A stretch of DNA of 64,000 nucleotides from Candidatus Dormiibacterota bacterium (lineage in GTDB: Bacteria > Chloroflexota > Dormibacteria > Aeolococcales > Aeolococcaceae). The notes beneath the pieces are model-generated. The model ran no database searches and was not told where the DNA came from. It saw only the letters and a list, made by a program, of their open reading frames with translations. Position 1 is the first letter of the stretch; the number at the start of each line of letters is the position of its first letter. Positions 1 to 64,000 of the stretch are shown piece by piece. The stretch is from contig OY970355.1 of NCBI GenBank assembly GCA_963718525.1, forward strand, positions 2,592,001 to 2,656,000, read 5' to 3'. Made by a program: the position numbers and the translations under genes.

Positions 1-275
1 GAGTTCGTCGCGCACGGCGCGTTCACCATCCCGGCTTGCCCGGGGTAGGCGTTACAGCGACTGCATCTGACAACTTGAAAACCGGCTAGGTCGCGGCCCT
101 GCCTGCGGCTATCGAAGTCTGAGCAGCCCGACCTAGGGTTGAGCGCGTCGCCTGCTACGCGTTGATCGACCTCATCAGCCGCGTAGGCACATTATCGACG
201 CTCCGAGCGCTGTGCTAGCAGGCCCGGAACGCGTATCCACTCAGTTTCGAACACGGAGGCGGATCCGAGAAGCGA

Positions 276-305
276 AAAACAAGAAAGAGATACCCGGCAA
301 CGACC
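276..305 (-). repeat. att-like copy 1 of the 5S rRNA 3' end
   Basis: 286-305 AGAGATACCCGGCAACGACC is identical to 7925-7944. 276-300 matches 2365-2389 at 24/25. Confidence 0.9.
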
Positions 306-374
306 CGGACGCGTACGCCGTGGTAATGCTAAGCGAGGACTACGAGACGCACTGTGAATGAACCCGGCTTGGGC

Positions 375-980
375 TCATCTGCCGATAGCAAGGGCGAGAA
401 GGGTATTGACCGCAGTCTCGAACGGGCGGGTACTCCGTTGCACCTGGGCGAGTAGAAGTCCGCCTTGGAGCGTGGCGAGGAGCGTAGTCGCGAGGTCGTC
501 CGGGTCGATCCCCGACGGGAGCTTCCCGTCGGCATGAAGGGATCTGAGTCCATCGCCGATGGCGGCTGCCCACTGATCGAACCCTGCCGCTATGAGCACT
601 CGGGCCTCGGGGTCACACTCTGCCAGTTGACCACCGAGCGAGCCTAGGGGGCAGCCCCCCTTTGCTTTGGTGCGCTTCGCTTCGGTGATCACCATCTTCC
701 GCCAGGCTTCGACTCCGTTCGCGCTGCGGAGCAACCGCCCCTGGTTATTGACGATGGCGTCGGCCTGGTAATCGATGACCGCCTGCACGAGTTCGTTCTT
801 GTCGGGAAAGTAGTGGTACATCTGAGAGCCGCTGACTTCCGCCGCCACCTTGACGTCTTCCAAGGTGGTGCTCGCCACCCCGCGCTCATGGATCAGGGCG
901 GCGGCCTCCTCCACTATTCGTGCCCGGGTGCGTGCTCCCTTGGGGGTGAGCCTCGGCCGGTCACTCATCTCGTTGACCAT
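375..980 (-). CDS. TetR/AcrR family transcriptional regulator
   Basis: N-terminal HTH (GVASTTLEDVKVAAEVSGSQMYHYFPDK) and GCPLG motif; divergent from the SDR. Confidence 0.92.
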   Translation of the reverse strand: MVNEMSDRPRLTPKGARTRARIVEEAAALIHERGVASTTLEDVKVAAEVSGSQMYHYFPDKNELVQAVIDYQADAIVNNQGRLLRSANGVEAWRKMVITEAKRTKAKGGCPLGSLGGQLAECDPEARVLIAAGFDQWAAAIGDGLRSLHADGKLPSGIDPDDLATTLLATLQGGLLLAQVQRSTRPFETAVNTLLALAIGR

Positions 981-1001
981 GCACCAATGTTAGCAGGATT
1001 T

Positions 1002-1050
1002 TGAGTTTGACAACCCAGTCCGGACCTGTCAGAGTGGGTCGCACAACCCA
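1002..1050 (+). promoter_or_regulatory. SDR promoter with two putative TetR operators
   Basis: TTGACA 1007-1012, 17 nt spacer, CAGAGT 1030-1035. Palindrome TGGGT-N6-ACCCA at 1035-1050 and an imperfect copy TGAGT-N6-ACCCA at 1002-1017. Confidence 0.6.
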
Positions 1051-1076
1051 TTTTTTAGCGACAGGAGGCACATCGC

Positions 1077-1826
1077 ATGACCGACCTCAAGGGCAAGACC
1101 GCTCTGGTTACGGGCTCGACGAGCGGTATCGGCAAGGCGACGGCCATCGCCTTGGCCGCCCGCGGCGCTCACGTACTGGTGGTCGGGCGCAACGAACAAC
1201 GAGCCAAAGACGTGGTGGCCGAGATCGAAGGCAGCGGAGGCAGCGCAACGTTCCGGCTCACCACGTTGAGCGATCTGAAATCAGCCCACGAGCTGGCCGA
1301 ATGGGCCATTGAGGCAGGCGACGGTCATGTCGACATCCTCATCAACAACGCTGGCGTCGCCTTGCTCGGACCAAGCAACGCAGCCACCGAAGCAGACTTC
1401 GACGAGAGCTTTGCAGTCAACGTCAAGGTTCCGTTCTTCCTCGTCGCGTCACTGGCGCCAGCCATGGCCGAACGCGGATGGGGTTCGATCGTCAACGTCT
1501 CCACGATGGTCGCCAGCTTCGGACAGGCAGGCATGGCTCTGTATGGCGCCAGCCGAGCGGCTCTCGAACTGTTGACGAAGGCCTGGGCTGCCGAATACGG
1601 CCCGGGTGGTGTTCGGGTCAACGCCGTTGCCCCCGGCCCGACACGGACCCGCACGATGGAAGCAGTCCCTGAAGAGATGGTGAATCAGCTCGCAGCACAA
1701 GCACCAGCAGGTCGCGTAGCTCAGCCCGAGGAACTTGCTGCGGCGATCGTCTTCCTCGCCAGTGATGATGCCAGCTTCGTCCACGGCGTCACTCTTGCAG
1801 TCGATGGAGGCCGAGTAGCGACGTAA
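1077..1826 (+). CDS. Short-chain dehydrogenase/reductase
   Basis: TGSTSGIG, NNAG and YGASR motifs; GGAGG RBS. Confidence 0.95.
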   Translation: MTDLKGKTALVTGSTSGIGKATAIALAARGAHVLVVGRNEQRAKDVVAEIEGSGGSATFRLTTLSDLKSAHELAEWAIEAGDGHVDILINNAGVALLGPSNAATEADFDESFAVNVKVPFFLVASLAPAMAERGWGSIVNVSTMVASFGQAGMALYGASRAALELLTKAWAAEYGPGGVRVNAVAPGPTRTRTMEAVPEEMVNQLAAQAPAGRVAQPEELAAAIVFLASDDASFVHGVTLAVDGGRVAT

Positions 1827-1896
1827 CGCTTGTCGGCGCGACGTTCAAGTGCGAAGACATAGAACAGATCGCAACCAACAACTGAGGAGTATCCAC

Positions 1897-2217
1897 ATGA
1901 GCGCATACGTAATTGTCGAATTCACGGTCAAGGACCCGGATGTTTATCGTGAGAAATACAGCCGCAACGCTGGACAGACGGCCAAAGAGCACGGAGGCGA
2001 GGCTCTCGCCAACAGTAACTGGGAGATCCTGCATGGCGATGGCTCGCTCACCTCAGGGGCACTCATGCGGTTTCCGGACCATAAGGCGGCCGTCAGTTGG
2101 TACAACTCGCCTGAATATCAGCAGCTGATCGATGTCCGAGGTGTCGCGATGGATGCCCGTTTCAGCTTGCTCGACGGCCTCCCTACGCGCACAGAAGAGG
2201 ACAGCACATCCCAATGA
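1897..2217 (+). CDS. DUF1330 family protein
   Basis: MSAYVIVEF...FPDHKAAVSWYNSPEYQ; GAGGAG RBS before ATG 1897. Confidence 0.85.
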   Translation: MSAYVIVEFTVKDPDVYREKYSRNAGQTAKEHGGEALANSNWEILHGDGSLTSGALMRFPDHKAAVSWYNSPEYQQLIDVRGVAMDARFSLLDGLPTRTEEDSTSQ

Positions 2218-2309
2218 GCGCACTTCCAGGAAAGACGGTACTCATCACCAGCGCCAACGCCGGGATCGGCAACGATGTGGCCCGGCAACTGGCGTTTCGT
2301 ATCACTTAA
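2214..2309 (+). pseudogene. Truncated SDR (N-terminal 31 aa only)
   Basis: ATGA-coupled to the previous gene; translates MSALPGKTVLITSANAGIGNDVARQLAFRIT*, a Rossmann-fold start that ends abruptly. Not in the ORF track. Confidence 0.75.
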
Positions 2310-2364
2310 TGACGCTTTTTGCGCAATCCTGCCCCGACTGTTTTTGCACAAACGCCCAGCTTGG

Positions 2365-2389
2365 AAAACAAGAGAGAGATACCCGGCAA
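2365..2389 (-). repeat. att-like copy 2 of the 5S rRNA 3' end
   Basis: 2373-2389 AGAGAGATACCCGGCAA is identical to 7923-7939; lies about 105 bp upstream of the recombinase. Confidence 0.9.
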
Positions 2390-2495
2390 GCATCCACGCC
2401 TATGCGCTGTGCTTGTGCGACGAGACAATCTCAGACGCGGCGAGCGCGGAGGGCGCAGTTATCTGCTCTGTTTCAATCCGTCACCGAGGACCGTC

Positions 2496-3371
2496 ATGGC
2501 AACGCCAGCAGCCCCGGCCGTTTCCCGGCAATCTGAGCGCCGGCTCGCCGTCTCTCTCGACGTGGTGCGCGAGTACCAGGCCGCGAGCAAGGCTCCGGCC
2601 ACCACGCGGGCTTATGCCTCCGACTGGCGGCGCTTCACCGCCTGGTGCGACGACAGGGGCCTGTCGCCGCTCCCTGCTACTCCGGAGACCGTGAGTCACT
2701 ATCTCGCCGACGCGGCCGAGAACGGCTACCGGGCGGCGACCATCACCCGCTGGGCGGCTGCGATCAGCCAAGCGCACCAGGCGGCGGGACACGCGACCCC
2801 GACCGCTGCGCTCGAGGTGCGGGCTTGCCTACGTGGCATCCGCCGTACCCTCGGCACCGTGGGCCGCCAGGCCGCGCCGATCACCCCGGTCACCCTGCGA
2901 CGGATGCTCCGCCACGTCAGTCGGCGCAATGGTGAGCTGCGGGTCCTCCGCGACCGCGCGCTGCTCCTGGTGGGCTTCGCCTCCGGGCTGCGCCGCTCCG
3001 AGCTGGTCGGGCTGGACGTCGAGGACGTCGAGGAGACGGCCGAGGGTCTGATCCTCAACATTCGCCGCAGCAAGACCGACCAGGAGGGACAGGGACGCCG
3101 TATCGGCGTCTGCCACGGGCGCCACCACGAGACGGACCCGGTTGCCGCCCTGCGGGTCTGGCTCGCCGCCTCGGCAACTGACGCGGGGCCTATCGAGCGG
3201 TACAGCGGTCACTCTCTCCGGGCCGGCATGGCGACATCTGCCGCTGGAGCCGGTGCGAGCGAGGCCGCCATCACGGCGCAGGGCGGATGGCAGTCCGTAC
3301 AGATGGCTCGGCGTTACGTGCGGGACGGGCAGATCTTCCGCGTCGCCTCAGCGCTCGGACTGGGGCTGTAG
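2496..3371 (+). CDS. Cre-like tyrosine recombinase, probable in-frame internal deletion
   Basis: TTRAYASDWRRF N-domain, GLRRSEL, SKTDQEG, HSLRAG and GW...RRYVR motifs. The segment between GPI and YSGHSLR is unusually short. Confidence 0.88.
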   Translation: MATPAAPAVSRQSERRLAVSLDVVREYQAASKAPATTRAYASDWRRFTAWCDDRGLSPLPATPETVSHYLADAAENGYRAATITRWAAAISQAHQAAGHATPTAALEVRACLRGIRRTLGTVGRQAAPITPVTLRRMLRHVSRRNGELRVLRDRALLLVGFASGLRRSELVGLDVEDVEETAEGLILNIRRSKTDQEGQGRRIGVCHGRHHETDPVAALRVWLAASATDAGPIERYSGHSLRAGMATSAAGAGASEAAITAQGGWQSVQMARRYVRDGQIFRVASALGLGL

Positions 3372-3440
3372 GCTTTCGGAGGGCCCATGAGGCGGGTGCT
3401 TCTACACCGCAGTCCCACGTCGTGCGAAGCCAACATCATG

Positions 3441-3812
3441 CTAGGGCAGCGGAGGTGGGGCGGGGATCTGCGCTGTGGCCTGAGCAAAGTCGTACCCGCA
3501 GGAACGGCAAACGGTGAGCCCCTTCTTCACGTCATTGCCACAACGCGGGCACTGACGGTGCCGCGGCCTGCTCATCAGCCATATCAAGCCCAGAACCACG
3601 AAACCGATGAACCAGATGAGAACGATCAGCGTGACGCCAATCCCGGCGCCAACCGCCGTCCCGGCTTGACAACCAGACAGTGCCCCGTCAGTCAGCCCCG
3701 CGCAGTTGTCGCTGGTGCTGGCGATTCCGGCGATCAGCCAGATGACGATAAGGACGTTGAATATGGCGAGCGCCCAGGTAGCCTTGCGCCAGTGGGGAAC
3801 CAGTCGACCCAT
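3441..3812 (-). CDS. Small membrane protein with C-terminal zinc ribbon
   Basis: Two hydrophobic helices, then CPRC...CRSC; GGAGG RBS. Confidence 0.75.
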   Translation of the reverse strand: MGRLVPHWRKATWALAIFNVLIVIWLIAGIASTSDNCAGLTDGALSGCQAGTAVGAGIGVTLIVLIWFIGFVVLGLIWLMSRPRHRQCPRCGNDVKKGLTVCRSCGYDFAQATAQIPAPPPLP

Positions 3813-3928
3813 TTTGACTTCACCTCCCTGGGATCAACGTCCCATCGGGACCGCACGATACGCACTGCCACGTCGAGCGTCAACGCGGTTGGCACTCGCC
3901 TGGCTCGTGGCAGACCACCCGTCACAAG

Positions 3929-3959
3929 AGAGGCCCTTGACGCGCTACCAAGGGCCTCT
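3929..3959. terminator. Hairpin, possible terminator
   Basis: 11-bp stem AGAGGCCCTTG/CAAGGGCCTCT. Confidence 0.45.
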
Positions 3960-4114
3960 TAGGAAGGGATGAATTGCGGGATTCAGTGCATGGGCCATAG
4001 CCCTGCGGGCGACTGGCGGGTCGTTCAACGCCAGGGCTAACAGGGATGTTCTTGCCTTTCGCCCGGCCCCGAGCTACCAACATAGGTCGTATTGACGAGC
4101 CCTAGCGCGGGCGA

Positions 4115-4660
4115 TCAGCCCGAGAGACCCAGCTCGCCGCTGAGGGATGCATCGGCCGCCGTCAAGGCGCTCTGCGCGGGAGTCACCGTGTTGAAAATTG
4201 CGTTGTAGTTGCTGATGTTGTCTGTGTTCGCCGCAAGCGTGCCCATCACGTTTTCAAGCGCCGCGTCCGCGCTGAGAACGGCCTGAACATCTGCAGCGTC
4301 AGCTGGCGGGAACGTTATTGCTTGAACAGCGGTATCAAATGTTTGGCGCGCGCTGATCTGGGCATTGATGGCCGCAGCGGCTCCAGTCGGATCCGTAGAG
4401 GCCTTGTTCTGCTCCGCGATCTGTGCGTTGACAGCCGTGACCATTGCGTTGAAGGCAGTTGAATACGCGCTCGCAGCCACTAGCTCAGCGGCGGCCGCTG
4501 ACGCCGAGCTGTTCGCGGCAGCTCCGCCCGCGGAGCTTGCCGACGAGATGGCCGAGGGCGGCGATCCGCCGCACGCGACGATAACCACGGTTGCGGCCGA
4601 CGCGACGAACCCCACGATGACCCAGCGTTTCACAGTCGTCGCCATCGTCGTTACCTCCAA
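4115..4660 (-). CDS. Putative Ala-rich lipoprotein
   Basis: Signal peptide with lipobox IVA-C; helical mature region. Confidence 0.65.
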   Translation of the reverse strand: MEVTTMATTVKRWVIVGFVASAATVVIVACGGSPPSAISSASSAGGAAANSSASAAAAELVAASAYSTAFNAMVTAVNAQIAEQNKASTDPTGAAAAINAQISARQTFDTAVQAITFPPADAADVQAVLSADAALENVMGTLAANTDNISNYNAIFNTVTPAQSALTAADASLSGELGLSG

Positions 4661-5033
4661 TCCCCTATCGACCGAATTCCCGTCGAGACGGCGACGACGA
4701 CCGTCGTTCTTGAGGATCGCCCCGCCGATCGAGAAGCGCCTGGATTGCCTTCATGTGTCTGTTCGGCATCCTACGAACCGGCCAGGTCTAATCATTGCCC
4801 GCGATCTTGATGTGACACACCCTGGGTCACTCGCCTGCGCCCTCCGTCCCCTAGGGAGCGATCGCCGCCGCGAGAAACCACCCGATGCCGACCGCTGTCA
4901 TCCCGACACCGCTGCGCTGCTTCATGGCTTGGCTACCTTCCTTGAAGTCTCAGCCAACCGAACGAGCCCCGGTGCCGGCGCCGAACTGACCCTGGTTGGA
5001 GAGCGCTCCACGTCGCTTTTCGGATCCCGGCAA

Positions 5034-5843
5034 TTAGCTCTCGGCGAACCAATAGTCTAGAAAATCCGTGTTCGATGGGCCTCCCTCACCGACTGGACCC
5101 GGAGCAGCAAGATTGTACGTCCCCGACTGATTGATCATGTTGATGCCGGTGTACGAGAAGAAACCGATCCCCAACTTCTTGCCGCCCGCCGTCGCGTACG
5201 CGGAGGAGAATCCAATCTGCTCCTGGGCCGTCGTGTTAGACCACTCAGCCAGATTGCCGATCGAGCCGCCATACGTGGGCGCTTCACCGATCCACTCGGC
5301 AGAACTTCGTGTGCAGGTCAGCCCTGAGGCACAAGTCTGAGTAGTAGAAAACGAATGCCTGTGCGCCGTAGTCGTGTCGTTGACGACAATTTTGAACTTT
5401 CCACTTGCGTAGGTGACGCTTGCCGTGATGGAGTCGCCGGGGAACACGCCATAGGCGATCTGAATGTCGTTGGTCGGATACATCTCCCACCAAGCGTAGT
5501 AAGAGGGACTCGTGCCCGAGCAGTACGCATAAGTACCGCCCTGCTCGACTGTATTATCGCTGAAGCCATCCAGGCCAACCCAGAATGCATGGGACTCGTT
5601 GACGGTCCCGAGGCACGTCGCCTTGGGCACCTTCCACTTCGCCGTGACGAACGTGAATCGCTTTGCCGAGGCGGAGGCGGCGGCAAAACCCGACCAGTTG
5701 TAGCTGGTCACCCCTCCCGGCCCACCCTCGCTTCCGGGGATGTTCGCACCACTCCGGGCAGTTGGAACTGATGGTGCGGCGGCGAGTGTAAGGCTGGCGA
5801 GAGCCACGGCCAAGCCGAGCGTTCCGGGGATGATCCGTTTCAT
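5034..5843 (-). CDS. Secreted glutamic peptidase, family G1 (eqolisin)
   Basis: NWSGF, WVGLDG, EQGGT, AWWEMYP and SAEWIGE motifs; signal peptide MKRIIPG; AGGAGG RBS. Confidence 0.9.
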   Translation of the reverse strand: MKRIIPGTLGLAVALASLTLAAAPSVPTARSGANIPGSEGGPGGVTSYNWSGFAAASASAKRFTFVTAKWKVPKATCLGTVNESHAFWVGLDGFSDNTVEQGGTYAYCSGTSPSYYAWWEMYPTNDIQIAYGVFPGDSITASVTYASGKFKIVVNDTTTAHRHSFSTTQTCASGLTCTRSSAEWIGEAPTYGGSIGNLAEWSNTTAQEQIGFSSAYATAGGKKLGIGFFSYTGINMINQSGTYNLAAPGPVGEGGPSNTDFLDYWFAES

Positions 5844-6119
5844 GTGCCTCCTAAGCTGGTCGTACTCGCACCGACTTGCTCTGAAGAGACTGGGTGACCG
5901 TTGCGAGCAACCAGAATCCCTCCCGACTGCGCCGATTATGCGGGATCGCGTTAGCGGTTGGCGCATCCCGACCGCATGAGCGCCACCACGAGCAGACCTT
6001 TCTTGATCATTACCCCAACCCAGGTAGCTCGGTGCGCCTCAGTTAGCGATGCCGTTCAACGGGTCTTTGGTGATGGACAGTTCCCCGGGCGGCTGCCGCG
6101 GATTGGGCGGCGTGACTCT

Positions 6120-6617
6120 TCACAACGGCCAACGGCGGGCAGTAGTAGCCCTGAATTTCGTCGTCCCAGCGGACACCTCCGCAAATGCGCGATCGTCGGC
6201 CTCCTCGGCCCTCGCTCTGAGGACGAAGTAGGCTCGCCAACGCATATGGGGCGGTTTCCCCGGGAAGGGCACGAGGAGACTGGCGGATCCTCCCATCCGC
6301 AGCCGAATGGCCTGAGCACGTGTGATGGCTCGATCCCCAGCCGTAGCCCGCTGAGATGCATAGACGAGACGGTGGCAGTTGCGGCAGCGGAGAGTTCCCG
6401 CGAGCTGGTACAGACGGATCGCACGGCAGCCGCACCCCGGGCAGAGCCACCAGGCACGCTCGCCCCCGAAGGGGCACGGCGTGTACGAGATCTCCACCGC
6501 GCCCTCCCGTTCGGCGTAGCGGCGATGGTGCCACAGGCGAATATCCAGGACGGGGCAACTTTCGACAGTTAATGGCGTCCCGTACCTGGGCCACTGACCC
6601 GATCCTAAGCCGCCCCT
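6120..6617 (-). pseudogene. Element-associated Zn-finger hypothetical protein, probably degenerate
   Basis: GGERAWWLCPGCG...CRNC..YASQ...KPPHM motifs. The likely MGGLGSG start reads AGG at 6615-6617. Confidence 0.55.
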
Positions 6618-6946
6618 TTCACCGAAATCTTCTGAGTTTCGACGCGAGCCCGGATTTGCTCGAGGAGCCGCAGACGAGACATCGATGGTGCTCGGGGCCA
6701 TCGCCAGGGACCACGCTATTGCTCCCTACCTGAGCGATAAGTGAGCGCTATCGGGCGGGATGAGCCACGCCAACGGGAGCCTTGGTTGGGCGACCAAACT
6801 ATGTCGCGACACTACAACAGATGTGTAGCACCATTGCCAGAAGCTCCGCGGCGCGGCTCATGCGGTTCTGCCGTCCATCGGGTCCGCCGCCAGGGGTCAG
6901 CGTCCATAGGGACTGGCGCCCATCGACGGTTCCAGCAAGGGTCGGA

Positions 6947-7213
6947 CCAGACAACCAGACACCCTTAAGTGACCACTTGTCTGTCTGGTTGGTCAACTGC
7001 GCCCCAGAGGGGGCTACTGCCCCCCGCTCTCTGAGGCTCCGCGCCAGGTCGTGTCGTGTCTGTCTGCCAGACATGTCTGGTGCCGTTTTCGTATTCACGC
7101 GACACCCCCGAGCCCTATTTGTCTGGTACGTGTCTGGTTAGCGTCGTCGAAGGCCGCGAGCGCCCATTTGGTGGGCTCGGTGCCGGGTACGGGGACGAAC
7201 AGCCGGCCAGACA
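6947..7213. repeat. Cluster of CCAGACA/TGTCTGG repeats, putative origin iterons
   Basis: Full or near-full copies near 6947, 6955, 6978-6988, 7057-7066, 7120, 7131 and 7207; perfect palindrome CCAGACATGTCTGG at 7067-7080. Confidence 0.65.
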
Positions 7214-7904
7214 TCCTTTTGAGGGTTGTCCGGACGGTTTCGGTGTTCGCGTCGAGGTGATCGGCGATGTCTGCGACGGTGCGGGGCGACGTCTTCAGGA
7301 GTGCGCGAATGCGGGCTTTGAGCGGCATGGCGCCGGCCAGGTCGGGAATGCTGGCGATGTCGGCTCGCGTGATCGTCGTCTTGGGCTCGAACTCGAAGTG
7401 CAACGCGAACGGCTGGGCCTTGGTGCCGTCGTTGCTCTTCTTGCTGGTGAGCGCAAGGTCGAGCCGCGGTGATCCCGGCTCCTGGGACGCCTTGACGAAC
7501 CAGGTCAACCGGGCCGAGTTGTGCCAGAAGGTCGAGCCGAATGGTCGGTCCTCGTCGCCACCTCTGTTGATGTGGGCGAGCAGACAACTCCCCACCTCGA
7601 GGCGGGACAGAGCTTGGAAGAAGTCGAGGCAGACGCCGGCGCCTTCGGGAGGACCGGCACAGGCGAGCGCGACGGAGTCGAGGAAGATATACCGGATCTC
7701 GTGCTCGTGGATGATGCGTTGCAACCGTTCCACCTGGGCGCTCAGCGGTCCCTCGCTCGCGCAGGGGACGTACAGCACCGAGGGCAGCGGAGCACCGTCC
7801 CCACACAGGGCGCCCATGCGCCGGCGGTGGGGGGCGGCTCGCCACTCGAAGTCCAGATATGCGGTCTTCAACCGTTGCGAGAGGGGCAGACCCAAAGGCC
7901 TCAC
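7095..7904 (-). pseudogene. 5'-truncated RepA/AAA_25-like helicase with C-terminal HTH
   Basis: YLDFE, IFLDS (Walker B), LLAH and FGSTFW..SAR motifs; Walker A absent; ORF begins right at the element end. Confidence 0.65.
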
Positions 7905-7912
7905 GTTGAGGC
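7898..7912 (-). terminator. Hairpin just downstream of 5S, possible rrn terminator
   Basis: GCCTCA-ACG-TGAGGC followed by CTTT on the minus strand. Confidence 0.4.
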
Positions 7913-7930
7913 GAGATACAAAAGAGAGAT

Positions 7931-8047
7931 ACCCGGCAACGACCTACTCTCCCACCCCGTTGCCAGGGCAGTACCATCGGCGCTGGTGGGCTTAACTGCT
8001 GTGTTCGGGATGGGAACAGGTGTTTCCCCACCGCTATGATCACCGGA
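7931..8047 (-). rRNA. rrf: 5S rRNA
   Basis: CCCATCCCGAACAC and GAGAGTAGGTCGTTGCC motifs; flanked by a precursor stem. Confidence 0.97.
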
Positions 8048-8542
8048 TATCTCTCTCATGACGAGTGAGAACGCGAGTCTGGTCCACGGAAGCGGCGTCG
8101 CGCCGTCCGTCGGAGAATCCTAGTGCGCTACTTCGAGCGCTCTTGCCAGGCGTTGCACTTTCCTGCGGCGCCACCCTTGGCGCCATCCCACTAGTCGCTG
8201 AAAAGTGGGATAGGAGGTCAAGCCCTCGACCGATTAGTACCGCTCAGCTCAAAGAGTCACCTCTCTTACACCCGCGGCCTATCAACCAGATGGTCTCTCT
8301 GGGGTCTTACCCGGTTATCCGGTGGGAGATCTTATCTTGGAGTGGGCTTCGCACTTAGATGCTTTCAGCGCTTATCCCATCCGGACATGGCTACCCAGCG
8401 ATGCTCTTGGCAGAACAACTGGTGCACTAGCGGTCCGTCCAACCCGGTCCTCTCGTACTAAGGTCAGCTCTCCTCAAATCTCCTGCGCCCACAGCGGATA
8501 CGATCCGAACTGTCTCACGACGTTCTAAACCCAGCTCGCGTA

Positions 8543-8579
<37 letters not shown>

Positions 8580-8583
8580 ACTC

Positions 8584-8625
<42 letters not shown>

Positions 8626-8655
8626 TGCCGTCGATGTGAACTCTTGGGCAAGATC

Positions 8656-8692
<37 letters not shown>

Positions 8693-8849
8693 GACGGCCT
8701 TTCCATTCAGAGCCGTCGGATCACTATGCCCGACTTTCGTCCCTGCTCGGCTTGTCGGCCTCACAGTCAAGCTCCCTTACGCCATTACACGCCAAGGCCT
8801 GATTTCCATCCAGGCTGAGGGAACCTTTGGGCGCCTCCGTTACCGTTTG

Positions 8850-8882
<33 letters not shown>

Positions 8883-9161
8883 CCACGGTCCCGACACCGG
8901 ATAACGGCGCCGGTTAGAAATAAAATCCAGCAAGGCTGGTATTCCAAGGTTGACTCCACCGAACCTAGCGGCCCGACTTCACAGTCTCCCAGCTATCCTC
9001 TACATGCTGGACCCCATTTCAGTGGCAAGTTATAGTAAAGCTCCACGGGGTCTTTCCGTCCTGCTGCGGGTAACCTGTATCTTCACAGGTACTTCAGTTT
9101 CGCCGAGTACGTGGCCGAGACAGCGCCCATCTCGTTACGCCATTCGTGCGGGTCGGAACTT

Positions 9162-9919
<758 letters not shown>

Positions 9920-11355
9920 ATTTCAGAGCTTGCACCCCTCCACTTAACCTTCCGGCACCGGGCAGGCGTCAGCCCCTATACGTCAGCTTACGCTTTAGCA
10001 GAGACCTGTGTTTTTAGTAAACAGTCGGATGGGCCTTTTCTCTGCGGCCCTCGTCAGCTCACCGAGTAAATCGGATCACCGCCAAGGGCTCCCCTTCTCC
10101 CGAAGTTACGGGGACATTTTGCCGAGTTCCTTAGCCACGTTTCCCTCGATCGCCTTGGAATCCTCTTCCCACCTACCTGTGTCGGTCTGCGGTACGGGCG
10201 CCGTGGTTCTCGCTAGAGGCTTTTCTTGGAGGCATGGAACCGGCCCCATCGACACGAAGTGTCTTGGGATCCTTCTCGGAGTTAATGTCAAGCGGATTTG
10301 CCTACTTGACCTCCTACAAGGCTCCGTCGGGGACAACCGTCGCCCCGTCAGGCCTATCCTTCCCCGTTCCCCCATTGCTGATAACGAACCAGCGGCGGTG
10401 TTGGAATGTTGACCAACTGTCCATCGCCTACGCCTTTCGGCCTCGGCTTAGGTCCCGACTGACCCTGGGTCGATTAACGTAGCCCAGGAAACCTTAGGTT
10501 TACGGCGAACACGTTTCTCACGCGTTTCTCGCTACTTGTGCCGGCATTCTCACTTCTGTCCGCTCCACCCGTCCTTACGGTCAGGCTTCGCAGCAAACAG
10601 AACGCTCCTCTACCACGACCTTCCTGTGAAGGAAGGCCATCCACGGCTTCGGTTGCAAGCTTGAGCCCCGATCATTGTCGGCGCCACGACATTCGACCAG
10701 TGAGCTGTTACGCACTCTTTAAATGGTGGCTGCCTCTAAGCCCACATCCTGGTTGTCTGGACACCGTGACATCCTTTTCCACTTAGCTTGCGATTTGGGA
10801 CCTTAGCCGGTGGTCTGGGCTGTTTCCCTTTCGACGATGAAGCTTAGCCCCCACCGTCTCACTGCCGCCGGAAAGTTTGTTGCCATTCGGAGTTTGGTTG
10901 GGTTTGGTAACGAGGTGATCGCCCCTAGCCCATTCAGTGCTCTACCGGCCACAAACCCATCGACGACGCTGCACCTAAATGCATTTCGAGGAGAACCAGC
11001 TATATCCGAGTTCGATTGGCATTTCACCGCTATCCACAGTTCATCCGCCGCATTTTCAACTGGGGTCGGTTCGGGCTTCCACGCGGTCTTACCCGCGCTT
11101 CACCCTGACCATGGATAGGTCACTCGGTTTCGGGTCTACTCCATGCGACTACCACCACCATTACAGTGGTCACGCCCTATTCAAACTCGCTTTCGCTACG
11201 GCTCCGGGTGTCAACCCCTTAACCTCGCCACATGGAAGTAACTCGCCGGCTCATTCTACAAAAGGCACGCAATCAGGCATTCCCACTAGGGGCATAGCCC
11301 TCTCACGGCTTGTAAGCACACGGTTTCAGGTACTTTTAACTCCCCGTCTGGGGTG

Positions 11356-11401
<46 letters not shown>

Positions 11402-12134
11402 AGTATTCAGGCTTGGACGATGGTCCGCCCAGATTCCCACAGAATTCCACGTGTTCCGTGGTACTTGGGAGCTCTCAAAGGAGGTCGTGTGCCTTTCGCG
11501 TACGGGGCTGTCACCCTCTGCGGCCGGCTTTTCCAATGCCGTTCGGCTAGACAACGACTTTGTAACTCCTTGTCCCCTCGGCAGAAGGAACGCTGAGGTC
11601 CCGCGACCCCGAGACGGAAACGCCTGCCGGCTATCACGCCGTCTCGGTTTAGCCTCACCCCTTTTCGCTCGCCACTACTCAGGGGATGACATCTTTTCCT
11701 GCGGATACTTAGATGTTTCAGTTCTCCGCGTGCCCTCTACCCGGTCTATATATTCAACCGGGAGTACCTGGACATTCCTCCAGGTGGGTTGCCCCATTCG
11801 GAAATCCCCGGATCGAGTGCTTGCTAGCAGCTACCCGAGGCTTATCGCAACAACGCTACGTCCTTCATCGGCTCTTGGTGCCAAGGCATCCACCGTGTGC
11901 CCTTGGTAGCTTGACCTTTCCTATCGTCACTGTTCAATGACTGCAGGAGGCCTGGTGACGACGCTGCGTCACCACGACACGTGTTTCGCCTGGCTTGTTG
12001 TTTGTTATTGAGGATTCTCACTTGAACGCTGGACGACGGAAACCGTCCAGTGTTCTCGCAGACTCGCTATTCTCGTGTCAACGTGCAAACGACCGACCTT
12101 GAGGCCGGCTGTCGAGCGGAGGGGTCGTTGCCCG

Positions 12135-12207
12135 TGGAGATGGCCGGGCTCGAACCGGCGACCCCCTGCTTGCAAAGCAGGTGCTCTTCCAGCTGAGCTA
12201 CATCCCC
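12135..12207 (-). tRNA. tRNA-Ala(TGC)
   Basis: Cloverleaf GGGGATGTAGCTCAG...TTGCA...GTTCGAG; CCA not encoded. Confidence 0.96.
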
Positions 12208-12222
12208 GGACGGATACGAGCG

Positions 12223-12296
12223 TGGGCCTTTGTGGATTCGAACCACAGACCTCACGGTTATCAGCCGTGCGCTCTCACCAACTGAGCTAAAGGCCC
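12223..12296 (-). tRNA. tRNA-Ile(GAT)
   Basis: Cloverleaf GGGCCTTTAGCTCAG...CTGATAA...GTTCGAAT; CCA not encoded. Confidence 0.96.
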
Positions 12297-12608
12297 GTGT
12301 GGGCCCGGCGCAGCCGGTCCCCTTGACCGCTGAAGCGTGGAGCGACATCCGCGAGGCGACGTGGTTGCCTCGGGCGCCTGGAGCACCGCGCTCCTGACGC
12401 GCATTTATTTCTGCAGATTCCCACTGCCTGCTGGCCGGCCTCCCCGCCACGCTTGCGCGTGGTGGATCGCGCCACATTACATCCCGGTATTCTTCGCGAT
12501 TGCTCGCTACTCTTCGCGGTTCTTCATGACGCGTTGCTGCACGGCTTGAGTTGACTGGTCCGTGCCGTGATGCGCATTGCTGCGCGTACGCACTCGGGCC
12601 ACTCCCTA

Positions 12609-14118
<1,510 letters not shown>

Positions 14119-14321
14119 TACGTCTGTGTCCCGGATAACCCGGGTCGTAGACATGCTTTGACGAGGCCTACGCCGGTCCGTGCGCTATCGCACGAGACCC
14201 AAGGCCGTCGCGGAAAGTCGTCTCCACTCTTCAAGTGTCAAGGTTCATGGCGCGCCAAGTCCAACATGGAATCCCTGGCAACGCGGCCGTCGGGAGCAAC
14301 CCCCGTACGGGCAACCCGCAG

Positions 14322-14350
14322 AGTTTACCGATCTCGAGGGCTCAGGTCAA
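14322..14350 (-). promoter_or_regulatory. rrn promoter
   Basis: TTGACC-17nt-TAAACT, about 200 nt upstream of 16S. Confidence 0.7.
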
Positions 14351-14405
14351 GTCGAGCCGAGCCGCGGTAGTGCCTCAGCTTGAATCCGCCCGCCAGGCGG
14401 GTCAG

Positions 14406-14633
14406 TCAATCGGGAGGTCGAGGCGCCTCACGGCGGGCTCTTAAAGCCATGGGAACCGCAAAAAGAATTGCCAGCAGTGTCCAGAAGATCACAAGGGACC
14501 CCACCGCCAGGAAGACATCGCGAACGGCGGACCAGGGATCAGATGGCACAAACCCGAGAAGCAAGAGCACCACGCCGGCCGCGAGCATCCACCATCGGCG
14601 CTTGATTACCCAGGGCACGCCCGATTCTCGCAT
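14406..14633 (-). CDS. Small two-TM hypothetical protein
   Basis: Two hydrophobic helices; start uncertain. Confidence 0.45.
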   Translation of the reverse strand: MRESGVPWVIKRRWWMLAAGVVLLLLGFVPSDPWSAVRDVFLAVGSLVIFWTLLAILFAVPMALRARREAPRPPD

Positions 14634-15054
14634 GGATCGGGCGGCTACTTGGTGCGGCCCAACATGAGCCCGCTCCCCGATCCACCGATCCCGGCAGCGG
14701 CTGCGGGTGAGCTCACCGCTAGTTTCGAAAGAAGTCTCCAGGGCGGGCGGCTCTTGGCTCCTCACGCGCATCCGAGGGGAACTGAGCCTCATACCCGTGG
14801 CTTGAGCGGACCGCATCCGGAACAGCCCCGGCCGCAAGACCGCCCAGTGACCACCCCGGCCGGCTCGCACGCTCATCGTGGACAGAGAAGAACGGTTTCG
14901 ACCCCGCCAGCCGATCCAGCCACGTCGCGGCTTCAGTTTTCATGACCTTGCTCTACAAACGTATACGCCCTGCCCTCGGCATACGCAAGCGCCACCTCAA
15001 CGCGTGCTTGCGGACAGACGGGAGGCTCCCCGGCGTGGGACTGTCACCTGCACT

Positions 15055-15240
15055 GTGCTCGTGTGTCCCAATTGCGGTGCCGATCGCTTGATCCCGATGA
15101 CCTTTCCGCTATACCAGCGCGAGGCGGGATCGAAGGTGCAGCTCCGGCGACCGTTGGCCAAGTGCTCGGACTGCGGTCAGCGGATCTTCGCAAAGGTCAT
15201 CACCCGCCGGCGCATCCGCAAATCCGCCCGCCCGACCTGA
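15055..15240 (+). CDS. Small zinc-ribbon protein
   Basis: CPNC...CSDC with a basic tail; GTG start estimated. Confidence 0.5.
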   Translation: MLVCPNCGADRLIPMTFPLYQREAGSKVQLRRPLAKCSDCGQRIFAKVITRRRIRKSARPT

Positions 15241-15249
15241 GCCGCTGCC

Positions 15250-15849
15250 TCAAAGAGCGCGGCGTCCCGCGAAGGCGCGGGCCATGGTCAGCTCATCCGC
15301 GTATTCGAGATCGGATCCCGCAGGCAGCCCATGCGCCGGCCGAGACACGGTGACACCGAGCGTCGCGAGCCGCTCGGCGACGTAATACGCGGTGGCCTCG
15401 CCCTCGACGTCGGGATCGGTGGCGATCACCACCTCGCGAATCTCGCCCTCGGCGACGCGGGCTTCCAGCTCGCGAATCCGGAGCTCGTCGGGCCCGACCC
15501 CGTCCATCGGCGACAGCGCGCCGCCGAGGACGTGATAGAGCCCGTGAAACTCGCCGCTGCGCTCGACAGCGAGCACATCGAGGGCCTCCTCAACAACACA
15601 TAACAACGATCCATCGCGCTTCGCATCGGTGCAAATGGCGCAGAGCGGGCCGTCGGCGATGAAGAAGCACCGCGAACACGGGCGGACGCGGGTGTGCAGG
15701 TCGGTGAGCGCGCCTGCCAGCCGCTGCGACATGTCCGCCGACGCCCTGAGGCAGTAGAAGGTCAGCCGCTGGGCGGTTTTCGGGCCGATACCGGGAAGCC
15801 GTCCGAACTCGGCGGCGAGCCGCTCCACAGCCTCAGGAACGAGTGGCAC
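15250..15849 (-). CDS. recR: Recombination mediator RecR
   Basis: LPGIGPKTAQRL, Zn finger and Toprim motifs. Confidence 0.97.
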   Translation of the reverse strand: MPLVPEAVERLAAEFGRLPGIGPKTAQRLTFYCLRASADMSQRLAGALTDLHTRVRPCSRCFFIADGPLCAICTDAKRDGSLLCVVEEALDVLAVERSGEFHGLYHVLGGALSPMDGVGPDELRIRELEARVAEGEIREVVIATDPDVEGEATAYYVAERLATLGVTVSRPAHGLPAGSDLEYADELTMARAFAGRRAL

Positions 15850-15882
15850 GTCCCTCCTCCGTCATGCCGCGCCAGGTCCTGG

Positions 15883-16194
15883 TCAGAGGAGGCCGGGAGG
15901 GAGACCCAACCCCGCGGTCAACTGCGACATGTTCGCGGCCGCGGCCTCGCGTGACTTGTCGAGCGCGTCGTTGATTGCGGCGAGGATCAGATCGGCAAGC
16001 AGCTCGGCACCCTCTTCGAGCGCCTCGGGCTCGATCGCGACCGACAGCACCTTCTGGTGCCCGTCGGCGGTGATCGACACGACACCGCCGCCGGCGGTAC
16101 CGGTGACGGTCACGTCGTTGAGCTCCTCCTGCATCTTGGCCATACGGGCCTGGACCTGCTGGAGCTGCTTCATCATCTGCTGCTGGTTCTTCAT
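15883..16194 (-). CDS. ybaB: Nucleoid-associated protein YbaB/EbfC
   Basis: GTAGGGVV and DLILAAINDA motifs; conserved dnaX-ybaB-recR order. Confidence 0.95.
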   Translation of the reverse strand: MKNQQQMMKQLQQVQARMAKMQEELNDVTVTGTAGGGVVSITADGHQKVLSVAIEPEALEEGAELLADLILAAINDALDKSREAAAANMSQLTAGLGLPPGLL

Positions 16195-16215
16195 CTCGGA
16201 CCTCGTTGGGGCAGT

Positions 16216-17958
16216 CTACGCACCGTTGACCGATCGCGGCGTCCCGAGCCTCGTATCGTCGTGGAGGCGCGTCGCCGTGATCCGGCTGCCGGCAAAGGTA
16301 TCGAGCACTGCCTGGGTGATGTCACTGACCGCGCCGGACGCACCGCGCGGCCGCTCGTCGCCGGTGAACTCGGTCAGCACCTCGATCGGCCGGCCGGCGA
16401 TCGAGGACAGCGCATCGGCGATCACCCGGCGCTTGTCGGCATCGCTGATCTGCTCGTGGTGGAAGCGGCCGTTGGTCCCGATGGTCACGCGGGTCGCGTC
16501 TGCGGCGACAGGCTTGCAGTCCCGGAGCACCCCGGCGAGCCCCTTGTTGGCGCGCGCCACGGCCTCGATGGCAACCGGCCATTCCGCGAGCCAGCCGTCG
16601 ACGGTGGTGAGGTCGCGGCGCCCGATCGCCTCGACAACATCCTCCGGTCCGACGGAGCTGGGGATGACGGTCGGCGTCCCGTCGGGCATCGCCTCCGGCG
16701 TGACTTCGGCGGCGGCATGAGGACGGTCCGATGCCGCTGCCGTCCGGGGTGGAGGTTGCTCCGTGACACCTTGTGGCGGCGGCGTCCCCCCGGCAGGAGG
16801 TACGGCCGCGGTCGCACCGCGCTCGAGGGCCGCGACGCGCAGCGCCAGGGCTGTGATCCCCGCATCCTCGCCGTCGGCAGCCGGCGGGCGCAGTGCGCGA
16901 AGCAGGCACACCTCGACGAGCAGCCGGGCGTCGACCGACTGGCGCAGATTCATCTCGGCCTCGGCGACGAGTTCGAGGAGACGCAGCCAGAGTCCCGCGG
17001 GCGCGATTGCCGCGAGATCGGCGACCAACGAAACTTCGTCAGGACCGACTGGCGCGCCCTCAGGGTAGCCGAGAGCGACCAGCTCTGCGGCACGCGCGAG
17101 GCGCGCCACGTCGCGAAAGAGCTGACGGGGATCGGCACCGGCGTCGAATGCGGCCGCCGCCGCGCGCAGGGTGCCCGCCGGGTCCGCGCCCGCGAGCGAC
17201 GTGACCAGCGCATGGAGGGTCGACGGGTCGGTGAGGCCGAGTGAGCGCCGCGCCACCGTGACGGTGACCGGCCGTTCGCCGGCGCCGAGCGCCTGCTCGA
17301 GGAGCACCAGGGCGTCTCTCAGGCTGCCCTGCGCGGCGGTCGCCAGCAGCGCCAGGGCATCAGCATCGACACTCTCACCCTCTTTTCCCGCAACGTCGGC
17401 AAGCAGCTGCTCGATGGCCGGCACTGGGACCCGCCGGAAGTCGAAGCGCTGCACTCGCGACCGGATCGTCTCCGGCACCTTGTGCGGCTCCGTGGTCGCC
17501 AGCACGAAGAGGACGTGCGGGGGTGGCTCTTCCAGCGTCTTGAGGAAGGCGTTCCACGCGTCGGTGGTGAGCATGTGCGCCTCGTCGATGATGTAGACCT
17601 TGCGACGCAGCACAGCCGGCAGATAGCCCACGCGCTCACGAAGCTCGCGCATATCGTCGATGCTCCGGTTGCTCGCTGCGTCGATCTCGAGCACGTCCAC
17701 CGCGGCGCCGCTGAGGATCTCGACGCAGGGTGGGCACACGTTGTCGGGCTCGCCATCGACGGGGGCATCGCAGTTGACGGCGCGGGCAAGGATGCGCGCG
17801 GTGGACGTCTTGCCGGTACCACGGACCCCCGTGAACAGGTAACCGTGGGCGAGCTCGCCGGATCGCACCTCGTTGAGGAGGGTCCGCGCGACGACCTCCT
17901 GCCCCACGAGGTCGGCGAAGCGTTGCGGGCGATAGCGGCGATAGAGGGCGAGGCTCAC
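16216..17958 (-). CDS. dnaX: DNA polymerase III subunit gamma/tau
   Basis: ALYRRYRP, GVRGTGKT, IIDEAHML and LKTLEEPP motifs; start reset to GTG 17958. Confidence 0.96.
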   Translation of the reverse strand: MSLALYRRYRPQRFADLVGQEVVARTLLNEVRSGELAHGYLFTGVRGTGKTSTARILARAVNCDAPVDGEPDNVCPPCVEILSGAAVDVLEIDAASNRSIDDMRELRERVGYLPAVLRRKVYIIDEAHMLTTDAWNAFLKTLEEPPPHVLFVLATTEPHKVPETIRSRVQRFDFRRVPVPAIEQLLADVAGKEGESVDADALALLATAAQGSLRDALVLLEQALGAGERPVTVTVARRSLGLTDPSTLHALVTSLAGADPAGTLRAAAAAFDAGADPRQLFRDVARLARAAELVALGYPEGAPVGPDEVSLVADLAAIAPAGLWLRLLELVAEAEMNLRQSVDARLLVEVCLLRALRPPAADGEDAGITALALRVAALERGATAAVPPAGGTPPPQGVTEQPPPRTAAASDRPHAAAEVTPEAMPDGTPTVIPSSVGPEDVVEAIGRRDLTTVDGWLAEWPVAIEAVARANKGLAGVLRDCKPVAADATRVTIGTNGRFHHEQISDADKRRVIADALSSIAGRPIEVLTEFTGDERPRGASGAVSDITQAVLDTFAGSRITATRLHDDTRLGTPRSVNGA

Positions 17959-18092
17959 GGCGAGGCACCCGACCGAACGGCGATCCGGCGGCGGTTCAAG
18001 ACGCGCGACTCCTTCACGATGGTCACCCGAAGCGGGCGGCATTGTCGCAATGACGGCGGCGCCCGTGACGGCGGGCCGCTGGAATGTCGGGC

Positions 18093-18362
18093 AGTCGCGC
18101 ACCCCATGTCGTTGGCACGCCACCAGCGCTCACCCGTACGACCGGCTCAGACCAGGTGTCCCCACGGCACCCCCGGGGAACCGCTTACCGCTGCTTCCTT
18201 CCGGACCTGACGGGGTTCACGGGCCCGAGCTGCGCGGGACCCAGTCGTCAACGCCGGCGCGTCCGGAGCAGACCCAATGACGCGCCCCCTCGATGGGGAA
18301 TTCAGCCCCGCTATAGCGGATTGCGGGTACAGGGCACCGCTAACGCCCCGCCTAGCGCGACC
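18093..18362 (-). ncRNA. ffs: Large bacterial SRP RNA (Alu + S domains)
   Basis: TCAGGTCCGGAAGGAAGCAGC helix 8; Alu-like GCGGTGCCCTGTACCCGCAATCCGC; terminal stem; TACAAT 6 nt upstream. Confidence 0.92.
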
Positions 18363-18366
18363 ACGG

Positions 18367-19623
18367 TCATTGTACCGGCACCGGGGAGGCTGCCGGGTCG
18401 GCTGCAGACACCTCGGCGGACGCTGGACCGCGCTTCGGCCAGCGCAGCGAGATGCGCGTTCCTGCGTCCACCCCGGTTTCGACGTGGACGGTGGCGCCGT
18501 GCGCCTGGACCACTCGCTTGACCAGCGCGAGACCCATGCCGGTGCCCCCGAAGCGGCGGGTGGCGGTGTTGTCGACCTGGTAGAAGCGCTCGAAGATGCG
18601 GGAGACATCGGCGGCGGGGATACCGATGCCCTTGTCGACGACCTCGATCAGCACGGTGTCCGAATCCGCGAGCGCACCGCGCACCGCGACCTGCCCTCGT
18701 CCATCGCTGAACTTCACGGCGTTGTCGATGAGCGCGCGCAGCACCTGGCCGAGGCGATCGGGGTCGGCATACAGCGTCAACCCGGGATCAACCTCGATGC
18801 CGGCCGGCACCGGCAGCCCGCCCTTGTGACGTTCGCCAACGACGCCGATCGCGGCGCGGACCGCGTCCTCCAGGGGCACATCCGCCAGTGCAAGCACCAG
18901 CGCCTCGCCGTCACCGACAGAGAAATCGATGATGGTCTCGACGATGCCGTCGAGGTTCTTGGCGGCGACCTGGATATCACGCAGCGCGTCGAGCTTCGGT
19001 GCGTCCTCCCAGGTTGCCCAGCACATCTCCATCAGGTCGCTGAGCCCGAGAATCGCGGTCAGCGGCGTGCGCAGCTCGTGCTGCACGGTCGAGAGGAAAT
19101 CGGTCTTCATGGTGTCGAGGTCGCGCAGGCGGCGCACCGATTCCTTCTCCAGGTCGTAGAGCCGCGCGTTCTCCATGGCGACCACCGCGTTGTTGGCAAG
19201 AATGGCTAGAACGCCTTCGACGCCGGTATCCGCGTCCGACGCGCCAGCCGGCGACATCACCGCCAGCGCACCGACCACCTCGTGCTCGTAGGACATCGGC
19301 AGCACCAGGAGCGTCCCCTGGCCCTCGATCACCCGCCTGACGCGCTGGCCGGCGATCACCTCGGGAAGTGTCTCCCACCCAGCGAACGCGTCGGGTACCT
19401 GAAGATGAGGGTCGACGACGGTCACGTCGAGGTGATCGCCGGCGCGCAACGCCATCGCCGCTGTGGCGCCCTCTCCGGCGATCGATGCCGCCGTGCAGAC
19501 GACCTCGCGCCGCAGTTCCGGCACGCCGCCGGTGGTGCTGGTCAGGGCGCGGGCAACTGCGCCCACCCGATCCACGGCCCCGTCAACCGGAATGTGCGCG
19601 TCTGGACCAGCGGCGTCCTTCAC
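18367..19623 (-). CDS. GAF sensor histidine kinase
   Basis: HELRTPL, DNAVKF, DKGIGI and GTGMGL motifs. Confidence 0.92.
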   Translation of the reverse strand: MKDAAGPDAHIPVDGAVDRVGAVARALTSTTGGVPELRREVVCTAASIAGEGATAAMALRAGDHLDVTVVDPHLQVPDAFAGWETLPEVIAGQRVRRVIEGQGTLLVLPMSYEHEVVGALAVMSPAGASDADTGVEGVLAILANNAVVAMENARLYDLEKESVRRLRDLDTMKTDFLSTVQHELRTPLTAILGLSDLMEMCWATWEDAPKLDALRDIQVAAKNLDGIVETIIDFSVGDGEALVLALADVPLEDAVRAAIGVVGERHKGGLPVPAGIEVDPGLTLYADPDRLGQVLRALIDNAVKFSDGRGQVAVRGALADSDTVLIEVVDKGIGIPAADVSRIFERFYQVDNTATRRFGGTGMGLALVKRVVQAHGATVHVETGVDAGTRISLRWPKRGPASAEVSAADPAASPVPVQ

Positions 19624-19666
19624 CCCTCGATCATACGGATGGCGTCCTCGGTCTCCCGACGACGGT

Positions 19667-20293
19667 TCAGTGACGACCACCCCACAGACGGGCCGACAGC
19701 TTGGGCTCCTCGCCCCGAGCGATACGGCGGATGTTCGGAGCGTGACGCACGATCACGAGCGCGGATGCAAGTGCCGTGAACACGAACGGCACGGCGTCGC
19801 GGCGGCGGCTGCTCTCGAGACCTGCCCCAAGCGTGGCAGTTCCGGCTGCCGTGAGTGAACCGACAGACATGGTTCGGCTCACGGTGAGCGCGCCGATACC
19901 GCCAACCGTCGCCCAGGCAGCGGCCTCACGCGACACCATCAGCAGGCCACCGAAGGCAGTTGCGACTGCCTTGCCGCCGCGGAAGCGGGCGAAGATCGGC
20001 CACGAATGTCCGACGCACGCGGCGAGCCCGGCCGCGGCCTGCGCCTCCGGGTCGGCGCCGAGACCGCGCGCAAGGCCGACGGCCGCTGCGCCTTTGGCCA
20101 CATCCAGGGCGAACGTGATCGCGCCCGCCCTGGCGCCGAGCGTCCGGAGCACGTTGGCAGTGCCCATGTTGCCGCTGCCGAAGTCGCGAACGTCCAGTCC
20201 GCCGACGGCTCTGCCGACGATCAGTCCAAACGGCACCGATCCGATCAGGTACCCGGCGGCGCAGCTCGCCGTGGCAGCCGCTTTGCCAGCCAT
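19667..20293 (-). CDS. plsY: Glycerol-3-phosphate acyltransferase PlsY
   Basis: GSGNMGTANV, GHSWP, GGKAVAT and RHAPNI motifs. Confidence 0.95.
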   Translation of the reverse strand: MAGKAAATASCAAGYLIGSVPFGLIVGRAVGGLDVRDFGSGNMGTANVLRTLGARAGAITFALDVAKGAAAVGLARGLGADPEAQAAAGLAACVGHSWPIFARFRGGKAVATAFGGLLMVSREAAAWATVGGIGALTVSRTMSVGSLTAAGTATLGAGLESSRRRDAVPFVFTALASALVIVRHAPNIRRIARGEEPKLSARLWGGRH

Positions 20294-20305
20294 TGGGCGT
20301 CGAGT

Positions 20306-21454
20306 TTAACCCCGCACCACGTCAGGGGCCAGCAGCGCGACCCCGGCAGACGGCCGGATCTCGAACGTCTCGCCTCCCCCGCATGCCCCCGCCATCGCCT
20401 GCCGGCAGGCATCGGTGGCGCTCCGGTCGACGAGCGCGACAACGGTCCCGCCGAATCCCGCGCCCACGAGACGGGCTCCGGCACACCCAGGGACAGTCCG
20501 TGCAGCGCCCGCCACCGCGTCCAGGGTGGGAGTGCTCACCTCGTGCAGCTCGCGGAGCGATCGGTGGCTCGCCGACATCAGGCTGCCGAGCGCGCTGAGG
20601 TCCGCCCCTCGCAGCGTTCCAGCCGCCTCAACGGCGCGGACACTCTCTCCCAGCACGTGTCGGAGCCGCCGCGTGACGTTGGGCGGGAGTTCGGCCCCAT
20701 CAATTGCAGCCTCGGTCAGCTCCTGGCACGAGTCGACATGCAGCGCGGCAAGGCCCTGCTCTGTCTCGTCGCGCCGGCGCCGGTATTCGGCGGCACCGAC
20801 GTCGTGGTGGGTCCCCGTGTCGCAGCCCACGATCACGGCGTCCGGCCACGGCCATGGAACCTCGGATTCGGCGCCGGTGCGGCAGTCGAGCAGCAGCGCA
20901 CCCCCATCGGGGGCGTCCACGATTGCTCGCTGATCGAGTGGCCCGCAGGGGATGCCGAGCACATCACGCTCGGCGGAGAGCGCGACAGCGGCAAGCTCGC
21001 GAGGTGTCATCGCGGAACCCGTCAGCCGGAGGATCGCCGTCGTCATCGCCACCATGAGCGCCGCCGACGACGCGAGCCCTGCCCCGGCCGGAAGCGTCGC
21101 CGCGACGCCGACCTCGACTGGAGGTACATCGATCCCGCGAGACCGCAGGGCAACGACCGGGGCGAGCACCCGATCGGCCATATCGCCCAACGGTTCCGCG
21201 CTCGTACGGATCACCACGCTGCCGCGGCTCGCGACCAGGTACCGTGCGGCGTCGCTCCGACGCACAGCGACAGCAATCCCCAGATCCACACCGATGCAGA
21301 GCACGAACCCCCCGGCGTAGTCGACGTGCTCCCCAACCAGCGTGCAACGACCGGGTGCCCAGGCGGTCGCTGCGACCGGCCCGCGGCCGCCGGCCTCATG
21401 CAGTGCCGCGAGCGCCGCTGCCGAAGTCAGCCTGCTCGAGTCACCGATCGTCAT
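20306..21454 (-). CDS. galK: Galactokinase-family GHMP kinase
   Basis: APGRCTLVGEHVDY, GAGLASSAA and GAGFGG motifs. Confidence 0.8.
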   Translation of the reverse strand: MTIGDSSRLTSAAALAALHEAGGRGPVAATAWAPGRCTLVGEHVDYAGGFVLCIGVDLGIAVAVRRSDAARYLVASRGSVVIRTSAEPLGDMADRVLAPVVALRSRGIDVPPVEVGVAATLPAGAGLASSAALMVAMTTAILRLTGSAMTPRELAAVALSAERDVLGIPCGPLDQRAIVDAPDGGALLLDCRTGAESEVPWPWPDAVIVGCDTGTHHDVGAAEYRRRRDETEQGLAALHVDSCQELTEAAIDGAELPPNVTRRLRHVLGESVRAVEAAGTLRGADLSALGSLMSASHRSLRELHEVSTPTLDAVAGAARTVPGCAGARLVGAGFGGTVVALVDRSATDACRQAMAGACGGGETFEIRPSAGVALLAPDVVRG

Positions 21455-22311
21455 ACACGTGATGGAACGGATACCACTGCTCGGGATGAGCACGGATCGC
21501 CGGCTCGACACTGGTGGCGATGCGGGCGATCACCGCAGCATCGTCGCCCGAGGCGTCGACGGGGGGATGGATCTCCAGCACCCATCCCCGCCCGTCTCGC
21601 CGGCACGTCACCGGGAGGATCGGTGCGCCGGTTGACGCCGCCAGGCGCGCGGGAACCGCGCTGCAGCGCACGGGGCCGCCGCAGAACGGCACGACGACGG
21701 TCGGTCCGGCTTCGGGCACGTCGAGCATCAGGGCGACGGTCCTCCCCTTTCGCAGCGCGCGAAATAGCCCTCGCGCGGACTGCCGCACCGTGAAAATCTC
21801 GAGGCCCTTGCGCTGCCGCGAGAGTGCCACCATCTCTGTGATCCCCGGCGACACGACCGGAGCCATCACGGTGCTGAGGTGGAGGCCGAGGCCAAGCGAG
21901 GCGCTCGCGGCCATGTCCCAATTGCCGAAGTGGGGAAGCACCACCATCGAGCCGCGGCCGCCGACGTCCAGGTGCTCTGCGCCATGCACTCGAAACAGCT
22001 CGAGCACCTGCCACGAGTTCGAGCGGGTCGGCCCACACCGAGTCCACGACCATGCGCACGTACTCCTGGTAGGAACGTCGCGCAAGCGCCACAGCCGCGG
22101 CATGGTCGAGGTGAGGCTGCAGGCGGTGATGGTTCGCGGCCGCGCGCACGCGATCCTCACTGCTCAGACGCGCATACCAGGCCGCTCCGACGACGGCGGC
22201 CGCCGGCCCGCGCATCGGCCCGAGCGCGCGGACCGCTCTGGTGAGGGCGCTGAGCGCGACGGCGGGGATGTCCCTGCCGGCTCCTGCCGGTCGTGCTTCC
22301 GGCGCTGTCAG
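21441..22311 (-). pseudogene. Lipid A/PIM-type acyltransferase with a 1-nt frameshift near 22018
   Basis: N-half in one frame (ANHHRL...ARRSYQEY); C-half in another (HFGNWD, PEQW). Confidence 0.75.
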
Positions 22312-23795
22312 CGCAGTGTTCCGGCTCCCGCTGTCGCCACCGCGAGCAGCGGCTGGATCAGCACCACCAGCACCACGCCCGCAAGGCAGGCCGTACCGGC
22401 AACGATGCGAGACAAGACGGGTGTCGCCCCGAGCGTGAAGGGGACCGCATCCCCGGCATCCGCGTACAGCGACGCGATGAACCGCACCGCCGCGATCAAC
22501 GTCAACAGGCCGGCGGCGATCGCGACCACTGCCAGCCACCCATAGTGCGTGTCCGCTGCGCTCGAGATGAGCAGGATTCGCGACAGAAATCCCGCGAGCG
22601 GGGGCACGCCGGCGAGTGTCCCCACCGCGACGGTGAGCAGGAGCGCCGCGGGGGCCGATCGATGCGCCAGGCCGCGCAGATCGTCGAGCCCATCACCGAT
22701 TCCCGCGACCTGCAGCATCGCAAGCACGCCGAACGCCGCCAGCATCGCGATCACCGTGATGCCCAACCCGCTGAGGAAAGCGGTCACCCCATACGCCGGC
22801 AGCCCACGTGACCCGGTCGAGAACGCCAGCAGTCCAAGCAGGAGCATCGCCGTCTGCGTGCTGATCAGCTGACCGACAAGGCGGGCGACCGAGGTCTCAC
22901 GCAGCGAGCTCAGCGAGGAATACCCGAGCGCGACCGCCGCGACAATGGGTACGAGCCATCGCCAGACACCGACCCCGGGTCCGAAGCCCGAGATGGTCAC
23001 GCGCGCCAGCGCCGCCCCGCCGCCGATCAGGCTCATCGCGATGACGAATCCCGCCGCTGCCGCGGGCACATTGGTGGCAACACGCCCCACCCATTGCCGC
23101 AGCGGGAAGACGCCGAAGGTGCCGCAGAGTCCCAGAACGACGAGCGCGACACCGAGCGCCACTGCCCCAGGAGCTGCGTGCGCGGCGGCGGCGACAGCGG
23201 CGAGATTCGTACTTCGCGTGGTGCCGTAGAGGATCGCGAGTCCGTACACCACGGCGGCGAGCCCGACACTGCCTTCGATGAGGTGCTCGAAGGACGACAC
23301 CGCGCCGCGCGGGTTGGTCTTCACGAGCGCTCCGAGCGATACGAGACAGATCAGCAGCAGCGCGAGTGCAACGAACAGCGTGGTCATCTCGCGTTCGGCG
23401 CCGATCGCCTCAACCGCGGCGGTCGCAATCAGCAGGAGGCCATAGAACGCGCCCGTCCGCGCAGGGATGGTGCGCACGGCCGAGTCACTGATCAAACACG
23501 TGGTGAGCGCTGCGACGCAGGCCAGGATCGCGATGTACAGAGCAAAGCTGTCGACCACGAACCCGCCGTTCCACACCGTGATCGCAACCCCCGAACGCAC
23601 GTGGCGAAGTCCGAGCAGGACCAGGGCGCATGCTGCGAGCGACCCCACCAGTCCGATGCATGCGATCCAGCGGTGGATGTCCGGACGCAACCCTGGCCGG
23701 AGCACCGCGACGAGCGCAGAGATCGCAGCTGTCCCAACCAGCATCGCCTCGGGAAGGAGCGCGAGCGTCAGCGCGTGCGCGAAATCAGCGGGCAT
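22308..23795 (-). CDS. nuoN: NuoN-like subunit, highly divergent
   Basis: Multi-TM; GLAILYGTTRSTNL and LAGVPPLAGF motifs; last gene of J-K-L-M-N. Confidence 0.82.
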   Translation of the reverse strand: MPADFAHALTLALLPEAMLVGTAAISALVAVLRPGLRPDIHRWIACIGLVGSLAACALVLLGLRHVRSGVAITVWNGGFVVDSFALYIAILACVAALTTCLISDSAVRTIPARTGAFYGLLLIATAAVEAIGAEREMTTLFVALALLLICLVSLGALVKTNPRGAVSSFEHLIEGSVGLAAVVYGLAILYGTTRSTNLAAVAAAAHAAPGAVALGVALVVLGLCGTFGVFPLRQWVGRVATNVPAAAAGFVIAMSLIGGGAALARVTISGFGPGVGVWRWLVPIVAAVALGYSSLSSLRETSVARLVGQLISTQTAMLLLGLLAFSTGSRGLPAYGVTAFLSGLGITVIAMLAAFGVLAMLQVAGIGDGLDDLRGLAHRSAPAALLLTVAVGTLAGVPPLAGFLSRILLISSAADTHYGWLAVVAIAAGLLTLIAAVRFIASLYADAGDAVPFTLGATPVLSRIVAGTACLAGVVLVVLIQPLLAVATAGAGTLR

Positions 23796-23798
23796 GCG

Positions 23799-25289
23799 CT
23801 AAGCCCCGGTGATCCGGGTGGTGATCTCGAGCACGCCGTTGGCGATCACCGGGATCACCGCCCCCGCGCGGAGTCCGAAGAGCAGCACAGCCGCGACCAG
23901 CGGGATGAGGACGGTCAGATCGAGGAGAGTGACATCACGCACGCGGGCGAACTGGTCGCGCACGGGCCCGAAGAAGACGCGATTCGCGACCCAGAGCAGA
24001 CCGCCGGTGATGACGATCACGCTGGCCATCACCAGCACAGTTGCGATCCGGTGCTCCGGGAACGAGCCGGCGAAGACCATGAAATCGCCGGTGAATCCCG
24101 CAAGGAATGGAATGCCGATGACGCTCGCTGCAGCAACCAGCCAGAACCCCGCAAGGCGCGGCGCCTGCGTGACCAACCCACCCATGGCTCGAATGCTCGT
24201 CGTCCGGGTTCGCTCCTCGATCGCGCCGCTCACCAGCGTGAGCATCGCCGACCCGAGACCCTGGCCGCAGAGGAGCAGGACGGCCCCGACCAGCGCCACC
24301 GACGTCTGCGCGCCGATTGCCAGGAGCACGAGCGACATCTGGGCGACATTCATGTATCCGATGAACCGGCGCAACTCGTCCTGCCGCAGCGCGCCGACGC
24401 TGCCCCAGAACGCGCCCACCACCGCAAGGCCCGTGATCGCGAACCCGTAGTAGTGCGCCGCCGCTGGGAAGACGACGAGGCTGATTCGCATCATCCCGTA
24501 GGCGCCGAGCAGCAGCATCGTCCCGGAAAGGATGGTCGCGACGCCGGCGCTCGCCTTGGTCTGCGCCTCGAGCATCCATGTATGCACTGGAAAGATGGCC
24601 ATCGCGATCGCGAACGCGGTGAAGCTCAGCCAGAACCCGACCGTTTCCGCCGTGACGGAGAACGTGGTCAGGTCGGCGGTCATGTCCGAAGACTGAGCAC
24701 CGGCTTCCACGACGATGATCACGACGGTTGCGATGATCAGCGCGAGCGACACCGCCTGGAAGCCCGCGAACCATGCCGCGGCGCGACGAGCACCCTCGCC
24801 GCCCCAGATCCGGATGAGCAGGTACATCGGGACCAGCAACATGGCCCAGAAGGCGACGAACAGAACGAAGTCCGAGGAGCACAGGACGCCGTTGACCGCG
24901 GTCTCGACGAGCAGCACGAGGATGACGTACAGACGCACCCGCTCGTGAATCTTCCAGGAATGGAACATCGCGCACCCGAAGATCGTCGTCACCACCACGA
25001 GCAGCGGGAGGCTGATGCCGTCGGCGACAAGGTCATAGTGGGCTTGGAACAGGAAGTTCCAGAACCAGGTGTGATTCTCCTGGTATGCGGATGCCAGGCC
25101 ACCACCCTGGCCGAGCCCGATCTGCCCCAGTATCGCGAAGAACGTCGTCACGAAGAAGCTGACGCCCGCACCGGCCAGGGCGACCGTCCTCACCCGTGCG
25201 CGTTCCTCGTCATTGCGCTCCGGGAGGAAGAGTGCGATCACCGCGAAGAGCAGTGGCGACCAGACGATGGTCGACAGGATCACGCTCAT
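23799..25289 (-). CDS. nuoM: NuoM-like subunit, highly divergent
   Basis: DGISLPL, VPMYLLIRIWGG, FPVHTW and MGGL motifs. Confidence 0.88.
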   Translation of the reverse strand: MSVILSTIVWSPLLFAVIALFLPERNDEERARVRTVALAGAGVSFFVTTFFAILGQIGLGQGGGLASAYQENHTWFWNFLFQAHYDLVADGISLPLLVVVTTIFGCAMFHSWKIHERVRLYVILVLLVETAVNGVLCSSDFVLFVAFWAMLLVPMYLLIRIWGGEGARRAAAWFAGFQAVSLALIIATVVIIVVEAGAQSSDMTADLTTFSVTAETVGFWLSFTAFAIAMAIFPVHTWMLEAQTKASAGVATILSGTMLLLGAYGMMRISLVVFPAAAHYYGFAITGLAVVGAFWGSVGALRQDELRRFIGYMNVAQMSLVLLAIGAQTSVALVGAVLLLCGQGLGSAMLTLVSGAIEERTRTTSIRAMGGLVTQAPRLAGFWLVAAASVIGIPFLAGFTGDFMVFAGSFPEHRIATVLVMASVIVITGGLLWVANRVFFGPVRDQFARVRDVTLLDLTVLIPLVAAVLLFGLRAGAVIPVIANGVLEITTRITGA

Positions 25290-27316
25290 ACCAGGCGCAC
25301 CCAGAGGTGGCCTGTCGCGGCAAGCACCGAAAGCAGCGCGAGAATCCCGACGACAACAACAGCGCCGGCGAGGTACCGCGAGAACCGGATGCTCCGAATA
25401 GCCCCGAGTCCCAACGCGGCGTAGTCGACGCTCTCGCCCACCGATGCTTCGACGGGCGCGATGACCTGCTCGTCGAAGTCGGACACGCGGCCGGCCACGG
25501 CGAGCAGGGGCGGCGCCGCGATCTCCGTCAGTCGCTCGACGTAGAAGCCCTGCGCCGCAATGCGTATCGGCCATGCCGCGCGAACCGGCAACGGCACATC
25601 CCGGCGGGCCGGGCCGAACAGGAGGTATGCCACGCCGAAACCGCCTGCAGCGACAAGCAGGGCGAGGAGTGCCGCGATTCCATCCAGGCCGATCGACTGA
25701 TGGTGGCTCGCATAGAAGACGAAGCGCATGTACGTGAGGCCGGCGATGCGGGCACTGCCGATCGTGAACGGTTGCAGGCCGGGCAGGCCGACGAGCACCG
25801 CGACAACGGCAGCGATCAGGACGAGCCGCAGCGGCCGCCGGAGTGCGCCTTCAACCTCCGCAACCCGATCATGCTGGAATCCCCGGCGGCGACTCACCTC
25901 GCCGGTGGTCACGGTCAGGAGGAGCCGTGCCGCGAGCACCGCGACGAGCACGCCCGCGACCGCGGTGACGATGACGATGACCACGCGCTCGAGGACGCTG
26001 AAGACCCCACCGGCCGGGTCAACGCCGTTCAGCCCGGACGACAGGGCGTAGTAGCAGCTCAGGCCGACGCCGCCGGCAAGCAGCGCCCACGCGCCAAGGG
26101 CGACGCTGGTCGTGCGCAATTTCACCCACGCGCCGCCCATCTCTCCGATGTCGTCGGTGCGATAGACGCGGACGAGGTTGGCGACAGCGAGGAACAGCAG
26201 TGTCGACGTGAATATCGAGGTGAATGCGATGAACACGCCCGGGCTGTAGCCTCCCACGCCCAGCGTAACCACTGCCAGGCTGAGTTCCGAGGCGACGGCG
26301 CACACGGCGATGCGCGTGATGCTGCGCTGCGCGATCCCAGTCGCTGCAGTAACAACAGCGCTGAGGCCGCCCACCAGGGCGAAGACGGGAAGGGCCCGAG
26401 GGGTGTGGGCGACGACGGGGTAGATGCGTGCAACCAGGTAGAGACCAAGTGGCGCGACCGTGGCGCCGGCGAGGGCCAGAACCGGAATCGCCGACGATGC
26501 GGCGTCGCGCAGCCAGACGGTGAAGGGAAATTGAGCGCTGCGCACCGTGGCGGCGACGAGGAACACGATGCCCATCACGAGCAGGGCGCGCGGTCCAGTG
26601 CTGGCCACGCCGTGGTGCAGCGCGGCGATGACTCCCTGTGAGATCACGCTGAAGGAAAATGGATCCGCGATCGACTGTCCGGCCGGTGCGGCCAGCAACG
26701 ACGAGAAGACCCCGAACTTGATCCAGGTGAACAGGACTCCCAGGGTCAGCGCGATGTCACTCGCGGTCAGGATGATGGCGGCGCGCAGTGCGCGGCGCGC
26801 GATATCGGCGCGCTGCCATGCCAGCGTGAGCAGCACGTAGAGGACCGCTGTGGCTCCAACCCACATGATCAGCGAGTCGAAGAGGTTCGGGCTGAGCACG
26901 AAACCGGTCGTGCAGAAGGCGAGCACAGACGACCCGCAGAAGAAGCGCCGGTACCCCTGCTCGCCGCGCATCGCGGTGACCGAGTAGATCTGGATCACGA
27001 GGGTCGCGAACACGATCGCCGCGGCGAAGCTTGCCGAGAGAGAGTCGACGTGCACGCCGACCTGTGCCTGGAACTGCGTCGCAAACGTCGCGCCCTCCGG
27101 CGGGGTCATCGTGAAGAAGGTCAGCAGCGAGTCGAACGGTGCTGCAGTCGCGTGGGTCAGGCGGACGCCGAGCACGATGGCGGCCACGACGAACGACGCG
27201 CCGCTGAACACGACGCAGAGCTGCGCGGCGCGCCGCTGCGTCTCCACACCGAGGGAGGCGAGCGCACCGAGCAGCGGGAGAAAGGGAATCGCCCACGCCG
27301 CGTTGTAGATGCCCAC
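25286..27316 (-). CDS. nuoL: NuoL-like subunit, highly divergent
   Basis: MRGEQGYRRFF, SAQFPF.VWL and EMGG motifs; C-terminal amphipathic helix region. Confidence 0.88.
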   Translation of the reverse strand: MGIYNAAWAIPFLPLLGALASLGVETQRRAAQLCVVFSGASFVVAAIVLGVRLTHATAAPFDSLLTFFTMTPPEGATFATQFQAQVGVHVDSLSASFAAAIVFATLVIQIYSVTAMRGEQGYRRFFCGSSVLAFCTTGFVLSPNLFDSLIMWVGATAVLYVLLTLAWQRADIARRALRAAIILTASDIALTLGVLFTWIKFGVFSSLLAAPAGQSIADPFSFSVISQGVIAALHHGVASTGPRALLVMGIVFLVAATVRSAQFPFTVWLRDAASSAIPVLALAGATVAPLGLYLVARIYPVVAHTPRALPVFALVGGLSAVVTAATGIAQRSITRIAVCAVASELSLAVVTLGVGGYSPGVFIAFTSIFTSTLLFLAVANLVRVYRTDDIGEMGGAWVKLRTTSVALGAWALLAGGVGLSCYYALSSGLNGVDPAGGVFSVLERVVIVIVTAVAGVLVAVLAARLLLTVTTGEVSRRRGFQHDRVAEVEGALRRPLRLVLIAAVVAVLVGLPGLQPFTIGSARIAGLTYMRFVFYASHHQSIGLDGIAALLALLVAAGGFGVAYLLFGPARRDVPLPVRAAWPIRIAAQGFYVERLTEIAAPPLLAVAGRVSDFDEQVIAPVEASVGESVDYAALGLGAIRSIRFSRYLAGAVVVVGILALLSVLAATGHLWVRLV

Positions 27317-27321
27317 CCGCG

Positions 27322-27636
27322 CTATGCCTCGACGTCGCCGAGGGCGTCGATATCGGCTCGCCCGGTCCGGCGCCAGAGCAGCACGATCAGAGCGAACCCG
27401 AGGCTGCAGACACAGGTCGCCACGACGATGGCGATCGCGGCGAGCGCGTCGCCAAAGGCGACCGGGGGCGCCTGGATTGCATGGGTGAAGCCGACGATGG
27501 CGATCACGGGTGCGGCAAAGAGGAGTCCGATTCCCATCACGACTCCAAGCGGATGGCGGCGAGCGAGCACCCCATACACGCCGATGGCGAAGACGACAGC
27601 GCTCAACAGCGCGAAGCCCTCCGGACCAGCGCTCAT
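27322..27636 (-). CDS. nuoK: NuoK-like subunit, divergent
   Basis: FAIGVYGVLARR, three TMs, 104 aa. Confidence 0.82.
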   Translation of the reverse strand: MSAGPEGFALLSAVVFAIGVYGVLARRHPLGVVMGIGLLFAAPVIAIVGFTHAIQAPPVAFGDALAAIAIVVATCVCSLGFALIVLLWRRTGRADIDALGDVEA

Positions 27637-28250
27637 GAGTCGCTCCTTGACGGGCGTCGCCTGCCCTGCTCGCGGTCCTCACGGCGCCTGCGCGCAAGCT
27701 CTTCGCGCTGCCGGCGCAGCTGGAGGTACTGGTCAAGCGTCTGCTCGTCGGTGCTCCGGCGTCCGATGACCAACCCCATAGCCGCGGTGATGATCACGAC
27801 AACCGCACTGATTGCCAGTGCGTAGGGTGCGCGGTAATGGAGCACCGTGATCAGCGCCGCGCTCTGGGTGAGGAGCGGAGAGTAACCCGAGAAGCCCGGG
27901 TACCAACCCGATCCGACGGCGGCCAGCGTCGCGATCAGCACCGCGGCGATACCCACGGCGATTGGTGCGGCGATCCAGAAGCGTTCAGGTCCAGCCGGCA
28001 CTGCGAGCAGCCCACGATAAGCGTCGCGCCGGAGCACCATTGTCACGACCACGGCGGCGACAGCCGGCACGACGAGTTGCACGACCGCGAGCGCATAGGC
28101 CCCTGAGATGAGCTCGAGGACACCCATGAGGACGATCACCGCCCCGCCCGCGTACCCGGCATGGCGCAGCGAAGGAAGCCCAACTGCGGCCCCGGCGGCA
28201 AGCACGATGAGCACGGCGACGGCATAGAACGCGATTGCGTTGGGGGTCAT
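27633..28250 (-). CDS. nuoJ: NuoJ-like subunit, divergent, with Arg-rich tail
   Basis: Five hydrophobic segments, IAFY start and GAY..VVQL motif; upstream of nuoK. Confidence 0.72.
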   Translation of the reverse strand: MTPNAIAFYAVAVLIVLAAGAAVGLPSLRHAGYAGGAVIVLMGVLELISGAYALAVVQLVVPAVAAVVVTMVLRRDAYRGLLAVPAGPERFWIAAPIAVGIAAVLIATLAAVGSGWYPGFSGYSPLLTQSAALITVLHYRAPYALAISAVVVIITAAMGLVIGRRSTDEQTLDQYLQLRRQREELARRRREDREQGRRRPSRSDS

Positions 28251-28265
28251 AGGGTCGCGGGCGGC

Positions 28266-28271
28266 ATTGTA
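28266..28271 (-). promoter_or_regulatory. -10 element upstream of nuoJ
   Basis: TACAAT 15 nt before the nuoJ ATG. Confidence 0.5.
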
Positions 28272-28283
28272 GTCAGCGCGGGC

Positions 28284-28694
28284 TCAGACCGAATCGTCGT
28301 CTTCAAGCCGCGACGCCCGCGTCGGCGCCGCAATACGGACCGTGCCAGGGATGCGCTCGAAGATGAGCACCAGGCTGAGACCGACAGCCGCGATCAGCAG
28401 CCCGACGATCGCGACCGGCGTTACCCGGATGCCAATCAGCGGCAGGGACACCCCGGCGTCCCACGGTCCGGGTGTCGACGTCGAAGCCGCGGCTCCATAG
28501 CGCGCCACCGCGGAGGGGCTCGGAAACACTCGCTGCCCGACGACGCCCGCGACGAATGCCAGGCTGCCAAGGGTGCAGATGAAATAGAGCCAGTTGCCGC
28601 TGTGACGCGCTGCCACCGTGGACGTGGTCACCGCCAGGCAGCCGGCGAGCACCGCGACGATGCCGATCACGACCTGCTCGGGGGTCGGGGGCAA
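28284..28694 (-). CDS. Hypothetical three-TM membrane protein
   Basis: Fills the mnmA-nuoJ gap; hydrophobic helices. Confidence 0.65.
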   Translation of the reverse strand: MPPTPEQVVIGIVAVLAGCLAVTTSTVAARHSGNWLYFICTLGSLAFVAGVVGQRVFPSPSAVARYGAAASTSTPGPWDAGVSLPLIGIRVTPVAIVGLLIAAVGLSLVLIFERIPGTVRIAAPTRASRLEDDDSV

Positions 28695-28706
28695 CGCCGG
28701 CGCGCC

Positions 28707-29831
28707 TCAGGCGGCCCGGCGGACCAACCCGCCTCCGAGGACCTCGTCGCCGCGATAGAGCACCATCGATTGTCCCGGCGCAGCCTGGTCGACCGGGGCA
28801 TCGAACCTGACGCGCACGCCGGTGGCGTCGGTCGCCTCGATCGTCGCTGCGTGCGGCTCGCCGTGGGCCCGAAGCTGTGCATTGCATCGGGTCCCCTGTG
28901 CTGGGCCGCGACCCGAGACCCAGTGGAACGAGGACGCCTCGACAAGGCTGGAGCGCAGCGCTTCGCGTGGTCCGACGACCAGGGTGTTCGCGGCCGGGCG
29001 GAGTTCGATGACAAAACGCGGTGCCGCGTCGGGCCGCGACGGCGCAATCCCCAGGCCGGCACGCTGCCCCACGGTGAAGAACGGAAGGCCCTCGTGCTGC
29101 CCGAGCACCATGCCGTCGAGGTCGGTGATGGCGCCGGCTGAGAAACGTCCGGCGAGCCGTTGGCGCAGCTCGGACCTCATGTCAGTCTCGACGAAGCACA
29201 GATCCTGCAACTCGGGCTTGGCTGCCGTGACCAGCCCGAGAGCGGCCGCTTCCGCCCGGACGCTCGCCTTGGATTCGTCACCCCCGAGCGCGAACACAGC
29301 GCCATGCAACTGGTGTTGGTCGAGCCGGTGGAGCACGTACGCCTGGTCGCGGCGGAGGTCGCGTGCCCGGTGCAGTGTCGTCAGCGATCCCCTCCGGCCG
29401 GTGCGTGCGTAGTGGCCGGTGGCGAGATGGGTCGCCCCTGCGGCCCGAGCCCGCTCGAGCAGCACGCCGAACTTGATGCGCTGATTGCATCTCACGCAGG
29501 GGTTGGGGGTGAGGCCCTGCGCATAGCCGTCCTCGAAGTCAGCCACGACCTCTCTCTCGAAGTCCCGCTCGAGATTCCATACGTAGTGCGGGAGCGACAG
29601 CGCTGCCGCCACGCGGCGGGCGTCATCCACCGCATCGATCGAGCAGCACCCACGGTCGCGGACGCTTTCGCGGCTTCCCGGCCACATCGCAAGGGTGATG
29701 CCGAACGCGTGCAGACCGGTTGCCGCGACGCGGGCAGCAGCAACGCTCGAGTCCACTCCTCCCGACATCGCCACGGCGATCACCGACGATCGCGGCAGGA
29801 GATCCAGCGGACGGTCAGCGGCGACCGCCAC
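28707..29831 (-). CDS. mnmA: tRNA 2-thiouridylase MnmA
   Basis: SGGVDS, GCCS, PNPCVRCN, ATGHY and TVGQR motifs. Confidence 0.95.
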   Translation of the reverse strand: MAVAADRPLDLLPRSSVIAVAMSGGVDSSVAAARVAATGLHAFGITLAMWPGSRESVRDRGCCSIDAVDDARRVAAALSLPHYVWNLERDFEREVVADFEDGYAQGLTPNPCVRCNQRIKFGVLLERARAAGATHLATGHYARTGRRGSLTTLHRARDLRRDQAYVLHRLDQHQLHGAVFALGGDESKASVRAEAAALGLVTAAKPELQDLCFVETDMRSELRQRLAGRFSAGAITDLDGMVLGQHEGLPFFTVGQRAGLGIAPSRPDAAPRFVIELRPAANTLVVGPREALRSSLVEASSFHWVSGRGPAQGTRCNAQLRAHGEPHAATIEATDATGVRVRFDAPVDQAAPGQSMVLYRGDEVLGGGLVRRAA

Positions 29832-30102
29832 CTCCGGCAACGGCGGGGACGATCGATACCTCGTCGCGCTCGGCGATGGCGGTGTCGAGGCCCTGGGCGA
29901 AGCGGATATCGGAGTCATTGACATAGATGTTGATGAACTGCCGCAGGCTCCCGGAGTCGTCATACAGACGGTCGTGGAAGCCAGGATAGGTCGCATCGAG
30001 GTTGGTGAGCACCGCGCCGACGGTGTCACCCTCCACACTGACCTCGGCGCTGCCGCCGGTGAGCCTGCGAAGGGGTCCAGGAACGCGAACCGTGGTTGCC
30101 AT
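29815..30102 (-). CDS. MoaD/ThiS ubiquitin-like sulfur carrier with C-terminal extension
   Basis: FINIYVNDSDIR...IVPAVAGG followed by GGRR. Confidence 0.9.
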   Translation of the reverse strand: MATTVRVPGPLRRLTGGSAEVSVEGDTVGAVLTNLDATYPGFHDRLYDDSGSLRQFINIYVNDSDIRFAQGLDTAIAERDEVSIVPAVAGGGGRR

Positions 30103-30124
30103 TGAGGGCCGAGTATACGGAGGG

Positions 30125-30493
30125 TCAGCGCCTTGGCCGCTTTGCCGTGTCACGTGCCGTGGAAATCGAACGCTCACCCGCAGGCCGAAGGCGTCCCGCG
30201 GCGCGAAGCTCGTCAATGCGACGGAGGTTGGCATCCGTCCAGTTGCTCTTCGAGCGCCGGGGGGTGAAGCGGAGCATGTAGGTCGCCTCGTCGACCCGCC
30301 GGATGACGCTGTCGATCCAGCCGTTGCACAGCGCCTCGTCGACCGCATCCGAATACGAGATCCCCGGTCGTTCGAATCCCTTCTTCCAGAATCCCACCCA
30401 CAGTTCGGACGCTGTCGGGTTCGTCTCGAACCACGCCGAGAGATCCTCCGGCGCCAGAAAGAACTCCGGACGCGAAGGGACGGTTGGGGTCAC
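30125..30493 (-). CDS. YdeI-like protein, N-terminal domain only
   Basis: ELWVGFWKK, EALCNGWIDS and RFTPRR.KS.W motifs. Confidence 0.8.
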   Translation of the reverse strand: MTPTVPSRPEFFLAPEDLSAWFETNPTASELWVGFWKKGFERPGISYSDAVDEALCNGWIDSVIRRVDEATYMLRFTPRRSKSNWTDANLRRIDELRAAGRLRPAGERSISTARDTAKRPRR

Positions 30494-31200
30494 GGCTCGG
30501 GTTCGAGATCGACGACGAGCGGGCTCTTGTCAACGCGGGTCCGGGCTCCGGCGACGAGGTCGTCGAAGACGAGTTGCGACCACGACTCCATGCTCAGGTA
30601 GTGGCGCCGCATTGCTTCCAGGGAGAGCGACTCCCCCTCGAGCTTCTCGAGCTCGCGCACTTCGACGATGCCGTCGGCCGGTTCCACGAGGAACACGAGC
30701 CCGAGGTGCACCCGCGACACGGGGCTCGAGTCATCGTTGAGCATCGCCACGAGGCTGGCGCGCGCCGGCGTCGCACAGCGGATCTCCTCGGCCCACTCGC
30801 GGCGGAGTCCGCCGACGACAGGATCCTCACGTTCCCCGTCTCCGGGATTGACGTGACCGCCGATCCCGAGGGAGTACAGGTGATGGAGACGCTTCTCACT
30901 CGATCGGCGCAAACGGCGGGTCAGCAGATACGTGTCGGCCTGCGGGTGATGGACGACGCAATAGGGAATGATCTGCTGGAGGGCGGGATCATCCTCGATC
31001 TCGGCCCGAGGTCTGTATTCGGAGGTTGCATGGACGGTTCGCAGGACACGCTCCAGCCCACGCGCGATCAGCCCGTGCCAGGCGCCGTCCGGAAAGATGG
31101 TCGAGCGCGGCACGCAGAGGACATCCTCCGCCTCGTGCGCACGGCTCCGCCGCGACCCGACGGCACGCGTTCCAGCCACGGTTCTCGGCACCGAGCGCAT
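30490..31200 (-). CDS. NUDIX-fold predicted phosphoesterase (COG4112-like)
   Basis: EDDP..QQIIPY, EKRLH..YSLGIGGHVN and RREWAEE motifs. Confidence 0.8.
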   Translation of the reverse strand: MRSVPRTVAGTRAVGSRRSRAHEAEDVLCVPRSTIFPDGAWHGLIARGLERVLRTVHATSEYRPRAEIEDDPALQQIIPYCVVHHPQADTYLLTRRLRRSSEKRLHHLYSLGIGGHVNPGDGEREDPVVGGLRREWAEEIRCATPARASLVAMLNDDSSPVSRVHLGLVFLVEPADGIVEVRELEKLEGESLSLEAMRRHYLSMESWSQLVFDDLVAGARTRVDKSPLVVDLEPEP

Positions 31201-31213
31201 TCTTTCACCCGCG

Positions 31214-32071
31214 ATGCCTGAGTTGCCCGAGGTCGAATCCCTCTGCAGGTCTTTCGACGCCCGGCTCCGCGGCCGGATCGTCGAGCGGATGAGCGTGCGA
31301 TCCGTGGCGGTGCTCAAGACGTTCGACCCGCCGGCGTCCGCGCTCGATGGGCTGGCGTTCGACGGCTGCGTCCGCCGAGGGAAGTTCATCGATCTGGTCG
31401 TTCCCCCACTCCACCTCGTGGTGCATCTCGCGCGCGGTGGCTGGATCAGGCTTCGCGACACACCCACGAATGCCCGGCCCGCGCTTCGCGGTCCGCTCGC
31501 AGTGATCGTCACCCTTGCGGACGGCGGCAGCCTCGAGATCACCGAGCACGGCACTGACAAGCGCCTGGCGGTGTCGGTGGTGCGCGATCCGACAGATGTG
31601 CCCGGGATCGCCCGACTCGGGATCGACGCGCTCGACCCTGCGCTGACCCCGACGGCGCTCGGTGAGATCCTCCACCACCAGCACGGAACTCTCAAGAGCG
31701 TTCTCGCCGACCAAGCGGTGATCGCCGGGATCGGGAACGCGTACTCCGACGAGATTCTCCACGCGGCACAGCTCTCGCCCTTCCGCCACGCCGATGCCCT
31801 TGGTGGCCAGGAGCTGGAGCGCCTCGCGGGTGCCATGGGAGACGTGCTCAACGCGGCGGTCGCGGCTTCGGTGGACACGGATCCCACCCTGCTCAAGGAT
31901 GGAAAGCGGCAGTCGATGCGCGTCCACGGCCGCACGGGGCTGCCGTGCCCCGTCTGCGGCGACACCGTCCGTGAGGTGTCGCTGGCGTCGCGATCGTTTC
32001 AGTACTGCCCGGCGTGCCAGACCGGAGGGCGGGTCTTTGCCGACCGGCGAATGAGCCGCCTGCTTCGATGA
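31214..32071 (+). CDS. Fpg/Nei family DNA glycosylase
   Basis: MPELPEVE, GIGNAYSDE and C-terminal Zn finger. Confidence 0.93.
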   Translation: MPELPEVESLCRSFDARLRGRIVERMSVRSVAVLKTFDPPASALDGLAFDGCVRRGKFIDLVVPPLHLVVHLARGGWIRLRDTPTNARPALRGPLAVIVTLADGGSLEITEHGTDKRLAVSVVRDPTDVPGIARLGIDALDPALTPTALGEILHHQHGTLKSVLADQAVIAGIGNAYSDEILHAAQLSPFRHADALGGQELERLAGAMGDVLNAAVAASVDTDPTLLKDGKRQSMRVHGRTGLPCPVCGDTVREVSLASRSFQYCPACQTGGRVFADRRMSRLLR

Positions 32072-32526
32072 GCACACTCACGGCCGATGCCGGCGACGTC
32101 GAGCTCGAGCGCGCACTCTGGGCCTTGCGCGCCTACGACACGATGGCTCTCGCCACCGCCGGTCAGGCGGGTCCGCATGTCGCCGGCGTCTTCTTCGCCC
32201 CGGAGCAACTCGAGAGCGGAATTCGGCTGCTCATCGCCACCAGGGTTGGGACACGCCTCCATCGCGAACTCGCTGTCGACCCACGGGTCGCCTTCATGTG
32301 CTCTCCAGGCAACGCGTCGCGATGGATCCAGGGCGGAGGCGTCGCCTCGGTGGTCGACAACTCGGGCCAGCAAACCGATGTCACCCGTCGTCTCATCGAT
32401 CATGCGGCAGGGGCGCGGGCGTACGTGGAGGGACCGGAGGTGCTTCCGGTGACCATCGCCGTGCGCTGGCTGAAGGTCGTGGAGGCGCGTGACGGCCCGC
32501 ACCTGCTCCTCCGCTTCGACCCTTGA
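32068..32526 (+). CDS. Pyridoxamine 5'-phosphate oxidase-like FMN-binding protein
   Basis: TMALATAG..GPH.AGVFF; ATGA overlap with the previous gene. Confidence 0.65.
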   Translation: MSTLTADAGDVELERALWALRAYDTMALATAGQAGPHVAGVFFAPEQLESGIRLLIATRVGTRLHRELAVDPRVAFMCSPGNASRWIQGGGVASVVDNSGQQTDVTRRLIDHAAGARAYVEGPEVLPVTIAVRWLKVVEARDGPHLLLRFDP

Positions 32527-32528
32527 CG

Positions 32529-33833
32529 TCAGGAGGCGAGCAGCCTCCTGAGATCTGCGAAGAAGCCCGGGTAGGACACCGACGCGGCTTCGGCCCCATC
32601 GATCACCGATTCGCCACCCCCTGCCGGGACCAGCGCCGCCGCGACCGCCCAGGCCATGGCGAAACGGTGGTCTCCCGCGGCGTTCAGATGGGCCGAACGG
32701 AGGTGCGAAGGGCCGTGGACGGTGAGCCAGTCGGCGCCGCTCTCGCAGTGGACGCCCAACGACCGGAGGCCGGTCTCGAGCACGGCGATCCTGTCGGTCT
32801 CCTTGTTGCGCAGCTCGCCGGCATCGCGTATCTCGGTGACGCCGTCAGCCTGGCTCGCAAGCACGGCGATGATCGGGAGCTCATCGATGGTGCGCACGGT
32901 CAGCGCCCCGGCGATCGTCATCGCGTGGAGCCGCGCACCACGCACCTCGATATCGCCGGCCGGCTCGACCCCGCCGGCCAGGTCGCCCGGTTCCACTCGG
33001 ACGTCGGCGCCCATCGCCTCGAGCACCGTGAGCATGCCGGTGCGCCCTGGATTCAGGCCGACTCCCGGACACCGCACTCGCCAACCCGGCCGCGACGCCG
33101 CGAGCGCAAGAAAGAACGCCGCTGAGCTGATATCGCCCGGCACCCGTAGCCCGAAGGGCTCGAGGGGCGCAGGGTGCAGCGTGACCTCCAGCCCGCTCAC
33201 GACCACATCGAGCCCGCACATCCGGAGCATCCGCTCGGTGTGATCGCGTGTCGGAACCGGCTCGACGACGGTGGTCGGCCCGTCCGCTGAGAGACCGGCG
33301 AGGAGGATCGCCGATTTCACCTGAGCACTCGCGATCGCCGGGCGCCAGGTCAACGGCGAGAGACTCCGACTGCCGCGCACCCGGAGGGGAGCGGTTCCCT
33401 GAGGAGATGGCTCGAGCTCAGCCCCCATGGCGCGAAGCGGCTCGACCACGCGCATCATCGGCCGCCGCCGTAGGGATTCGTCACCTTCGAGCGTTGCCTC
33501 GCAGTCGCTCCCGGCAATCACGCCCGCGAGCAGGCGCATGGTCGTCCCGGAATTCGCACAGTCGAGCACTCCCTCCGGGCTGCGCAGGCTGACGCCGACA
33601 CCGGCCCCGTCGAGCGCATAGCGCGCGGGCGGGAAGTCGCGCACCCAGACGCCGCACGCACGGAGGCATGCGGCCGTGGCGAGGACGTCGGCCGCCGGCG
33701 AGGCGTTGCCGATGTACGTCCGGCCTTTCGCGAGGGATCCGAGGATCAATGCTCGGTGGCTGATCGACTTGTCACCGGGGACGGTCACTTCGCCGTCGAT
33801 CCGCGTGACGGGCGACACGCGCTCCTGGCTCAC
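32529..33833 (-). CDS. aroA: EPSP synthase
   Basis: PGDKSISHRA, NSGTTMRL, SAQVKSA and DHR motifs. Confidence 0.97.
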   Translation of the reverse strand: MSQERVSPVTRIDGEVTVPGDKSISHRALILGSLAKGRTYIGNASPAADVLATAACLRACGVWVRDFPPARYALDGAGVGVSLRSPEGVLDCANSGTTMRLLAGVIAGSDCEATLEGDESLRRRPMMRVVEPLRAMGAELEPSPQGTAPLRVRGSRSLSPLTWRPAIASAQVKSAILLAGLSADGPTTVVEPVPTRDHTERMLRMCGLDVVVSGLEVTLHPAPLEPFGLRVPGDISSAAFFLALAASRPGWRVRCPGVGLNPGRTGMLTVLEAMGADVRVEPGDLAGGVEPAGDIEVRGARLHAMTIAGALTVRTIDELPIIAVLASQADGVTEIRDAGELRNKETDRIAVLETGLRSLGVHCESGADWLTVHGPSHLRSAHLNAAGDHRFAMAWAVAAALVPAGGGESVIDGAEAASVSYPGFFADLRRLLAS

Positions 33834-34651
33834 CCCGCGTGCGCTGCCTCGTGACCGATCATCGCGCCGAGGAACCGCTCTGCAGCGGCGACGGGCTCCT
33901 CCGCGTTCATGGCGATCGCGTCCAGCAGGGCAGACCCGACCACGGCGGCCTCTGCGTGTCCTCGGAGCGCCTCAAGATGCTCGTGGGTGGAGAGACCGAA
34001 TCCCAGCGCCCGCGGCAGTGGGGTCACCGCGTGCACCGAATCGAGCAAGGCGATCGCGTCGGCGGCGATGGTTCGCCGCGCACCGGTGACACCGGTGACC
34101 CCGACGCAGTACACGAACCCTGCGCCGGTCGAGCAGATGCGCGCCAGGCGATCCGGGGTGGTCGTCGGCGCCACGAGCGGGATCATGGCGACGCCCGCAC
34201 CATGCAGCGCCTGGCGTACGCCGGCCGCCTCGTCGAGTGGAAGGTCGGGAATGATGACGCCGTCGACGCCCACGGCAGACGCGTTGCCGGCGAATGCGTC
34301 GACGCCGAAACTGAGCACCGGGTTGACATAGGTCATCACCGCAAGGGGGATGCTCACGCCACGAGCCCTCGCGTCCTCGACCTGGCTGAGCGCCGTGGCG
34401 AGGGTCATACCGTTGCGCAGCGCCACCTGCCCGGTGCGCTGAATCGTCGGTCCGTCCGCGAGCGGATCGCTGAAGGGGATGCCCACCTCGGCCGCGATGC
34501 ATCCGGTGCGCTCCGCGGCGATGAGCAGGTCACCGAGGCTGTCGAGCGACGGATACCCGGCCGTGAAATACGGGATCAGCCCCGGAGCCGTTTCGGAGGG
34601 TCGTGCTGCGAATGCGAGGTCGAACCGGGTATCCGGGATCGCGTCGCTCAT
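33830..34651 (-). CDS. trpA: Tryptophan synthase alpha
   Basis: [17 protein letters not shown]. Confidence 0.97.
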
Positions 34652-35829
34652 GACCCGTCGAACTCGCGGACGGTATCGATGTCCTTGTCACCGCGGCCGC
34701 TCAGGCAGACGAGGACCACGTCGCCGGCCGGGAGGTCGTGGGCAATCGTGCCCGCGACGTGGATCGCGTGCGACAACTCGAGTGCGGGGATGATGCCTTC
34801 GAGCAGGCACAGTTGATGAAACGCGGCGAGGGCCTCGGAGTCCGTCGCCGCGACGTACTCGACCCGTCCGCTGTCACGGAGCGCGCTGTGCTCCGGTCCG
34901 ACTCCCGGGTAGTCGAGGCCGGCGCTGATCGAATGCGTGGCGAGGACCTGGCCGTCGCGACTCTGCATCAGGTAGCTCAAGGAACCGTGCAGCACCCCGG
35001 GCCGTCCGCGCGACAGTGGGGCCGCGTGTTCGCCACTGTCCAGCCCGCGGCCGGCCGCCTCGACACCGACGAGGCGCACGTCGTCGCCAAGGAATGCCGC
35101 GAACATGCCGATGGCGTTGCTCCCGCCACCCACGCAGGCCACCACCACTGACGGCAACCGATCCATGCGGGTCAGCATCTGCTCACGCGCCTCGTCGCCG
35201 ATGACCCGCTGCAGACGTCGCACCAGCGACGGATACGGGTGCGGCCCGACCGCGCTGCCGATCACGTAATGCGTATCGCGCACGTGCGCCACCCAGTCCC
35301 GGATCGCCTCGTTGGTGGCGTCCTTGAGTGTCGCCGAACCGCTGTCGACGGGCACCACCTCGGCCCCGAGCAACGCCATCCTGTACACGTTGAGCGCCTG
35401 CCGGCGCATGTCCTCCCGACCCATGTAGACAACGCACTCGAGACCGAGCGCGGCGCATGCGGTTGCGGTTGCGACGCCATGCTGGCCCGCTCCCGTCTCG
35501 GCGATGATCCGTGCCTTGCCCATGCGCTGAGCGAGCAGGACCTGACCGAGGGCGTTGTTGAGCTTGTGGGCGCCGGTGTGCAGCAGGTCCTCGCGCTTCA
35601 ACCAGATCTCCGCGCCCGCATGGGCATCGCTGAAGCGGCGTGCATGGGTCGCCGGCGTCGGGCGCCCGGCGAAGTCGGCGAGCCACCGATCCAGCTCGGA
35701 GGTGAACGCCGCATCGGCGAACGCGCTGCGCATCTCGCTCTCGAGCTCCTCGAGGGCAGGGACAAGGGTCTCCGGCACGTAGGCGCCGCCGTAGCCGTCG
35801 AACCGGCCATGCACGGGTTGCGCGCTCAC
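34648..35829 (-). CDS. trpB: Tryptophan synthase beta
   Basis: [18 protein letters not shown] and LSGRGDKD motifs. Confidence 0.98.
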
Positions 35830-36464
35830 CGTGGTTCCATCTGCAACTGCGCCGCGGAACGTGCGGCGATCACGAAACTCGTGACCAGGTCGGCATCCTT
35901 CTCCCCGGGGCGGCGTTCCAGGCGGCTCGACGCGTCAACACCGGCGGGACGCACGGTTGCGATGGCGTCGCCGACGTTGTCCGGCCCAAGGCCGCCGGCG
36001 AGCATCACCGCGCGGTGACGAGCGACGTCCGCGGCCCATCCGAGAGGAACGCGCCGGCCGGTGCCCCCGGGGAGCCCCCCTTGCTCAGGCATCCCGTCGA
36101 GCATCACCAGCGTGTCTGGGGGCCAGTCGATCCGGCTTGCCGTCGCGCCGTCCTCGACGTTGAAGACAGGAATGACCGGAACGGAACACTCCGTGACCAG
36201 TTCCCTGTTGAAGTTTCCGTGAATCTGAACTCCGGCGAGGTGATATCGAGACGCCGCGGCATCACAGTCGGCAGCGCTCGGTTCGACGAAGACGCCGATC
36301 AGGTCGGCGCGATCCCCGACAGCGCGAACGACCGCGAGGGCCGCTTCGTCATCCACCCAGCGCGAGCTCGCTGCCACGAGCATCAGGCCGATCCAATCGG
36401 CGCCGGCGTCGATGGCGGCGTCGGCGACCCCCGGGGTGCGAACGCCGCACACCTTGACGATCAC
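35826..36464 (-). CDS. trpF: Phosphoribosylanthranilate isomerase
   Basis: VKVCG, GGTG and LAGGL motifs. Confidence 0.93.
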
Positions 36465-37258
36465 GACCGCTGCGCCTCGCGTGCCGCTGTGACCATCGCC
36501 GCGCATGCGGCCGCCGGCGATGACGCCCGCATCAGCGCCTCGCCGATGAGCACGGCGTCGGCGCCCTCGTTGATGAGGCGGTTCACGTCATCCGGATTTC
36601 GCACCCCTGACTCCGCCACACACACGACGCCATCTGGGATGGTGCCGCGCACGGGAGCGAAGGTGTCGAGGTCGGTGGTGAGGGTGTGAAGGTTGCGGTT
36701 GTTGATCCCGATGCACTCCGAACCAGCGGCAACGGCCCTTCGTGCCTCATCGACGTCGTGGACCTCGACGATCGCGTGGGCGCGGCTCCGGGCGACACCC
36801 TCGAGGCACAGGTCAAGCGAGTCTCCGTCGAGCAACGCGACGATCAGGAGGACCCAGTCGGCTCCGGCAACACGAGCCTCCGCGACCTGCACGGGATCCA
36901 GCGTGAAGTCCTTGCGCAGCAAGGGAATATCGAGGCCTGCCCGGACCTGGGCCAGATCGTCGAGTGATCCGCCGAAATCGGGGCCGTCGGTGAGCACCGA
37001 GATGGCTGCGACCCCGCAGGCAGCGTAGTCCTGAGCGACGGACAGCGCATCCATGTCCGTACGCAGCGGGCCGCCGCTGGGGGAGCGCCGCTTCATCTCC
37101 GCGATGACAGTTCCGCCGCGCAGTGCCTCCACCAGCCCTCGCGCTGGCGGCAGCAGCTCGGCTTTTGCCCAGAGTGCGGCTTCCGCGCAGCGGAGCTGGT
37201 CGACCTCCGCGCGCTTGCGCACAGCGATGGCGTCGAGCGCGCTGCCGGCGGCGCTCAC
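36461..37258 (-). CDS. trpC: Indole-3-glycerol phosphate synthase
   Basis: IAEMKRRSPS, LRKDF and GINNRNL motifs. Confidence 0.96.
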   Translation of the reverse strand: MSAAGSALDAIAVRKRAEVDQLRCAEAALWAKAELLPPARGLVEALRGGTVIAEMKRRSPSGGPLRTDMDALSVAQDYAACGVAAISVLTDGPDFGGSLDDLAQVRAGLDIPLLRKDFTLDPVQVAEARVAGADWVLLIVALLDGDSLDLCLEGVARSRAHAIVEVHDVDEARRAVAAGSECIGINNRNLHTLTTDLDTFAPVRGTIPDGVVCVAESGVRNPDDVNRLINEGADAVLIGEALMRASSPAAACAAMVTAAREAQRS

Positions 37259-37863
37259 GCGCGCACTCCCGCCGGAAGGGATGCGGTGTCAAGGAAATTG
37301 CGGAGCAGCGCGCGCCCTGCGGGGGTTCCGACCGACTCCGGGTGGAACTGCACGCCCTCGACGGGAAAATGTCGATGGCGCATGGCCATGATCAGACCGT
37401 CGTCGCTCCACGCGGTCGCCTCGAGGACGTCAGGAAGGTCCGAGGTCGAGACGACGAGTGAGTGATACCGCGTCGCCATGAATGGATTCTCGATGCCGCG
37501 GAGGACACCCGTGCCTCCATGGTGCACCGGGCCCACCTTGCCGTGAACCACCGCGGGGGCGCGCACCACCTGGGCGCCATAGGCGACACCGATCGCCTGG
37601 TGGCCGAGGCAGACGCCGAGCATCGGCACGGTGCCGTCCAGCTCGCGGATGAGGTCGACGCAGACGCCTGCCTCCTCGGGAACGCGAGGGCCCGGCGACA
37701 TGACGATGGCGGCCGGAGCTGACTCGACGATGGCGGTGACTGAGAGTGCGTCATTTCGCTCGACGGCGACACGTGCTCCCAATTCCCGAAGGTATTGCAC
37801 GAGATTGAAGGTGAACGAGTCGTAGTTGTCGATAACCAGGACCTGACCGCTCAGCGAACCCAT
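37255..37863 (-). CDS. trpG: Anthranilate synthase component II
   Basis: IDNYDSFT, GVCLGHQ and QFHPES motifs. Confidence 0.94.
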   Translation of the reverse strand: MGSLSGQVLVIDNYDSFTFNLVQYLRELGARVAVERNDALSVTAIVESAPAAIVMSPGPRVPEEAGVCVDLIRELDGTVPMLGVCLGHQAIGVAYGAQVVRAPAVVHGKVGPVHHGGTGVLRGIENPFMATRYHSLVVSTSDLPDVLEATAWSDDGLIMAMRHRHFPVEGVQFHPESVGTPAGRALLRNFLDTASLPAGVRA

Positions 37864-39308
37864 GCGTTCGCCTCCTCCACCGCGAGAATCTGCGCGGCGA
37901 CCTTGTTGTCGATCTCCACCGTCTCCTCGTTGACCAGGGAGTCGGCGACGATCCCGGCTGCCGCCTGGACATATGCGATGCCCTGGCGGACCACGATGGT
38001 GCGAAGCGCGATGGCGGTGTCGAGATCTCCGCCGTAGCCGACGTAGCCGATCGCTCCGGCGTAGGCTCCGCGCTCCTCCGGCTCGAGCTCCGCAATGATT
38101 TCCATGGCACGGATTTTCGGCGCCCCGGTGACTGTCCCGGCGGGGAAGCATGCGCGGAGCGCATCGAGCGAGTTGCGGCCGTCATCGAGGGTCCCTTCGA
38201 TACTGCTCACCAGGTGCATCACGTGCGAGTAGCGCTCGACCTCCATGTGCTGGATGACCCGGATGCTGCCGGTCGCGCAGACCCGCCCGAGGTCGTTGCG
38301 TCCGAGGTCGATCAGCATGAGATGCTCGGCCGCCTCCTTGTCGCTCGCTCGCAGCTCGCGCTCCATCCGCTCGTCGTCCTCCGGCGTGCGTCCGCGCCGG
38401 CGCGTTCCCGCGATCGGGTGGTACCGCACACTCGGGCCCGTGACCTGGACGAGCATCTCCGGGGAGGCGCCGACCAGGGTGCACTCCGGGGTGGCGATGT
38501 AGATCATGTACGGGCTCGGATTGATGGCCCGAAGCGCCACGTACACATCGAAGGGATCCGCCTGCAGCGGGAGCGCGAAGCGGCGGGAGACCTGGACCTG
38601 GAAGATGTCGCCGGCGACGATGTAGTCGAGCGCGCGACGCACCCGGTCCTGGAACTGCGCCCTCGAGAGGTTGGCCTGGTGCTCGTGGGCGCCGACGTTC
38701 ACCGGGATCCCTGCGAGTCGAGCCGCCGGCTCAGGCGCCGCGGCGCAGATCGCTTCGCGCAGCTCGCAGATTCGAGCGAGTGCCCGTTCGTACGCTGCGT
38801 CGAAGCCGGACGTGTCGTTGCGCTGAACGCAGCTCGAGAGCAGCAACCGGTGATGGGCATGATCGAACACTGCCACCGTGTCAAAGATCCCGAACCACTG
38901 CCGCGGAAGTCCGAGCGGGTCGCGCGCCGCTGCGGGGAGATGCTCGTAGCGGTTCGCCGCCTCATAGGTGAGGAAGCCCACAGCACCGCCGAGCAGGGGC
39001 GCCGCAAGACCGGGCGCGCATGCGGCGCCGATCGACGCGATCTCCCGGTCGAGCACCGCGAGCGGATCACCCCCCGCGCCGGTGTCACTGATCACTCGCG
39101 ACGGGCGGTGACCGAGCATGGACCAGCGCGCCACCGCGCCGCTGCCTTCGACTGACTCGAGCAGGAAGCAGCTCGCCGTGGTTCCGAGCGCCCGCATCGC
39201 GGCGACCGGGGTCGCTTCGCCGACTGGAAGCTCCAGGACGACCGCGACGACGTCGTGGTCAGTGAGCCGGCGCCGCGCCTCCTCGAGGCCGGGAAGTGGC
39301 TGGTTCAT
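37851..39308 (-). CDS. trpE: Anthranilate synthase component I
   Basis: FLLES, NPSPYM, PIAGT and GAPKIRAM motifs. Confidence 0.95.
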   Translation of the reverse strand: MNQPLPGLEEARRRLTDHDVVAVVLELPVGEATPVAAMRALGTTASCFLLESVEGSGAVARWSMLGHRPSRVISDTGAGGDPLAVLDREIASIGAACAPGLAAPLLGGAVGFLTYEAANRYEHLPAAARDPLGLPRQWFGIFDTVAVFDHAHHRLLLSSCVQRNDTSGFDAAYERALARICELREAICAAAPEPAARLAGIPVNVGAHEHQANLSRAQFQDRVRRALDYIVAGDIFQVQVSRRFALPLQADPFDVYVALRAINPSPYMIYIATPECTLVGASPEMLVQVTGPSVRYHPIAGTRRRGRTPEDDERMERELRASDKEAAEHLMLIDLGRNDLGRVCATGSIRVIQHMEVERYSHVMHLVSSIEGTLDDGRNSLDALRACFPAGTVTGAPKIRAMEIIAELEPEERGAYAGAIGYVGYGGDLDTAIALRTIVVRQGIAYVQAAAGIVADSLVNEETVEIDNKVAAQILAVEEANAWVR

Positions 39309-39329
39309 CGGTGGGGCGCCATGGGGGTG

Positions 39330-40514
39330 TCATCCGGGCACCGCGGCGCCGACGTACTGCGCGATCCTGCGCGCCGCCTCCTCCAGGTTGGTGATGGAGG
39401 CGGCGTAGCTGAGGCGAATGTGCCCCGCACCCTCCGGCCCGAACGACCGGCCGGGCAGGACGGCGACCCCCACCTCGTCGAGCAGCGCGTTGGCGAGCTC
39501 GCGGTCGCCGAAGCCGGTGGCGGTGATGTCCGGGAAGACGTAGAACGCGCCCGCCGGCTTGTGACACTTGAAGCCCGGGATGTCGTTCAACAGATCGACG
39601 ATGCGGTCGCGACGGTGACCGAACTCCGCCACCATGCGGTCGACGGCGGCGTCGGACTCCGGTGAGTTGAAGGCCTCGACGGCCGCCCACTGCGTGAACG
39701 CCGCAGCGCATGACGAGCTGTTGATCATCAGCGTGTCCATCTTTCGGGCGATCTCGACCGGCATCGCGCCAAACCCCAGGCGCCACCCGCACATCGCCCA
39801 CGCCTTGGAGAGTCCGTCCATATAGATCGTCCGCTCGGCCATCCCGTCGATGCCGTACAGGGACACGTGGGCGCCGTCGTAGCTCAGACGGTTGTAGATC
39901 TCATCGCTGAGGACGATCAGGTCGTGCTCGATGGCGAGACGCGCGATCGCCTCGCAGTCACCGCGGGTGAGGATCCCTCCGGTGGGATTCTGCGGGGAGT
40001 TGACGACGAGCATGCGTGTCCGCGGCGTGATCAGCCTGGCGAGCTCATCGACGTCGGCACGGAAATCGTGCTCCTGGCGCAGCGGCAGCGAGACTGCCTT
40101 GGCGCCGATGAACTCGACCAGCGACCGGTAGATGGGATATCCCGGATCCGGGACGATGACCTCGTCCCCCTCCTCCACCAGGGCGAGCAGGGCGAACAGG
40201 AGCAGGTTCTTCGAGCCCGGGGTGAGCACGATGTTCTCGAACCGCGTTGGCACGCCGGTGTGGCGCGTGACGTATGCGGCGGTCTTCTCGCGCACCTCGC
40301 GGATGCCGCTTGCCGCCGTGTAGTGCGTCGCACCCTCGCGCATCGCACGCACCGCGGCGTCGATGATGTTGTCAGGGGTGGCAAAATCAGGCTCGCCGAT
40401 CTCGAGATGGACGATGTTCCGGCCCTCGGCTTCGAGGAGCCGTGCGTGGGCGAGCACCTCGAAGGCACTTTCGGTGCCCAGGCGCGAGAGTCGGTCGGCA
40501 AACCGAATGGTCAT
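39330..40514 (-). CDS. Class I/II PLP aminotransferase (AspC-like)
   Basis: GEPDF, SDEIY and SKAWAMCGWRLG motifs. Confidence 0.93.
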   Translation of the reverse strand: MTIRFADRLSRLGTESAFEVLAHARLLEAEGRNIVHLEIGEPDFATPDNIIDAAVRAMREGATHYTAASGIREVREKTAAYVTRHTGVPTRFENIVLTPGSKNLLLFALLALVEEGDEVIVPDPGYPIYRSLVEFIGAKAVSLPLRQEHDFRADVDELARLITPRTRMLVVNSPQNPTGGILTRGDCEAIARLAIEHDLIVLSDEIYNRLSYDGAHVSLYGIDGMAERTIYMDGLSKAWAMCGWRLGFGAMPVEIARKMDTLMINSSSCAAAFTQWAAVEAFNSPESDAAVDRMVAEFGHRRDRIVDLLNDIPGFKCHKPAGAFYVFPDITATGFGDRELANALLDEVGVAVLPGRSFGPEGAGHIRLSYAASITNLEEAARRIAQYVGAAVPG

Positions 40515-40795
40515 GACGCCACCATCATGCCTGGAAGGTTGCCAGTCGCCGCGGAATGCTCGACGTCCACGCGTTCGACGCGCGCGTGCGACGGCCCTTG
40601 ACGGAGGAGTTCCAGCATCCGCCCGACCTCCTGCGCTGGGCCTTCGAGCACCACCTCGACGGTTCCGTCCGGCTGGTTTCGCACCGTGCCCGACAGGCCG
40701 GCGTCACCCGCGTGATGGATCACGAAGGCGCGAAAGCCCACCATCTGCACCCTGCCGTGCACGACGGCACGGACACGGACAACCGCTTCACCCAT
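40511..40795 (-). CDS. acyP: Acylphosphatase
   Basis: GRVQMVGFR and GTVRN motifs. Confidence 0.92.
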   Translation of the reverse strand: MGEAVVRVRAVVHGRVQMVGFRAFVIHHAGDAGLSGTVRNQPDGTVEVVLEGPAQEVGRMLELLRQGPSHARVERVDVEHSAATGNLPGMMVAS

Positions 40796-40830
40796 CGCCG
40801 CCCGATTATAGGTGGGGTGAGTTCTCCGGC

Positions 40831-41649
40831 TCAGGCAGCCGCTGTGGAGCCCTGGGCGGTCGCCGCCGTCAACTTGCGCACCAGCGGCGGGATCTCGCGA
40901 AGGTTCTTGATCTCCACGCCGCTCAGCTCCGACAGCAGCGCCAGGATGCGACGCTGCACCGGAGCCTCATGGTCGCGTCCGGGCAGATACCAGTTCAACA
41001 TTCGCGAGACGTACTCAGGATCCTCGAGCTGGCTGACCACCGACGGCTCGGTGATCGTGGTCGGATGCTTGGGCGCATCGTTGGTGCTGCGCATCATCCA
41101 GAGCGACATCTTGAGGATGTCCGGAAGCACCTCGGGCTTGTTCGCGACGGCACGGCGCATGTACTTCGCATAGCAGGCGGCGTGGCGCAACTCATCCGCT
41201 GCGAGGATCTTGAAGATCTTGCGGATCACGGGTTCGGGACCCTGCTCGCTGAACGCGGTGTACCAGTGAGCGAGGCGCTGCTCGCCGCAGAAGTGCATGG
41301 TGAGCGTCTCGATCGCCGGTCCTGGCGCGAAGGTCAGCCGCAACTCGGGGAGCTTGGCCTCGTCAAACGTCTCGCCGCACCGCTCCAGGTACTTGCGCAA
41401 CGTGAGGTGATGCTTCATCTCCTCGTAGAACCAGATGGAGACGAAGCTGCAGAAGTCGATGTCCGTATAGAAGTCACGCAGGAACATCTCAGTCGCATAA
41501 AGCGCGGAGAGCTCCGTGAGGCAGATGTTCCGGAGATCGCTGATCCACTGGGGGCTCACCAGGCTCGGATCGATGTCGTCGAAAGGGATGTCGGCATTGA
41601 GCGTCCACCGGGCGCGTTCGAGCCGGATGAACATATCGTCGTAGAGCAT
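40831..41649 (-). CDS. Ferritin-like di-iron protein (acyl-ACP desaturase/AurF-like fold)
   Basis: Ligand pattern TE...EEMKH...GE...DELRH. Confidence 0.8.
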   Translation of the reverse strand: MLYDDMFIRLERARWTLNADIPFDDIDPSLVSPQWISDLRNICLTELSALYATEMFLRDFYTDIDFCSFVSIWFYEEMKHHLTLRKYLERCGETFDEAKLPELRLTFAPGPAIETLTMHFCGEQRLAHWYTAFSEQGPEPVIRKIFKILAADELRHAACYAKYMRRAVANKPEVLPDILKMSLWMMRSTNDAPKHPTTITEPSVVSQLEDPEYVSRMLNWYLPGRDHEAPVQRRILALLSELSGVEIKNLREIPPLVRKLTAATAQGSTAAA

Positions 41650-41716
41650 TGGAAGCAGCATACTTTCTTCGCCCCGCACAAAGGGTGGGCAATGTCATCC
41701 GGCGTACAGGCCAAGA

Positions 41717-41735
41717 TTTGTACATGAGGGACAAT
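41717..41735. promoter_or_regulatory. Putative PucR-family operator
   Basis: TTTGT-N9-ACAAT between the divergent genes. Confidence 0.45.
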
Positions 41736-42959
41736 ATGGCCCAATTGACCAAGTCACCCGACCTCAGGTTGTCCGTAGCGGCCACCCTACCGCCCGAAGT
41801 GACCATCCGGCTGCTGTCGGAAGTCGACGTGATCGCGCGCCGGATGACCCGGCACATCGTCTCGGGCATCTCGCTTCCGGACAGCCGCTTTCGCACGCTC
41901 GGATACTTCCGCACGGTCACCGCGGCGTGCCGTGACGCGCTGCGCACCTTCGTCCGTCTGCTTCGCGACGGCCGCGGCCTCCGCGCGGGCGACCTGGAGC
42001 GGCTTGGGTCGATGGGCGCCCAGCAGGCAGAGCTCGATGTCCCGCTCGAATTGGTGTTCGGGGCGTACCGGCTCGCCGCGAGGGTGCTCTGGGACGAGGT
42101 GATCGGCCAGCCGGCCATCCTCGACGACGTGCCCCCGAGCACCGTCATCGGCCTGACCAGCACGGTGCTCGAATACTTCGATGAGATCAGCGCTGCGGTC
42201 GGAGGCGCGTACCTCGAGACCCGGGAACGGCTGCTTCGCCAGCGTGACAGGGATCGCGACCGCATTCTCCAGCGGCTGCTTGCCGGGGACGCGTCAGCCG
42301 AGCTCCGGCGCATCGCGGTCTCCGCCGAGCTGACCCTGGTTCCCCCGTACACCGTGGTGGCCTGCTCCGCCCCGACGATGGAGGCGGAACGGCAGCTCGA
42401 GGAAACCTGGCGAGCCGAGGGGGCGCATCTCATCGGCGATGAGCCCGGCCTCTGGGTCGCACTGGTCCCCGAAGGGCGGGACCTCGCCCGGATGTGCGCG
42501 GCGGCTGGACCCGTGACGTTCGGAGTCGGTCCGGTGGCCTCCACCCTCGACGCTGTCGCCCCGTCGGCGCAGCACGCCCGCCGCGCGCTCGAGGTCGGTC
42601 GGCGCCTTTCTCCCGAGCGATCGGTGCACACGGATGCGGAGGTCGGTGTCTTCGCCGCGCTCGCCGACGACCGCGAAGCGATGCGCAGCTTCATCGACAG
42701 GGTGCTCGGCCCGCTGGCGCTGGGGACGCCGAATCGCAGGCTCGAGCTGGTCGCAACGCTCGAGGCGCTGCTGGACAGCCGGAGCATCGGTGAGGCATCA
42801 GAGCGCCTCGGCGTGCACCGTCACACCGTTGTGTACCGCGTCGGCCGGCTCCGCCAGCTGGGCATCGACGCCGACGACCCGGAGCAGCGTCACCAGCTCT
42901 GGCTGGCTTTGCGTTGCGCCCGGCTCCTCGACGGACAGCTGCCGCCGATCAGAACGTAG
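41736..42959 (+). CDS. PucR/CdaR family transcriptional regulator
   Basis: C-terminal HTH ASERLGVHRHTVVYRV. Confidence 0.9.
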   Translation: MAQLTKSPDLRLSVAATLPPEVTIRLLSEVDVIARRMTRHIVSGISLPDSRFRTLGYFRTVTAACRDALRTFVRLLRDGRGLRAGDLERLGSMGAQQAELDVPLELVFGAYRLAARVLWDEVIGQPAILDDVPPSTVIGLTSTVLEYFDEISAAVGGAYLETRERLLRQRDRDRDRILQRLLAGDASAELRRIAVSAELTLVPPYTVVACSAPTMEAERQLEETWRAEGAHLIGDEPGLWVALVPEGRDLARMCAAAGPVTFGVGPVASTLDAVAPSAQHARRALEVGRRLSPERSVHTDAEVGVFAALADDREAMRSFIDRVLGPLALGTPNRRLELVATLEALLDSRSIGEASERLGVHRHTVVYRVGRLRQLGIDADDPEQRHQLWLALRCARLLDGQLPPIRT

Positions 42960-43040
42960 GCCGACCAGCCGGTGGGACTCTCACACCTGGCGGCGACAAC
43001 GCCGCCGTCTCAGTCGCTCAGGACATCCATCGTAGAAAGA

Positions 43041-43095
43041 GATCGTTCCTATTGAACGATCCTTATTGACGGGAGAATCGCGACCTCTCCAAAAT
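43041..43095 (+). promoter_or_regulatory. Inverted repeat and promoter of the ABC operon
   Basis: GATCGTTC-N5-GAACGATC at 43041-43061; TTGACG 43066-43071; CAAAAT 43090-43095. Confidence 0.5.
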
Positions 43096-43378
43096 GAACC
43101 AACCGCATCAGAACGAGCAGGGGAGGTGGCTGAACGAGCCGGTCGACGTGACTGGCTCGCCGGGTGGAAAGAGATGGGCTCCGAAGCCCTGTGGCCCGTT
43201 GGCGTAATGTTCGGATAAGGCGATCATTCCGTTTCAATCAAGCTCATTGCTTAATGGGCCGCGAGAACGGATAGTCAGCCCACGCCACGGTGGGAAAAGC
43301 ATTTGCGCAGGTAACCATTCGACAGAGAGAGGCCGATCGAGAGGGGGCCTCAGGAAGAGAAATCGGTACAGGGGGAAC

Positions 43379-44509
43379 ATGACCATGTTTGGAGAACTAC
43401 TTCTGCGATCCTCGGCGCCGGGCGGCCGGGGCACCCGACGCGCGGCAACGGCGGTCGCGCTGCTCGCCACCGCCGTGGTGGTGGGAGCCTGCGGCTCCGC
43501 TACCGCGAAAGGTACGGGTACCGGCGCCAGTGCTCAGCCGGATCCGTCTACCGTCAATCTGGGCTATCTCGTCAACCTGACCCACGCGCCAGCGCTCATC
43601 GGCGTCGCGCAGGGCTTTTTTCAGGGGTCGATGCCCAAGGGCACCACGGTGAAGACGACCACGTTCAGTGCCGGCCCTGCCGAGAGCGAGGCGCTGCTCG
43701 GCGGCACGCTCGATGCGGCATTCGTCGGACCGGGCCCGGCGATCAACGCCTTCATCAAGACCAAGGGCAAGGTGCTCATCGTCGCCGGCACTGCCTCGGG
43801 TGGTGCGGGGCTCGTCGTCAGCAAGTCGGTCGCCAACGGGAACTTTCCGGCTGACCTCGCGGGGAAAACGCTTTCGTCGCCACAGCTCGGCAACACCCAG
43901 GACATTGCGCTGCGCACGTGGCTGGGCACGAAGGAACTCGCCACCAGCCTCAATGGCGGCGGCAAGGTGACCATTGACTCGAGCTCCGGCAACTCGGCCA
44001 GCCTGCAGAACTTCGAGGCCGGCAAGATCGCCGGCGGCTGGGTCCCCGAGCCCTATGAGTCGGAGTTCATCCTGCAGGGCAAGGGCACGCTCGCGGTTGA
44101 CGAAGCCTCGCTGTGGCCGAACGGACAGTTCCCGACCACGGTGCTCGTGGTCACGCAGAACCTGCTCCAGAACCATCCCGACATCGTTCGGGACCTCCTC
44201 AAGGGCCTTGTGCAGTCGGTGAACTGGATCAACGCGAACGAGTCCGCGGCACCGGCCGCAGTCAATGCGGCCCTTGCGTCCACCACTGGAGGCAAGCTGC
44301 TGAAGAGCTCCGTCCTGGCCCTGGCCTGGACTCACCTGAGCTTCGTGCTGGACCCATTCGCCTCCGACCTGCAGACGGATGCCAACAATGCTCAACAGCT
44401 CGGCTTCAACAAGACGGCGAACATCAAGGGCATCCTCGACCTCGGTCCACTCAATGCACTCATGAGCGCGTCGGGGCAGGCGCCCGTCAGTGCCGGTGCG
44501 CTCGGCTGA
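43379..44509 (+). CDS. ABC substrate-binding lipoprotein (SsuA/NrtA/TauA family)
   Basis: Lipobox VGA-C; NLTHAPAL, GNTQD and WVPEP motifs. Confidence 0.9.
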   Translation: MTMFGELLLRSSAPGGRGTRRAATAVALLATAVVVGACGSATAKGTGTGASAQPDPSTVNLGYLVNLTHAPALIGVAQGFFQGSMPKGTTVKTTTFSAGPAESEALLGGTLDAAFVGPGPAINAFIKTKGKVLIVAGTASGGAGLVVSKSVANGNFPADLAGKTLSSPQLGNTQDIALRTWLGTKELATSLNGGGKVTIDSSSGNSASLQNFEAGKIAGGWVPEPYESEFILQGKGTLAVDEASLWPNGQFPTTVLVVTQNLLQNHPDIVRDLLKGLVQSVNWINANESAAPAAVNAALASTTGGKLLKSSVLALAWTHLSFVLDPFASDLQTDANNAQQLGFNKTANIKGILDLGPLNALMSASGQAPVSAGALG

Positions 44510-45306
44510 TGAACATCGCATTCGCTCCACGGCCCGCTGTTCTCACGCTCGACGCAGACGATGCCTTCGTGACCCTGCAAGGGGTCACGAAGGTGTTCGG
44601 CCACGGCAAGCGAGCGATGACGGCGCTTGAGAACGTGTCGCTCGAGGTCGCCAGGGGCGAGTTCGTGTGCGTCCTGGGCGCATCGGGATGTGGGAAATCA
44701 ACCCTCCTGTCGCTGATCGCCGGTCTTGACAAGGTCACTGGCGGAAGCATCGACATCGCTGATGGCCGCCCGGCAGTCATGTTCCAGGAGCCGGCTCTGC
44801 TCCCCTGGCTCACGGTTCGACGCAACGTCGAACTGCCGATGCGGCTGCACAACGTCGACGAGGATCAGCGAAATCAGACAGTCAACCGGCTGCTCGCAAT
44901 GGTCGGGTTGATCGACTTCGCAGATCACCGGCCGCATCAGCTCTCCGGAGGGATGCGTCAGCGCTGCGCGCTCGCGCGTGCGCTGGCCCAGGACTCGGAG
45001 TTGCTGCTCATGGACGAGCCCTTCGCCGCACTCGACGCATTGACGCGGGACTCGCTGCACGACGACCTGAACCGCATCTGGCAGGAAACCGGCAAGACCA
45101 TCCTCTTTGTCACCCATAACGTTCGCGAGGCGGTGCGGCTGGGGGACCGCGTCGTATTGATGACCCCTCGCCCCGGTCGGGTGGCCCAGATGTGGGACGT
45201 CGAGATCACGCGACCTCGTGAGCTCGATTCCTTCGAAGTGTCCGGACTCGCTCACGAGATCACGGCGCGGCTGCGTGCGGGGGCGGTCGGCGATGGAGCG
45301 CAATAG
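44509..45306 (+). CDS. ABC ATPase (SsuB-like)
   Basis: GASGCGKST, LSGGMRQR and MDEPF motifs. Confidence 0.93.
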   Translation: MNIAFAPRPAVLTLDADDAFVTLQGVTKVFGHGKRAMTALENVSLEVARGEFVCVLGASGCGKSTLLSLIAGLDKVTGGSIDIADGRPAVMFQEPALLPWLTVRRNVELPMRLHNVDEDQRNQTVNRLLAMVGLIDFADHRPHQLSGGMRQRCALARALAQDSELLLMDEPFAALDALTRDSLHDDLNRIWQETGKTILFVTHNVREAVRLGDRVVLMTPRPGRVAQMWDVEITRPRELDSFEVSGLAHEITARLRAGAVGDGAQ

Positions 45307-46102
45307 GCTGCAGCGCATCCTGCGAGCCGCCTGGCCGCGGATCGTTGCGATCGGCATTCTGCTGGGGATCTGGCAGCTCCTCGTCGTCGTTGGCGTGCAG
45401 TCCCCAGGGGGTGAGCCGCTACCTGGCCCGGGCGACGCGATCGGCGAGATCGGCTACCTGGTGCACACCGACGTGCTCGTGCCGGCACTCGTTCAGACGC
45501 TCGAACGCGCAGCGGTCGGTTACATCCTTGCACTGGTGCTCGGTACGCTGATCGGGCTCGCGGTCGTCCGCGTGCCGGTGCTTCGAGCGGGCGTCGGATC
45601 GTTGCTCGCCGGGCTCCAGAGCCTGCCGTCAGTCGTCTGGGTGCCGATCGCGACCCTGTTTCTCGCCATCGGCGGGCAGATCGAGAACGCCGTGTACTTC
45701 GTGGTCATCATGGGTGCGTTCCCATCGATCGCGATGGGATTGATGTCCGCCTACGACAACATCCCTCCACTCACCTTCAGCCTCGCGCGGTCGATGGGAG
45801 CCAGCGGCCCGCGGTACTACCGGCATTTCATCTTTTCGGCTGCGCTGCCGGGGTATGTGGCCGGGATGAAACAGGCGTGGGCGTTCTCATGGCGATCGTT
45901 GATGGCTGCCGAGTTGATCATCGGATCGACCGCCAACAGCGGACTCGGGCAGATCCTCGACAACGGGCGCAGCCTCGGCGACCTTCCCGAGATGTTCGCC
46001 GCGGTGCTCACGATCCTGGTGGTGGGGATCGCGGTCAACGACCTGTTGTTCGCACCCCTGGAGCGAGGCCTGCTCCGCCGCCGTGGCCTGGTTCCGGCCT
46101 AG
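45293..46102 (+). CDS. ABC permease (SsuC-like)
   Basis: Multi-TM; ARSMGA and WRSLMAAE motifs. Confidence 0.92.
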   Translation: MERNRLQRILRAAWPRIVAIGILLGIWQLLVVVGVQSPGGEPLPGPGDAIGEIGYLVHTDVLVPALVQTLERAAVGYILALVLGTLIGLAVVRVPVLRAGVGSLLAGLQSLPSVVWVPIATLFLAIGGQIENAVYFVVIMGAFPSIAMGLMSAYDNIPPLTFSLARSMGASGPRYYRHFIFSAALPGYVAGMKQAWAFSWRSLMAAELIIGSTANSGLGQILDNGRSLGDLPEMFAAVLTILVVGIAVNDLLFAPLERGLLRRRGLVPA

Positions 46103-46689
46103 TCTTCGCCGCTGCGCTGCTTGGCGCCGGCCTCGTGGCGGCGCTGTCCGCCCGAGGCGACCGTGGCGCCCTGCTCCGCCTCACGCGCGAGCATGAAGAG
46201 CAGGTCCGAGCAGCGATTGAGATAGCGGAGCACCTCAGGATTCTCGACCCCGCCCTCGCGGAGAAGCGACACGGTCCGGCGCTCGGCGCGGCGCACCAGA
46301 GTCCGCGCCAGGTCGATCGCCGCCCCGGCGGGCGTGCCGCCGGGGATGACGAACCCGCCCGGCAAGGGCACCCGCGCCTCGAGGTCGTGGATCTCGTCCT
46401 CGAGCGCGTCGACCATCGCCGCGGTGACGACGTTGAAGTGGCGCTCGAGGTCGGCGCGGTGGCCCGGGCCGGTGGCGAGCTCGGCGCCGACGACGAACAA
46501 TTCGCGCTGGAGCTCGAGGATCCGCGACGCGCGGTCGGCTGAGTCGGTCAGCGACCGGGCCAGTCCCAGCGCGGAGATCGCCTCGTCGAGTGACCCGTAC
46601 GCCTCGGTATGAGCGTCGTCCTTTGCGACCCGACCGCCGTAGAGCAGCCCGGTCTCTCCCGTGTCGCCGTTCCCCGTGGTGATGCTCAC
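46099..46689 (-). CDS. Cob(I)alamin adenosyltransferase, PduO type
   Basis: GDTGET, RRAER and YLNRCSDLLF motifs. Confidence 0.92.
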   Translation of the reverse strand: MSITTGNGDTGETGLLYGGRVAKDDAHTEAYGSLDEAISALGLARSLTDSADRASRILELQRELFVVGAELATGPGHRADLERHFNVVTAAMVDALEDEIHDLEARVPLPGGFVIPGGTPAGAAIDLARTLVRRAERRTVSLLREGGVENPEVLRYLNRCSDLLFMLAREAEQGATVASGGQRRHEAGAKQRSGED

Positions 46690-46699
46690 AAGGTTGGTG

Positions 46700-47686
46700 T
46701 CAGATGGCGCCGTGCAGCGTCGCTTCGACGAGCTCTGGCGGGGTGTCGTTGCGCCCGCGGCGCCACTCCTCGATCCACTTGCTCGCCGCGATGGTCGCGG
46801 TGGTCGCGTCACCGACTGCAGTGGTGATCTGGCGGGTGAGCTGGCTGCGCACGTCGCCGGCGGCGAAGATGCCCGGGATATTGGTCATCATCGTCATCGG
46901 ATCCGTGACGTAATAGCCAGCTTTGTCATGATCAATGTGGCGATCCACCAACTGGGTGTTGGGGATGAAACCGATGAAGATGAAGATGCCCCCGACCTCG
47001 ATCTCAGATCGACGCTCGGTGTCGAGGTTGCGCAGCATCAGGCGGCCGACCTTCTCGTCACCCTCGATGCTCTCGATGATGGTGTCGACCACGAACTCGA
47101 TCTTGGGATGCTTGCGCGCCTCATCGAGGAGGATGGGCTGAGCGCGGAACTCCTTGCGCCGGTGGATGATCGTGACCTTGCTCGCGTAGCGGGTCAGGAA
47201 CAGGGCCTCCTCCACCGCCGCGTCACCACCGCCCGCCACGGCGAGGTCGACGTCCTTGAAGAACGCACCGTCGCACACGGCGCAGTACGACACGCCACGC
47301 CCGGCATATGTCTCCTCCCCGGCGACGCCGAGCTTGCGAGGATTGCCACCCGCGGTGATGATCACCGCGGGCACGAGGAAGTCTCCGTCATACGTCTCGA
47401 CGAGCTTCTGACCGTCTGGCTGGACCTTGATCGCCTTGACCTCGGTGCGCAGCAGCTTGGTGCCGAAGTGCGCGGCCTGCTCCTCCATCACGGTGGCGAG
47501 CTCCCCGCCGAGGATGGAGAGAAAGCCCGGGTAATCCTCGATAAGCTCGGTATTGAGCAGCTGACCGCCTGGAGCCTTACCCTCCAGGAGCACCGCCCGC
47601 TCGCGGTTCCGGCCTGCGTAGAGCGCAGCCGTCAGCCCGGCGGGACCGCCGCCGATGATCGCGATGTCGAAGTCGTCTGTGGGCAC
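46700..47686 (-). CDS. trxB: Thioredoxin reductase
   Basis: GGGPAG, CAVCD and FAAGD motifs. Confidence 0.96.
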   Translation of the reverse strand: MPTDDFDIAIIGGGPAGLTAALYAGRNRERAVLLEGKAPGGQLLNTELIEDYPGFLSILGGELATVMEEQAAHFGTKLLRTEVKAIKVQPDGQKLVETYDGDFLVPAVIITAGGNPRKLGVAGEETYAGRGVSYCAVCDGAFFKDVDLAVAGGGDAAVEEALFLTRYASKVTIIHRRKEFRAQPILLDEARKHPKIEFVVDTIIESIEGDEKVGRLMLRNLDTERRSEIEVGGIFIFIGFIPNTQLVDRHIDHDKAGYYVTDPMTMMTNIPGIFAAGDVRSQLTRQITTAVGDATTATIAASKWIEEWRRGRNDTPPELVEATLHGAI

Positions 47687-47756
47687 GGTGGTTGCACTCC
47701 TCGGGGTACGTCTGTACGTTCCCCGCACTTGAGACGATACCCAATGCGCGCCCGAA

Positions 47757-48566
47757 TCATCCCGCTGTCAGCCATTGGCGCAGATCCACGAGGACCCGGC
47801 TGATCGGAATCGCATACGCCTCGGCCGCACTCGAACTCGCAAGGGTCACGATCCCGATGACCTGCCCCTGCGAATCGAGCACGGGTCCACCGCTGTTGCC
47901 TTCGAAGATCGGCGCCCCGGTGAGGTGCAGCATGTCGTCGTACTCCTGGGGTGAGGATTGCCCCGCCTCGATCCCCGTCCCCGAGAGCGGGACGTTGGCA
48001 TCAAGGCCGACGAGGCTCTCCACGGTCATATCCGCGTGAGCGGTGGCCCGGCTCGACGCCAGGGTGATGACCGGGATCGGGACTGTCGTCAGCGCTCTCG
48101 CGTCGACGGGCAGCGGTGTTCCCGGGAGCGCGCCGGTGACCCGGAGCAGCGCCAGATCTAGCTGCGCGCTGCTCTGCACGACGCGGGCGACGTGGGTGTG
48201 GTTGGCCCGGTCGGTGACCCGCAGCGTGGTATCGCCATTGATGACGTGAGCATTGGTGACCACGTCGCCCATGCCGTCAAAGATCCAGCCGGTGCCCAGC
48301 GACTCCGCGGCACCATTTTCGAGTTCGGCCTCGATCGTGACGACGCTCGCGAGATCGTCGCGGCCGAGGTCCGCGAGCAGCGGTGGCGACGGAGACGGGC
48401 CGCTTGCCGGGGGAACGTGGGCGGCCACGATGGCGGCCGGGTTCACCTGCGCGAAGTTGTCTGCCACCAGGAAGCCCGCCAGGCCGGCGACCAGGAGAGC
48501 GATGATGGCTGCAAGGGCGCGCGCCACGGCACGCGGTCGGAACGTCGGCTCAGTCCCTCGATCCAC
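47757..48566 (-). CDS. Membrane-anchored trypsin-like S1C serine protease without PDZ
   Basis: TNAHV, DLALL and GNSGGP motifs. Confidence 0.88.
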   Translation of the reverse strand: MDRGTEPTFRPRAVARALAAIIALLVAGLAGFLVADNFAQVNPAAIVAAHVPPASGPSPSPPLLADLGRDDLASVVTIEAELENGAAESLGTGWIFDGMGDVVTNAHVINGDTTLRVTDRANHTHVARVVQSSAQLDLALLRVTGALPGTPLPVDARALTTVPIPVITLASSRATAHADMTVESLVGLDANVPLSGTGIEAGQSSPQEYDDMLHLTGAPIFEGNSGGPVLDSQGQVIGIVTLASSSAAEAYAIPISRVLVDLRQWLTAG

Positions 48567-48577
48567 GAGGAAGCATT

Positions 48578-49255
48578 GTGGTTGTTCGACAGCGAAGCAT
48601 CACCGTCGTCGGTGGCGGCCGCGGAGCGCTCGGTGCCGCGGTTGTGAGCCGTCTCGCGGCGGCGGGGCACCGTGTGGTGATTCCCACGCGGCACCCGGGT
48701 GGAGCTGCGCGGCCTGGGGTCACCGAGATCGAATGCGACCTCGACGATGCCGGCTCGGTCGATCGCCTACGAGCCGCGGTGGAAGCGATGGGGCCCTGGG
48801 CCGGCGTGGTCAGCGCGTCGGGCGGATACGCCGGGGGGCGCGCCCATGAGGTCGACGACGCCGCCGTCCAGGCGCAGCTTTCGGCCAATCTGCTGGGTCC
48901 CTGGCGGCTCGTCCGTGCCGCGGCGGCTTCGATGGTCGCCGGCGCCGCAGGCGGGCGGATCGTGGTGGTGGCCTCGCGAGCCGCGGTCGACGTTGCGCGT
49001 GGCCAGGCGGCCTACCAGGTGAGCAAGGCGGCGGTGCTGCGGCTCGCCCAGGTCATGGCGGCCGAGCTGCAGCGGCACGCCATCACCGTCAATGCAGTTC
49101 TGCCCGGCACGATGGATACAGCTGCCAACCGCGAGTCGATGCCGAAAGCGGACCGCTCCTCGTGGATCAGCACGGATTCCGTTGCCGAGGTCATCGAATG
49201 GCTGCTCTCGGACGCCGCCGCAGCCGTGACCGGGGCCGCGATCCCGGCCGGCTGA
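48578..49255 (+). CDS. SDR oxidoreductase
   Basis: GGRGALG, YQVSK and PGTMDT motifs. Confidence 0.9.
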   Translation: MVVRQRSITVVGGGRGALGAAVVSRLAAAGHRVVIPTRHPGGAARPGVTEIECDLDDAGSVDRLRAAVEAMGPWAGVVSASGGYAGGRAHEVDDAAVQAQLSANLLGPWRLVRAAAASMVAGAAGGRIVVVASRAAVDVARGQAAYQVSKAAVLRLAQVMAAELQRHAITVNAVLPGTMDTAANRESMPKADRSSWISTDSVAEVIEWLLSDAAAAVTGAAIPAG

Positions 49256-49257
49256 CC

Positions 49258-49869
49258 TCAGTTGATCGCGTGCGGCTCCAGCACTTCAGACTCGCCCAGG
49301 CGGGCGAGGGCACGCGCGCGATGCGAGACCCGGGCCTTCTCCTCGTCGGTGGCTTCGCCGAACGTGATCCCGAGATCGACGGAAAGGAACGCAGGGTCGT
49401 ACCCGAAACCGTTGGTCCCTCGGGGCTCGACCAGGGTTCCGAGGCACTCGCCATGGGCAGTCACCGGCTCCCCGCCCGGTCTGGCGAGCGCCGCGACGCA
49501 GACATAGCGCACGCGCCGGTCGCCAGGCGAACGGCGTTCCACCTCAGCGAGGAGGCCTCGAAGCCGGTCCGCGTCGGTCGCGTTCTCGCCCATCCAGCGG
49601 GCCGACAGCGGACCCGGCCATCCTCGCAACGCGTCCACCTCGATGCCGCTGTCGTCCGCGAGCGTCGGGAGACCGGTCGCACTGGTCACGGTCATGGCCT
49701 TGGCGAGCGCCGATTCCCTGTACCCGGGACCGGGTTCCTCGAGGACGCCGTCAAAGCCGACCTCCTCGAGGGTCTGCAGGCGGAGCGGCCACGACGCGAG
49801 AAGAAGGCGCAGTTCACGGATCTTTCCAGGATTGCGGGTGCCGAGGAGCAGGACAGCGTCTCCGTTCAT
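49258..49869 (-). CDS. rdgB: Non-canonical purine NTP pyrophosphatase
   Basis: TRNPGK, ADDSG, GFGYDP and SHR motifs. Confidence 0.94.
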
Positions 49870-50588
49870 CTGGCTCCGCTCAGCACCTCTTCCTGCAGCG
49901 CGAAGAGCCGCTCCAGACCGGCGCCGGCGAGCCCGAGGAGCGCGTCCAGCTCCCCGCGCGAGAACGGCTCCTGCTCGGCCGAGCCCTGCAGCTCGATGAA
50001 CCGGCCGTCGCGTGATCCCACGCAGTTCATGTCGGTGTCTGCCGCGGAGTCCTCGAGGTAGCTGAGGTCGAGCCGCGCCTCGCCGGCCACGATGCCCGCA
50101 CTGACGGCGGCCACCGGCCAGCGCAGCGGATCGGAGCGGACCACGTGCGCCTCACGAAGCCGTTCGACCGCCAGGGCGAGGGCCACGTAGCCGCCCGTGA
50201 TGGACGCGGTTCGGGTTCCGCCGTCGGCAACGATGACGTCGCAGTCGATCAGGATGCTGCGCTCGCCGAGCGCCTCGAAGTCGACGGCTGCCCGCAGGCT
50301 CCGGCCGATGAGCCGCTGAATCTCCTGGACCCGACCATCCACGCGCCCCTTGCGGCCGTCGCGCTCCGAGCGGGTCTGCGTGCTCCGCGGCAGCATTGCG
50401 TACTCGGCGGTCACCCACCCACGACCGCTGCCCTTGCGAAAAGGCGGGACTCGCTCCTCCACCGTCGCCGCGCAGAGAACGCGCGTGTCCCCCATCGTGA
50501 TCAGCGCGCTGCCCTCCGCGTATGGGAGCGTGTGCAATTCGATCGAGGTCGGTCGGAGTTCATCGGTGGCACGTTGATCTGGGCGCAT
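49866..50588 (-). CDS. rph: Ribonuclease PH
   Basis: TAEYAMLP and [12 protein letters not shown] motifs. Confidence 0.97.
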
Positions 50589-50617
50589 TGGGCCGAGTGT
50601 ATCGGTCGGCCCGACCG

Positions 50618-51370
50618 TCAGCGCCGGAAGATCCGCTGCAGGACGATGATCGAGGCCTCGTAGAGCAGCAGCAGCGGGATCGCCAGCAGAGTCGGTGTGA
50701 ACGGATCCGCACCAGGCGTGATCACCAGCGACACGATGATGATCCCCACGTATGCGATCTTCCGCCAGCCCTTGAGCTTTTTCGAGGACACGAACCCGAG
50801 CAGGCCGAGCAGCACGATCACGACGGGCATCTCGAACGTGGCTCCGAAGATGAACACGATGATCAGAAAGAAGCCGATGTACGAGTTGATGTCGGGGAAA
50901 TAGACCGCGTGCCCGTTGAGGAAATTGGTCAGGAAGCTGAGCCCGATGGGCATCACGAAGTATGCGAACGCCGCTCCGCCCGCGAACAGCAGGAGTGCGC
51001 TGGCGATGAACGGCCCGACGAACTTCCGCTCCTTCGGACGCAAACCCGGCGACACGAAGGTCCAGACCTGCCAGAGCACCACCGGCAGGGCGATGATCAG
51101 CCCAACGACCGCGGCGACCTTCAAGGGGACGGTGAGGCCCTCGGTGGGGCTCGTATAGATCGCCTCGTTGTTGGGAATGATGCTGTGCGAGTTCTTCAGG
51201 ACGGTGGACAACGGGTGCAGCAGCACACCGATGAAGAACCCGTTGAAGACGAATGCGACGATCGTCCCGACGATCCAGGCCGCCATCACCCAGATGAGGA
51301 CGCGTCGCAATTCCTCCAGGTGCTGGACGATCGTCATCCGCCGTTCGTCGTCGCCAGCCACTCCCTGCAC
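50618..51370 (-). CDS. tatC: Twin-arginine translocase TatC
   Basis: HLEELRR, F.SPGL, FEMP and ITPGAD motifs. Confidence 0.96.
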
Positions 51371-51408
51371 CTTACGTGCCTCCGGTCAGCGCGCGCGTGA
51401 GCGGCGCG

Positions 51409-51711
51409 TCAGCCAGAAACGGAGGGCTGGTGTGTCGTCGCGTCAGCGGGGACCGTCACCGGCTCAGCCGGCTGCGCCGGCGCAGGTGCCGGAGCGGGTG
51501 CGACGACGGCCTGAGCGACTGGAGCCGGCTGCGCCGTGGTCGTGGTGGTTCCCATGACCGCGTCGTGAGTCTCGGACGAAGCCTTCCGAAACTCGCGAAT
51601 TCCCTTGCCGATGCCTGCGCCCACGTCGGGCAGCTTTCCCGGCCCCCAGATGATCAGGATCACCACCAGGACGATGATGATTTCCGGCAGATGTCCGCCT
51701 ACGAATCCCAT
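51409..51711 (-). CDS. tatA: Twin-arginine translocase TatA
   Basis: WGPGKLP..G.GIGKGIREFRK. Confidence 0.94.
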   Translation of the reverse strand: MGFVGGHLPEIIIVLVVILIIWGPGKLPDVGAGIGKGIREFRKASSETHDAVMGTTTTTAQPAPVAQAVVAPAPAPAPAQPAEPVTVPADATTHQPSVSG

Positions 51712-51753
51712 GTCAGCCTCCAGTCTAGCACCATTTTTTCATCACCCCTGAGA

Positions 51754-53046
51754 TCAGACTGAGACCGAAGCCAGGGTTCGAGCGAACAACTCGACAGTCC
51801 TGTCCACGTCCTCGGCTGTATGCGCGGTCGAAAGAAATGCGGTCTCGAATTGCGACGGTGGCCAGAGGATCCCGGCATCCAGCCAGGCCTCGTGGAGCCG
51901 CCCGAAGCGCTCCCGGTCGGCCTGCTGCACGTCCTTGAAGGAGCGGGCGGACTCGATCCCGATGAACGGCGTCACCATGCTGCCGACCCGTCCGACCGTG
52001 CACACCACTCCGGCTGCTGCGGCCGCTTCGGCGAAGCCGGTCTCAAGGCGCTCGCCGAGACGCTCCAAGCTCTGGTATAGCCCGGGATCACCGTGGAGCA
52101 CGTCAAGCGCCGCAATCCCCGCCGCCATTGCCGGGGGGCTGCCGGAGAGCGTGCCAGCCTGGTAGACCGGGCCTGATGGCGCGACCTGTTCCATGAGGTG
52201 GCGGCGGCCACCGTACGCGCCGACCGGGAGTCCGCCGCCGATCACCTTGCCGAAGAGGGTGAGATCGGGGCGGACGCCGTAGAGCGCCTGAGCACCACCG
52301 AAGGCCACGCGGAAACCGGTCATCACTTCATCGAATACGAGCAGAGCACCCCATTTGGATGTGATATCGCGAAGTTCGTCCAGGAAGCCGGGTTCCGGAG
52401 GCACGCATCCCATGTTTCCGGCGATCGGCTCCACGATCACGGCGGCGATACGGTCGCCATCGCGCTCGAAGAGCGCGGCAACCGCTTCGTGGTTGTTGTA
52501 CGGCGCGACGATGGTGTCTGCGACGGCAGCGGCCGGAACTCCGGGAGAGCCGGGGATTGCCAGGGTCGCGATCCCGGAACCTGCCTCGGCGAGCAGGGCG
52601 TCGGCGTGGCCGTGATACCCCCCGGCGAATTTGACGATGCGATCGCGGCCAGTCGCGGCACGAGCGAGCCGGATGGCCGACATCGCCGCCTCGGTGCCCG
52701 ATGAGACGAGGCGCACCATCTCGACCAAGTCCACCGCGTCGACGATCCGCTCCGCGAGCTCGACCTCGAGCTCAACCGTATGACCGAAGGCCATCCCCCG
52801 TTCCAGCTGGGCGCGAACCGCCGCGAGGATCTGGGGTGGCTGATGGCCGAGGATGTGCGGACCGTAGGCCAGCACGAAGTCGATGAAGTCGTTGCCGTCC
52901 GCGTCGACGACGTGGGCTCCATCGCCGCGAACGATATGGGGCGGGACCCCGGGAACGGCGCGATAGGCACGAACCGGGCTGTCGACGCCCCCCGGAAGCA
53001 CCCGTTCCGCCCGAGCGCGCAGCGCCCGGGCCTTGCCGTCCTTCAC
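51754..53046 (-). CDS. hemL: Glutamate-1-semialdehyde 2,1-aminomutase
   Basis: PGGVDSPVR, SGTEA, GKVIGGG and YQAGT motifs. Confidence 0.97.
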   Translation of the reverse strand: MKDGKARALRARAERVLPGGVDSPVRAYRAVPGVPPHIVRGDGAHVVDADGNDFIDFVLAYGPHILGHQPPQILAAVRAQLERGMAFGHTVELEVELAERIVDAVDLVEMVRLVSSGTEAAMSAIRLARAATGRDRIVKFAGGYHGHADALLAEAGSGIATLAIPGSPGVPAAAVADTIVAPYNNHEAVAALFERDGDRIAAVIVEPIAGNMGCVPPEPGFLDELRDITSKWGALLVFDEVMTGFRVAFGGAQALYGVRPDLTLFGKVIGGGLPVGAYGGRRHLMEQVAPSGPVYQAGTLSGSPPAMAAGIAALDVLHGDPGLYQSLERLGERLETGFAEAAAAAGVVCTVGRVGSMVTPFIGIESARSFKDVQQADRERFGRLHEAWLDAGILWPPSQFETAFLSTAHTAEDVDRTVELFARTLASVSV

Positions 53047-53050
53047 GGCA

Positions 53051-53833
53051 CTAGGTCTGCTCGCGCACGGTGATCGACTTCATGACGTCGCCTTGCACGA
53101 TTGCGAGTGCGATGGACATTCCCGACTCCACCTGGCCGAAGAGGTTGTAGGACACCGGGAGCGTGGTGTCGTTCGCGGTGCAGATGAAGAATTGCGAGCC
53201 GTTGGTGTTGGCGCCGCTGTTGGCCATGGCGACGGCGCCCTCGATGTACTGCTGATGCACGGGCTCGTCATTGAACTGAAACCCCGGCCCCCCGCTGCCG
53301 CACGTCGCCGACGGCGTCGCAGGTAACGCGGGCACGTTACCGATGCACTGCGGGTCGCCGCCCTGGATGACGAACTTGGCCACAACCCGATGGAACGGGA
53401 TCCCGTCGAAGAAGTGATTTCGTGCCAGTGTCACGAATACGTTGACGGTGTTCGGCGCGAGATCGGGTTGCAGGCACAGGACGATGGTGCCTTTCGAGGT
53501 CACGATCGTTGCCTGGTAGAGCTTGGCGGTGTTGATGGTCATCGCCGGCTGTGCGCTGTAGGTGTGCACGCTGGCAGGCGGGTTGATCGGCTTGAGCACC
53601 GGGCCGAACGTCTTCGTGGCGCAGCTGGCGAACGGGATGGTCGGAGCTGCCGTGACGGTCGGGCTCGGTGTCGGAGTTGGCACTGCGGCAGTCGGTGTCG
53701 GTCGGACGATCGCTGGGAGCGGCGAGCTCGCGCCGTTGACGCCGACGGCGATCGCGATGATCGCCACCACCACCACGGCGCCCGATCCGAGCACCAACGG
53801 AAGGCGGCCCCTGCCGCCAGGCGATGCATTCAT
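53051..53833 (-). CDS. Membrane-anchored cyclophilin PPIase
   Basis: FHRVV..FVIQGGDP and MANSG..TNGSQFFI motifs. Confidence 0.93.
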   Translation of the reverse strand: MNASPGGRGRLPLVLGSGAVVVVAIIAIAVGVNGASSPLPAIVRPTPTAAVPTPTPSPTVTAAPTIPFASCATKTFGPVLKPINPPASVHTYSAQPAMTINTAKLYQATIVTSKGTIVLCLQPDLAPNTVNVFVTLARNHFFDGIPFHRVVAKFVIQGGDPQCIGNVPALPATPSATCGSGGPGFQFNDEPVHQQYIEGAVAMANSGANTNGSQFFICTANDTTLPVSYNLFGQVESGMSIALAIVQGDVMKSITVREQT

Positions 53834-53837
53834 CGAT

Positions 53838-54827
53838 TCACTCCTGGGTTTCCGCGAGCCAGCCTGCGGCGGCGCGCGCGTCGTACGTGATGATCATGTC
53901 GGCGCCGGCGCGGCGGATGCCGCCGAGCGCTTCGAGGACGGCAGCGCGCTCGTCGAACGCGCCGGCAGCCGCTGCATGATGGAGCATCGCAAACTCGCCG
54001 CTGACGCAGTACGCGGCAACGGGGAGGTCGGTTGCGTCGCGCACACGCGCGACAACGTCGAGATACGTCAGCGCCGGCTTCACCATCACCATATCCGCGC
54101 CTTCCTCGACGTCGAGGAGGGCTTCGCGAACGGCCTCGCGCTGATTGGCCGGGTCCATCTGGTAGGAGCGCCGATCTCCGGTTTGCGGAGCGCAGTCGGC
54201 GGCGTCGCGGAATGGCCCGTAGAGCACGGTGGCGAACTTCGCGCTGTAGGCGAGAATCGCCGTGTCGGTGAACCCCGATGTGTCCAGCGCGTCGCGGATC
54301 GCGGCCACCTGCCCGTCCATCATTCCGCTCGGCGCGATGACGTCCGCTCCGGCAGCCGCCTGGCTGACAGCGGTCCGCGCATACAGCTCCAACGTCGCGT
54401 CGTTGTCGACGTCGCCGTTCTCGAGCAGGAAGCCGCAGTGGCCATGATCGGTGTACTCGCAGAGGCAGCAATCGGCAATCACCACGCACGCGTCCCCAAA
54501 GCGCGCGCGCAGCGCGCGAGTTGCCTGCTGGACGATGCCGTCCTCGGCGAACGCGCCCGACCCCTGCGCATCCTTGGCGGCGGGGAGCCCGAACAGGAGC
54601 ACACCGCCGAGTCCGAGCCCGATTGTCTCCTCCACCGTTGTGCACAGCGAATCGATGGTCTCGTGACGCTGTCCCGGCATCGAGGCGATCGGTTGCGGAG
54701 ATTCGAGGCCCTCGCGAACGAAGGCGGGGTGGATCAGCTGGCCTGCGCTGAGCCGTGACTCACGGGCCAGGCGGCGGAGCGCCGGGGTACGGCGCAGACG
54801 GCGTGGTCGTTCGAGAGGGAATCCCAT
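53838..54827 (-). CDS. hemB: Porphobilinogen synthase
   Basis: CLCEYTDHGHC and MVKP motifs. Confidence 0.97.
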   Translation of the reverse strand: MGFPLERPRRLRRTPALRRLARESRLSAGQLIHPAFVREGLESPQPIASMPGQRHETIDSLCTTVEETIGLGLGGVLLFGLPAAKDAQGSGAFAEDGIVQQATRALRARFGDACVVIADCCLCEYTDHGHCGFLLENGDVDNDATLELYARTAVSQAAAGADVIAPSGMMDGQVAAIRDALDTSGFTDTAILAYSAKFATVLYGPFRDAADCAPQTGDRRSYQMDPANQREAVREALLDVEEGADMVMVKPALTYLDVVARVRDATDLPVAAYCVSGEFAMLHHAAAAGAFDERAAVLEALGGIRRAGADMIITYDARAAAGWLAETQE

Positions 54828-54837
54828 GGTTCGACCC

Positions 54838-55620
54838 TCAGCGTAGCGGCTGGGGGGTCAGGCACTCGATCAGCGCACGCACGAGGCCCTCGACCGTGGC
54901 CACGCCGGCCACGGCGCGGACGGCGAGGCCGGCGGTGCGCGCCGCCGCTGCCGTGTGGTCGCCGATGCACACGATCACCGCCTCTGGCGGAGGTGCCTCC
55001 CCGCCAAGTGCCTCGACGAGGTGCCGTGCGGTGCTGCCGCTGGTGAGCGTGATCGCGTCGACCCCACCGGCAAAGGCGGCGCGGAGCCTGTCGGGCGCAG
55101 ACTCCGGCATGACGCTCCTATAGACCCGCTGCACCGTGACCATCGCCCCGCCTGTGCGGAGCGCCTCGGCCAATCCGGCGCGGGCGCCTTCGGCCACCGG
55201 CAGCCAGACGCTGCCCCCCGAGACCCCGCGCTCCAGCATCGAACGGGCAAGCCCGTCGGCGTCGGACTCGCCCGCCACCAGTTCGGGATCAACGCCTTCG
55301 GCTGTGAGCGATGCGGCCGTCGCCGGCCCGACGGCGGCGACCAGGAGGCCGGAGATGGCCCCTCGACCTGCCGCACCGAGAACGAGACGCACGGCGGTCG
55401 CGCTCGTGAACGCGACCCAGCGTGGCGACGCTCCCGCCTGGGCTTCGCCTGCGGTCCGAACGATCGAGTCGGGATCCGCGATCGGCACCGTCGTGATCAG
55501 CGGGACGATGGCCACCGACGCACCGGCGGCATGGAGGCGGTCCACCAGGCCCGTGGCCTGCTCGCGGGTCCTGGTCACGAGCACGCGTCGTCCGGCCAGG
55601 GGAGCTGAGAGCTCGGTCAC
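54838..55620 (-). CDS. hemD: Uroporphyrinogen-III synthase
   Basis: VLVTR, FTS, AVGPAT and TSGST motifs. Confidence 0.92.
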   Translation of the reverse strand: MTELSAPLAGRRVLVTRTREQATGLVDRLHAAGASVAIVPLITTVPIADPDSIVRTAGEAQAGASPRWVAFTSATAVRLVLGAAGRGAISGLLVAAVGPATAASLTAEGVDPELVAGESDADGLARSMLERGVSGGSVWLPVAEGARAGLAEALRTGGAMVTVQRVYRSVMPESAPDRLRAAFAGGVDAITLTSGSTARHLVEALGGEAPPPEAVIVCIGDHTAAAARTAGLAVRAVAGVATVEGLVRALIECLTPQPLR

Positions 55621-56504
55621 CGCAGGCGCGCGGCGACTGCCTCGCCGAGCGCCTCCGGGGTCTCGACACTACCGGTGGCCTCCGTTCGCCGGATCTCCCC
55701 GTCAACCACCAGCGCTGCGACCAGGATCATGCGGTCGCCGTCGATCCGCGCCCACGCCCCCAGGGGCAGCAGGCATCCGCCCCCGAGGCCCGCGAGGACT
55801 GCCCTCTCGGCGGTCACAGCAACCCTCGTGGCCCGGTCGTCGACGGATTCGCAAGCGCTCGCAACTGGGGAGTTGGTGACCGTCTCCAGGGCGATGGCGC
55901 CTTGAGCCGGGGATGGGACGAACTCGGCTGGATCCAGTCGCTGCGTCACGCGATGGCCGAGCGAGAGGCGATCGAGGCCGGCGCATGCGAGCAGGAGCGC
56001 ATCGAAGTCTCCTGAGTCGAGCTTGCGCAACCGTGTGTCGACGTTGCCACGCACTGCGACTGGTCGCAGGCCGGGATACAGCGCTGCGAGCAGACCGGCT
56101 CGACGGGCGCTGCTGGTTCCCACCGTCGCACCGAGGGGAAGGGCATCAAGAGGAGCGCCGCTTGCCGACACCACACCGTCGCGGGCGTCCGCTCGCGCGA
56201 GATAGGCGGCGACGCTCAGCCCGGGTGCGAGCGCCGACGGCAGGTCCTTTGCGCTGTGCACTGCCACGTCGGCTCGGCCGTCGAGCAGGCTTCGTTCGAG
56301 ATCGGCGGTGAACCAGCCCTGGCCCTCGAGCTGATCGATCGGGGCGTTGCCCCGGCGATCTCCCTCGGTCCGGACCACGAGCGTCTCGAGGTGATCACGC
56401 CCGTTTGTGCGCAGGGCATCCGACGCCAGCGCCGTCTGACACAGCGCGAGTGCGCTGCCCCGCGTCGCCAGCCGAAGCGTGGAGGTATCCGCGGCCGGCC
56501 TCAA
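55617..56504 (-). CDS. hemC: Hydroxymethylbilane synthase
   Basis: TRGSALA, HSAKD, RGNVDTR and GGGC motifs. Confidence 0.96.
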   Translation of the reverse strand: MRPAADTSTLRLATRGSALALCQTALASDALRTNGRDHLETLVVRTEGDRRGNAPIDQLEGQGWFTADLERSLLDGRADVAVHSAKDLPSALAPGLSVAAYLARADARDGVVSASGAPLDALPLGATVGTSSARRAGLLAALYPGLRPVAVRGNVDTRLRKLDSGDFDALLLACAGLDRLSLGHRVTQRLDPAEFVPSPAQGAIALETVTNSPVASACESVDDRATRVAVTAERAVLAGLGGGCLLPLGAWARIDGDRMILVAALVVDGEIRRTEATGSVETPEALGEAVAARLR

Positions 56505-57748
56505 CGATCGAGCCGGAAGGCCTCGCGGATCGCCAGTGCGGTCGCCGGGTCTTCCGCCTCGCGGAGTCGCGTCACCGGGCCGTGCAGCAGCTTGCGCACC
56601 ATGCTTCGAGTGAGCGTGTCGATGCGAGCTCGTGTCTCGTCATCGATCTCGCGCCCGCCGCTGAAGGTTCGAGCCACCTCCCGCGCACGAAGTGCCTCGG
56701 CCCATTCGACGAGCGCGGCGATGGTGGGGCCGGCCGTGTCGCGCTGTCCGATCACCGTGACGGTCTTTTCGAGCTCCGTTTCGATGATCTTCTCTGCAGC
56801 CGGAACGATTTCGCGACGCTGGTCGAGGCGCGCGCCCGCCCGGCGCCCGAGCTCATCAATGTCGATGAGCGTGACGCCGGGGACCCTCTCCGCCGCAGCG
56901 TCGATGTCGCGGGGAACCGCCATGTCGACGATGCACAACGGGCGGCGCTCGCGCCGGCGCTGCATCTCGGCGATGGCGGCCGCATCGAAGATGGTCGTCG
57001 GGCTGTCGGTGGACGAGATGATCACATCCACTCGGTCTGCCACCTGTGCGACGTCCGCGAGCGCCACGGTTTCGGCGCCGACTGCCCTCGCGAGGAGACG
57101 GCTCGACTCACCTCGCGAGGTGGTCATGATCCGGGCACCCTGGTCGTGCAGCCGGTTTGCGGCCAGCCGGCTCATCTTTCCGGCGCCGACGAGCAGCACG
57201 CCCCTGCCGTCGAGGTCCCCGCACGATGCCCGAGCGCACTCCACCGCCACCTCGCTGAGGCTCGCGGCGCCCCTGCCGAGGGACGTGTCGGTGCGCACGC
57301 GCTTGGCGGTCGAGATGGCTCGGCGCATCACGTAGTCGAGCCGAGCGTCGACAGTCCCCGCGTCTTTCGCCGCCCGGTGCGCGCCCTTGAACTGCCCCAG
57401 CACCTGCGCCTCGCCGATCACCATGCTCTCGAGGCCACTCGCCACCCGGAACATGTGCATCGCCGCCTCGCGATCCTCGAGGGTGATCATGTGCCGCTCG
57501 AGGTCTCGCGTGCCTCCTGGGTCGAGGTAGCGGGCGAGGCGCGGAGTCACCTCAGCGCTGAGGTTGTCGGGGCACACCACGTAGAAATCGGTGCGGTTGC
57601 AAGTGGACAGCAGCGCTGCGCCGTGCAGTCCGGCGTGCCCCACCAGATATCTCAGCGTGGTTGCAGCACGCGCCGCTGGGATGGCCGCTGCCTCCCGCAC
57701 AGCCAGTGGAGCGGTGCGAAAGCTCAGCCCGGCGGCTACCAGTCGCAT
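56501..57748 (-). CDS. hemA: Glutamyl-tRNA reductase
   Basis: STCNRT, GEAQVLGQ, GAGKM and DMAVPRD motifs. Confidence 0.96.
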   Translation of the reverse strand: MRLVAAGLSFRTAPLAVREAAAIPAARAATTLRYLVGHAGLHGAALLSTCNRTDFYVVCPDNLSAEVTPRLARYLDPGGTRDLERHMITLEDREAAMHMFRVASGLESMVIGEAQVLGQFKGAHRAAKDAGTVDARLDYVMRRAISTAKRVRTDTSLGRGAASLSEVAVECARASCGDLDGRGVLLVGAGKMSRLAANRLHDQGARIMTTSRGESSRLLARAVGAETVALADVAQVADRVDVIISSTDSPTTIFDAAAIAEMQRRRERRPLCIVDMAVPRDIDAAAERVPGVTLIDIDELGRRAGARLDQRREIVPAAEKIIETELEKTVTVIGQRDTAGPTIAALVEWAEALRAREVARTFSGGREIDDETRARIDTLTRSMVRKLLHGPVTRLREAEDPATALAIREAFRLDR

Positions 57749-57818
57749 CACGAGCGAGTATAGGTTGGAGGCACACGTCCACCGGTTCCCCCGTGCCGGA
57801 GTTCTAGGATGGGGGTGT

Positions 57819-58610
57819 ATGGAAGCTCGCCGGCGATATGGTCGCCGCCGAGGGAGGGTCCCCACGGGCGACAAATTTCTGCCGCGGCTCGGTCCGGCTG
57901 GAGCCGAGCCCTTCGCGACGCTGGACGATGCCATCAACTCATGGACGGCGGAACGACCATCCCCGGACACACCAATAGAGGCGCTCCAGTTCGTCGCACT
58001 CGATTGCGAGACCACTGGGCAGTCGCCTCATCACCTCGTGGAGCTGGGAGCGGTTGCGTTCACGTTGCGCGACCACCTGATGAGCTTCGAGACGCTGGTG
58101 CACAGCAATGATCGGATCAACCCGTACGCCCGCCGGATTCACGGCATCGACGCCGCCACCCTGAACGGCGCACCGCCGGTATCGCTGGTCGTCGAGCGGT
58201 TTCAGCGCTTCGCCAAAGGCGCGGTCCTCGTGGAGCACAGCGCTGACGCGTTTGACACACGGCTGATCGGCCGCGCCATCGGATCGAGCCTTGACGCCGA
58301 CAACGTCGACACCACGAGGCTCGCGGCGAAGCTGTTCGATCTCAAGGACACCATCGGTCTCGAGCGCCTGTGCCGCGAATTGGGAGTCGTGCACCGCAAG
58401 CCGCATCACGCGCTTGCCGATGCGGAGGCGACCGCCGCCTGCTTCGTCGAGCTGGTTCGACGAGGGAGCGAGCGCTTCAACTGGCGCACGCTCGGTGACC
58501 TGCTTGTCGCCGGAAAACCACCTGCCTTCGCTGCTGATGTCGGGGTCGCGCCCCCCGGCGCGCAGACGAAAGGAAACGATTCGACCCCTCGAACCCGACG
58601 GCGGCGTTGA
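57819..58610 (+). CDS. DEDDh 3'-5' exonuclease (DnaQ-like)
   Basis: LDCETTG, AFD and HHALADA motifs. Confidence 0.9.
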   Translation: MEARRRYGRRRGRVPTGDKFLPRLGPAGAEPFATLDDAINSWTAERPSPDTPIEALQFVALDCETTGQSPHHLVELGAVAFTLRDHLMSFETLVHSNDRINPYARRIHGIDAATLNGAPPVSLVVERFQRFAKGAVLVEHSADAFDTRLIGRAIGSSLDADNVDTTRLAAKLFDLKDTIGLERLCRELGVVHRKPHHALADAEATAACFVELVRRGSERFNWRTLGDLLVAGKPPAFAADVGVAPPGAQTKGNDSTPRTRRRR

Positions 58611-58714
58611 CAGTACGCCCAGCGCTGCATACCATCCACTCGAACCAACCACACTCATCCGGGCTCTCGTCGCGCGTCCGGAACTTCATCCCGGTTCATC
58701 TCGAGGACTCAGCG

Positions 58715-59170
58715 ATGCCCAGCCGCATTGACAGGGCCGAGGCGATCGGTGCCGGATCAGCCGCTCTCGGCATTCTCTCAGCGTTCCTTCCGTGGTATGG
58801 CTACGCCGCCGCCAATTCCCATGTGACCGTCAACGCATTTCGCGCGTCAGCGCTTGGCGATGTGTTCTTTGTCGCCGTTGCCGCCGTGGTCCTGCTGCTG
58901 CTGATCGGCAAAGGATTTGTCGATGACGTGGTCACGCCATACATTCCCGAGACCACGGCACATGCCATCGCGGCGGCGCTGGCGATGGGGAGTGTCCTCG
59001 TTCAAATGATCCTCACCAGAGCAAGCGGACGCTCCTTCGGCATCGGTCTCTTTTTAGCGCTGGTTGCGGCCGCGGGACTGTGCACCGCGGCAGTCCTCCG
59101 ACGGCTGCATCCGGACCGCCGTCGAATTGTCCGCGAACCCCTTTCCCATGAGGGTCTGATTACCCCATAA
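58715..59170 (+). CDS. Hypothetical four-TM membrane protein
   Basis: AFLPW motif and hydrophobic helices. Confidence 0.7.
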   Translation: MPSRIDRAEAIGAGSAALGILSAFLPWYGYAAANSHVTVNAFRASALGDVFFVAVAAVVLLLLIGKGFVDDVVTPYIPETTAHAIAAALAMGSVLVQMILTRASGRSFGIGLFLALVAAAGLCTAAVLRRLHPDRRRIVREPLSHEGLITP

Positions 59171-59260
59171 TCCACCCGACCCGCGCTTGGGGGACGTGGC
59201 GCCCCGAGCCGCGTTCGCTGCCACAGCTGCTCATCTACGCTGGGAGGAACACCCGAAGCA

Positions 59261-59809
59261 ATGGCCAACATTCTGACCGACCCGCCCTTTGCAGCAGATC
59301 CACCGATCAAGTTGAACGTCCCAGCAAAGACGCTCGGATTGGTCATCGGGATTCTGGCGATCATCGGCATCATCATCGACCTGATCGCGCTGCCGGTGGT
59401 CTTTGCTCTGAACAACACCGTCAACACGCTCTGCAGCGAAGTCAATGGGCTGAACTGCGGGACAACGGGCATCTTCGGACTGGCACTGATCGGAGTGCTG
59501 ATCGGCCTCGTGGGCTCGATCCTCTATGCGTTCGGTGGCTTCCGTATGTACCAGCTCAACCGCTCGGGCAAGGACCTTGTGATCTACGGCCTGGTGGTCA
59601 ACCTGGTCGGCGGAATCTTCGCGATCATCGGCTACGGGGGAATCGGCAGCTTCATCTTCAGCCTGATCATCGCGGTGGTCGTCTACTACCTCGTGGTGAT
59701 CAGCCGCTGGCCCGGTGATGCGCCCCTGGTTCCAACCGGAACGACCGGCGGATACGGCAATCCCCCTGGCGGCTACGGAAGCCCGCCACCTCCCCCGCCC
59801 AGCGTCTGA
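59261..59809 (+). CDS. Hypothetical membrane protein with Gly/Pro-rich tail
   Basis: Four TMs; GGAGG upstream. Confidence 0.78.
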   Translation: MANILTDPPFAADPPIKLNVPAKTLGLVIGILAIIGIIIDLIALPVVFALNNTVNTLCSEVNGLNCGTTGIFGLALIGVLIGLVGSILYAFGGFRMYQLNRSGKDLVIYGLVVNLVGGIFAIIGYGGIGSFIFSLIIAVVVYYLVVISRWPGDAPLVPTGTTGGYGNPPGGYGSPPPPPPSV

Positions 59810-59857
59810 CATCTGGCAGGCGTTCGCGAACGCACCTCGCCGCGAGGGGCGCTTGAC

Positions 59858-60262
59858 GTGCCATCGGAGGTTGCAGGCGGGCAACGGTCCGATGGCACGG
59901 TCGAGATCGCGGGCCGCCCGATCGTCGGCAAGCTCGATGCATTGAGTGCCCCGGACGACGAGTCAGACGCGCTTGTCTACCCGCGTGCCGGAAATGGCGC
60001 CGGCGTCGCGGCAGGAGTTTGCGGGATCGTCGCGCTGGCGGTCTCGTGGATCCCATTTGTCGACTACACGAGCCTTGTGCTCGGTGCCCTGGCGATCGTC
60101 CTCGCGGGCATCGGCATCCACCGCGCAAATGCGGATCCCGGCAGAGGCAAGGCACTGGCGATCGTGGGGTTGGTGTGCGGCATCGCGGGCTTCGCGATCG
60201 CGGCGATTGTCCTGCTGCTGATCTACGCACTGGTGACCACGATCAACGTCGCCGGCGGTTAG
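59858..60262 (+). CDS. DUF4190-like membrane protein
   Basis: GNGAGVAAGVCGI...GRGKALAIVGLVCG. Confidence 0.7.
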   Translation: MPSEVAGGQRSDGTVEIAGRPIVGKLDALSAPDDESDALVYPRAGNGAGVAAGVCGIVALAVSWIPFVDYTSLVLGALAIVLAGIGIHRANADPGRGKALAIVGLVCGIAGFAIAAIVLLLIYALVTTINVAGG

Positions 60263-60271
60263 CCCGAAGGG

Positions 60272-61258
60272 TCAGACGCTGAAGTCGGCCACCACCGGGT
60301 AGTGGTCCGACGCGACGGCGGCGTCGGCATCGGGCCACGTCCTGCCGCCGACCACGTCCGCACCCAGGGTGTGTGCCGCCAGATCCGGCGTTGCGAGAAC
60401 GTAGTCGACGCGCGCTGACAGCTGCCACGTCGCGCACGTGAGTCCGCGAGCTCGCGGATGGACGTGCCGGTAACAGTCGACATAGCCCTCCTTGTGCAGA
60501 CGCTCCATCGTCCATCGTTCGATGAGGCGTCCGAGAAATCGGTCCATCGCCCGCGACACCGGCAGCCCGACGGTGAGCGGCGACACAACCCGGGGCAGCA
60601 CCGGGATGCCGCCGAGCAGCCTCGGGTCGACACCCGCTCGGCGCCAGCGGTTCGCAAGCTCGTCACCGCCGGCGCCGTCGTTGGGAGCAAGCGGAGTCAG
60701 GATGCCATTGGGTCCGGCCACGAGCAGGCCGGCTCGGCGCAGGTCGTTCATTCGACGGAAGAACGAGGTCGCCAGGATGTCGTCGCCTGGCGACAGCGCA
60801 TTGAAGTCGCCGATGAGCATGTGCGGCAGAGGCGGCTCGTCGGCGATATCGGTGAGCACAGCACCGATCTCGCGAATGCGCCGCGCCTCCCCCTTGTTGC
60901 GGTCGCCAAATCGTGCGGCGAGGTGCAGGCAGTGAACACCCACCACGGGAAGCTCGGCGCCGCCGGTCTCGATATCGCAGTGGAGATGGGAGCGCAGCAT
61001 TCGCCCGTGGTGGCGGCGGTTGCGCCAGGCACGTACCGGCAGGCGCGTGAGGATCGCGGTGTGCATCGGCGAGGCGGGATCGCTCGGCTCGCCGACGAAC
61101 ATCTCCATCCCGAGCTCACCCGCGAGATCGCGAACGGTGTCCACCTCGCGAACCTCCTGGAGCGCTACGACGTCCGCGTCGACGCGCCGGAGGACGTTGC
61201 AGACCAGATCGTGGCGACGCTCACCACCGAGGAGGATGTTGTACGTGGCGACGCGCAT
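60272..61258 (-). CDS. Endonuclease/exonuclease/phosphatase family protein
   Basis: ATYNI, LQE, GDFN, RVDY and SDHYP motifs. Confidence 0.92.
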   Translation of the reverse strand: MRVATYNILLGGERRHDLVCNVLRRVDADVVALQEVREVDTVRDLAGELGMEMFVGEPSDPASPMHTAILTRLPVRAWRNRRHHGRMLRSHLHCDIETGGAELPVVGVHCLHLAARFGDRNKGEARRIREIGAVLTDIADEPPLPHMLIGDFNALSPGDDILATSFFRRMNDLRRAGLLVAGPNGILTPLAPNDGAGGDELANRWRRAGVDPRLLGGIPVLPRVVSPLTVGLPVSRAMDRFLGRLIERWTMERLHKEGYVDCYRHVHPRARGLTCATWQLSARVDYVLATPDLAAHTLGADVVGGRTWPDADAAVASDHYPVVADFSV

Positions 61259-61313
61259 GCTGCGCGGCACGGTTTTTCTGGTGCGCGACATCGACCGAAC
61301 TTACAATGCCACG

Positions 61314-61898
61314 GTGCAGCCACAGCGCGACGCACATCTCACCGAGCTCGTCTTCCTCGACCGCGGTCCGCTCGCGCTGCGCTGTGTCGCGGTGGCGGTC
61401 GCAGCGGCCGCGTGCGGCGTCGCCGGTACCTTCCTCGTACGCGTGCACCAGTCGCTCGCGGCGCAACTGGCGGCGCACGTGATGCTGAACCCTTTGCAGA
61501 CGCTCATCGCGGACGGCTCAAGCCCACGCACGCTGTGGCCCGGTTGGGTTGCGGCCGTGTGCTTCGCTGCCGCGGTGGTCCGGCTCCGTCGCGGCGCCAC
61601 CGAGCCACCCCCGGGCCGGGGCGACATCGAGCACCAGACACTCGGCCAGCTGCGCGGCGGGCTGCGCCGCGAGTATCGCGTCGTTCGAATTGCGCTGGTC
61701 ATCGTGTGCCTGCTGGCCGCCGTCGATGTTGCGCGCGCGGTGGCGAGCCTGATGGCGGCTCAGGCCGGCGATCAGCGGATCGCGACAACCATGCCGGCGA
61801 CAGTGATCGAGGCGTCGGGCTATGTTGCGGCCGCTGTGGTGCTCGCGGCGTGGGCTCATGCTTTCGGCGGCGAGGTGCGGCGCCTCGGCGCCTTGTGA
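61314..61898 (+). CDS. Hypothetical membrane protein
   Basis: TACAAT 6 nt before GTG; four hydrophobic segments. Confidence 0.65.
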   Translation: MQPQRDAHLTELVFLDRGPLALRCVAVAVAAAACGVAGTFLVRVHQSLAAQLAAHVMLNPLQTLIADGSSPRTLWPGWVAAVCFAAAVVRLRRGATEPPPGRGDIEHQTLGQLRGGLRREYRVVRIALVIVCLLAAVDVARAVASLMAAQAGDQRIATTMPATVIEASGYVAAAVVLAAWAHAFGGEVRRLGAL

Positions 61899-61917
61899 TC
61901 GTGCGGAGTCGGGCAGC

Positions 61918-62892
61918 TCAGATCCTGCGCTCGACGACGTAGTCGCAGACGCGCTCCAGGGTGTCACGCGCAGCCGACGGAGGGAAACCGCTCAGCTCCG
62001 CAGCGGCTTCGTGGGCGAACTCCTGGGCGCTTCGCTCTGCCTGGGCGATCGCGTCCGACCCGCGGACCAGGCCGACAACCGTATCGAAGTCATCCTCGTT
62101 GAGGTCAGTCTTGTCCAGAATATGGCGGAGGCGAGGCCCGACATCGCCGTCGGCGAGAGCGAGCATCAGGGGCAATGTCACCGTTCCCTGACGTAGATCG
62201 GCGCCCACCGGCTTGCCAACTTCAGCGCTGGTCGCGACGTAATCGAGCACGTCGTCAGCGATCTGAAACGCCATCCCGAGGCTGTGGCCGTACCGGCGAA
62301 GCCTCTCGACCGATTCGGCATCCAGCCCGGCGATCAGGCCTCCTCCATAGCAACTGGTGCTGACCAGGGTCGCCGTCTTGCGCCCGATCTTGCGGTGGTA
62401 GTCGGCCAGTGACTGGTCGTACTCGTTGCGGCTCGTCATCTGGAGCAATTCGCCCATGCAGATCGTCATGACGGCGTGGCTGATTGCCGAGTCGATGGCC
62501 GGCATCCCGATCTCAGCAAGCAGGTACGCGCCTTTGGCGAAGTAGTAGTCGCCAATGATCACCGCGGGATCGGGGCCGAGCGCTTCGTGGATCGTTGTGA
62601 TGCCGCGCCGGGTGGGCGCCTTGTCGATCAGGTCATCGTGAACCAGCGTCGCCGTGTGGATGAACTCGATGCCCATCGCAAGGTTGAAGACGCTGTTGGA
62701 CTCGGCCTCCCCGAGGCGCGCGGCCAGGATGACCAGCGCCGGGCGCAGACGCTTCCCGCCGGCTTTGACGATGTGCGACATCGCGCTCGCCATCGGGCCG
62801 AGGTCCGAGGCGATCTCCGCATCGAGGCGCCGCTCGAACTCGATCAGTTCTGCCGAGATCGGCTCCAGGAGCTCCTCGGCCACGATGCTCAT
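61918..62892 (-). CDS. Polyprenyl diphosphate synthase (HepT/IspB-like)
   Basis: GGKRLRP, HDDLID..RRG and FQIADD motifs. Confidence 0.95.
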   Translation of the reverse strand: MSIVAEELLEPISAELIEFERRLDAEIASDLGPMASAMSHIVKAGGKRLRPALVILAARLGEAESNSVFNLAMGIEFIHTATLVHDDLIDKAPTRRGITTIHEALGPDPAVIIGDYYFAKGAYLLAEIGMPAIDSAISHAVMTICMGELLQMTSRNEYDQSLADYHRKIGRKTATLVSTSCYGGGLIAGLDAESVERLRRYGHSLGMAFQIADDVLDYVATSAEVGKPVGADLRQGTVTLPLMLALADGDVGPRLRHILDKTDLNEDDFDTVVGLVRGSDAIAQAERSAQEFAHEAAAELSGFPPSAARDTLERVCDYVVERRI

Positions 62893-63746
62893 GATCCCGC
62901 CGCAAGCCGGAACGCCTGCGGCACCGGTCGGACCAGGCTCGGATTCGGGAGTGGCTCGGTGAAGAGGCGCGCGGCGCTCGCCGTGAACCGCGCCGGAGCT
63001 GCCGTGACGAGCAGTTCGGTGCGGGCAGCCGTGGACGCAGGGTCCGATCCGGCCGGCACGCCGGCACCGATCCTGTTGACGTCCACGATCCGGCTCACTC
63101 GCGACGCTGTGGTATCGGCACTGTCGACAACTCGGAGGCGGCGCGATCCGATCAAGCGTCGCAGCGCGGGCCGCAGCAATGGATAGTGGGTGCAGCCGAG
63201 AACCAGCGTGTCGGCGCGCCACGCGAAGACGCGCTCGAGCACGGGAAGGAGCGCCGCGTCTGCTCGGGGTGTATCGGCATCGCCGTCCTCAACGATCTCG
63301 ACTAGCTCGGGTGCCACCTCGCTGAGCACGTGAATCCCCGGGTTGGCCTCCTTGATGGCATGTACGTACTCGCCGCTCGCACGCGTGCCCTCGGTGCTGA
63401 GGACGGCGACCCGCCCATTGCGCGTCGCCGCGGCGGCCGCCTGGGCTCCGGGAGCGATCACGCCGACCACCGGGATGTCAAAACGCTCGCGCGCGACGTG
63501 CAGCGCCGCTGCGGTCGCGGTGTTGCACGCGATCACGACGAGCTTGGTGTCCATGCCCACCAGCATGGCGATGATGTCCAGGGCGAGGCCGCGCACCTCA
63601 CGCTGTGAGCGCGGCCCATATGGAAAATGCTCCAGGTCGGCGACGTAGACGAGACCTTCCGCAGGCATCTGATGGCGGATCTCGCGGAGCACGGTCAGGC
63701 CGCCGACACCGGAGTCGAACACGCCGATCGGGCGCGAGTCGCTCAT
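62889..63746 (-). CDS. murI: Glutamate racemase
   Basis: FDSGVGG, ACNTA and LGCTHY motifs. Confidence 0.97.
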   Translation of the reverse strand: MSDSRPIGVFDSGVGGLTVLREIRHQMPAEGLVYVADLEHFPYGPRSQREVRGLALDIIAMLVGMDTKLVVIACNTATAAALHVARERFDIPVVGVIAPGAQAAAAATRNGRVAVLSTEGTRASGEYVHAIKEANPGIHVLSEVAPELVEIVEDGDADTPRADAALLPVLERVFAWRADTLVLGCTHYPLLRPALRRLIGSRRLRVVDSADTTASRVSRIVDVNRIGAGVPAGSDPASTAARTELLVTAAPARFTASAARLFTEPLPNPSLVRPVPQAFRLAAGS

Positions 63747-64000
63747 TCGATCCGCAGGATAGCAGGGGGGGCTGTCACGCCAGGTCCCGACAGGAAGAGG
63801 CCCATGAGCAGCATGTCCCTGTCCCCGCTCGGCATGCGCACCTCTCCCCGGAGCAGGCCCTCGTCCTCGAACCCGAGGGATCGGTAGAGGGCGATGGCGC
63901 GCCCGTTGTCCGGAAACACCCGCAGGCTGAGCTTGGCGAGCCCGACCGCGCGTCCCCAGTCGATCGCCATCTCCATGAGGGATCGTCCGAGCCCTATGCC
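63743..64000 (-). CDS. GNAT acetyltransferase, partial (runs off the window)
   Basis: GIGLGRSL and N.RAIALYRSLGF motifs. Confidence 0.88.
   Translation of the reverse strand, partial: GIGLGRSLMEMAIDWGRAVGLAKLSLRVFPDNGRAIALYRSLGFEDEGLLRGEVRMPSGDRDMLLMGLFLSGPGVTAPPAILRIE

Follow-up and report, generated by a model that had tools for sequence, protein, structure and literature searches.

The 3' end of a single-copy 5S rRNA gene as a probable integration site for a tandem array of elements and cassettes

The window, by which we mean the whole stretch of 64,000 nucleotides that was analysed, comes from a soil bacterium and carries an array of small gene units at the 3' end of a 5S rRNA gene. Moving away from that gene the order is 5S, R5, element A, R4, cassette B, R3, cassette C, R2, cassette D and R1, where R1 to R5 are copies of a repeat, and beyond R1 lies a native terminator-like flank. 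Element A measures 5.5 kb and cassettes B, C and D measure 2.1, 1.3 and 2.1 kb; repeat R2, at which cassette C starts, is 989 bp left of the window. Cargo orientation in the array is mixed, no transfer genes were seen in its units, and its flanks are the rRNA operon on one side and DUF6629, HTH-MEDS and LuxR-PAS genes on the other. The features in the window are as follows.

1..48, + strand: 3' end of a small lipoprotein gene, the last gene of cassette C (ORF at 5614-6048 of L163)
272..345, unstranded: R3, junction of cassettes C and B (core 286-300, arm shortened and diverged)
375..980, - strand: TetR-family regulator, cassette B cargo (Pfam TetR_N, TetR_C_13)
1077..1826, + strand: short-chain dehydrogenase, cassette B cargo (Pfam adh_short_C2, E = 1e-56)
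1897..2217, + strand: DUF1330 protein, cassette B cargo (Pfam PF07045, E = 1e-19)
2363..2480, unstranded: R4, full module, junction of cassette B and element A (core 2375-2389, then an arm of about 100 bp)
2496..3371, + strand: tyrosine recombinase 'type 1', element A (Pfam PF00589, in two stretches)
3441..3812, - strand: small membrane protein with zinc ribbon, element A (Pfam Zn_ribbon_3)
4115..4660, - strand: putative secreted protein or lipoprotein, element A (ORF; no Pfam match)
5034..5843, - strand: secreted peptidase A4-like protein, element A (Pfam Peptidase_A4, E = 9e-27)
6120..6701, - strand: cysteine-rich 193-aa protein, element A (ORF; no Pfam match)
6945..7140, unstranded: iteron-like cluster of ACCAGACA/TGTCTGGT repeats, downstream of the AAA_25 gene (repeat search)
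7095..7904, - strand: truncated AAA_25 (RepA/KaiC-like) ATPase gene (Pfam match, profile positions 70-175 only)
7918..7939, unstranded: R5, trailer plus last 9 nt of 5S, attL-like junction of element A and 5S (repeat search, junction alignment)
7931..8047, - strand: 5S rRNA gene (Rfam RF00001)

The lipoprotein of cassette C has a 5' region paralogous to that of the cassette D lipoprotein (repeat family D2). In alignments R3 is 72% identical to the reference copy (repeat family D1) and lacks about 70 bp of arm; the arm of R4 contains the blocks GCGCYGTGCT, ATCTCG-N7-CGAGCG and GTTATCTGCT. The iteron-like cluster comprises repeat families D1, D3 and I1-I9, and the stretch that holds it (6950-7893) is 74% conserved in L110.

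The 5S gene is full length (107.3 bits over model positions 1-120) and gives the one 5S match in the whole 3.34-Mb genome, which is a single contig; its leader is complementary in sequence to its trailer. The core of the repeats, AGAGATACCCGGCAA, combines 9 nt of the 5S 3' end with trailer, and the repeats span the last 9-14 nt of 5S and 6-8 nt of trailer. With at most one mismatch the core occurs five times genome-wide, and all five copies are co-oriented within 11 kb directly downstream of the sole 5S gene, two of them 989 bp and 3,097 bp left of the window start (L002 17011 and 14903). Allowing two mismatches gives 13 genome matches, the other 8 being scattered two-mismatch matches with unrelated flanks. 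Chance would give 0.06 matches of the 15-mer in the window; there are 3, a number that none of 100 shuffles attained. A conserved arm of about 100 bp adjoins four of the five cores, and we refer to core plus arm (about 125 bp) as a module.

An earlier, sequence-only reading of this DNA had proposed the 5S 3' end as an integration site, and most of its observations were reproduced when the sequence was re-read: the identities of 17 bp (2373-2389 with 7923-7939) and 20 bp (286-305 with 7925-7944), a difference at one of about 25 positions between its first and second copies, a common orientation (every copy on the + strand), and a recombinase close to the second copy, with the ATG at 2496, 107 bp past the core, where it gave about 105 bp. 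Its three window copies stand, but it missed the two farther left, and in place of its two successive integrations there are at least four units. It had named a dispersed genome-wide repeat as a ground for rejection; 5 of 5 copies at up to one mismatch sit in the array.

Misassembly at the rRNA repeat, another such ground, is unlikely because there is a single 5S gene and contigs of public runs bridge R1-R4: unitigs of runs X2-X4, which may include the source sample, cross R1, R2, R3 and R4 with 0-2 differences. The contigs of four public runs contain no joint that could be trusted as a sign of excision or of a circle; the joints seen are single contigs with sides of 20-30 letters and are uninformative on activity either way. 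In soil runs the depth of cassette B DNA is 5-150 times that of the DNA around it.

The genes at the two ends of element A are damaged. Relative to six aligned homologues, 37 aa are deleted in frame from the integrase, between K and H-x-x-R, and its residues R166, K193, H239, R242 and Y274 align with invariant columns; it is 95% identical to P0002, its intact relative, over aligned positions, and the gap is visible against both P0002 and P0003. At the other end the AAA_25 gene has lost its first 160 or so codons, Walker A motif included (homologues in the alignment have 395-430 aa); the truncation point is about 20-40 bp away from the core, so element A does not end intact on its 5S side. With both end genes damaged, the array in this genome is probably frozen and fossil-like. 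The integrase noted beside the second copy is present but not intact, and an integrase for each unit is not found, most units having none. More distant homologues of the local integrase (31-59% identical, at 12 metagenome loci) have no convincing module upstream; we observed at these loci just one- or two-mismatch matches to single short blocks. Querying genome contigs with P0003 gave one distant match. At 53 AAA_25 homologue loci in other phyla AAA_25 is the sole common gene, and a type-1 integrase occurs in none.

The architecture seen here recurs in 13 other genomes. The total is 25 modules, found in one metagenome contig and in 14 genomes that belong to one family (probably Ca. Dormibacterota), and in 12 of 12 genomes with the 5S gene on the same contig the modules lie 3' of rrf in the same orientation. 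The module core tracks each host's own 5S variant: the core in genus g1 reads ...ATACCCGG..., that of G109 reads ...ATATCCGG... in the 5S gene and in all three modules, and that of G084 reads ...ATACTCGG... in the 5S gene and the module. Modules are about 65% identical on average, with conservation concentrated in sequence blocks; were the arrays a cassette-capture platform, as we tentatively consider below, this block-wise conservation over at least four genera would suggest continued use. A loose module pattern searched across the order (161 genomes) gave mostly chance matches outside g1, g21 and perhaps g11. Units without an integrase are the majority; they are short (0.5-2 kb) and each retains an arm of about 100 bp. 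Using TBLASTN with 7-11 integrase queries, we found no tyrosine recombinase in the available array stretches of 17 genus relatives (18 loci), and among six further loci found one in G125 only. Most cassettes therefore lack a cognate enzyme in cis.

Other identities for the repeats were considered and rejected. A permissive Rfam search of window positions 1-7900 gave chance-level matches only and RNAalifold found nothing; across 20 copies of the CTCG-N7-CGAG palindrome a compensatory change is seen once and an A.C mismatch three times. Folding energies of candidate attC-like DNA hairpins are no better than those of shuffles (z +0.1 to -1.7). Degenerate 5S copies are not indicated either, since no likeness beyond the core is seen by eye, and none by Rfam.

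Comparison with relatives, which the sequence-only reading had recommended, revealed a variable site, counter to its third ground for rejection, under which relatives would have the same genes here and no empty site. Among 17 5S loci of the genus, 10 have the 5S end alone with no extra core, and several such loci have a terminator-like hairpin right after the trailer. In G019 and G012 (contig C13) cassette B abuts the 5S gene and element A is missing exactly at the core; in G000 element A is inserted exactly between cassette B and the 5S gene, with a core on both sides. G000 and G019/G012 do not have the same arm beside cassette B. We found no relative in which the site is perfectly empty of the whole array, and species also vary in the flank that runs from the array to the conserved sigma factor and lipoprotein genes. 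Between species with 75-79% identity in syntenic core DNA, cassette B retains 94-95.5%. This high identity is partly explained by its cargo being a promiscuous unit found in many phyla and contexts: the short-chain dehydrogenase shows 87-98% protein identity in 80 of 80 best loci, from several phyla. The rRNA operon is 98-99% identical between species, so homologous exchange with its anchor in the operon could also move cassettes.

Displaced 5S fragments near integrases, for which a search of related genomes had been proposed, are present at the same site in G084 and G125. In G084 an intact 305-aa tyrosine integrase (Pfam positions 7-169 of 172) directly follows the 5S gene, in an 8.16-kb element bounded by a 17-bp exact repeat. 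In G125 a phage-like element of about 9 kb, with a frameshifted integrase, DUF3631, TerL, capsid and prohead protease genes, lies between the 5S gene and the next core. These two integrases pair in the tree (support 88/83). In a search with this lineage a tRNA gene adjoins the integrase gene in 7 of 11 loci of closest matches, one of the seven loci coming from the unpublished genome G044; these distant homologues beside tRNA genes suggest, rather than show, a switch of target. An integrase of a second lineage stands after a module in the window and again in metagenome contig L082, where it is 66% identical to that of the window and 79% to P0002. We observe that the two unrelated lineages are associated with the same arm blocks, which would be odd if the blocks were integrase arm sites. 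In a lineage with one rRNA operon, the 5S end serves at least two integrase lineages as a hotspot.

We believe, with a probability of roughly 0.8, that the 3' end of the single-copy 5S gene and its trailer of about 18 nt are the attB for tyrosine recombinases in this family (probably Ca. Dormibacterota). The claim of an integration site made from the window alone gains support from direct observations: the repeats and the restriction of their core to this locus, variable occupancy that includes a precise site without element A, and the integrase-bearing elements in G084 and G125. In the mechanism that we propose, an incoming circle would carry an attP made of a trailer-like arm, the core (about ACAAAAGAGAGATACCCGGCAA) and the conserved arm of about 100 bp. 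Recombination in the core would place the element between the 5S gene and the native terminator and rebuild the 5S end, so that the next element could enter at the same place, and repeated rounds would yield the present array. Strand exchange may occur in or near CCGGCAA, between the imperfect inverted arms GAGATAC and GCATCC, and the arm blocks may bind the recombinase or accessory proteins. Integrase-less cassettes could be moved in trans by the integrases of visiting elements.

An alternative, which we consider unlikely, is that this is a hypervariable region kept by homologous recombination, in which the rRNA operon and the modules of about 125 bp are portable homology, cassettes are swapped after DNA uptake, and site-specific recombination has no present-day role. 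The near-identity of the rRNA flank (98-99%, against 75-79% for other DNA) and the missing integrases of most arrays fit such exchange, and a similar proposal has been made for SAR11 HVR2, between 23S and 5S (PMC2217521). Modules that are about 65% identical are poor homology, however, and homologous exchange leaves unexplained how the 5S end came to be joined to an unrelated arm, the precise doubling of the core on the two sides of element A, a core that tracks the host 5S variant, and the integrases directly at the 5S gene in G084 and G125.

We hold it to be very improbable that the repeats are not recombination sites but 5S trailer copies with a function as processing or terminator signals, duplicated with local gene gain and acting in cis as RNA. 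Core plus trailer at R1 and R3 do score as terminator-like hairpins with a T-rich tail in the 5S direction, and the leader-trailer complementarity also speaks for this reading, but the number of terminator-like matches is at expectation (10 against 8.6 in shuffles) and conservation is of sequence blocks. Neither strand of 20-21 aligned modules gave a conserved structure with RNAalifold (-2.8 and -0.3 kcal/mol, without compensatory pairs), no Rfam family matches even at E <= 10, and single modules fold no better than shuffles (z +0.1 to -1.7). An assembly artefact, a false tandem array put together from reads of the rRNA region or of other strains, is scarcely credible: rRNA loci are classic misassembly sites and the excess depth of cassette B could mislead an assembler, yet the locus lies on a single contig with one 5S gene, the independent X2-X4 unitigs cross R1-R4 (with the caveat on sample origin given above), and 13 other genomes have the same architecture.

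These results bear on how islands are found. Island finders limited to tRNA/tmRNA or coding genes would miss 5S-end elements, above all in metagenome-assembled genomes, in which rRNA loci often stay unassembled. The intact G084 integrase with its short, defined attB could become a genetic tool in an uncultured phylum, and whether integrase-less cassettes with a conserved site are mobilised in trans is a question open to test.

That elements integrate at tRNA and tmRNA gene ends is textbook knowledge, whereas to our knowledge ribosomal RNA genes are not usually listed among the targets; the literature that we searched held no report of a bacterial 5S attB, in agreement with the rarity suggested by the sequence-only reading. 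The present elements resemble the islands and prophages at tRNA/tmRNA 3' ends that are catalogued by Islander and TIGER in having a tyrosine integrase, an attP that shares a short block with the 3' end of a structural RNA, a target gene end that integration would rebuild, a displaced fragment at the far end, tandem occupancy and, for the G084/G125 lineage, more distant homologues beside tRNA genes. Besides excision to a circle with attP and a restored attB, for which the contig joints described above are uninformative, three features by which such islands are recognised are found here: the element lies between direct repeats of the target 3' end and the 5S gene is itself intact, a tyrosine integrase adjoins one att site (intact in G084, frameshifted in G125, with a deletion in the window), and relatives have an unoccupied site (G019/G012 and 10 of 17 genus loci). 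What sets the present elements apart is the 5S rRNA target and an identity block that is mostly trailer, with only 9 nt (once 14 nt) belonging to 5S. Targets named in the TIGER/Islander resource paper are tRNA/tmRNA, coding and intergenic, and a term search of its text found no occurrence of rRNA (PMC12424338).

Variable gene regions attached to rRNA operons have been described elsewhere. SAR11 HVR2 is placed upstream of 5S, with homologous recombination in the flanking rRNA genes proposed (PMC2217521), and the Azospirillum B510 island lies in trnfM distal to an rrn operon, with the tRNA following 5S as target (PMC2818188). Our array shares with both its attachment to an rRNA operon and differs from both in its place at the 5S 3' end itself.

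At the level of array organisation, the tandem units recall two known systems, and Xer-dependent elements were considered as well. Those elements (IMEX, pdif modules) have an att core resembling the host dif, with 11-6-11 Xer arms; our core, GAGATAC-CCGGCAA-GCATCC, has arms of 6-7 bp, and no dif-like site was found at up to four mismatches with a proteobacterial dif core as query, which may not be that of the host. Dehalococcoides has tandem ssrA-targeted islands, and streptococci have accretion arrays of ICEs and integrase-less CIMEs; both arise by serial integration at one gene end, have units separated by att fragments, and include some units without recombination genes, thought to be mobilised in trans. 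Serial units at one single-copy gene end and repeated att fragments are common to those arrays and ours, whereas here the target gene is another, no transfer genes were seen, and integrase-less units are the majority, only 0.5-2 kb long and still keeping an arm of about 100 bp. Integrons, the second system, begin their arrays with intI next to attI and Pc, and attC is a conserved single-strand hairpin. Like integron arrays, ours has short units of one to three genes, a site of about 60-140 bp with imperfect inverted ends, and an enzyme that would act on cassettes in trans. Unlike them, it has no intI/attI/Pc platform beside it (the only recombinase lies inside the array), its sites are conserved in sequence and not in hairpin structure (both strands, 20-21 modules), it is anchored on an RNA gene end, and its cargo orientation is mixed. 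Tentatively, we entertain the possibility of a cassette-capture platform of a new kind, in which integrase-less cassettes with attP-like modules are stacked at the 5S end by integrases supplied in trans from visiting plasmid- or phage-like elements; such a platform would parallel the integron in function while being anchored on an rRNA gene and having no resident integrase.

The 3' end of the 5S rRNA gene, together with its trailer, is an integration site, as the sequence-only reading had proposed, and a genuine and recurrent one in the bacterial family of the source genome. At least two integrase lineages use it, and it gathers mostly integrase-less cassettes, each of which carries a conserved site. 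The source genome (G000; one contig, 3,336,189 bp, 66% G+C) has a single 5S gene, and the window holds one rRNA operon, identified with Rfam on the minus strand:

12609-14118, minus strand, 16S rRNA gene (Rfam)
between 16S and 23S, minus strand, tRNA-Ile and tRNA-Ala genes
8214-11916, minus strand, 23S rRNA gene (Rfam)
7931-8047, minus strand, 5S rRNA gene (Rfam)

The 23S gene is 3,703 nt long against a model of 2,925 positions, and four relatives (G003, G011, G020, G005) have ~305 nt extra at window 8639/8640; the 23S therefore has variable insertions. An SRP RNA gene lies at 18095-18360 on the minus strand.

Three repeats had been claimed at the 5S end and further left in the window, and all three are present in the sequence, spanning the final 9-14 nt of the 5S and 6-8 nt of trailer. 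Their common 15-mer was matched 3 times in the window, where 0.06 matches are expected, and none of 100 shuffles gave 3. Under the integration model the crossover would fall inside ACAAAAGAGAGATACCCGGCAA. Two further copies were found on L002, a stretch that includes DNA left of the window, and the array therefore extends beyond the window's left edge.

Copies of the 5S-end repeat in the source genome
R1: L002 14903, plus strand
R2: L002 17011, plus strand, 1 mismatch
R3: window 286, plus strand
R4: window 2375, plus strand
R5: window 7925, plus strand, the 5S end itself

The successive spacings are 2108, 1275, 2089 and 5550 bp. Two other origins for this pattern had been raised, a dispersed genome-wide repeat and a misassembly at the rRNA repeat. 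With up to one mismatch allowed, the whole genome holds just these five copies of the 15-mer, all on the plus strand and confined to 11,022 bp directly downstream of the 5S; the remaining 8 genome matches, each with 2 mismatches, lie scattered in unrelated sequence contexts. Five clustered copies and eight scattered weak ones mean that the motif is not a dispersed repeat. As to misassembly, contigs from three public sequencing runs of a single study (X2-X4; the source sample may be among them) span R1, R2, R3 and R4 with 0-2 differences. There is a unitig break at the 5S end, which is expected because this sequence is common to different strains. A few joints in the run contigs, each supported by one contig and by sides of 20-30 letters, were left out of the evidence. 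The array in the source genome is real, and it is probably inactive.

R1-R4 share more than the core. Each has a trailer-like stretch (GGAAAACAAGAG) on the left of the core and an arm of ~100 bp on the right, with the blocks GCATCC, GCGCYGTGCT, ATCTCG-N7-CGAGCG and GAGTTATCTGCTSTGTTTC; the arm of R3 is ~70 bp shorter, and the ATG of the tyrosine recombinase lies 24 nt beyond the end of the R4 arm. We call core and arm together the module. No Rfam family matches it, no consensus RNA structure was found on either strand, and single copies folded as DNA no better than shuffles. The block-wise conservation of its sequence points to protein-binding DNA. GAGATAC-CCGGCAA-GCATCC resembles a pair of imperfect inverted half-sites with a 7-bp spacer, and the final arm block an inverted trailer-plus-core.

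In a search of related genomes for displaced 5S-end fragments, a 14-mer with up to one mismatch was found again in 40 relatives, clustered in several. Our genus sample comprised 18 loci from 17 genomes, and the 5S end was present in seventeen loci. Seven of these have one or two extra copies (G017, G024, G023, G019, contig C13 of G012, G003 and G011), every one of which has the arm, the orientation of the 5S copy and a position on the trailer side; the other ten have the 5S end alone. The trailer is directly followed by a hairpin with a T-rich run in G014, G006 and G020. Further carriers are G125 (4 modules), G118, G009, G109 (3 modules, genus g21), G043 (genus g5), G084 (genus g11) and the metagenome contig L082, for a total of 25 modules in 14 genomes and one metagenome contig. 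Modules lie 3' of the 5S in all 12 genomes with a 5S on the same contig; the stretches examined from G009, G043 and L082 hold no 5S. The core tracks the host's own 5S end: in G109 a T replaces C at one position in the 5S end and in all three modules, and G084 has another variant in both 5S end and module, which is also that of L082. A cassette interval beside the G109 5S (L107 10113-17141) encodes DUF4062-cyclase-AAA-TPR, TCAD9 plus phosphatase and ferritin-like domains, and resembles a conflict or defence system.

The insertion of the unit next to the 5S, element A, can be followed precisely by comparison with relatives, since G019 and G012 (contig C13) lack it exactly at the core. In both, cassette B is 95.5% identical and directly abuts the 5S. 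The aligned junctions read B-end/core/5S in these relatives, B-end/core/arm of A at R4 in the source genome, and A/core/5S at R5, which is the attB, attR and attL pattern, with ~22 bp in common. This junction order places the newest unit beside the 5S; were the rebuilt 5S end reused by the next insertion, the newest unit would be expected there. The metagenome-assembled genome G012 has a second 5S context, C11 (L038), syntenic with the window and free of cassettes, in addition to C13 (L037) with cassette B, and so has two rRNA operons or two strains in one bin.

Units of the array
Cassette D (R1-R2): a 504-aa lipoprotein
Cassette C (R2-R3): a 132-aa protein and a small lipoprotein
Cassette B (R3-R4): TetR, short-chain dehydrogenase, DUF1330 and a dehydrogenase fragment (the fragment as read from sequence)
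Element A (R4-R5): recombinase, zinc-ribbon membrane protein, two secreted proteins (one peptidase A4-like), a 193-aa protein, iteron-like repeats and an AAA_25 ATPase gene

Leftward beyond R1 are a terminator-like hairpin and then chromosomal DUF6629, HTH-MEDS and LuxR-PAS genes. The 5' region of the small lipoprotein gene of cassette C is paralogous to that of the cassette D gene, the upstream region and signal-peptide start being 85% identical (L163 3272-3319 and 5599-5646), and the 504-aa lipoprotein has distant homologues (28-32%) in the arrays of G024, G003 and G125. The window recombinase retains R166, K193, H239, R242 and Y274 and lacks 37 residues found in all six aligned homologues, one of them a metagenome protein 95% identical over aligned positions; P0002 and P0003 are full-length relatives of this enzyme. 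The AAA_25 protein has 269 aa against 395-430 aa in homologues and lacks the first ~160 residues, Walker A motif included; homology begins 20-40 bp from the core, and a full-length relative in L110 has several further genes upstream. Element A is therefore a remnant. Just downstream of the AAA_25 gene, window 6945-7140 holds dense direct and inverted ACCAGACA/TGTCTGGT repeats, which may be iterons of a replication origin; the surrounding stretch (6950-7893) is 74% conserved in L110, a contig of a genome titled Acidiferrales.

Over 19 kb of syntenic core DNA in the window, identity to G019, G012, G010, G020 and G118 is 75-79%, and cassette B is 94-95.5% identical across relatives. G020 has a 90% identical counterpart of the 132-aa gene of cassette C, beside the 5S and without a module. 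Among the best 80 of at least 480 relatives, the cassette B dehydrogenase has 87-98% protein identity, under titles that include Dormibacteraeota, many Acidimicrobiaceae and other Actinomycetota, and one proteobacterium. Within the same 80, flanks of at least 1 kb were common to 0 of 79 other loci in seven of eight flank tests at four loci, and in the remaining test one right flank was common to 2 other loci; the core with a 60-bp arm was common only to copies at a 5S. Depth in soil runs over window 1-2500 is 90-780 against ~15 elsewhere, because the cargo of cassette B is promiscuous. With such cargo, the high identity of B is only weak support for the 5S cassette itself having moved.

Among the matches listed, the TetR/dehydrogenase/DUF1330 unit (window 352-2300) has 89-96% nucleotide identity, contexts that nearly always differ, and hosts titled Dormibacteraeota, Acidimicrobiaceae, other Actinomycetota, Thermoleophilia and one proteobacterium. 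Its left end is sharp, and its right end recurs at three positions (~1827, 2185, 2300); in most actinobacterial copies conservation reaches ~70 nt further left than in the window.

A second integrase lineage is found at the 5S of other genomes. In G125 a tyrosine integrase gene comes within ~100 bp after the 5S trailer; a frameshift divides it into parts that match Pfam profile positions 3-66 and 70-170. Beyond it are genes for DUF3631, a large terminase, an HK97-type capsid protein and a prohead protease, and another core is reached after ~9 kb. When the family of 117 genomes was searched with the N-terminal part of this integrase, its closest homologue (52% identical) proved to lie directly after a 5S, in G084, as an intact gene of 305 aa at L194 17565-18482 on the minus strand. 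The G084 unit (8.16 kb) also encodes DUF3631, a resolvase and a trypsin-like peptidase, and has at its two ends an exact 17-bp repeat of the 5S end, the far copy with a module-like arm. Eleven closest-match loci from this search have a 5S in 1 case, a tRNA gene beside the integrase in 7 (one of them in the unpublished genome G044) and neither in 3. The G125 and G084 integrases pair in a tree (support 88/83), nested in a 100/100 clade with all tRNA-linked integrases, a clade whose branching order the tree does not settle. The window's integrase belongs to another lineage; as a tblastn query it had no match in G125 at E <= 1e-3. L082 encodes a 66% identical relative ~450 bp past a module, beside MmeI-type and Mrr restriction genes, and more distant members of the window lineage (31-59% identical) have no convincing module nearby. 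Two integrase lineages are associated with the same arm blocks.

Full-text searches of literature outside subscription journals turned up no bacterial 5S rRNA gene described as an attachment site, so that an earlier report is possible. The TIGER/Islander resource paper gives tRNA/tmRNA, coding and intergenic targets as its classes, and a term search of that text did not return rRNA (PMC12424338); for HVR2 of SAR11, a proposed mechanism is homologous recombination within the rRNA genes on either side (PMC2217521), and in Azospirillum an island lies in a tRNA after the 5S (PMC2818188).

What the first reader, a model, noticed from the sequence alone, without database searches (positions are those of the whole stretch)
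22308..28250. Intact complex I membrane-arm operon (nuoJKLMN) that has lost almost all proton-pumping residues
Seen: five full-length, tightly coupled ORFs in J-K-L-M-N order, a candidate -10 before nuoJ, and no nuoA-I next to them. Compared by eye with recalled E. coli motifs: NuoL E144>V (codon 26858-26860), K229>R, H254 lost, H334/H338/K342>I/S/S, K399>Y. NuoM E144>A (24843-24845), K234>A, K265>L, E407>D. NuoN E133>A (23361-23363), K217>T, K247>L, K395>R. NuoK E36>G (27526-27528), E72>V. The NuoJ VYAGA motif is lost. Established: these residues form the central charged axis of complex I and are largely conserved in Mrp antiporters and related hydrogenases. Structural motifs around them (MRGExGYxRFF, VPMY, MGGL, the NuoL lateral helix) are kept. 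Inference: this is a maintained but neutralised arm with a different job. It could be a swap-in non-pumping arm that uncouples complex I, a scaffold or assembly placeholder, or a carrier for an uncharged substrate. I know of no described system like this.
Basis: partly seen in the sequence, partly recalled or inferred. Interest (0 to 1): 0.92.

Follow-up and report, generated by a model that had tools for sequence, protein, structure and literature searches.

The report
Charge-stripped relic complex I membrane arm
A soil bacterium of the Dormibacteria keeps, under clear purifying selection, only the membrane half of a second respiratory complex I; the electron-handling half was deleted and the proton-pumping residues have since eroded, so a very large former ion pump appears to survive for some job other than pumping.

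Summary
On the minus strand, 22308-28250 holds intact, tightly packed nuoJ-K-L-M-N paralogues. Only 1 of the 20 Glu/Lys/His/Asp axis residues I scored survives, against 19 of 20 in the same genome's canonical nuoA-N operon 0.6 Mb away.

It is not decay. The cluster is collinear in 70 of 70 related loci, nearly all labelled Candidatus Dormibacterota. dN/dS is 0.05-0.27, similar to neighbouring housekeeping genes.

It encodes a conserved 3-TM protein of no known family.

The origin can be traced. Two related genomes carry, at the same place after mnmA, a complete 11-subunit operon (nuoA-D, H-N, no nuoEFG; one also carries X), with 20 of 20 axis residues. Trees place the arm-only clusters inside that clade. 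So this is the surviving arm of a second complex I that lost nuoA, B, C, D, H and I, after which the axis eroded. The erosion went to different degrees, with different residues, in different families.

Its present job is unknown. I favour a stand-alone, non-pumping structural or docking complex. A swap-in arm for the canonical enzyme is not excluded. I found no published description.

The parts
28284..28694 (-). Gene X: a small 3-TM membrane protein of no known family with an acidic C-terminus (LEDDDSV). The likely TTG start is at 28694 (136 aa), which matches the MPPTP... N-termini of orthologues. The first GTG is at 28670 (128 aa). It is the first gene of the cluster, 12 nt after the mnmA stop.
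   Evidence: Translation and DNA. tblastn found it in 60 of 70 related loci, always between mnmA and dJ. dN/dS is 0.09-0.27. No Pfam, PDB-sequence, Foldseek or ESM Atlas match. The AF2 model has pLDDT 81.5 and shows three TM helices, a loop helix and a hairpin. An orthologue also sits in front of the intact 11-subunit operon of G005.
28260..28275 (-). Conserved 16-nt non-coding element, TGACTACAATGCCGCC, in the 33-nt X-dJ spacer. It could be an internal promoter or another regulatory site.
   Evidence: The TACAAT core is present in 34 of 34 loci where both X and dJ were called. The 16-mer TGAMTACAATGCCGCC matches exactly in 40 of the 70 related loci. It occurs once in the 3.34-Mb genome, allowing 1 mismatch. 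The consensus scan called no sigma-70 promoter, and no Rfam family matches here.
27633..28250 (-). dJ: a NuoJ paralogue (205 aa). The TM3 YAGA motif is lost. It has a long, conserved, charged C-terminal helix (…RRQREELARRRREDREQGRRR…).
   Evidence: NCBIfam NuoJ models match only weakly (E 6e-7). hhalign against a canonical NuoJ profile gives probability 96.2%. The family alignment is A3. dN/dS is 0.11-0.25.
27322..27636 (-). dK: a NuoK paralogue (104 aa). Both membrane glutamates are lost (E36>G, E72>V).
   Evidence: PF00420 E 1.4e-14. Alignments. dN/dS is 0.11-0.18.
25286..27316 (-). dL: a NuoL paralogue (676 aa). It keeps the lateral helix and the C-terminal TM anchor. Of the 8 scored residues only D178 remains, and K229 has become an Arg that is conserved across the family.
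   Evidence: The AF2 model (pLDDT 63, pTM 0.71) matches NdhF/NuoL/ND5 chains over the full length (Foldseek E 7e-21, TM 0.66-0.77). Orthologues at 35-93% identity have the same length.
23799..25289 (-). dM: a NuoM paralogue (496 aa) and the best-conserved member. 0 of 6 scored axis residues are kept.
   Evidence: TIGR01972 scores 312 bits, above its cut-off. The PDB sequence search is topped by complex I NuoM/ND4 chains. Residues. dN/dS is 0.05-0.13.
22308..23795 (-). dN: a NuoN paralogue (495 aa). 0 of 4 scored residues are kept. K395 has become an invariant Arg.
   Evidence: dN/dS is 0.10-0.18.
28707..30038 (-). mnmA (tRNA 2-thiouridylase): the conserved upstream neighbour and positional marker of the locus. 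It is context, not a functional part.
   Evidence: Pfam PF03054, PF20258 and PF20259. It lies upstream of the cluster in 64 of 70 loci, and upstream of the intact or partly eroded second operons in other families.

Best explanation
The locus encodes a six-protein membrane complex: X plus paralogues of NuoJ, K, L, M and N. It is the surviving membrane arm of a second, NuoEFG-less (11-subunit) complex I that this bacterial class carried next to mnmA. In this lineage the genes for NuoA, B, C, D, H and I were deleted. Those genes supply the quinone site, the link to it and the entrance of the E-channel. With no redox module to drive it, selection on the Glu/Lys/His proton path stopped and the path eroded. 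The arm therefore cannot be a redox-driven proton pump.

Shown here: the descent, the erosion and the continuing purifying selection.

Inferred, about 0.45: the six proteins still assemble into a complex-I-like arm on their own. The arm then acts through its shape and surfaces as a non-pumping structural or docking platform in the membrane, a 'pseudo-pump' analogous to a pseudoenzyme. Candidate surfaces are the conserved cytoplasmic Arg-rich loops, the charged tail of dJ and the acidic tail of X. It would not act through ion transport.
For: (1) Descent. G012 and G005 carry, directly after mnmA, a complete 11-subunit operon: G012 has a small TM ORF followed by nuoA-B-C-D-H-I-J-K-L-M-N, and G005 has a clear X orthologue, an NDH-2-like gene and then the same nuo genes, nuoI being inferred from the H-J gap there. 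Both keep 20 of 20 axis residues. G005 already has the charged J tail and the insertion, RRRGF motif and ATGH C-terminus of L. NuoM trees and a NuoL+M+N tree split a canonical clade from a 'second' clade (SH-aLRT 99-100). The intact operons sit basal to, or as sister of, the arm-only genes.

(2) Erosion tracks loss of the Q-module genes. Arm-only clusters keep 11 of 20 (f3), 3 of 18 (f4), 1 of 18 (f2) and 1 of 20 (this window) axis residues, and the replacements differ between lineages. Within the f1 arm-only family the former axis positions sit at a median 74th percentile of column entropy.

(3) Maintenance. The gene order is collinear in 70 of 70 loci, and none has a NuoH- or NuoI-like hit within up to 10 kb. 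Orthologues keep full length down to 35% identity. dN/dS is 0.05-0.27, against 0.19-0.28 for mnmA, galK and the histidine kinase. For the same genome pair, canonical J-N give 0.06-0.135.

(4) Fold and subunit contacts are retained. The dL model matches NuoL, NdhF and ND5 over the full length, lateral helix included. The PDB sequence search ranks complex I above Mrp.

(5) Only one NuoH, one NuoD and one complex-I NuoB gene exist in this genome, all in the canonical operon, which has its own J-N.
Against: I have no evidence of expression, assembly or any phenotype. The structural role is an inference by elimination.

Three charged positions are fixed: L D178, L K229>R/H and N K395>R. Some residual ion-linked function is therefore conceivable.

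A strong NuoH co-occurs in nearly all genomes of the class (143 of 151 have a PF00146 match), so dependence on the canonical enzyme cannot be excluded.

The best trees imply at least two independent losses of the Q-module genes. However, AU tests do not reject a single loss (p 0.15 for NuoM; p 0.056 for L+M+N). The long f2 and f4 branches also move between trees.
Confidence: 0.45

Rival explanations
1. Swap-in arm. The neutralised J-N set, with X, replaces the canonical membrane arm on the canonical NuoA/H and peripheral arm. The result would be a non-pumping or low-stoichiometry NADH:menaquinone oxidoreductase for conditions of high proton-motive force or energy limitation.
For: A strong canonical-type NuoH is found in most genomes of the class (143 of 151 have a PF00146 match). 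Dead paralogues often work by binding the partners of their active relatives (general knowledge of pseudoenzymes). The conserved 16-nt element in front of dJ could provide separate regulation. The canonical NuoL of this class itself lacks the TM5 Glu, which hints that pump stoichiometry is under unusual selection here.
Against: The two subunit sets separated before the class radiated. dM is about 28% identical to canonical NuoM, and hhalign aligns the dJ and canonical NuoJ families at 20% identity over TM1-3. Cross-assembly would therefore need interfaces conserved across deep divergence. dJ, which would touch NuoH and NuoA, is the most diverged member and has lost the TM3 motif. The replacements differ between lineages and the positions are variable, which looks like release from constraint rather than selection for a defined uncoupled state. 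In G051 (88% complete) only a weak 105-bit NuoH-like hit was found, and in G088 (85% complete) none, although both have the arm-only dL. This last point is weak because both genomes are incomplete.
Confidence: 0.15
2. The arm has become the membrane partner of some other module encoded elsewhere, such as a hydrogenase, a dehydrogenase or a flavoprotein. It would act as anchor or conduit for that module rather than standing alone.
For: In family f3 an FNR-like flavoprotein gene sits between the small TM gene and nuoJ. In G005 an NDH-2-like gene sits inside the intact operon. This genome has two extra NuoB-like matches (PF01058) elsewhere, which I take to be hydrogenase small subunits but did not check. 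The conserved charged tails of dJ and X look like docking elements.
Against: No such gene is linked to the cluster in any of the 70 f1 loci. No quinone-site subunit other than the canonical one exists in this genome. The charged tails were already present in the intact enzyme, so they are not new docking devices.
Confidence: 0.15
3. The complex is still a transporter or channel with a changed mechanism or substrate. Options include an uncharged solute, or an ion path using the remaining Arg, Asp, Gln and Ser residues.
For: L D178, L R229 and N R395 are fixed. Polar Q, S, T or D replace several His, Lys and Glu residues (M H322>Q, H348>Q, E407>D; L H338>S, K342>S). Mrp shows that an arm-like complex can transport ions without a redox module (established knowledge).
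Against: Most former axis positions vary among G, A, V, L, I, T and M inside the family, with entropy at the 60th-95th percentile for 12 of 19 positions. That is not what a defined binding or conduction site looks like. Both NuoK glutamates and all TM5 glutamates are gone. Other families eroded to other residues.
Confidence: 0.12
4. The cluster is a functionless relic on its way out. The ORFs would remain open only because decay is slow, or because the high G+C content suppresses stop codons.
For: dJ, dK, dL and dN evolve 2-3 times faster (dN/dS) than their canonical counterparts in the same genome pair.
Against: dN/dS is 0.05-0.27 across five comparisons with dS up to about 1. Lengths and gene order are conserved in 70 of 70 loci spanning 33-90% dL identity by tblastn. 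dM is as constrained as canonical NuoM (0.126 against 0.135). GC3 of 0.76-0.81 is typical of coding sequence in this genome.
Confidence: 0.03

Closest known systems
Membrane arm of respiratory complex I (NuoJ, K, L, M, N of E. coli, Thermus, Mycobacterium; PDB 3RKO, 4HE8, 8E9G and others)
   Same: Same five subunit families in the same gene order. Same fold for L, including the lateral helix (Foldseek TM 0.66-0.77). The best PDB sequence matches are complex I chains. Structural motifs are kept.
   Different: No nuoA-I in the operon. 19 of 20 scored axis residues are missing. There is an extra subunit, X. Scores fall below the NCBIfam equivalog cut-offs for J, K, L and N.
11-subunit (NuoEFG-less) complex I-like enzymes. 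These are described for cyanobacterial NDH-1 and many bacteria; I saw only the search listing and the starts of the abstracts of PMC3144371 and PMC11238625. Here they are represented by the intact second operons of G012 and G005.
   Same: Direct relatives. They sit at the same chromosomal place after mnmA and fall in the same clade in the NuoM and L+M+N trees. G005 has the same X subunit, J tail and L insertion.
   Different: The window's cluster lacks nuoA, B, C, D, H and I and has lost the charged axis. The intact operons keep 20 of 20.
Mrp (Mnh/Pha) multisubunit cation/proton antiporter
   Same: A stand-alone membrane complex built from NuoL/M/N-, NuoK- and NuoJ-like parts with no redox module.
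   Different: Mrp keeps the Glu/Lys axis and transports ions (established knowledge). Sequence matches to Mrp chains are much weaker than to complex I: for dM, E 1e-25 (7QRU_D) against 4e-50 (8QBY_M). I identified no MrpB/E/F/G-like genes; MrpB/E/F/G were not searched as such, and X matches no Pfam family.
Pseudoenzymes, meaning catalytically dead paralogues kept for scaffolding or regulation (a concept, recalled)
   Same: The residues essential for activity are lost, yet fold, length and purifying selection remain.
   Different: Here a whole six-subunit complex of roughly 50 TM helices is 'dead', not a single soluble protein. No partner or regulated target is known.

Membership tests
Respiratory complex I membrane arm (proton-pumping NuoJKLMN) | Homologues of NuoJ, K, L, M and N encoded together in that order | tested here: met
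   Pfam and NCBIfam hits. hhalign for J. ORF order.
Respiratory complex I membrane arm (proton-pumping NuoJKLMN) | Conserved TM5 Glu, TM7 Lys, TM8 His/Lys and TM12 Lys/Glu in L, M and N, and the two NuoK glutamates (the central charged axis) | tested here: not met
   1 of 20 scored positions is kept, against 19 of 20 in the same genome's canonical copy and 20 of 20 in E. coli.
Respiratory complex I membrane arm (proton-pumping NuoJKLMN) | Encoded and assembled with NuoA, NuoH and the Q-module (NuoB, C, D, I) | tested here: not met
   None is adjacent. 0 of 70 related loci have a NuoH- or NuoI-like hit in their flanks. The only NuoH and NuoD genes in the genome are in the canonical operon. Physical assembly could not be tested.
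Respiratory complex I membrane arm (proton-pumping NuoJKLMN) | NuoL lateral amphipathic helix plus C-terminal TM anchor | tested here: met
   The AF2 model shows helices 582-637 and a TM helix at 648-667, though pLDDT is below 50 from residue 571. Foldseek aligns full-length NuoL/NdhF/ND5 chains.
11-subunit (NuoEFG-less) complex I-like enzyme | Phylogenetic membership of its subunits in that operon's clade | tested here: met
   The 'second' clade has SH-aLRT 99-100, with the intact operons of G012 and G005 basal or sister to the arm-only genes.
11-subunit (NuoEFG-less) complex I-like enzyme | Presence of nuoA, B, C, D, H and I | tested here: not met
   The window has X followed directly by dJ. 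Compare G005 and G012.
Mrp antiporter | MrpA with its C-terminal MrpB-like extension, and the MrpE, F and G subunits | tested here: not met
   dL has NuoL architecture and length. X matches no Pfam family at E up to 10 other than chance-level hits. Complex I chains outrank Mrp chains.
Mrp antiporter | Cation/proton antiport activity | not testable with these tools
   This needs transport assays. The residues Mrp uses (recalled) are the same axis that is missing here.
Pseudogene cluster | Frameshifts or stops, variable length, dN/dS near 1 | tested here: not met
   ORFs are intact. Orthologues keep their length. dN/dS is 0.05-0.27.

The most novel reading that the evidence does not exclude
The neutralised arm is a regulated alternative module. 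It docks onto the canonical NuoA/H and peripheral arm and turns complex I into a non-pumping, or much lower-stoichiometry, NADH:menaquinone oxidoreductase. That would be a natural 'gear shift' of complex I for life at the energy limit, in a class whose canonical NuoL already lacks the TM5 glutamate.
Probability: 0.12. Interest if true: 0.92.

Novelty: new variant of a known kind. Interest (0 to 1): 0.7.

Why it matters
Complex I research treats the Glu/Lys/His axis of NuoK, L, M and N as the reason these subunits exist. Here nature has removed the redox half of a complex I, probably more than once. It then let 19 of 20 axis residues drift, yet kept about 2,100 residues of membrane protein under selection as strong as for housekeeping genes.

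This offers three things. First, it is a natural mutational scan that separates 'needed for folding and assembly' from 'needed for pumping', with intact, half-eroded and fully eroded relatives in one bacterial class. Second, it suggests the membrane arm has a selectable function independent of ion translocation, such as scaffolding, membrane organisation or docking. That possibility also bears on mitochondrial complex I and on assembly intermediates. Third, it provides a previously unnoticed small subunit, X, of an 11-subunit complex I. If the arm instead swaps onto the canonical enzyme, it would be the first natural variable-stoichiometry complex I.

Tried and rejected
Complex prediction: I submitted X as partner with dN, dJ and dK, each chain as an alignment. 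The verdict was 'no answer' (score 0.00, controls not run). This is no evidence either way.

Expression: no RNA holder is listed. The one run labelled RNA-Seq is probably DNA, and only contigs were available. Both runs carry contigs over the region at 90-100% identity. Nothing can be said about transcription.

X against known families: Pfam at E up to 10, a PDB profile search, Foldseek against the PDB (best E 1.6) and the ESM Atlas all gave nothing usable. I first considered X as a NuoA descendant. I rejected that because nuoA and X (or, in G012, a small TM ORF in the same position) coexist in the intact operons of G005 and G012. Homology of X to the small TM ORF of f3 is weak (hhalign E 3.3e-4, probability 38%). 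Homology to that of f5 is not supported.

Promoter and terminator scan: 0 promoter-like sites, and no terminator-like site at a gene boundary of the cluster. Rfam: no RNA family in the cluster.

Independent losses: AU tests did not reject a single origin of all arm-only genes (p 0.151; p 0.056). I therefore state 'probably at least two losses', not 'shown'.

The first dN/dS run gave three values above 1 for control genes. These came from internal stops in three tblastn HSPs, which MAFFT dropped, shifting the codon register. I repeated the run with X at the stops and the values became 0.15-0.22.

The canonical NuoJ value (0.33) included out-of-frame upstream sequence. I recomputed it from the true start (0.103).

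Papers: six answered searches and one passage look-up in PMC4758237 (where 'partial nuo operon' refers to mbx-like clusters) found no description of a neutralised or arm-only nuoJKLMN cluster. Subscription journals are not covered. I did not ask for any supplements.

I did not use the one search of protein representatives or the metagenome scan.

Full report
**What is there**

The window is G+C-rich (about 67%). It belongs to a single-contig genome of 3,336,189 bp. Between 22308 and 28694, seven features lie head to tail on the minus strand, after mnmA (28707-30038; Pfam tRNA_Me_trans):

- X: 28284-28694
- a 33-nt spacer
- dJ: 27633-28250
- dK: 27322-27636
- dL: 25286-27316
- dM: 23799-25289
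- dN: 22308-23795

The genes overlap by 4 nt (J/K, L/M) or are 3-5 nt apart (K-L, M-N). Downstream follow a Lip_A_acyltrans gene, a GHMP kinase, a histidine kinase, SRP RNA, dnaX, ybaB and recR. This is ordinary chromosome, not an island.

Pfam and NCBIfam recognise dK, dL, dM and dN as NuoK, L, M and N relatives. Only dM reaches a curated cut-off (TIGR01972, 312 against 264 bits). dL scores 176 against 556, dN 136 against 333, and dJ only 29 against 192. A profile-profile comparison confirms dJ as a NuoJ homologue (probability 96.2%).

I took E. coli K-12 NuoJ-N from NC_000913 and this genome's own canonical NuoJ-N and aligned them with the window's proteins. The exception is L K399, which faces V, G or L depending on the alignment, not Y. 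No Lys is nearby in any case.

Over 20 scored positions the window's set keeps one, L D178:

| Subunit | Positions scored |
|---|---|
| K | E36, E72 |
| L | E144, D178, K229, H254, H334, H338, K342, K399 |
| M | E144, K234, K265, H322, H348, E407 |
| N | E133, K217, K247, K395 |

The canonical set of the same genome keeps 19. The structural motifs and the NuoL lateral helix remain.

**A canonical complex I exists elsewhere**

The genome has six PF00361 genes. Three are canonical (225-247 bits) at 2.005-2.009 Mb, and three are the window's (57-138 bits). It has one NuoH, one NuoD and one complex-I NuoB. Two further NuoB-like (PF01058) matches lie elsewhere in the genome; I take them to be hydrogenase small subunits but did not check. 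The canonical operon is complete through nuoN.

**It is conserved and constrained, not decaying**

A protein search with dL found full-length orthologues (660-678 aa) from 93% down to 35% identity. The few that carry names are labelled Candidatus Dormibacter(ia/aeota) or Chloroflexota.

A scan of species-representative genomes returned 70 loci, of which 58 are labelled Dormibacter*. In 70 of 70, the detected genes lie on one strand in the order mnmA-X-J-K-L-M-N. All seven were detected in 40 loci. In 0 of 70 is there a NuoH- or NuoI-like hit within the flanks.

The axis substitutions are shared throughout. Nei-Gojobori dN/dS against five relatives, with dS from 0.23 to 1.4:

| Gene | dN/dS |
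|---|---|
| X | 0.09-0.27 |
| dJ | 0.11-0.25 |
| dK | 0.11-0.18 |
| dL | 0.14-0.24 |
| dM | 0.05-0.13 |
| dN | 0.10-0.18 |
| mnmA, galK, histidine kinase (neighbours) | 0.19-0.28 |

For one genome pair (G000 against G072) I compared the arm-only genes with their canonical counterparts:

| Subunit | Arm-only | Canonical |
|---|---|---|
| J | 0.24 | 0.10 |
| K | 0.18 | 0.06 |
| L | 0.24 | 0.09 |
| M | 0.13 | 0.135 |
| N | 0.18 | 0.08 |

So J, K, L and N evolve two to three times faster than the canonical genes, M evolves at the same rate, and all are far from neutrality.

**A sixth member, X**

The ORF between mnmA and dJ encodes a protein of 128-136 residues. The AF2 model (pLDDT 81.5) predicts three TM helices, a loop helix and a short hairpin. 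It carries an invariant Trp-Asp motif and a conserved acidic C-terminus, L-[ED]-[ED]-D-D-[ST]-[VI].

tblastn finds it in 60 of 70 loci. It is under purifying selection. It matches nothing in Pfam, in PDB sequences, in PDB folds or in the ESM Atlas. With its profile, X is found in 13 of 13 sampled genomes of family f1 plus the window's own genome. It is not found in 0 of 20 genomes of the other four families of the class. In the rest of the phylum sample there is one marginal hit, at E 8e-4.

**Where the cluster comes from**

I surveyed 151 genomes of the class, which has five GTDB families, called f1-f5 here. The window's genome is in f1. NuoL-like matches occur in 148 of 151 genomes, mostly two per genome. 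NuoH occurs in 143 of 151, with two strong copies in 11 of 11 f5 genomes. Reading representative loci gave a series:

- G012 (f5): mnmA, a small TM ORF, then nuoA-B-C-D-H-I-J-K-L-M-N. There is no nuoEFG. All hallmark motifs are present, and a separate canonical operon lies elsewhere.
- G005 (f1, another genus): mnmA, X (a clear orthologue, E 7e-27), an NDH-2-like gene, then nuoA-B-C-D-H-(I)-J-K-L-M-N.
- G022 (f3): mnmA, a small TM ORF, an FNR-like gene, then J-K-L-M-N only.
- G141 (f2) and G039 (f4): arm-only clusters that have diverged still further.

Axis residues kept:

| Cluster | Axis residues kept |
|---|---|
| G005, intact | 20 of 20 |
| G012, intact | 20 of 20 |
| f3, arm-only | 11 of 20 |
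| f4, arm-only | 3 of 18 |
| f2, arm-only | 1 of 18 |
| Window (f1), arm-only | 1 of 20 |

The replacements differ between lineages. G005's intact enzyme already has the features that distinguish the window's proteins from canonical ones: the charged C-tail on J, the roughly 30-residue insertion in L, and the RRRGF motif and ATGH C-terminus of L.

NuoM trees and a concatenated L+M+N tree separate a canonical clade from a 'second-complex' clade (SH-aLRT 99-100). Inside the second clade, G012's intact operon is basal. In the NuoM tree G005's intact operon is sister (SH-aLRT 99) to the f1 arm-only genes; in the L+M+N tree it falls with them in a 99-supported clade whose base is unresolved.

The simplest reading is this. 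The class ancestor had two complex I enzymes, a 14-subunit one and an 11-subunit one next to mnmA. The 11-subunit operon later lost nuoA, B, C, D, H and I, leaving X fused directly to J-N.

The best trees and the genome taxonomy imply at least two such losses. One would lie within f1 after G005 branched, and one or more in f2, f3 and f4. AU tests do not formally reject a single loss (p 0.151; p 0.056).

**What the erosion pattern says**

Within the f1 arm-only family (54-63 sequences per subunit), the former axis columns are now ordinary or highly variable. Their median sits at the 74th percentile of column entropy. They are filled with G, A, V, I, L, T, M, S or Q.

Three positions are exceptions: L D178 (invariant), N K395>R (invariant) and L K229>R/H.

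So the axis was released from constraint once the Q-module was gone. It was not rebuilt into a new defined site. Two or three charges may survive as structural salt bridges or for an unknown reason. The rest of each protein stayed constrained.

**How it most likely works**

These points are shown:

- The proteins cannot form the complex I proton path.
- They have no dedicated NuoA, NuoH or Q-module.
- They are nevertheless maintained.

My inference is that they still assemble into an arm-like complex with X. The fold, the lateral helix, the tight operon and co-conservation support this. The complex would then be selected for something that depends on its structure, such as a platform or scaffold in the membrane. 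I put this at about 0.45.

The rivals are:

- A swap-in arm on the canonical peripheral arm (0.15).
- A membrane partner for another module (0.15).
- A transporter with altered chemistry (0.12).
- A functionless relic (0.03).

The swap-in idea is attractive, particularly since the canonical NuoL of this class itself lacks the TM5 Glu. Against it stand three points. The two subunit sets are deeply diverged. dJ is the most diverged member. The erosion is lineage-specific and looks unselected. Two incomplete genomes have the arm-only dL without a canonical-strength NuoH: G051 (88% complete) and G088 (85% complete). That is suggestive only.

**Regulatory hint**

The X-dJ spacer contains TGACTACAATGCCGCC. 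The TACAAT core is present in 34 of 34 loci with both genes called, including relatives whose dL is only about 45% identical. The 16-mer, in the degenerate form TGAMTACAATGCCGCC, is exact in 40 of the 70 loci. It is unique in the genome. At synonymous divergence near saturation, this conservation means function. The generic promoter scan did not call it.

**Comparison with what is known**

By homology and order, the proteins belong to the complex I membrane-arm families. They fail the defining functional features of those families, namely the charged axis and linkage to NuoA/H and the Q-module. They descend from an 11-subunit complex I-like operon but are no longer one. In being stand-alone they resemble Mrp, but they are not Mrp by sequence, subunit set or residues.

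Six answered paper searches and one passage check found no description of such a cluster. Subscription literature and supplements were not covered. I class it as a new variant of a known kind.

**Limits**

- There is no expression, assembly or functional evidence. The single complex-prediction job gave no verdict, and no RNA data were available (see Tried and rejected).
- All relatives are metagenome-assembled genomes.
- Family labels f1-f5 are the tool's anonymised GTDB families.
- Tallies include some genomes flagged unpublished. No individual claim rests on them.

Noticed in passing
Own genome G000:C1:2004537-2006504 (canonical nuoL, locus L002); also L082, L087, L088: The canonical 14-subunit complex I of this class lacks the NuoL TM5 glutamate (E. 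coli E144). The motif reads GWALVAL or GWALVGL in the f1, f4 and f5 genomes examined and GWGGVGL in f3. The second, 11-subunit enzyme of G012 and G005 keeps it (GWELVGV, AWEGVGL). In this class the 'normal' enzyme may itself have a modified distal pump.
   Followed up: partly
window 28260-28275 (minus strand): A 16-nt element, TGACTACAATGCCGCC, lies between X and dJ. It is conserved far beyond synonymous sites (34 of 34 loci for the TACAAT core, 40 of 70 loci for the exact 16-mer) and is unique in the genome. It could be an internal promoter or an operator.
   Followed up: partly
window 7931-14118 (minus strand): The low-G+C stretch (56-59%) is an rRNA operon: 16S, two tRNAs, 23S, 5S. The 23S match spans 3,703 nt for a 2,925-nt model, so the gene carries about 780 nt of extra sequence, possibly an intervening sequence or intron. 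An ORF at 10979-11596 (+) lies inside it.
   Followed up: no
L089 (G005:C13) 15982-17439 minus; L079 (G022:C1) 7134-7913 plus: Extra flavoprotein genes sit inside the second-complex operons. G005 has an NDH-2-like gene (485 aa) between X and nuoA. G022 has an FNR-like gene (259 aa) between the small TM gene and nuoJ. These are candidates for the unknown electron-input module of the NuoEFG-less enzyme.
   Followed up: no
G072:C1:364254-370876: A same-genus genome has a third cluster, with a weak NuoH-like gene (99 bits) and two PF00361 genes (167-170 bits). It could be a hydrogenase-4/Mbh-like or Ehr-like complex. It is absent from the window's genome.
   Followed up: no
L053, L067 (related loci): In these two loci the tblastn matches to dL, dM and dN are fragmentary, covering only part of each gene. 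This could reflect frameshift errors in long-read assemblies or real disruption of the cluster in those strains.
   Followed up: no
window 18095-18360 (minus strand): Bacterial large SRP RNA (185 bits) lies between the histidine-kinase gene and dnaX.
   Followed up: no
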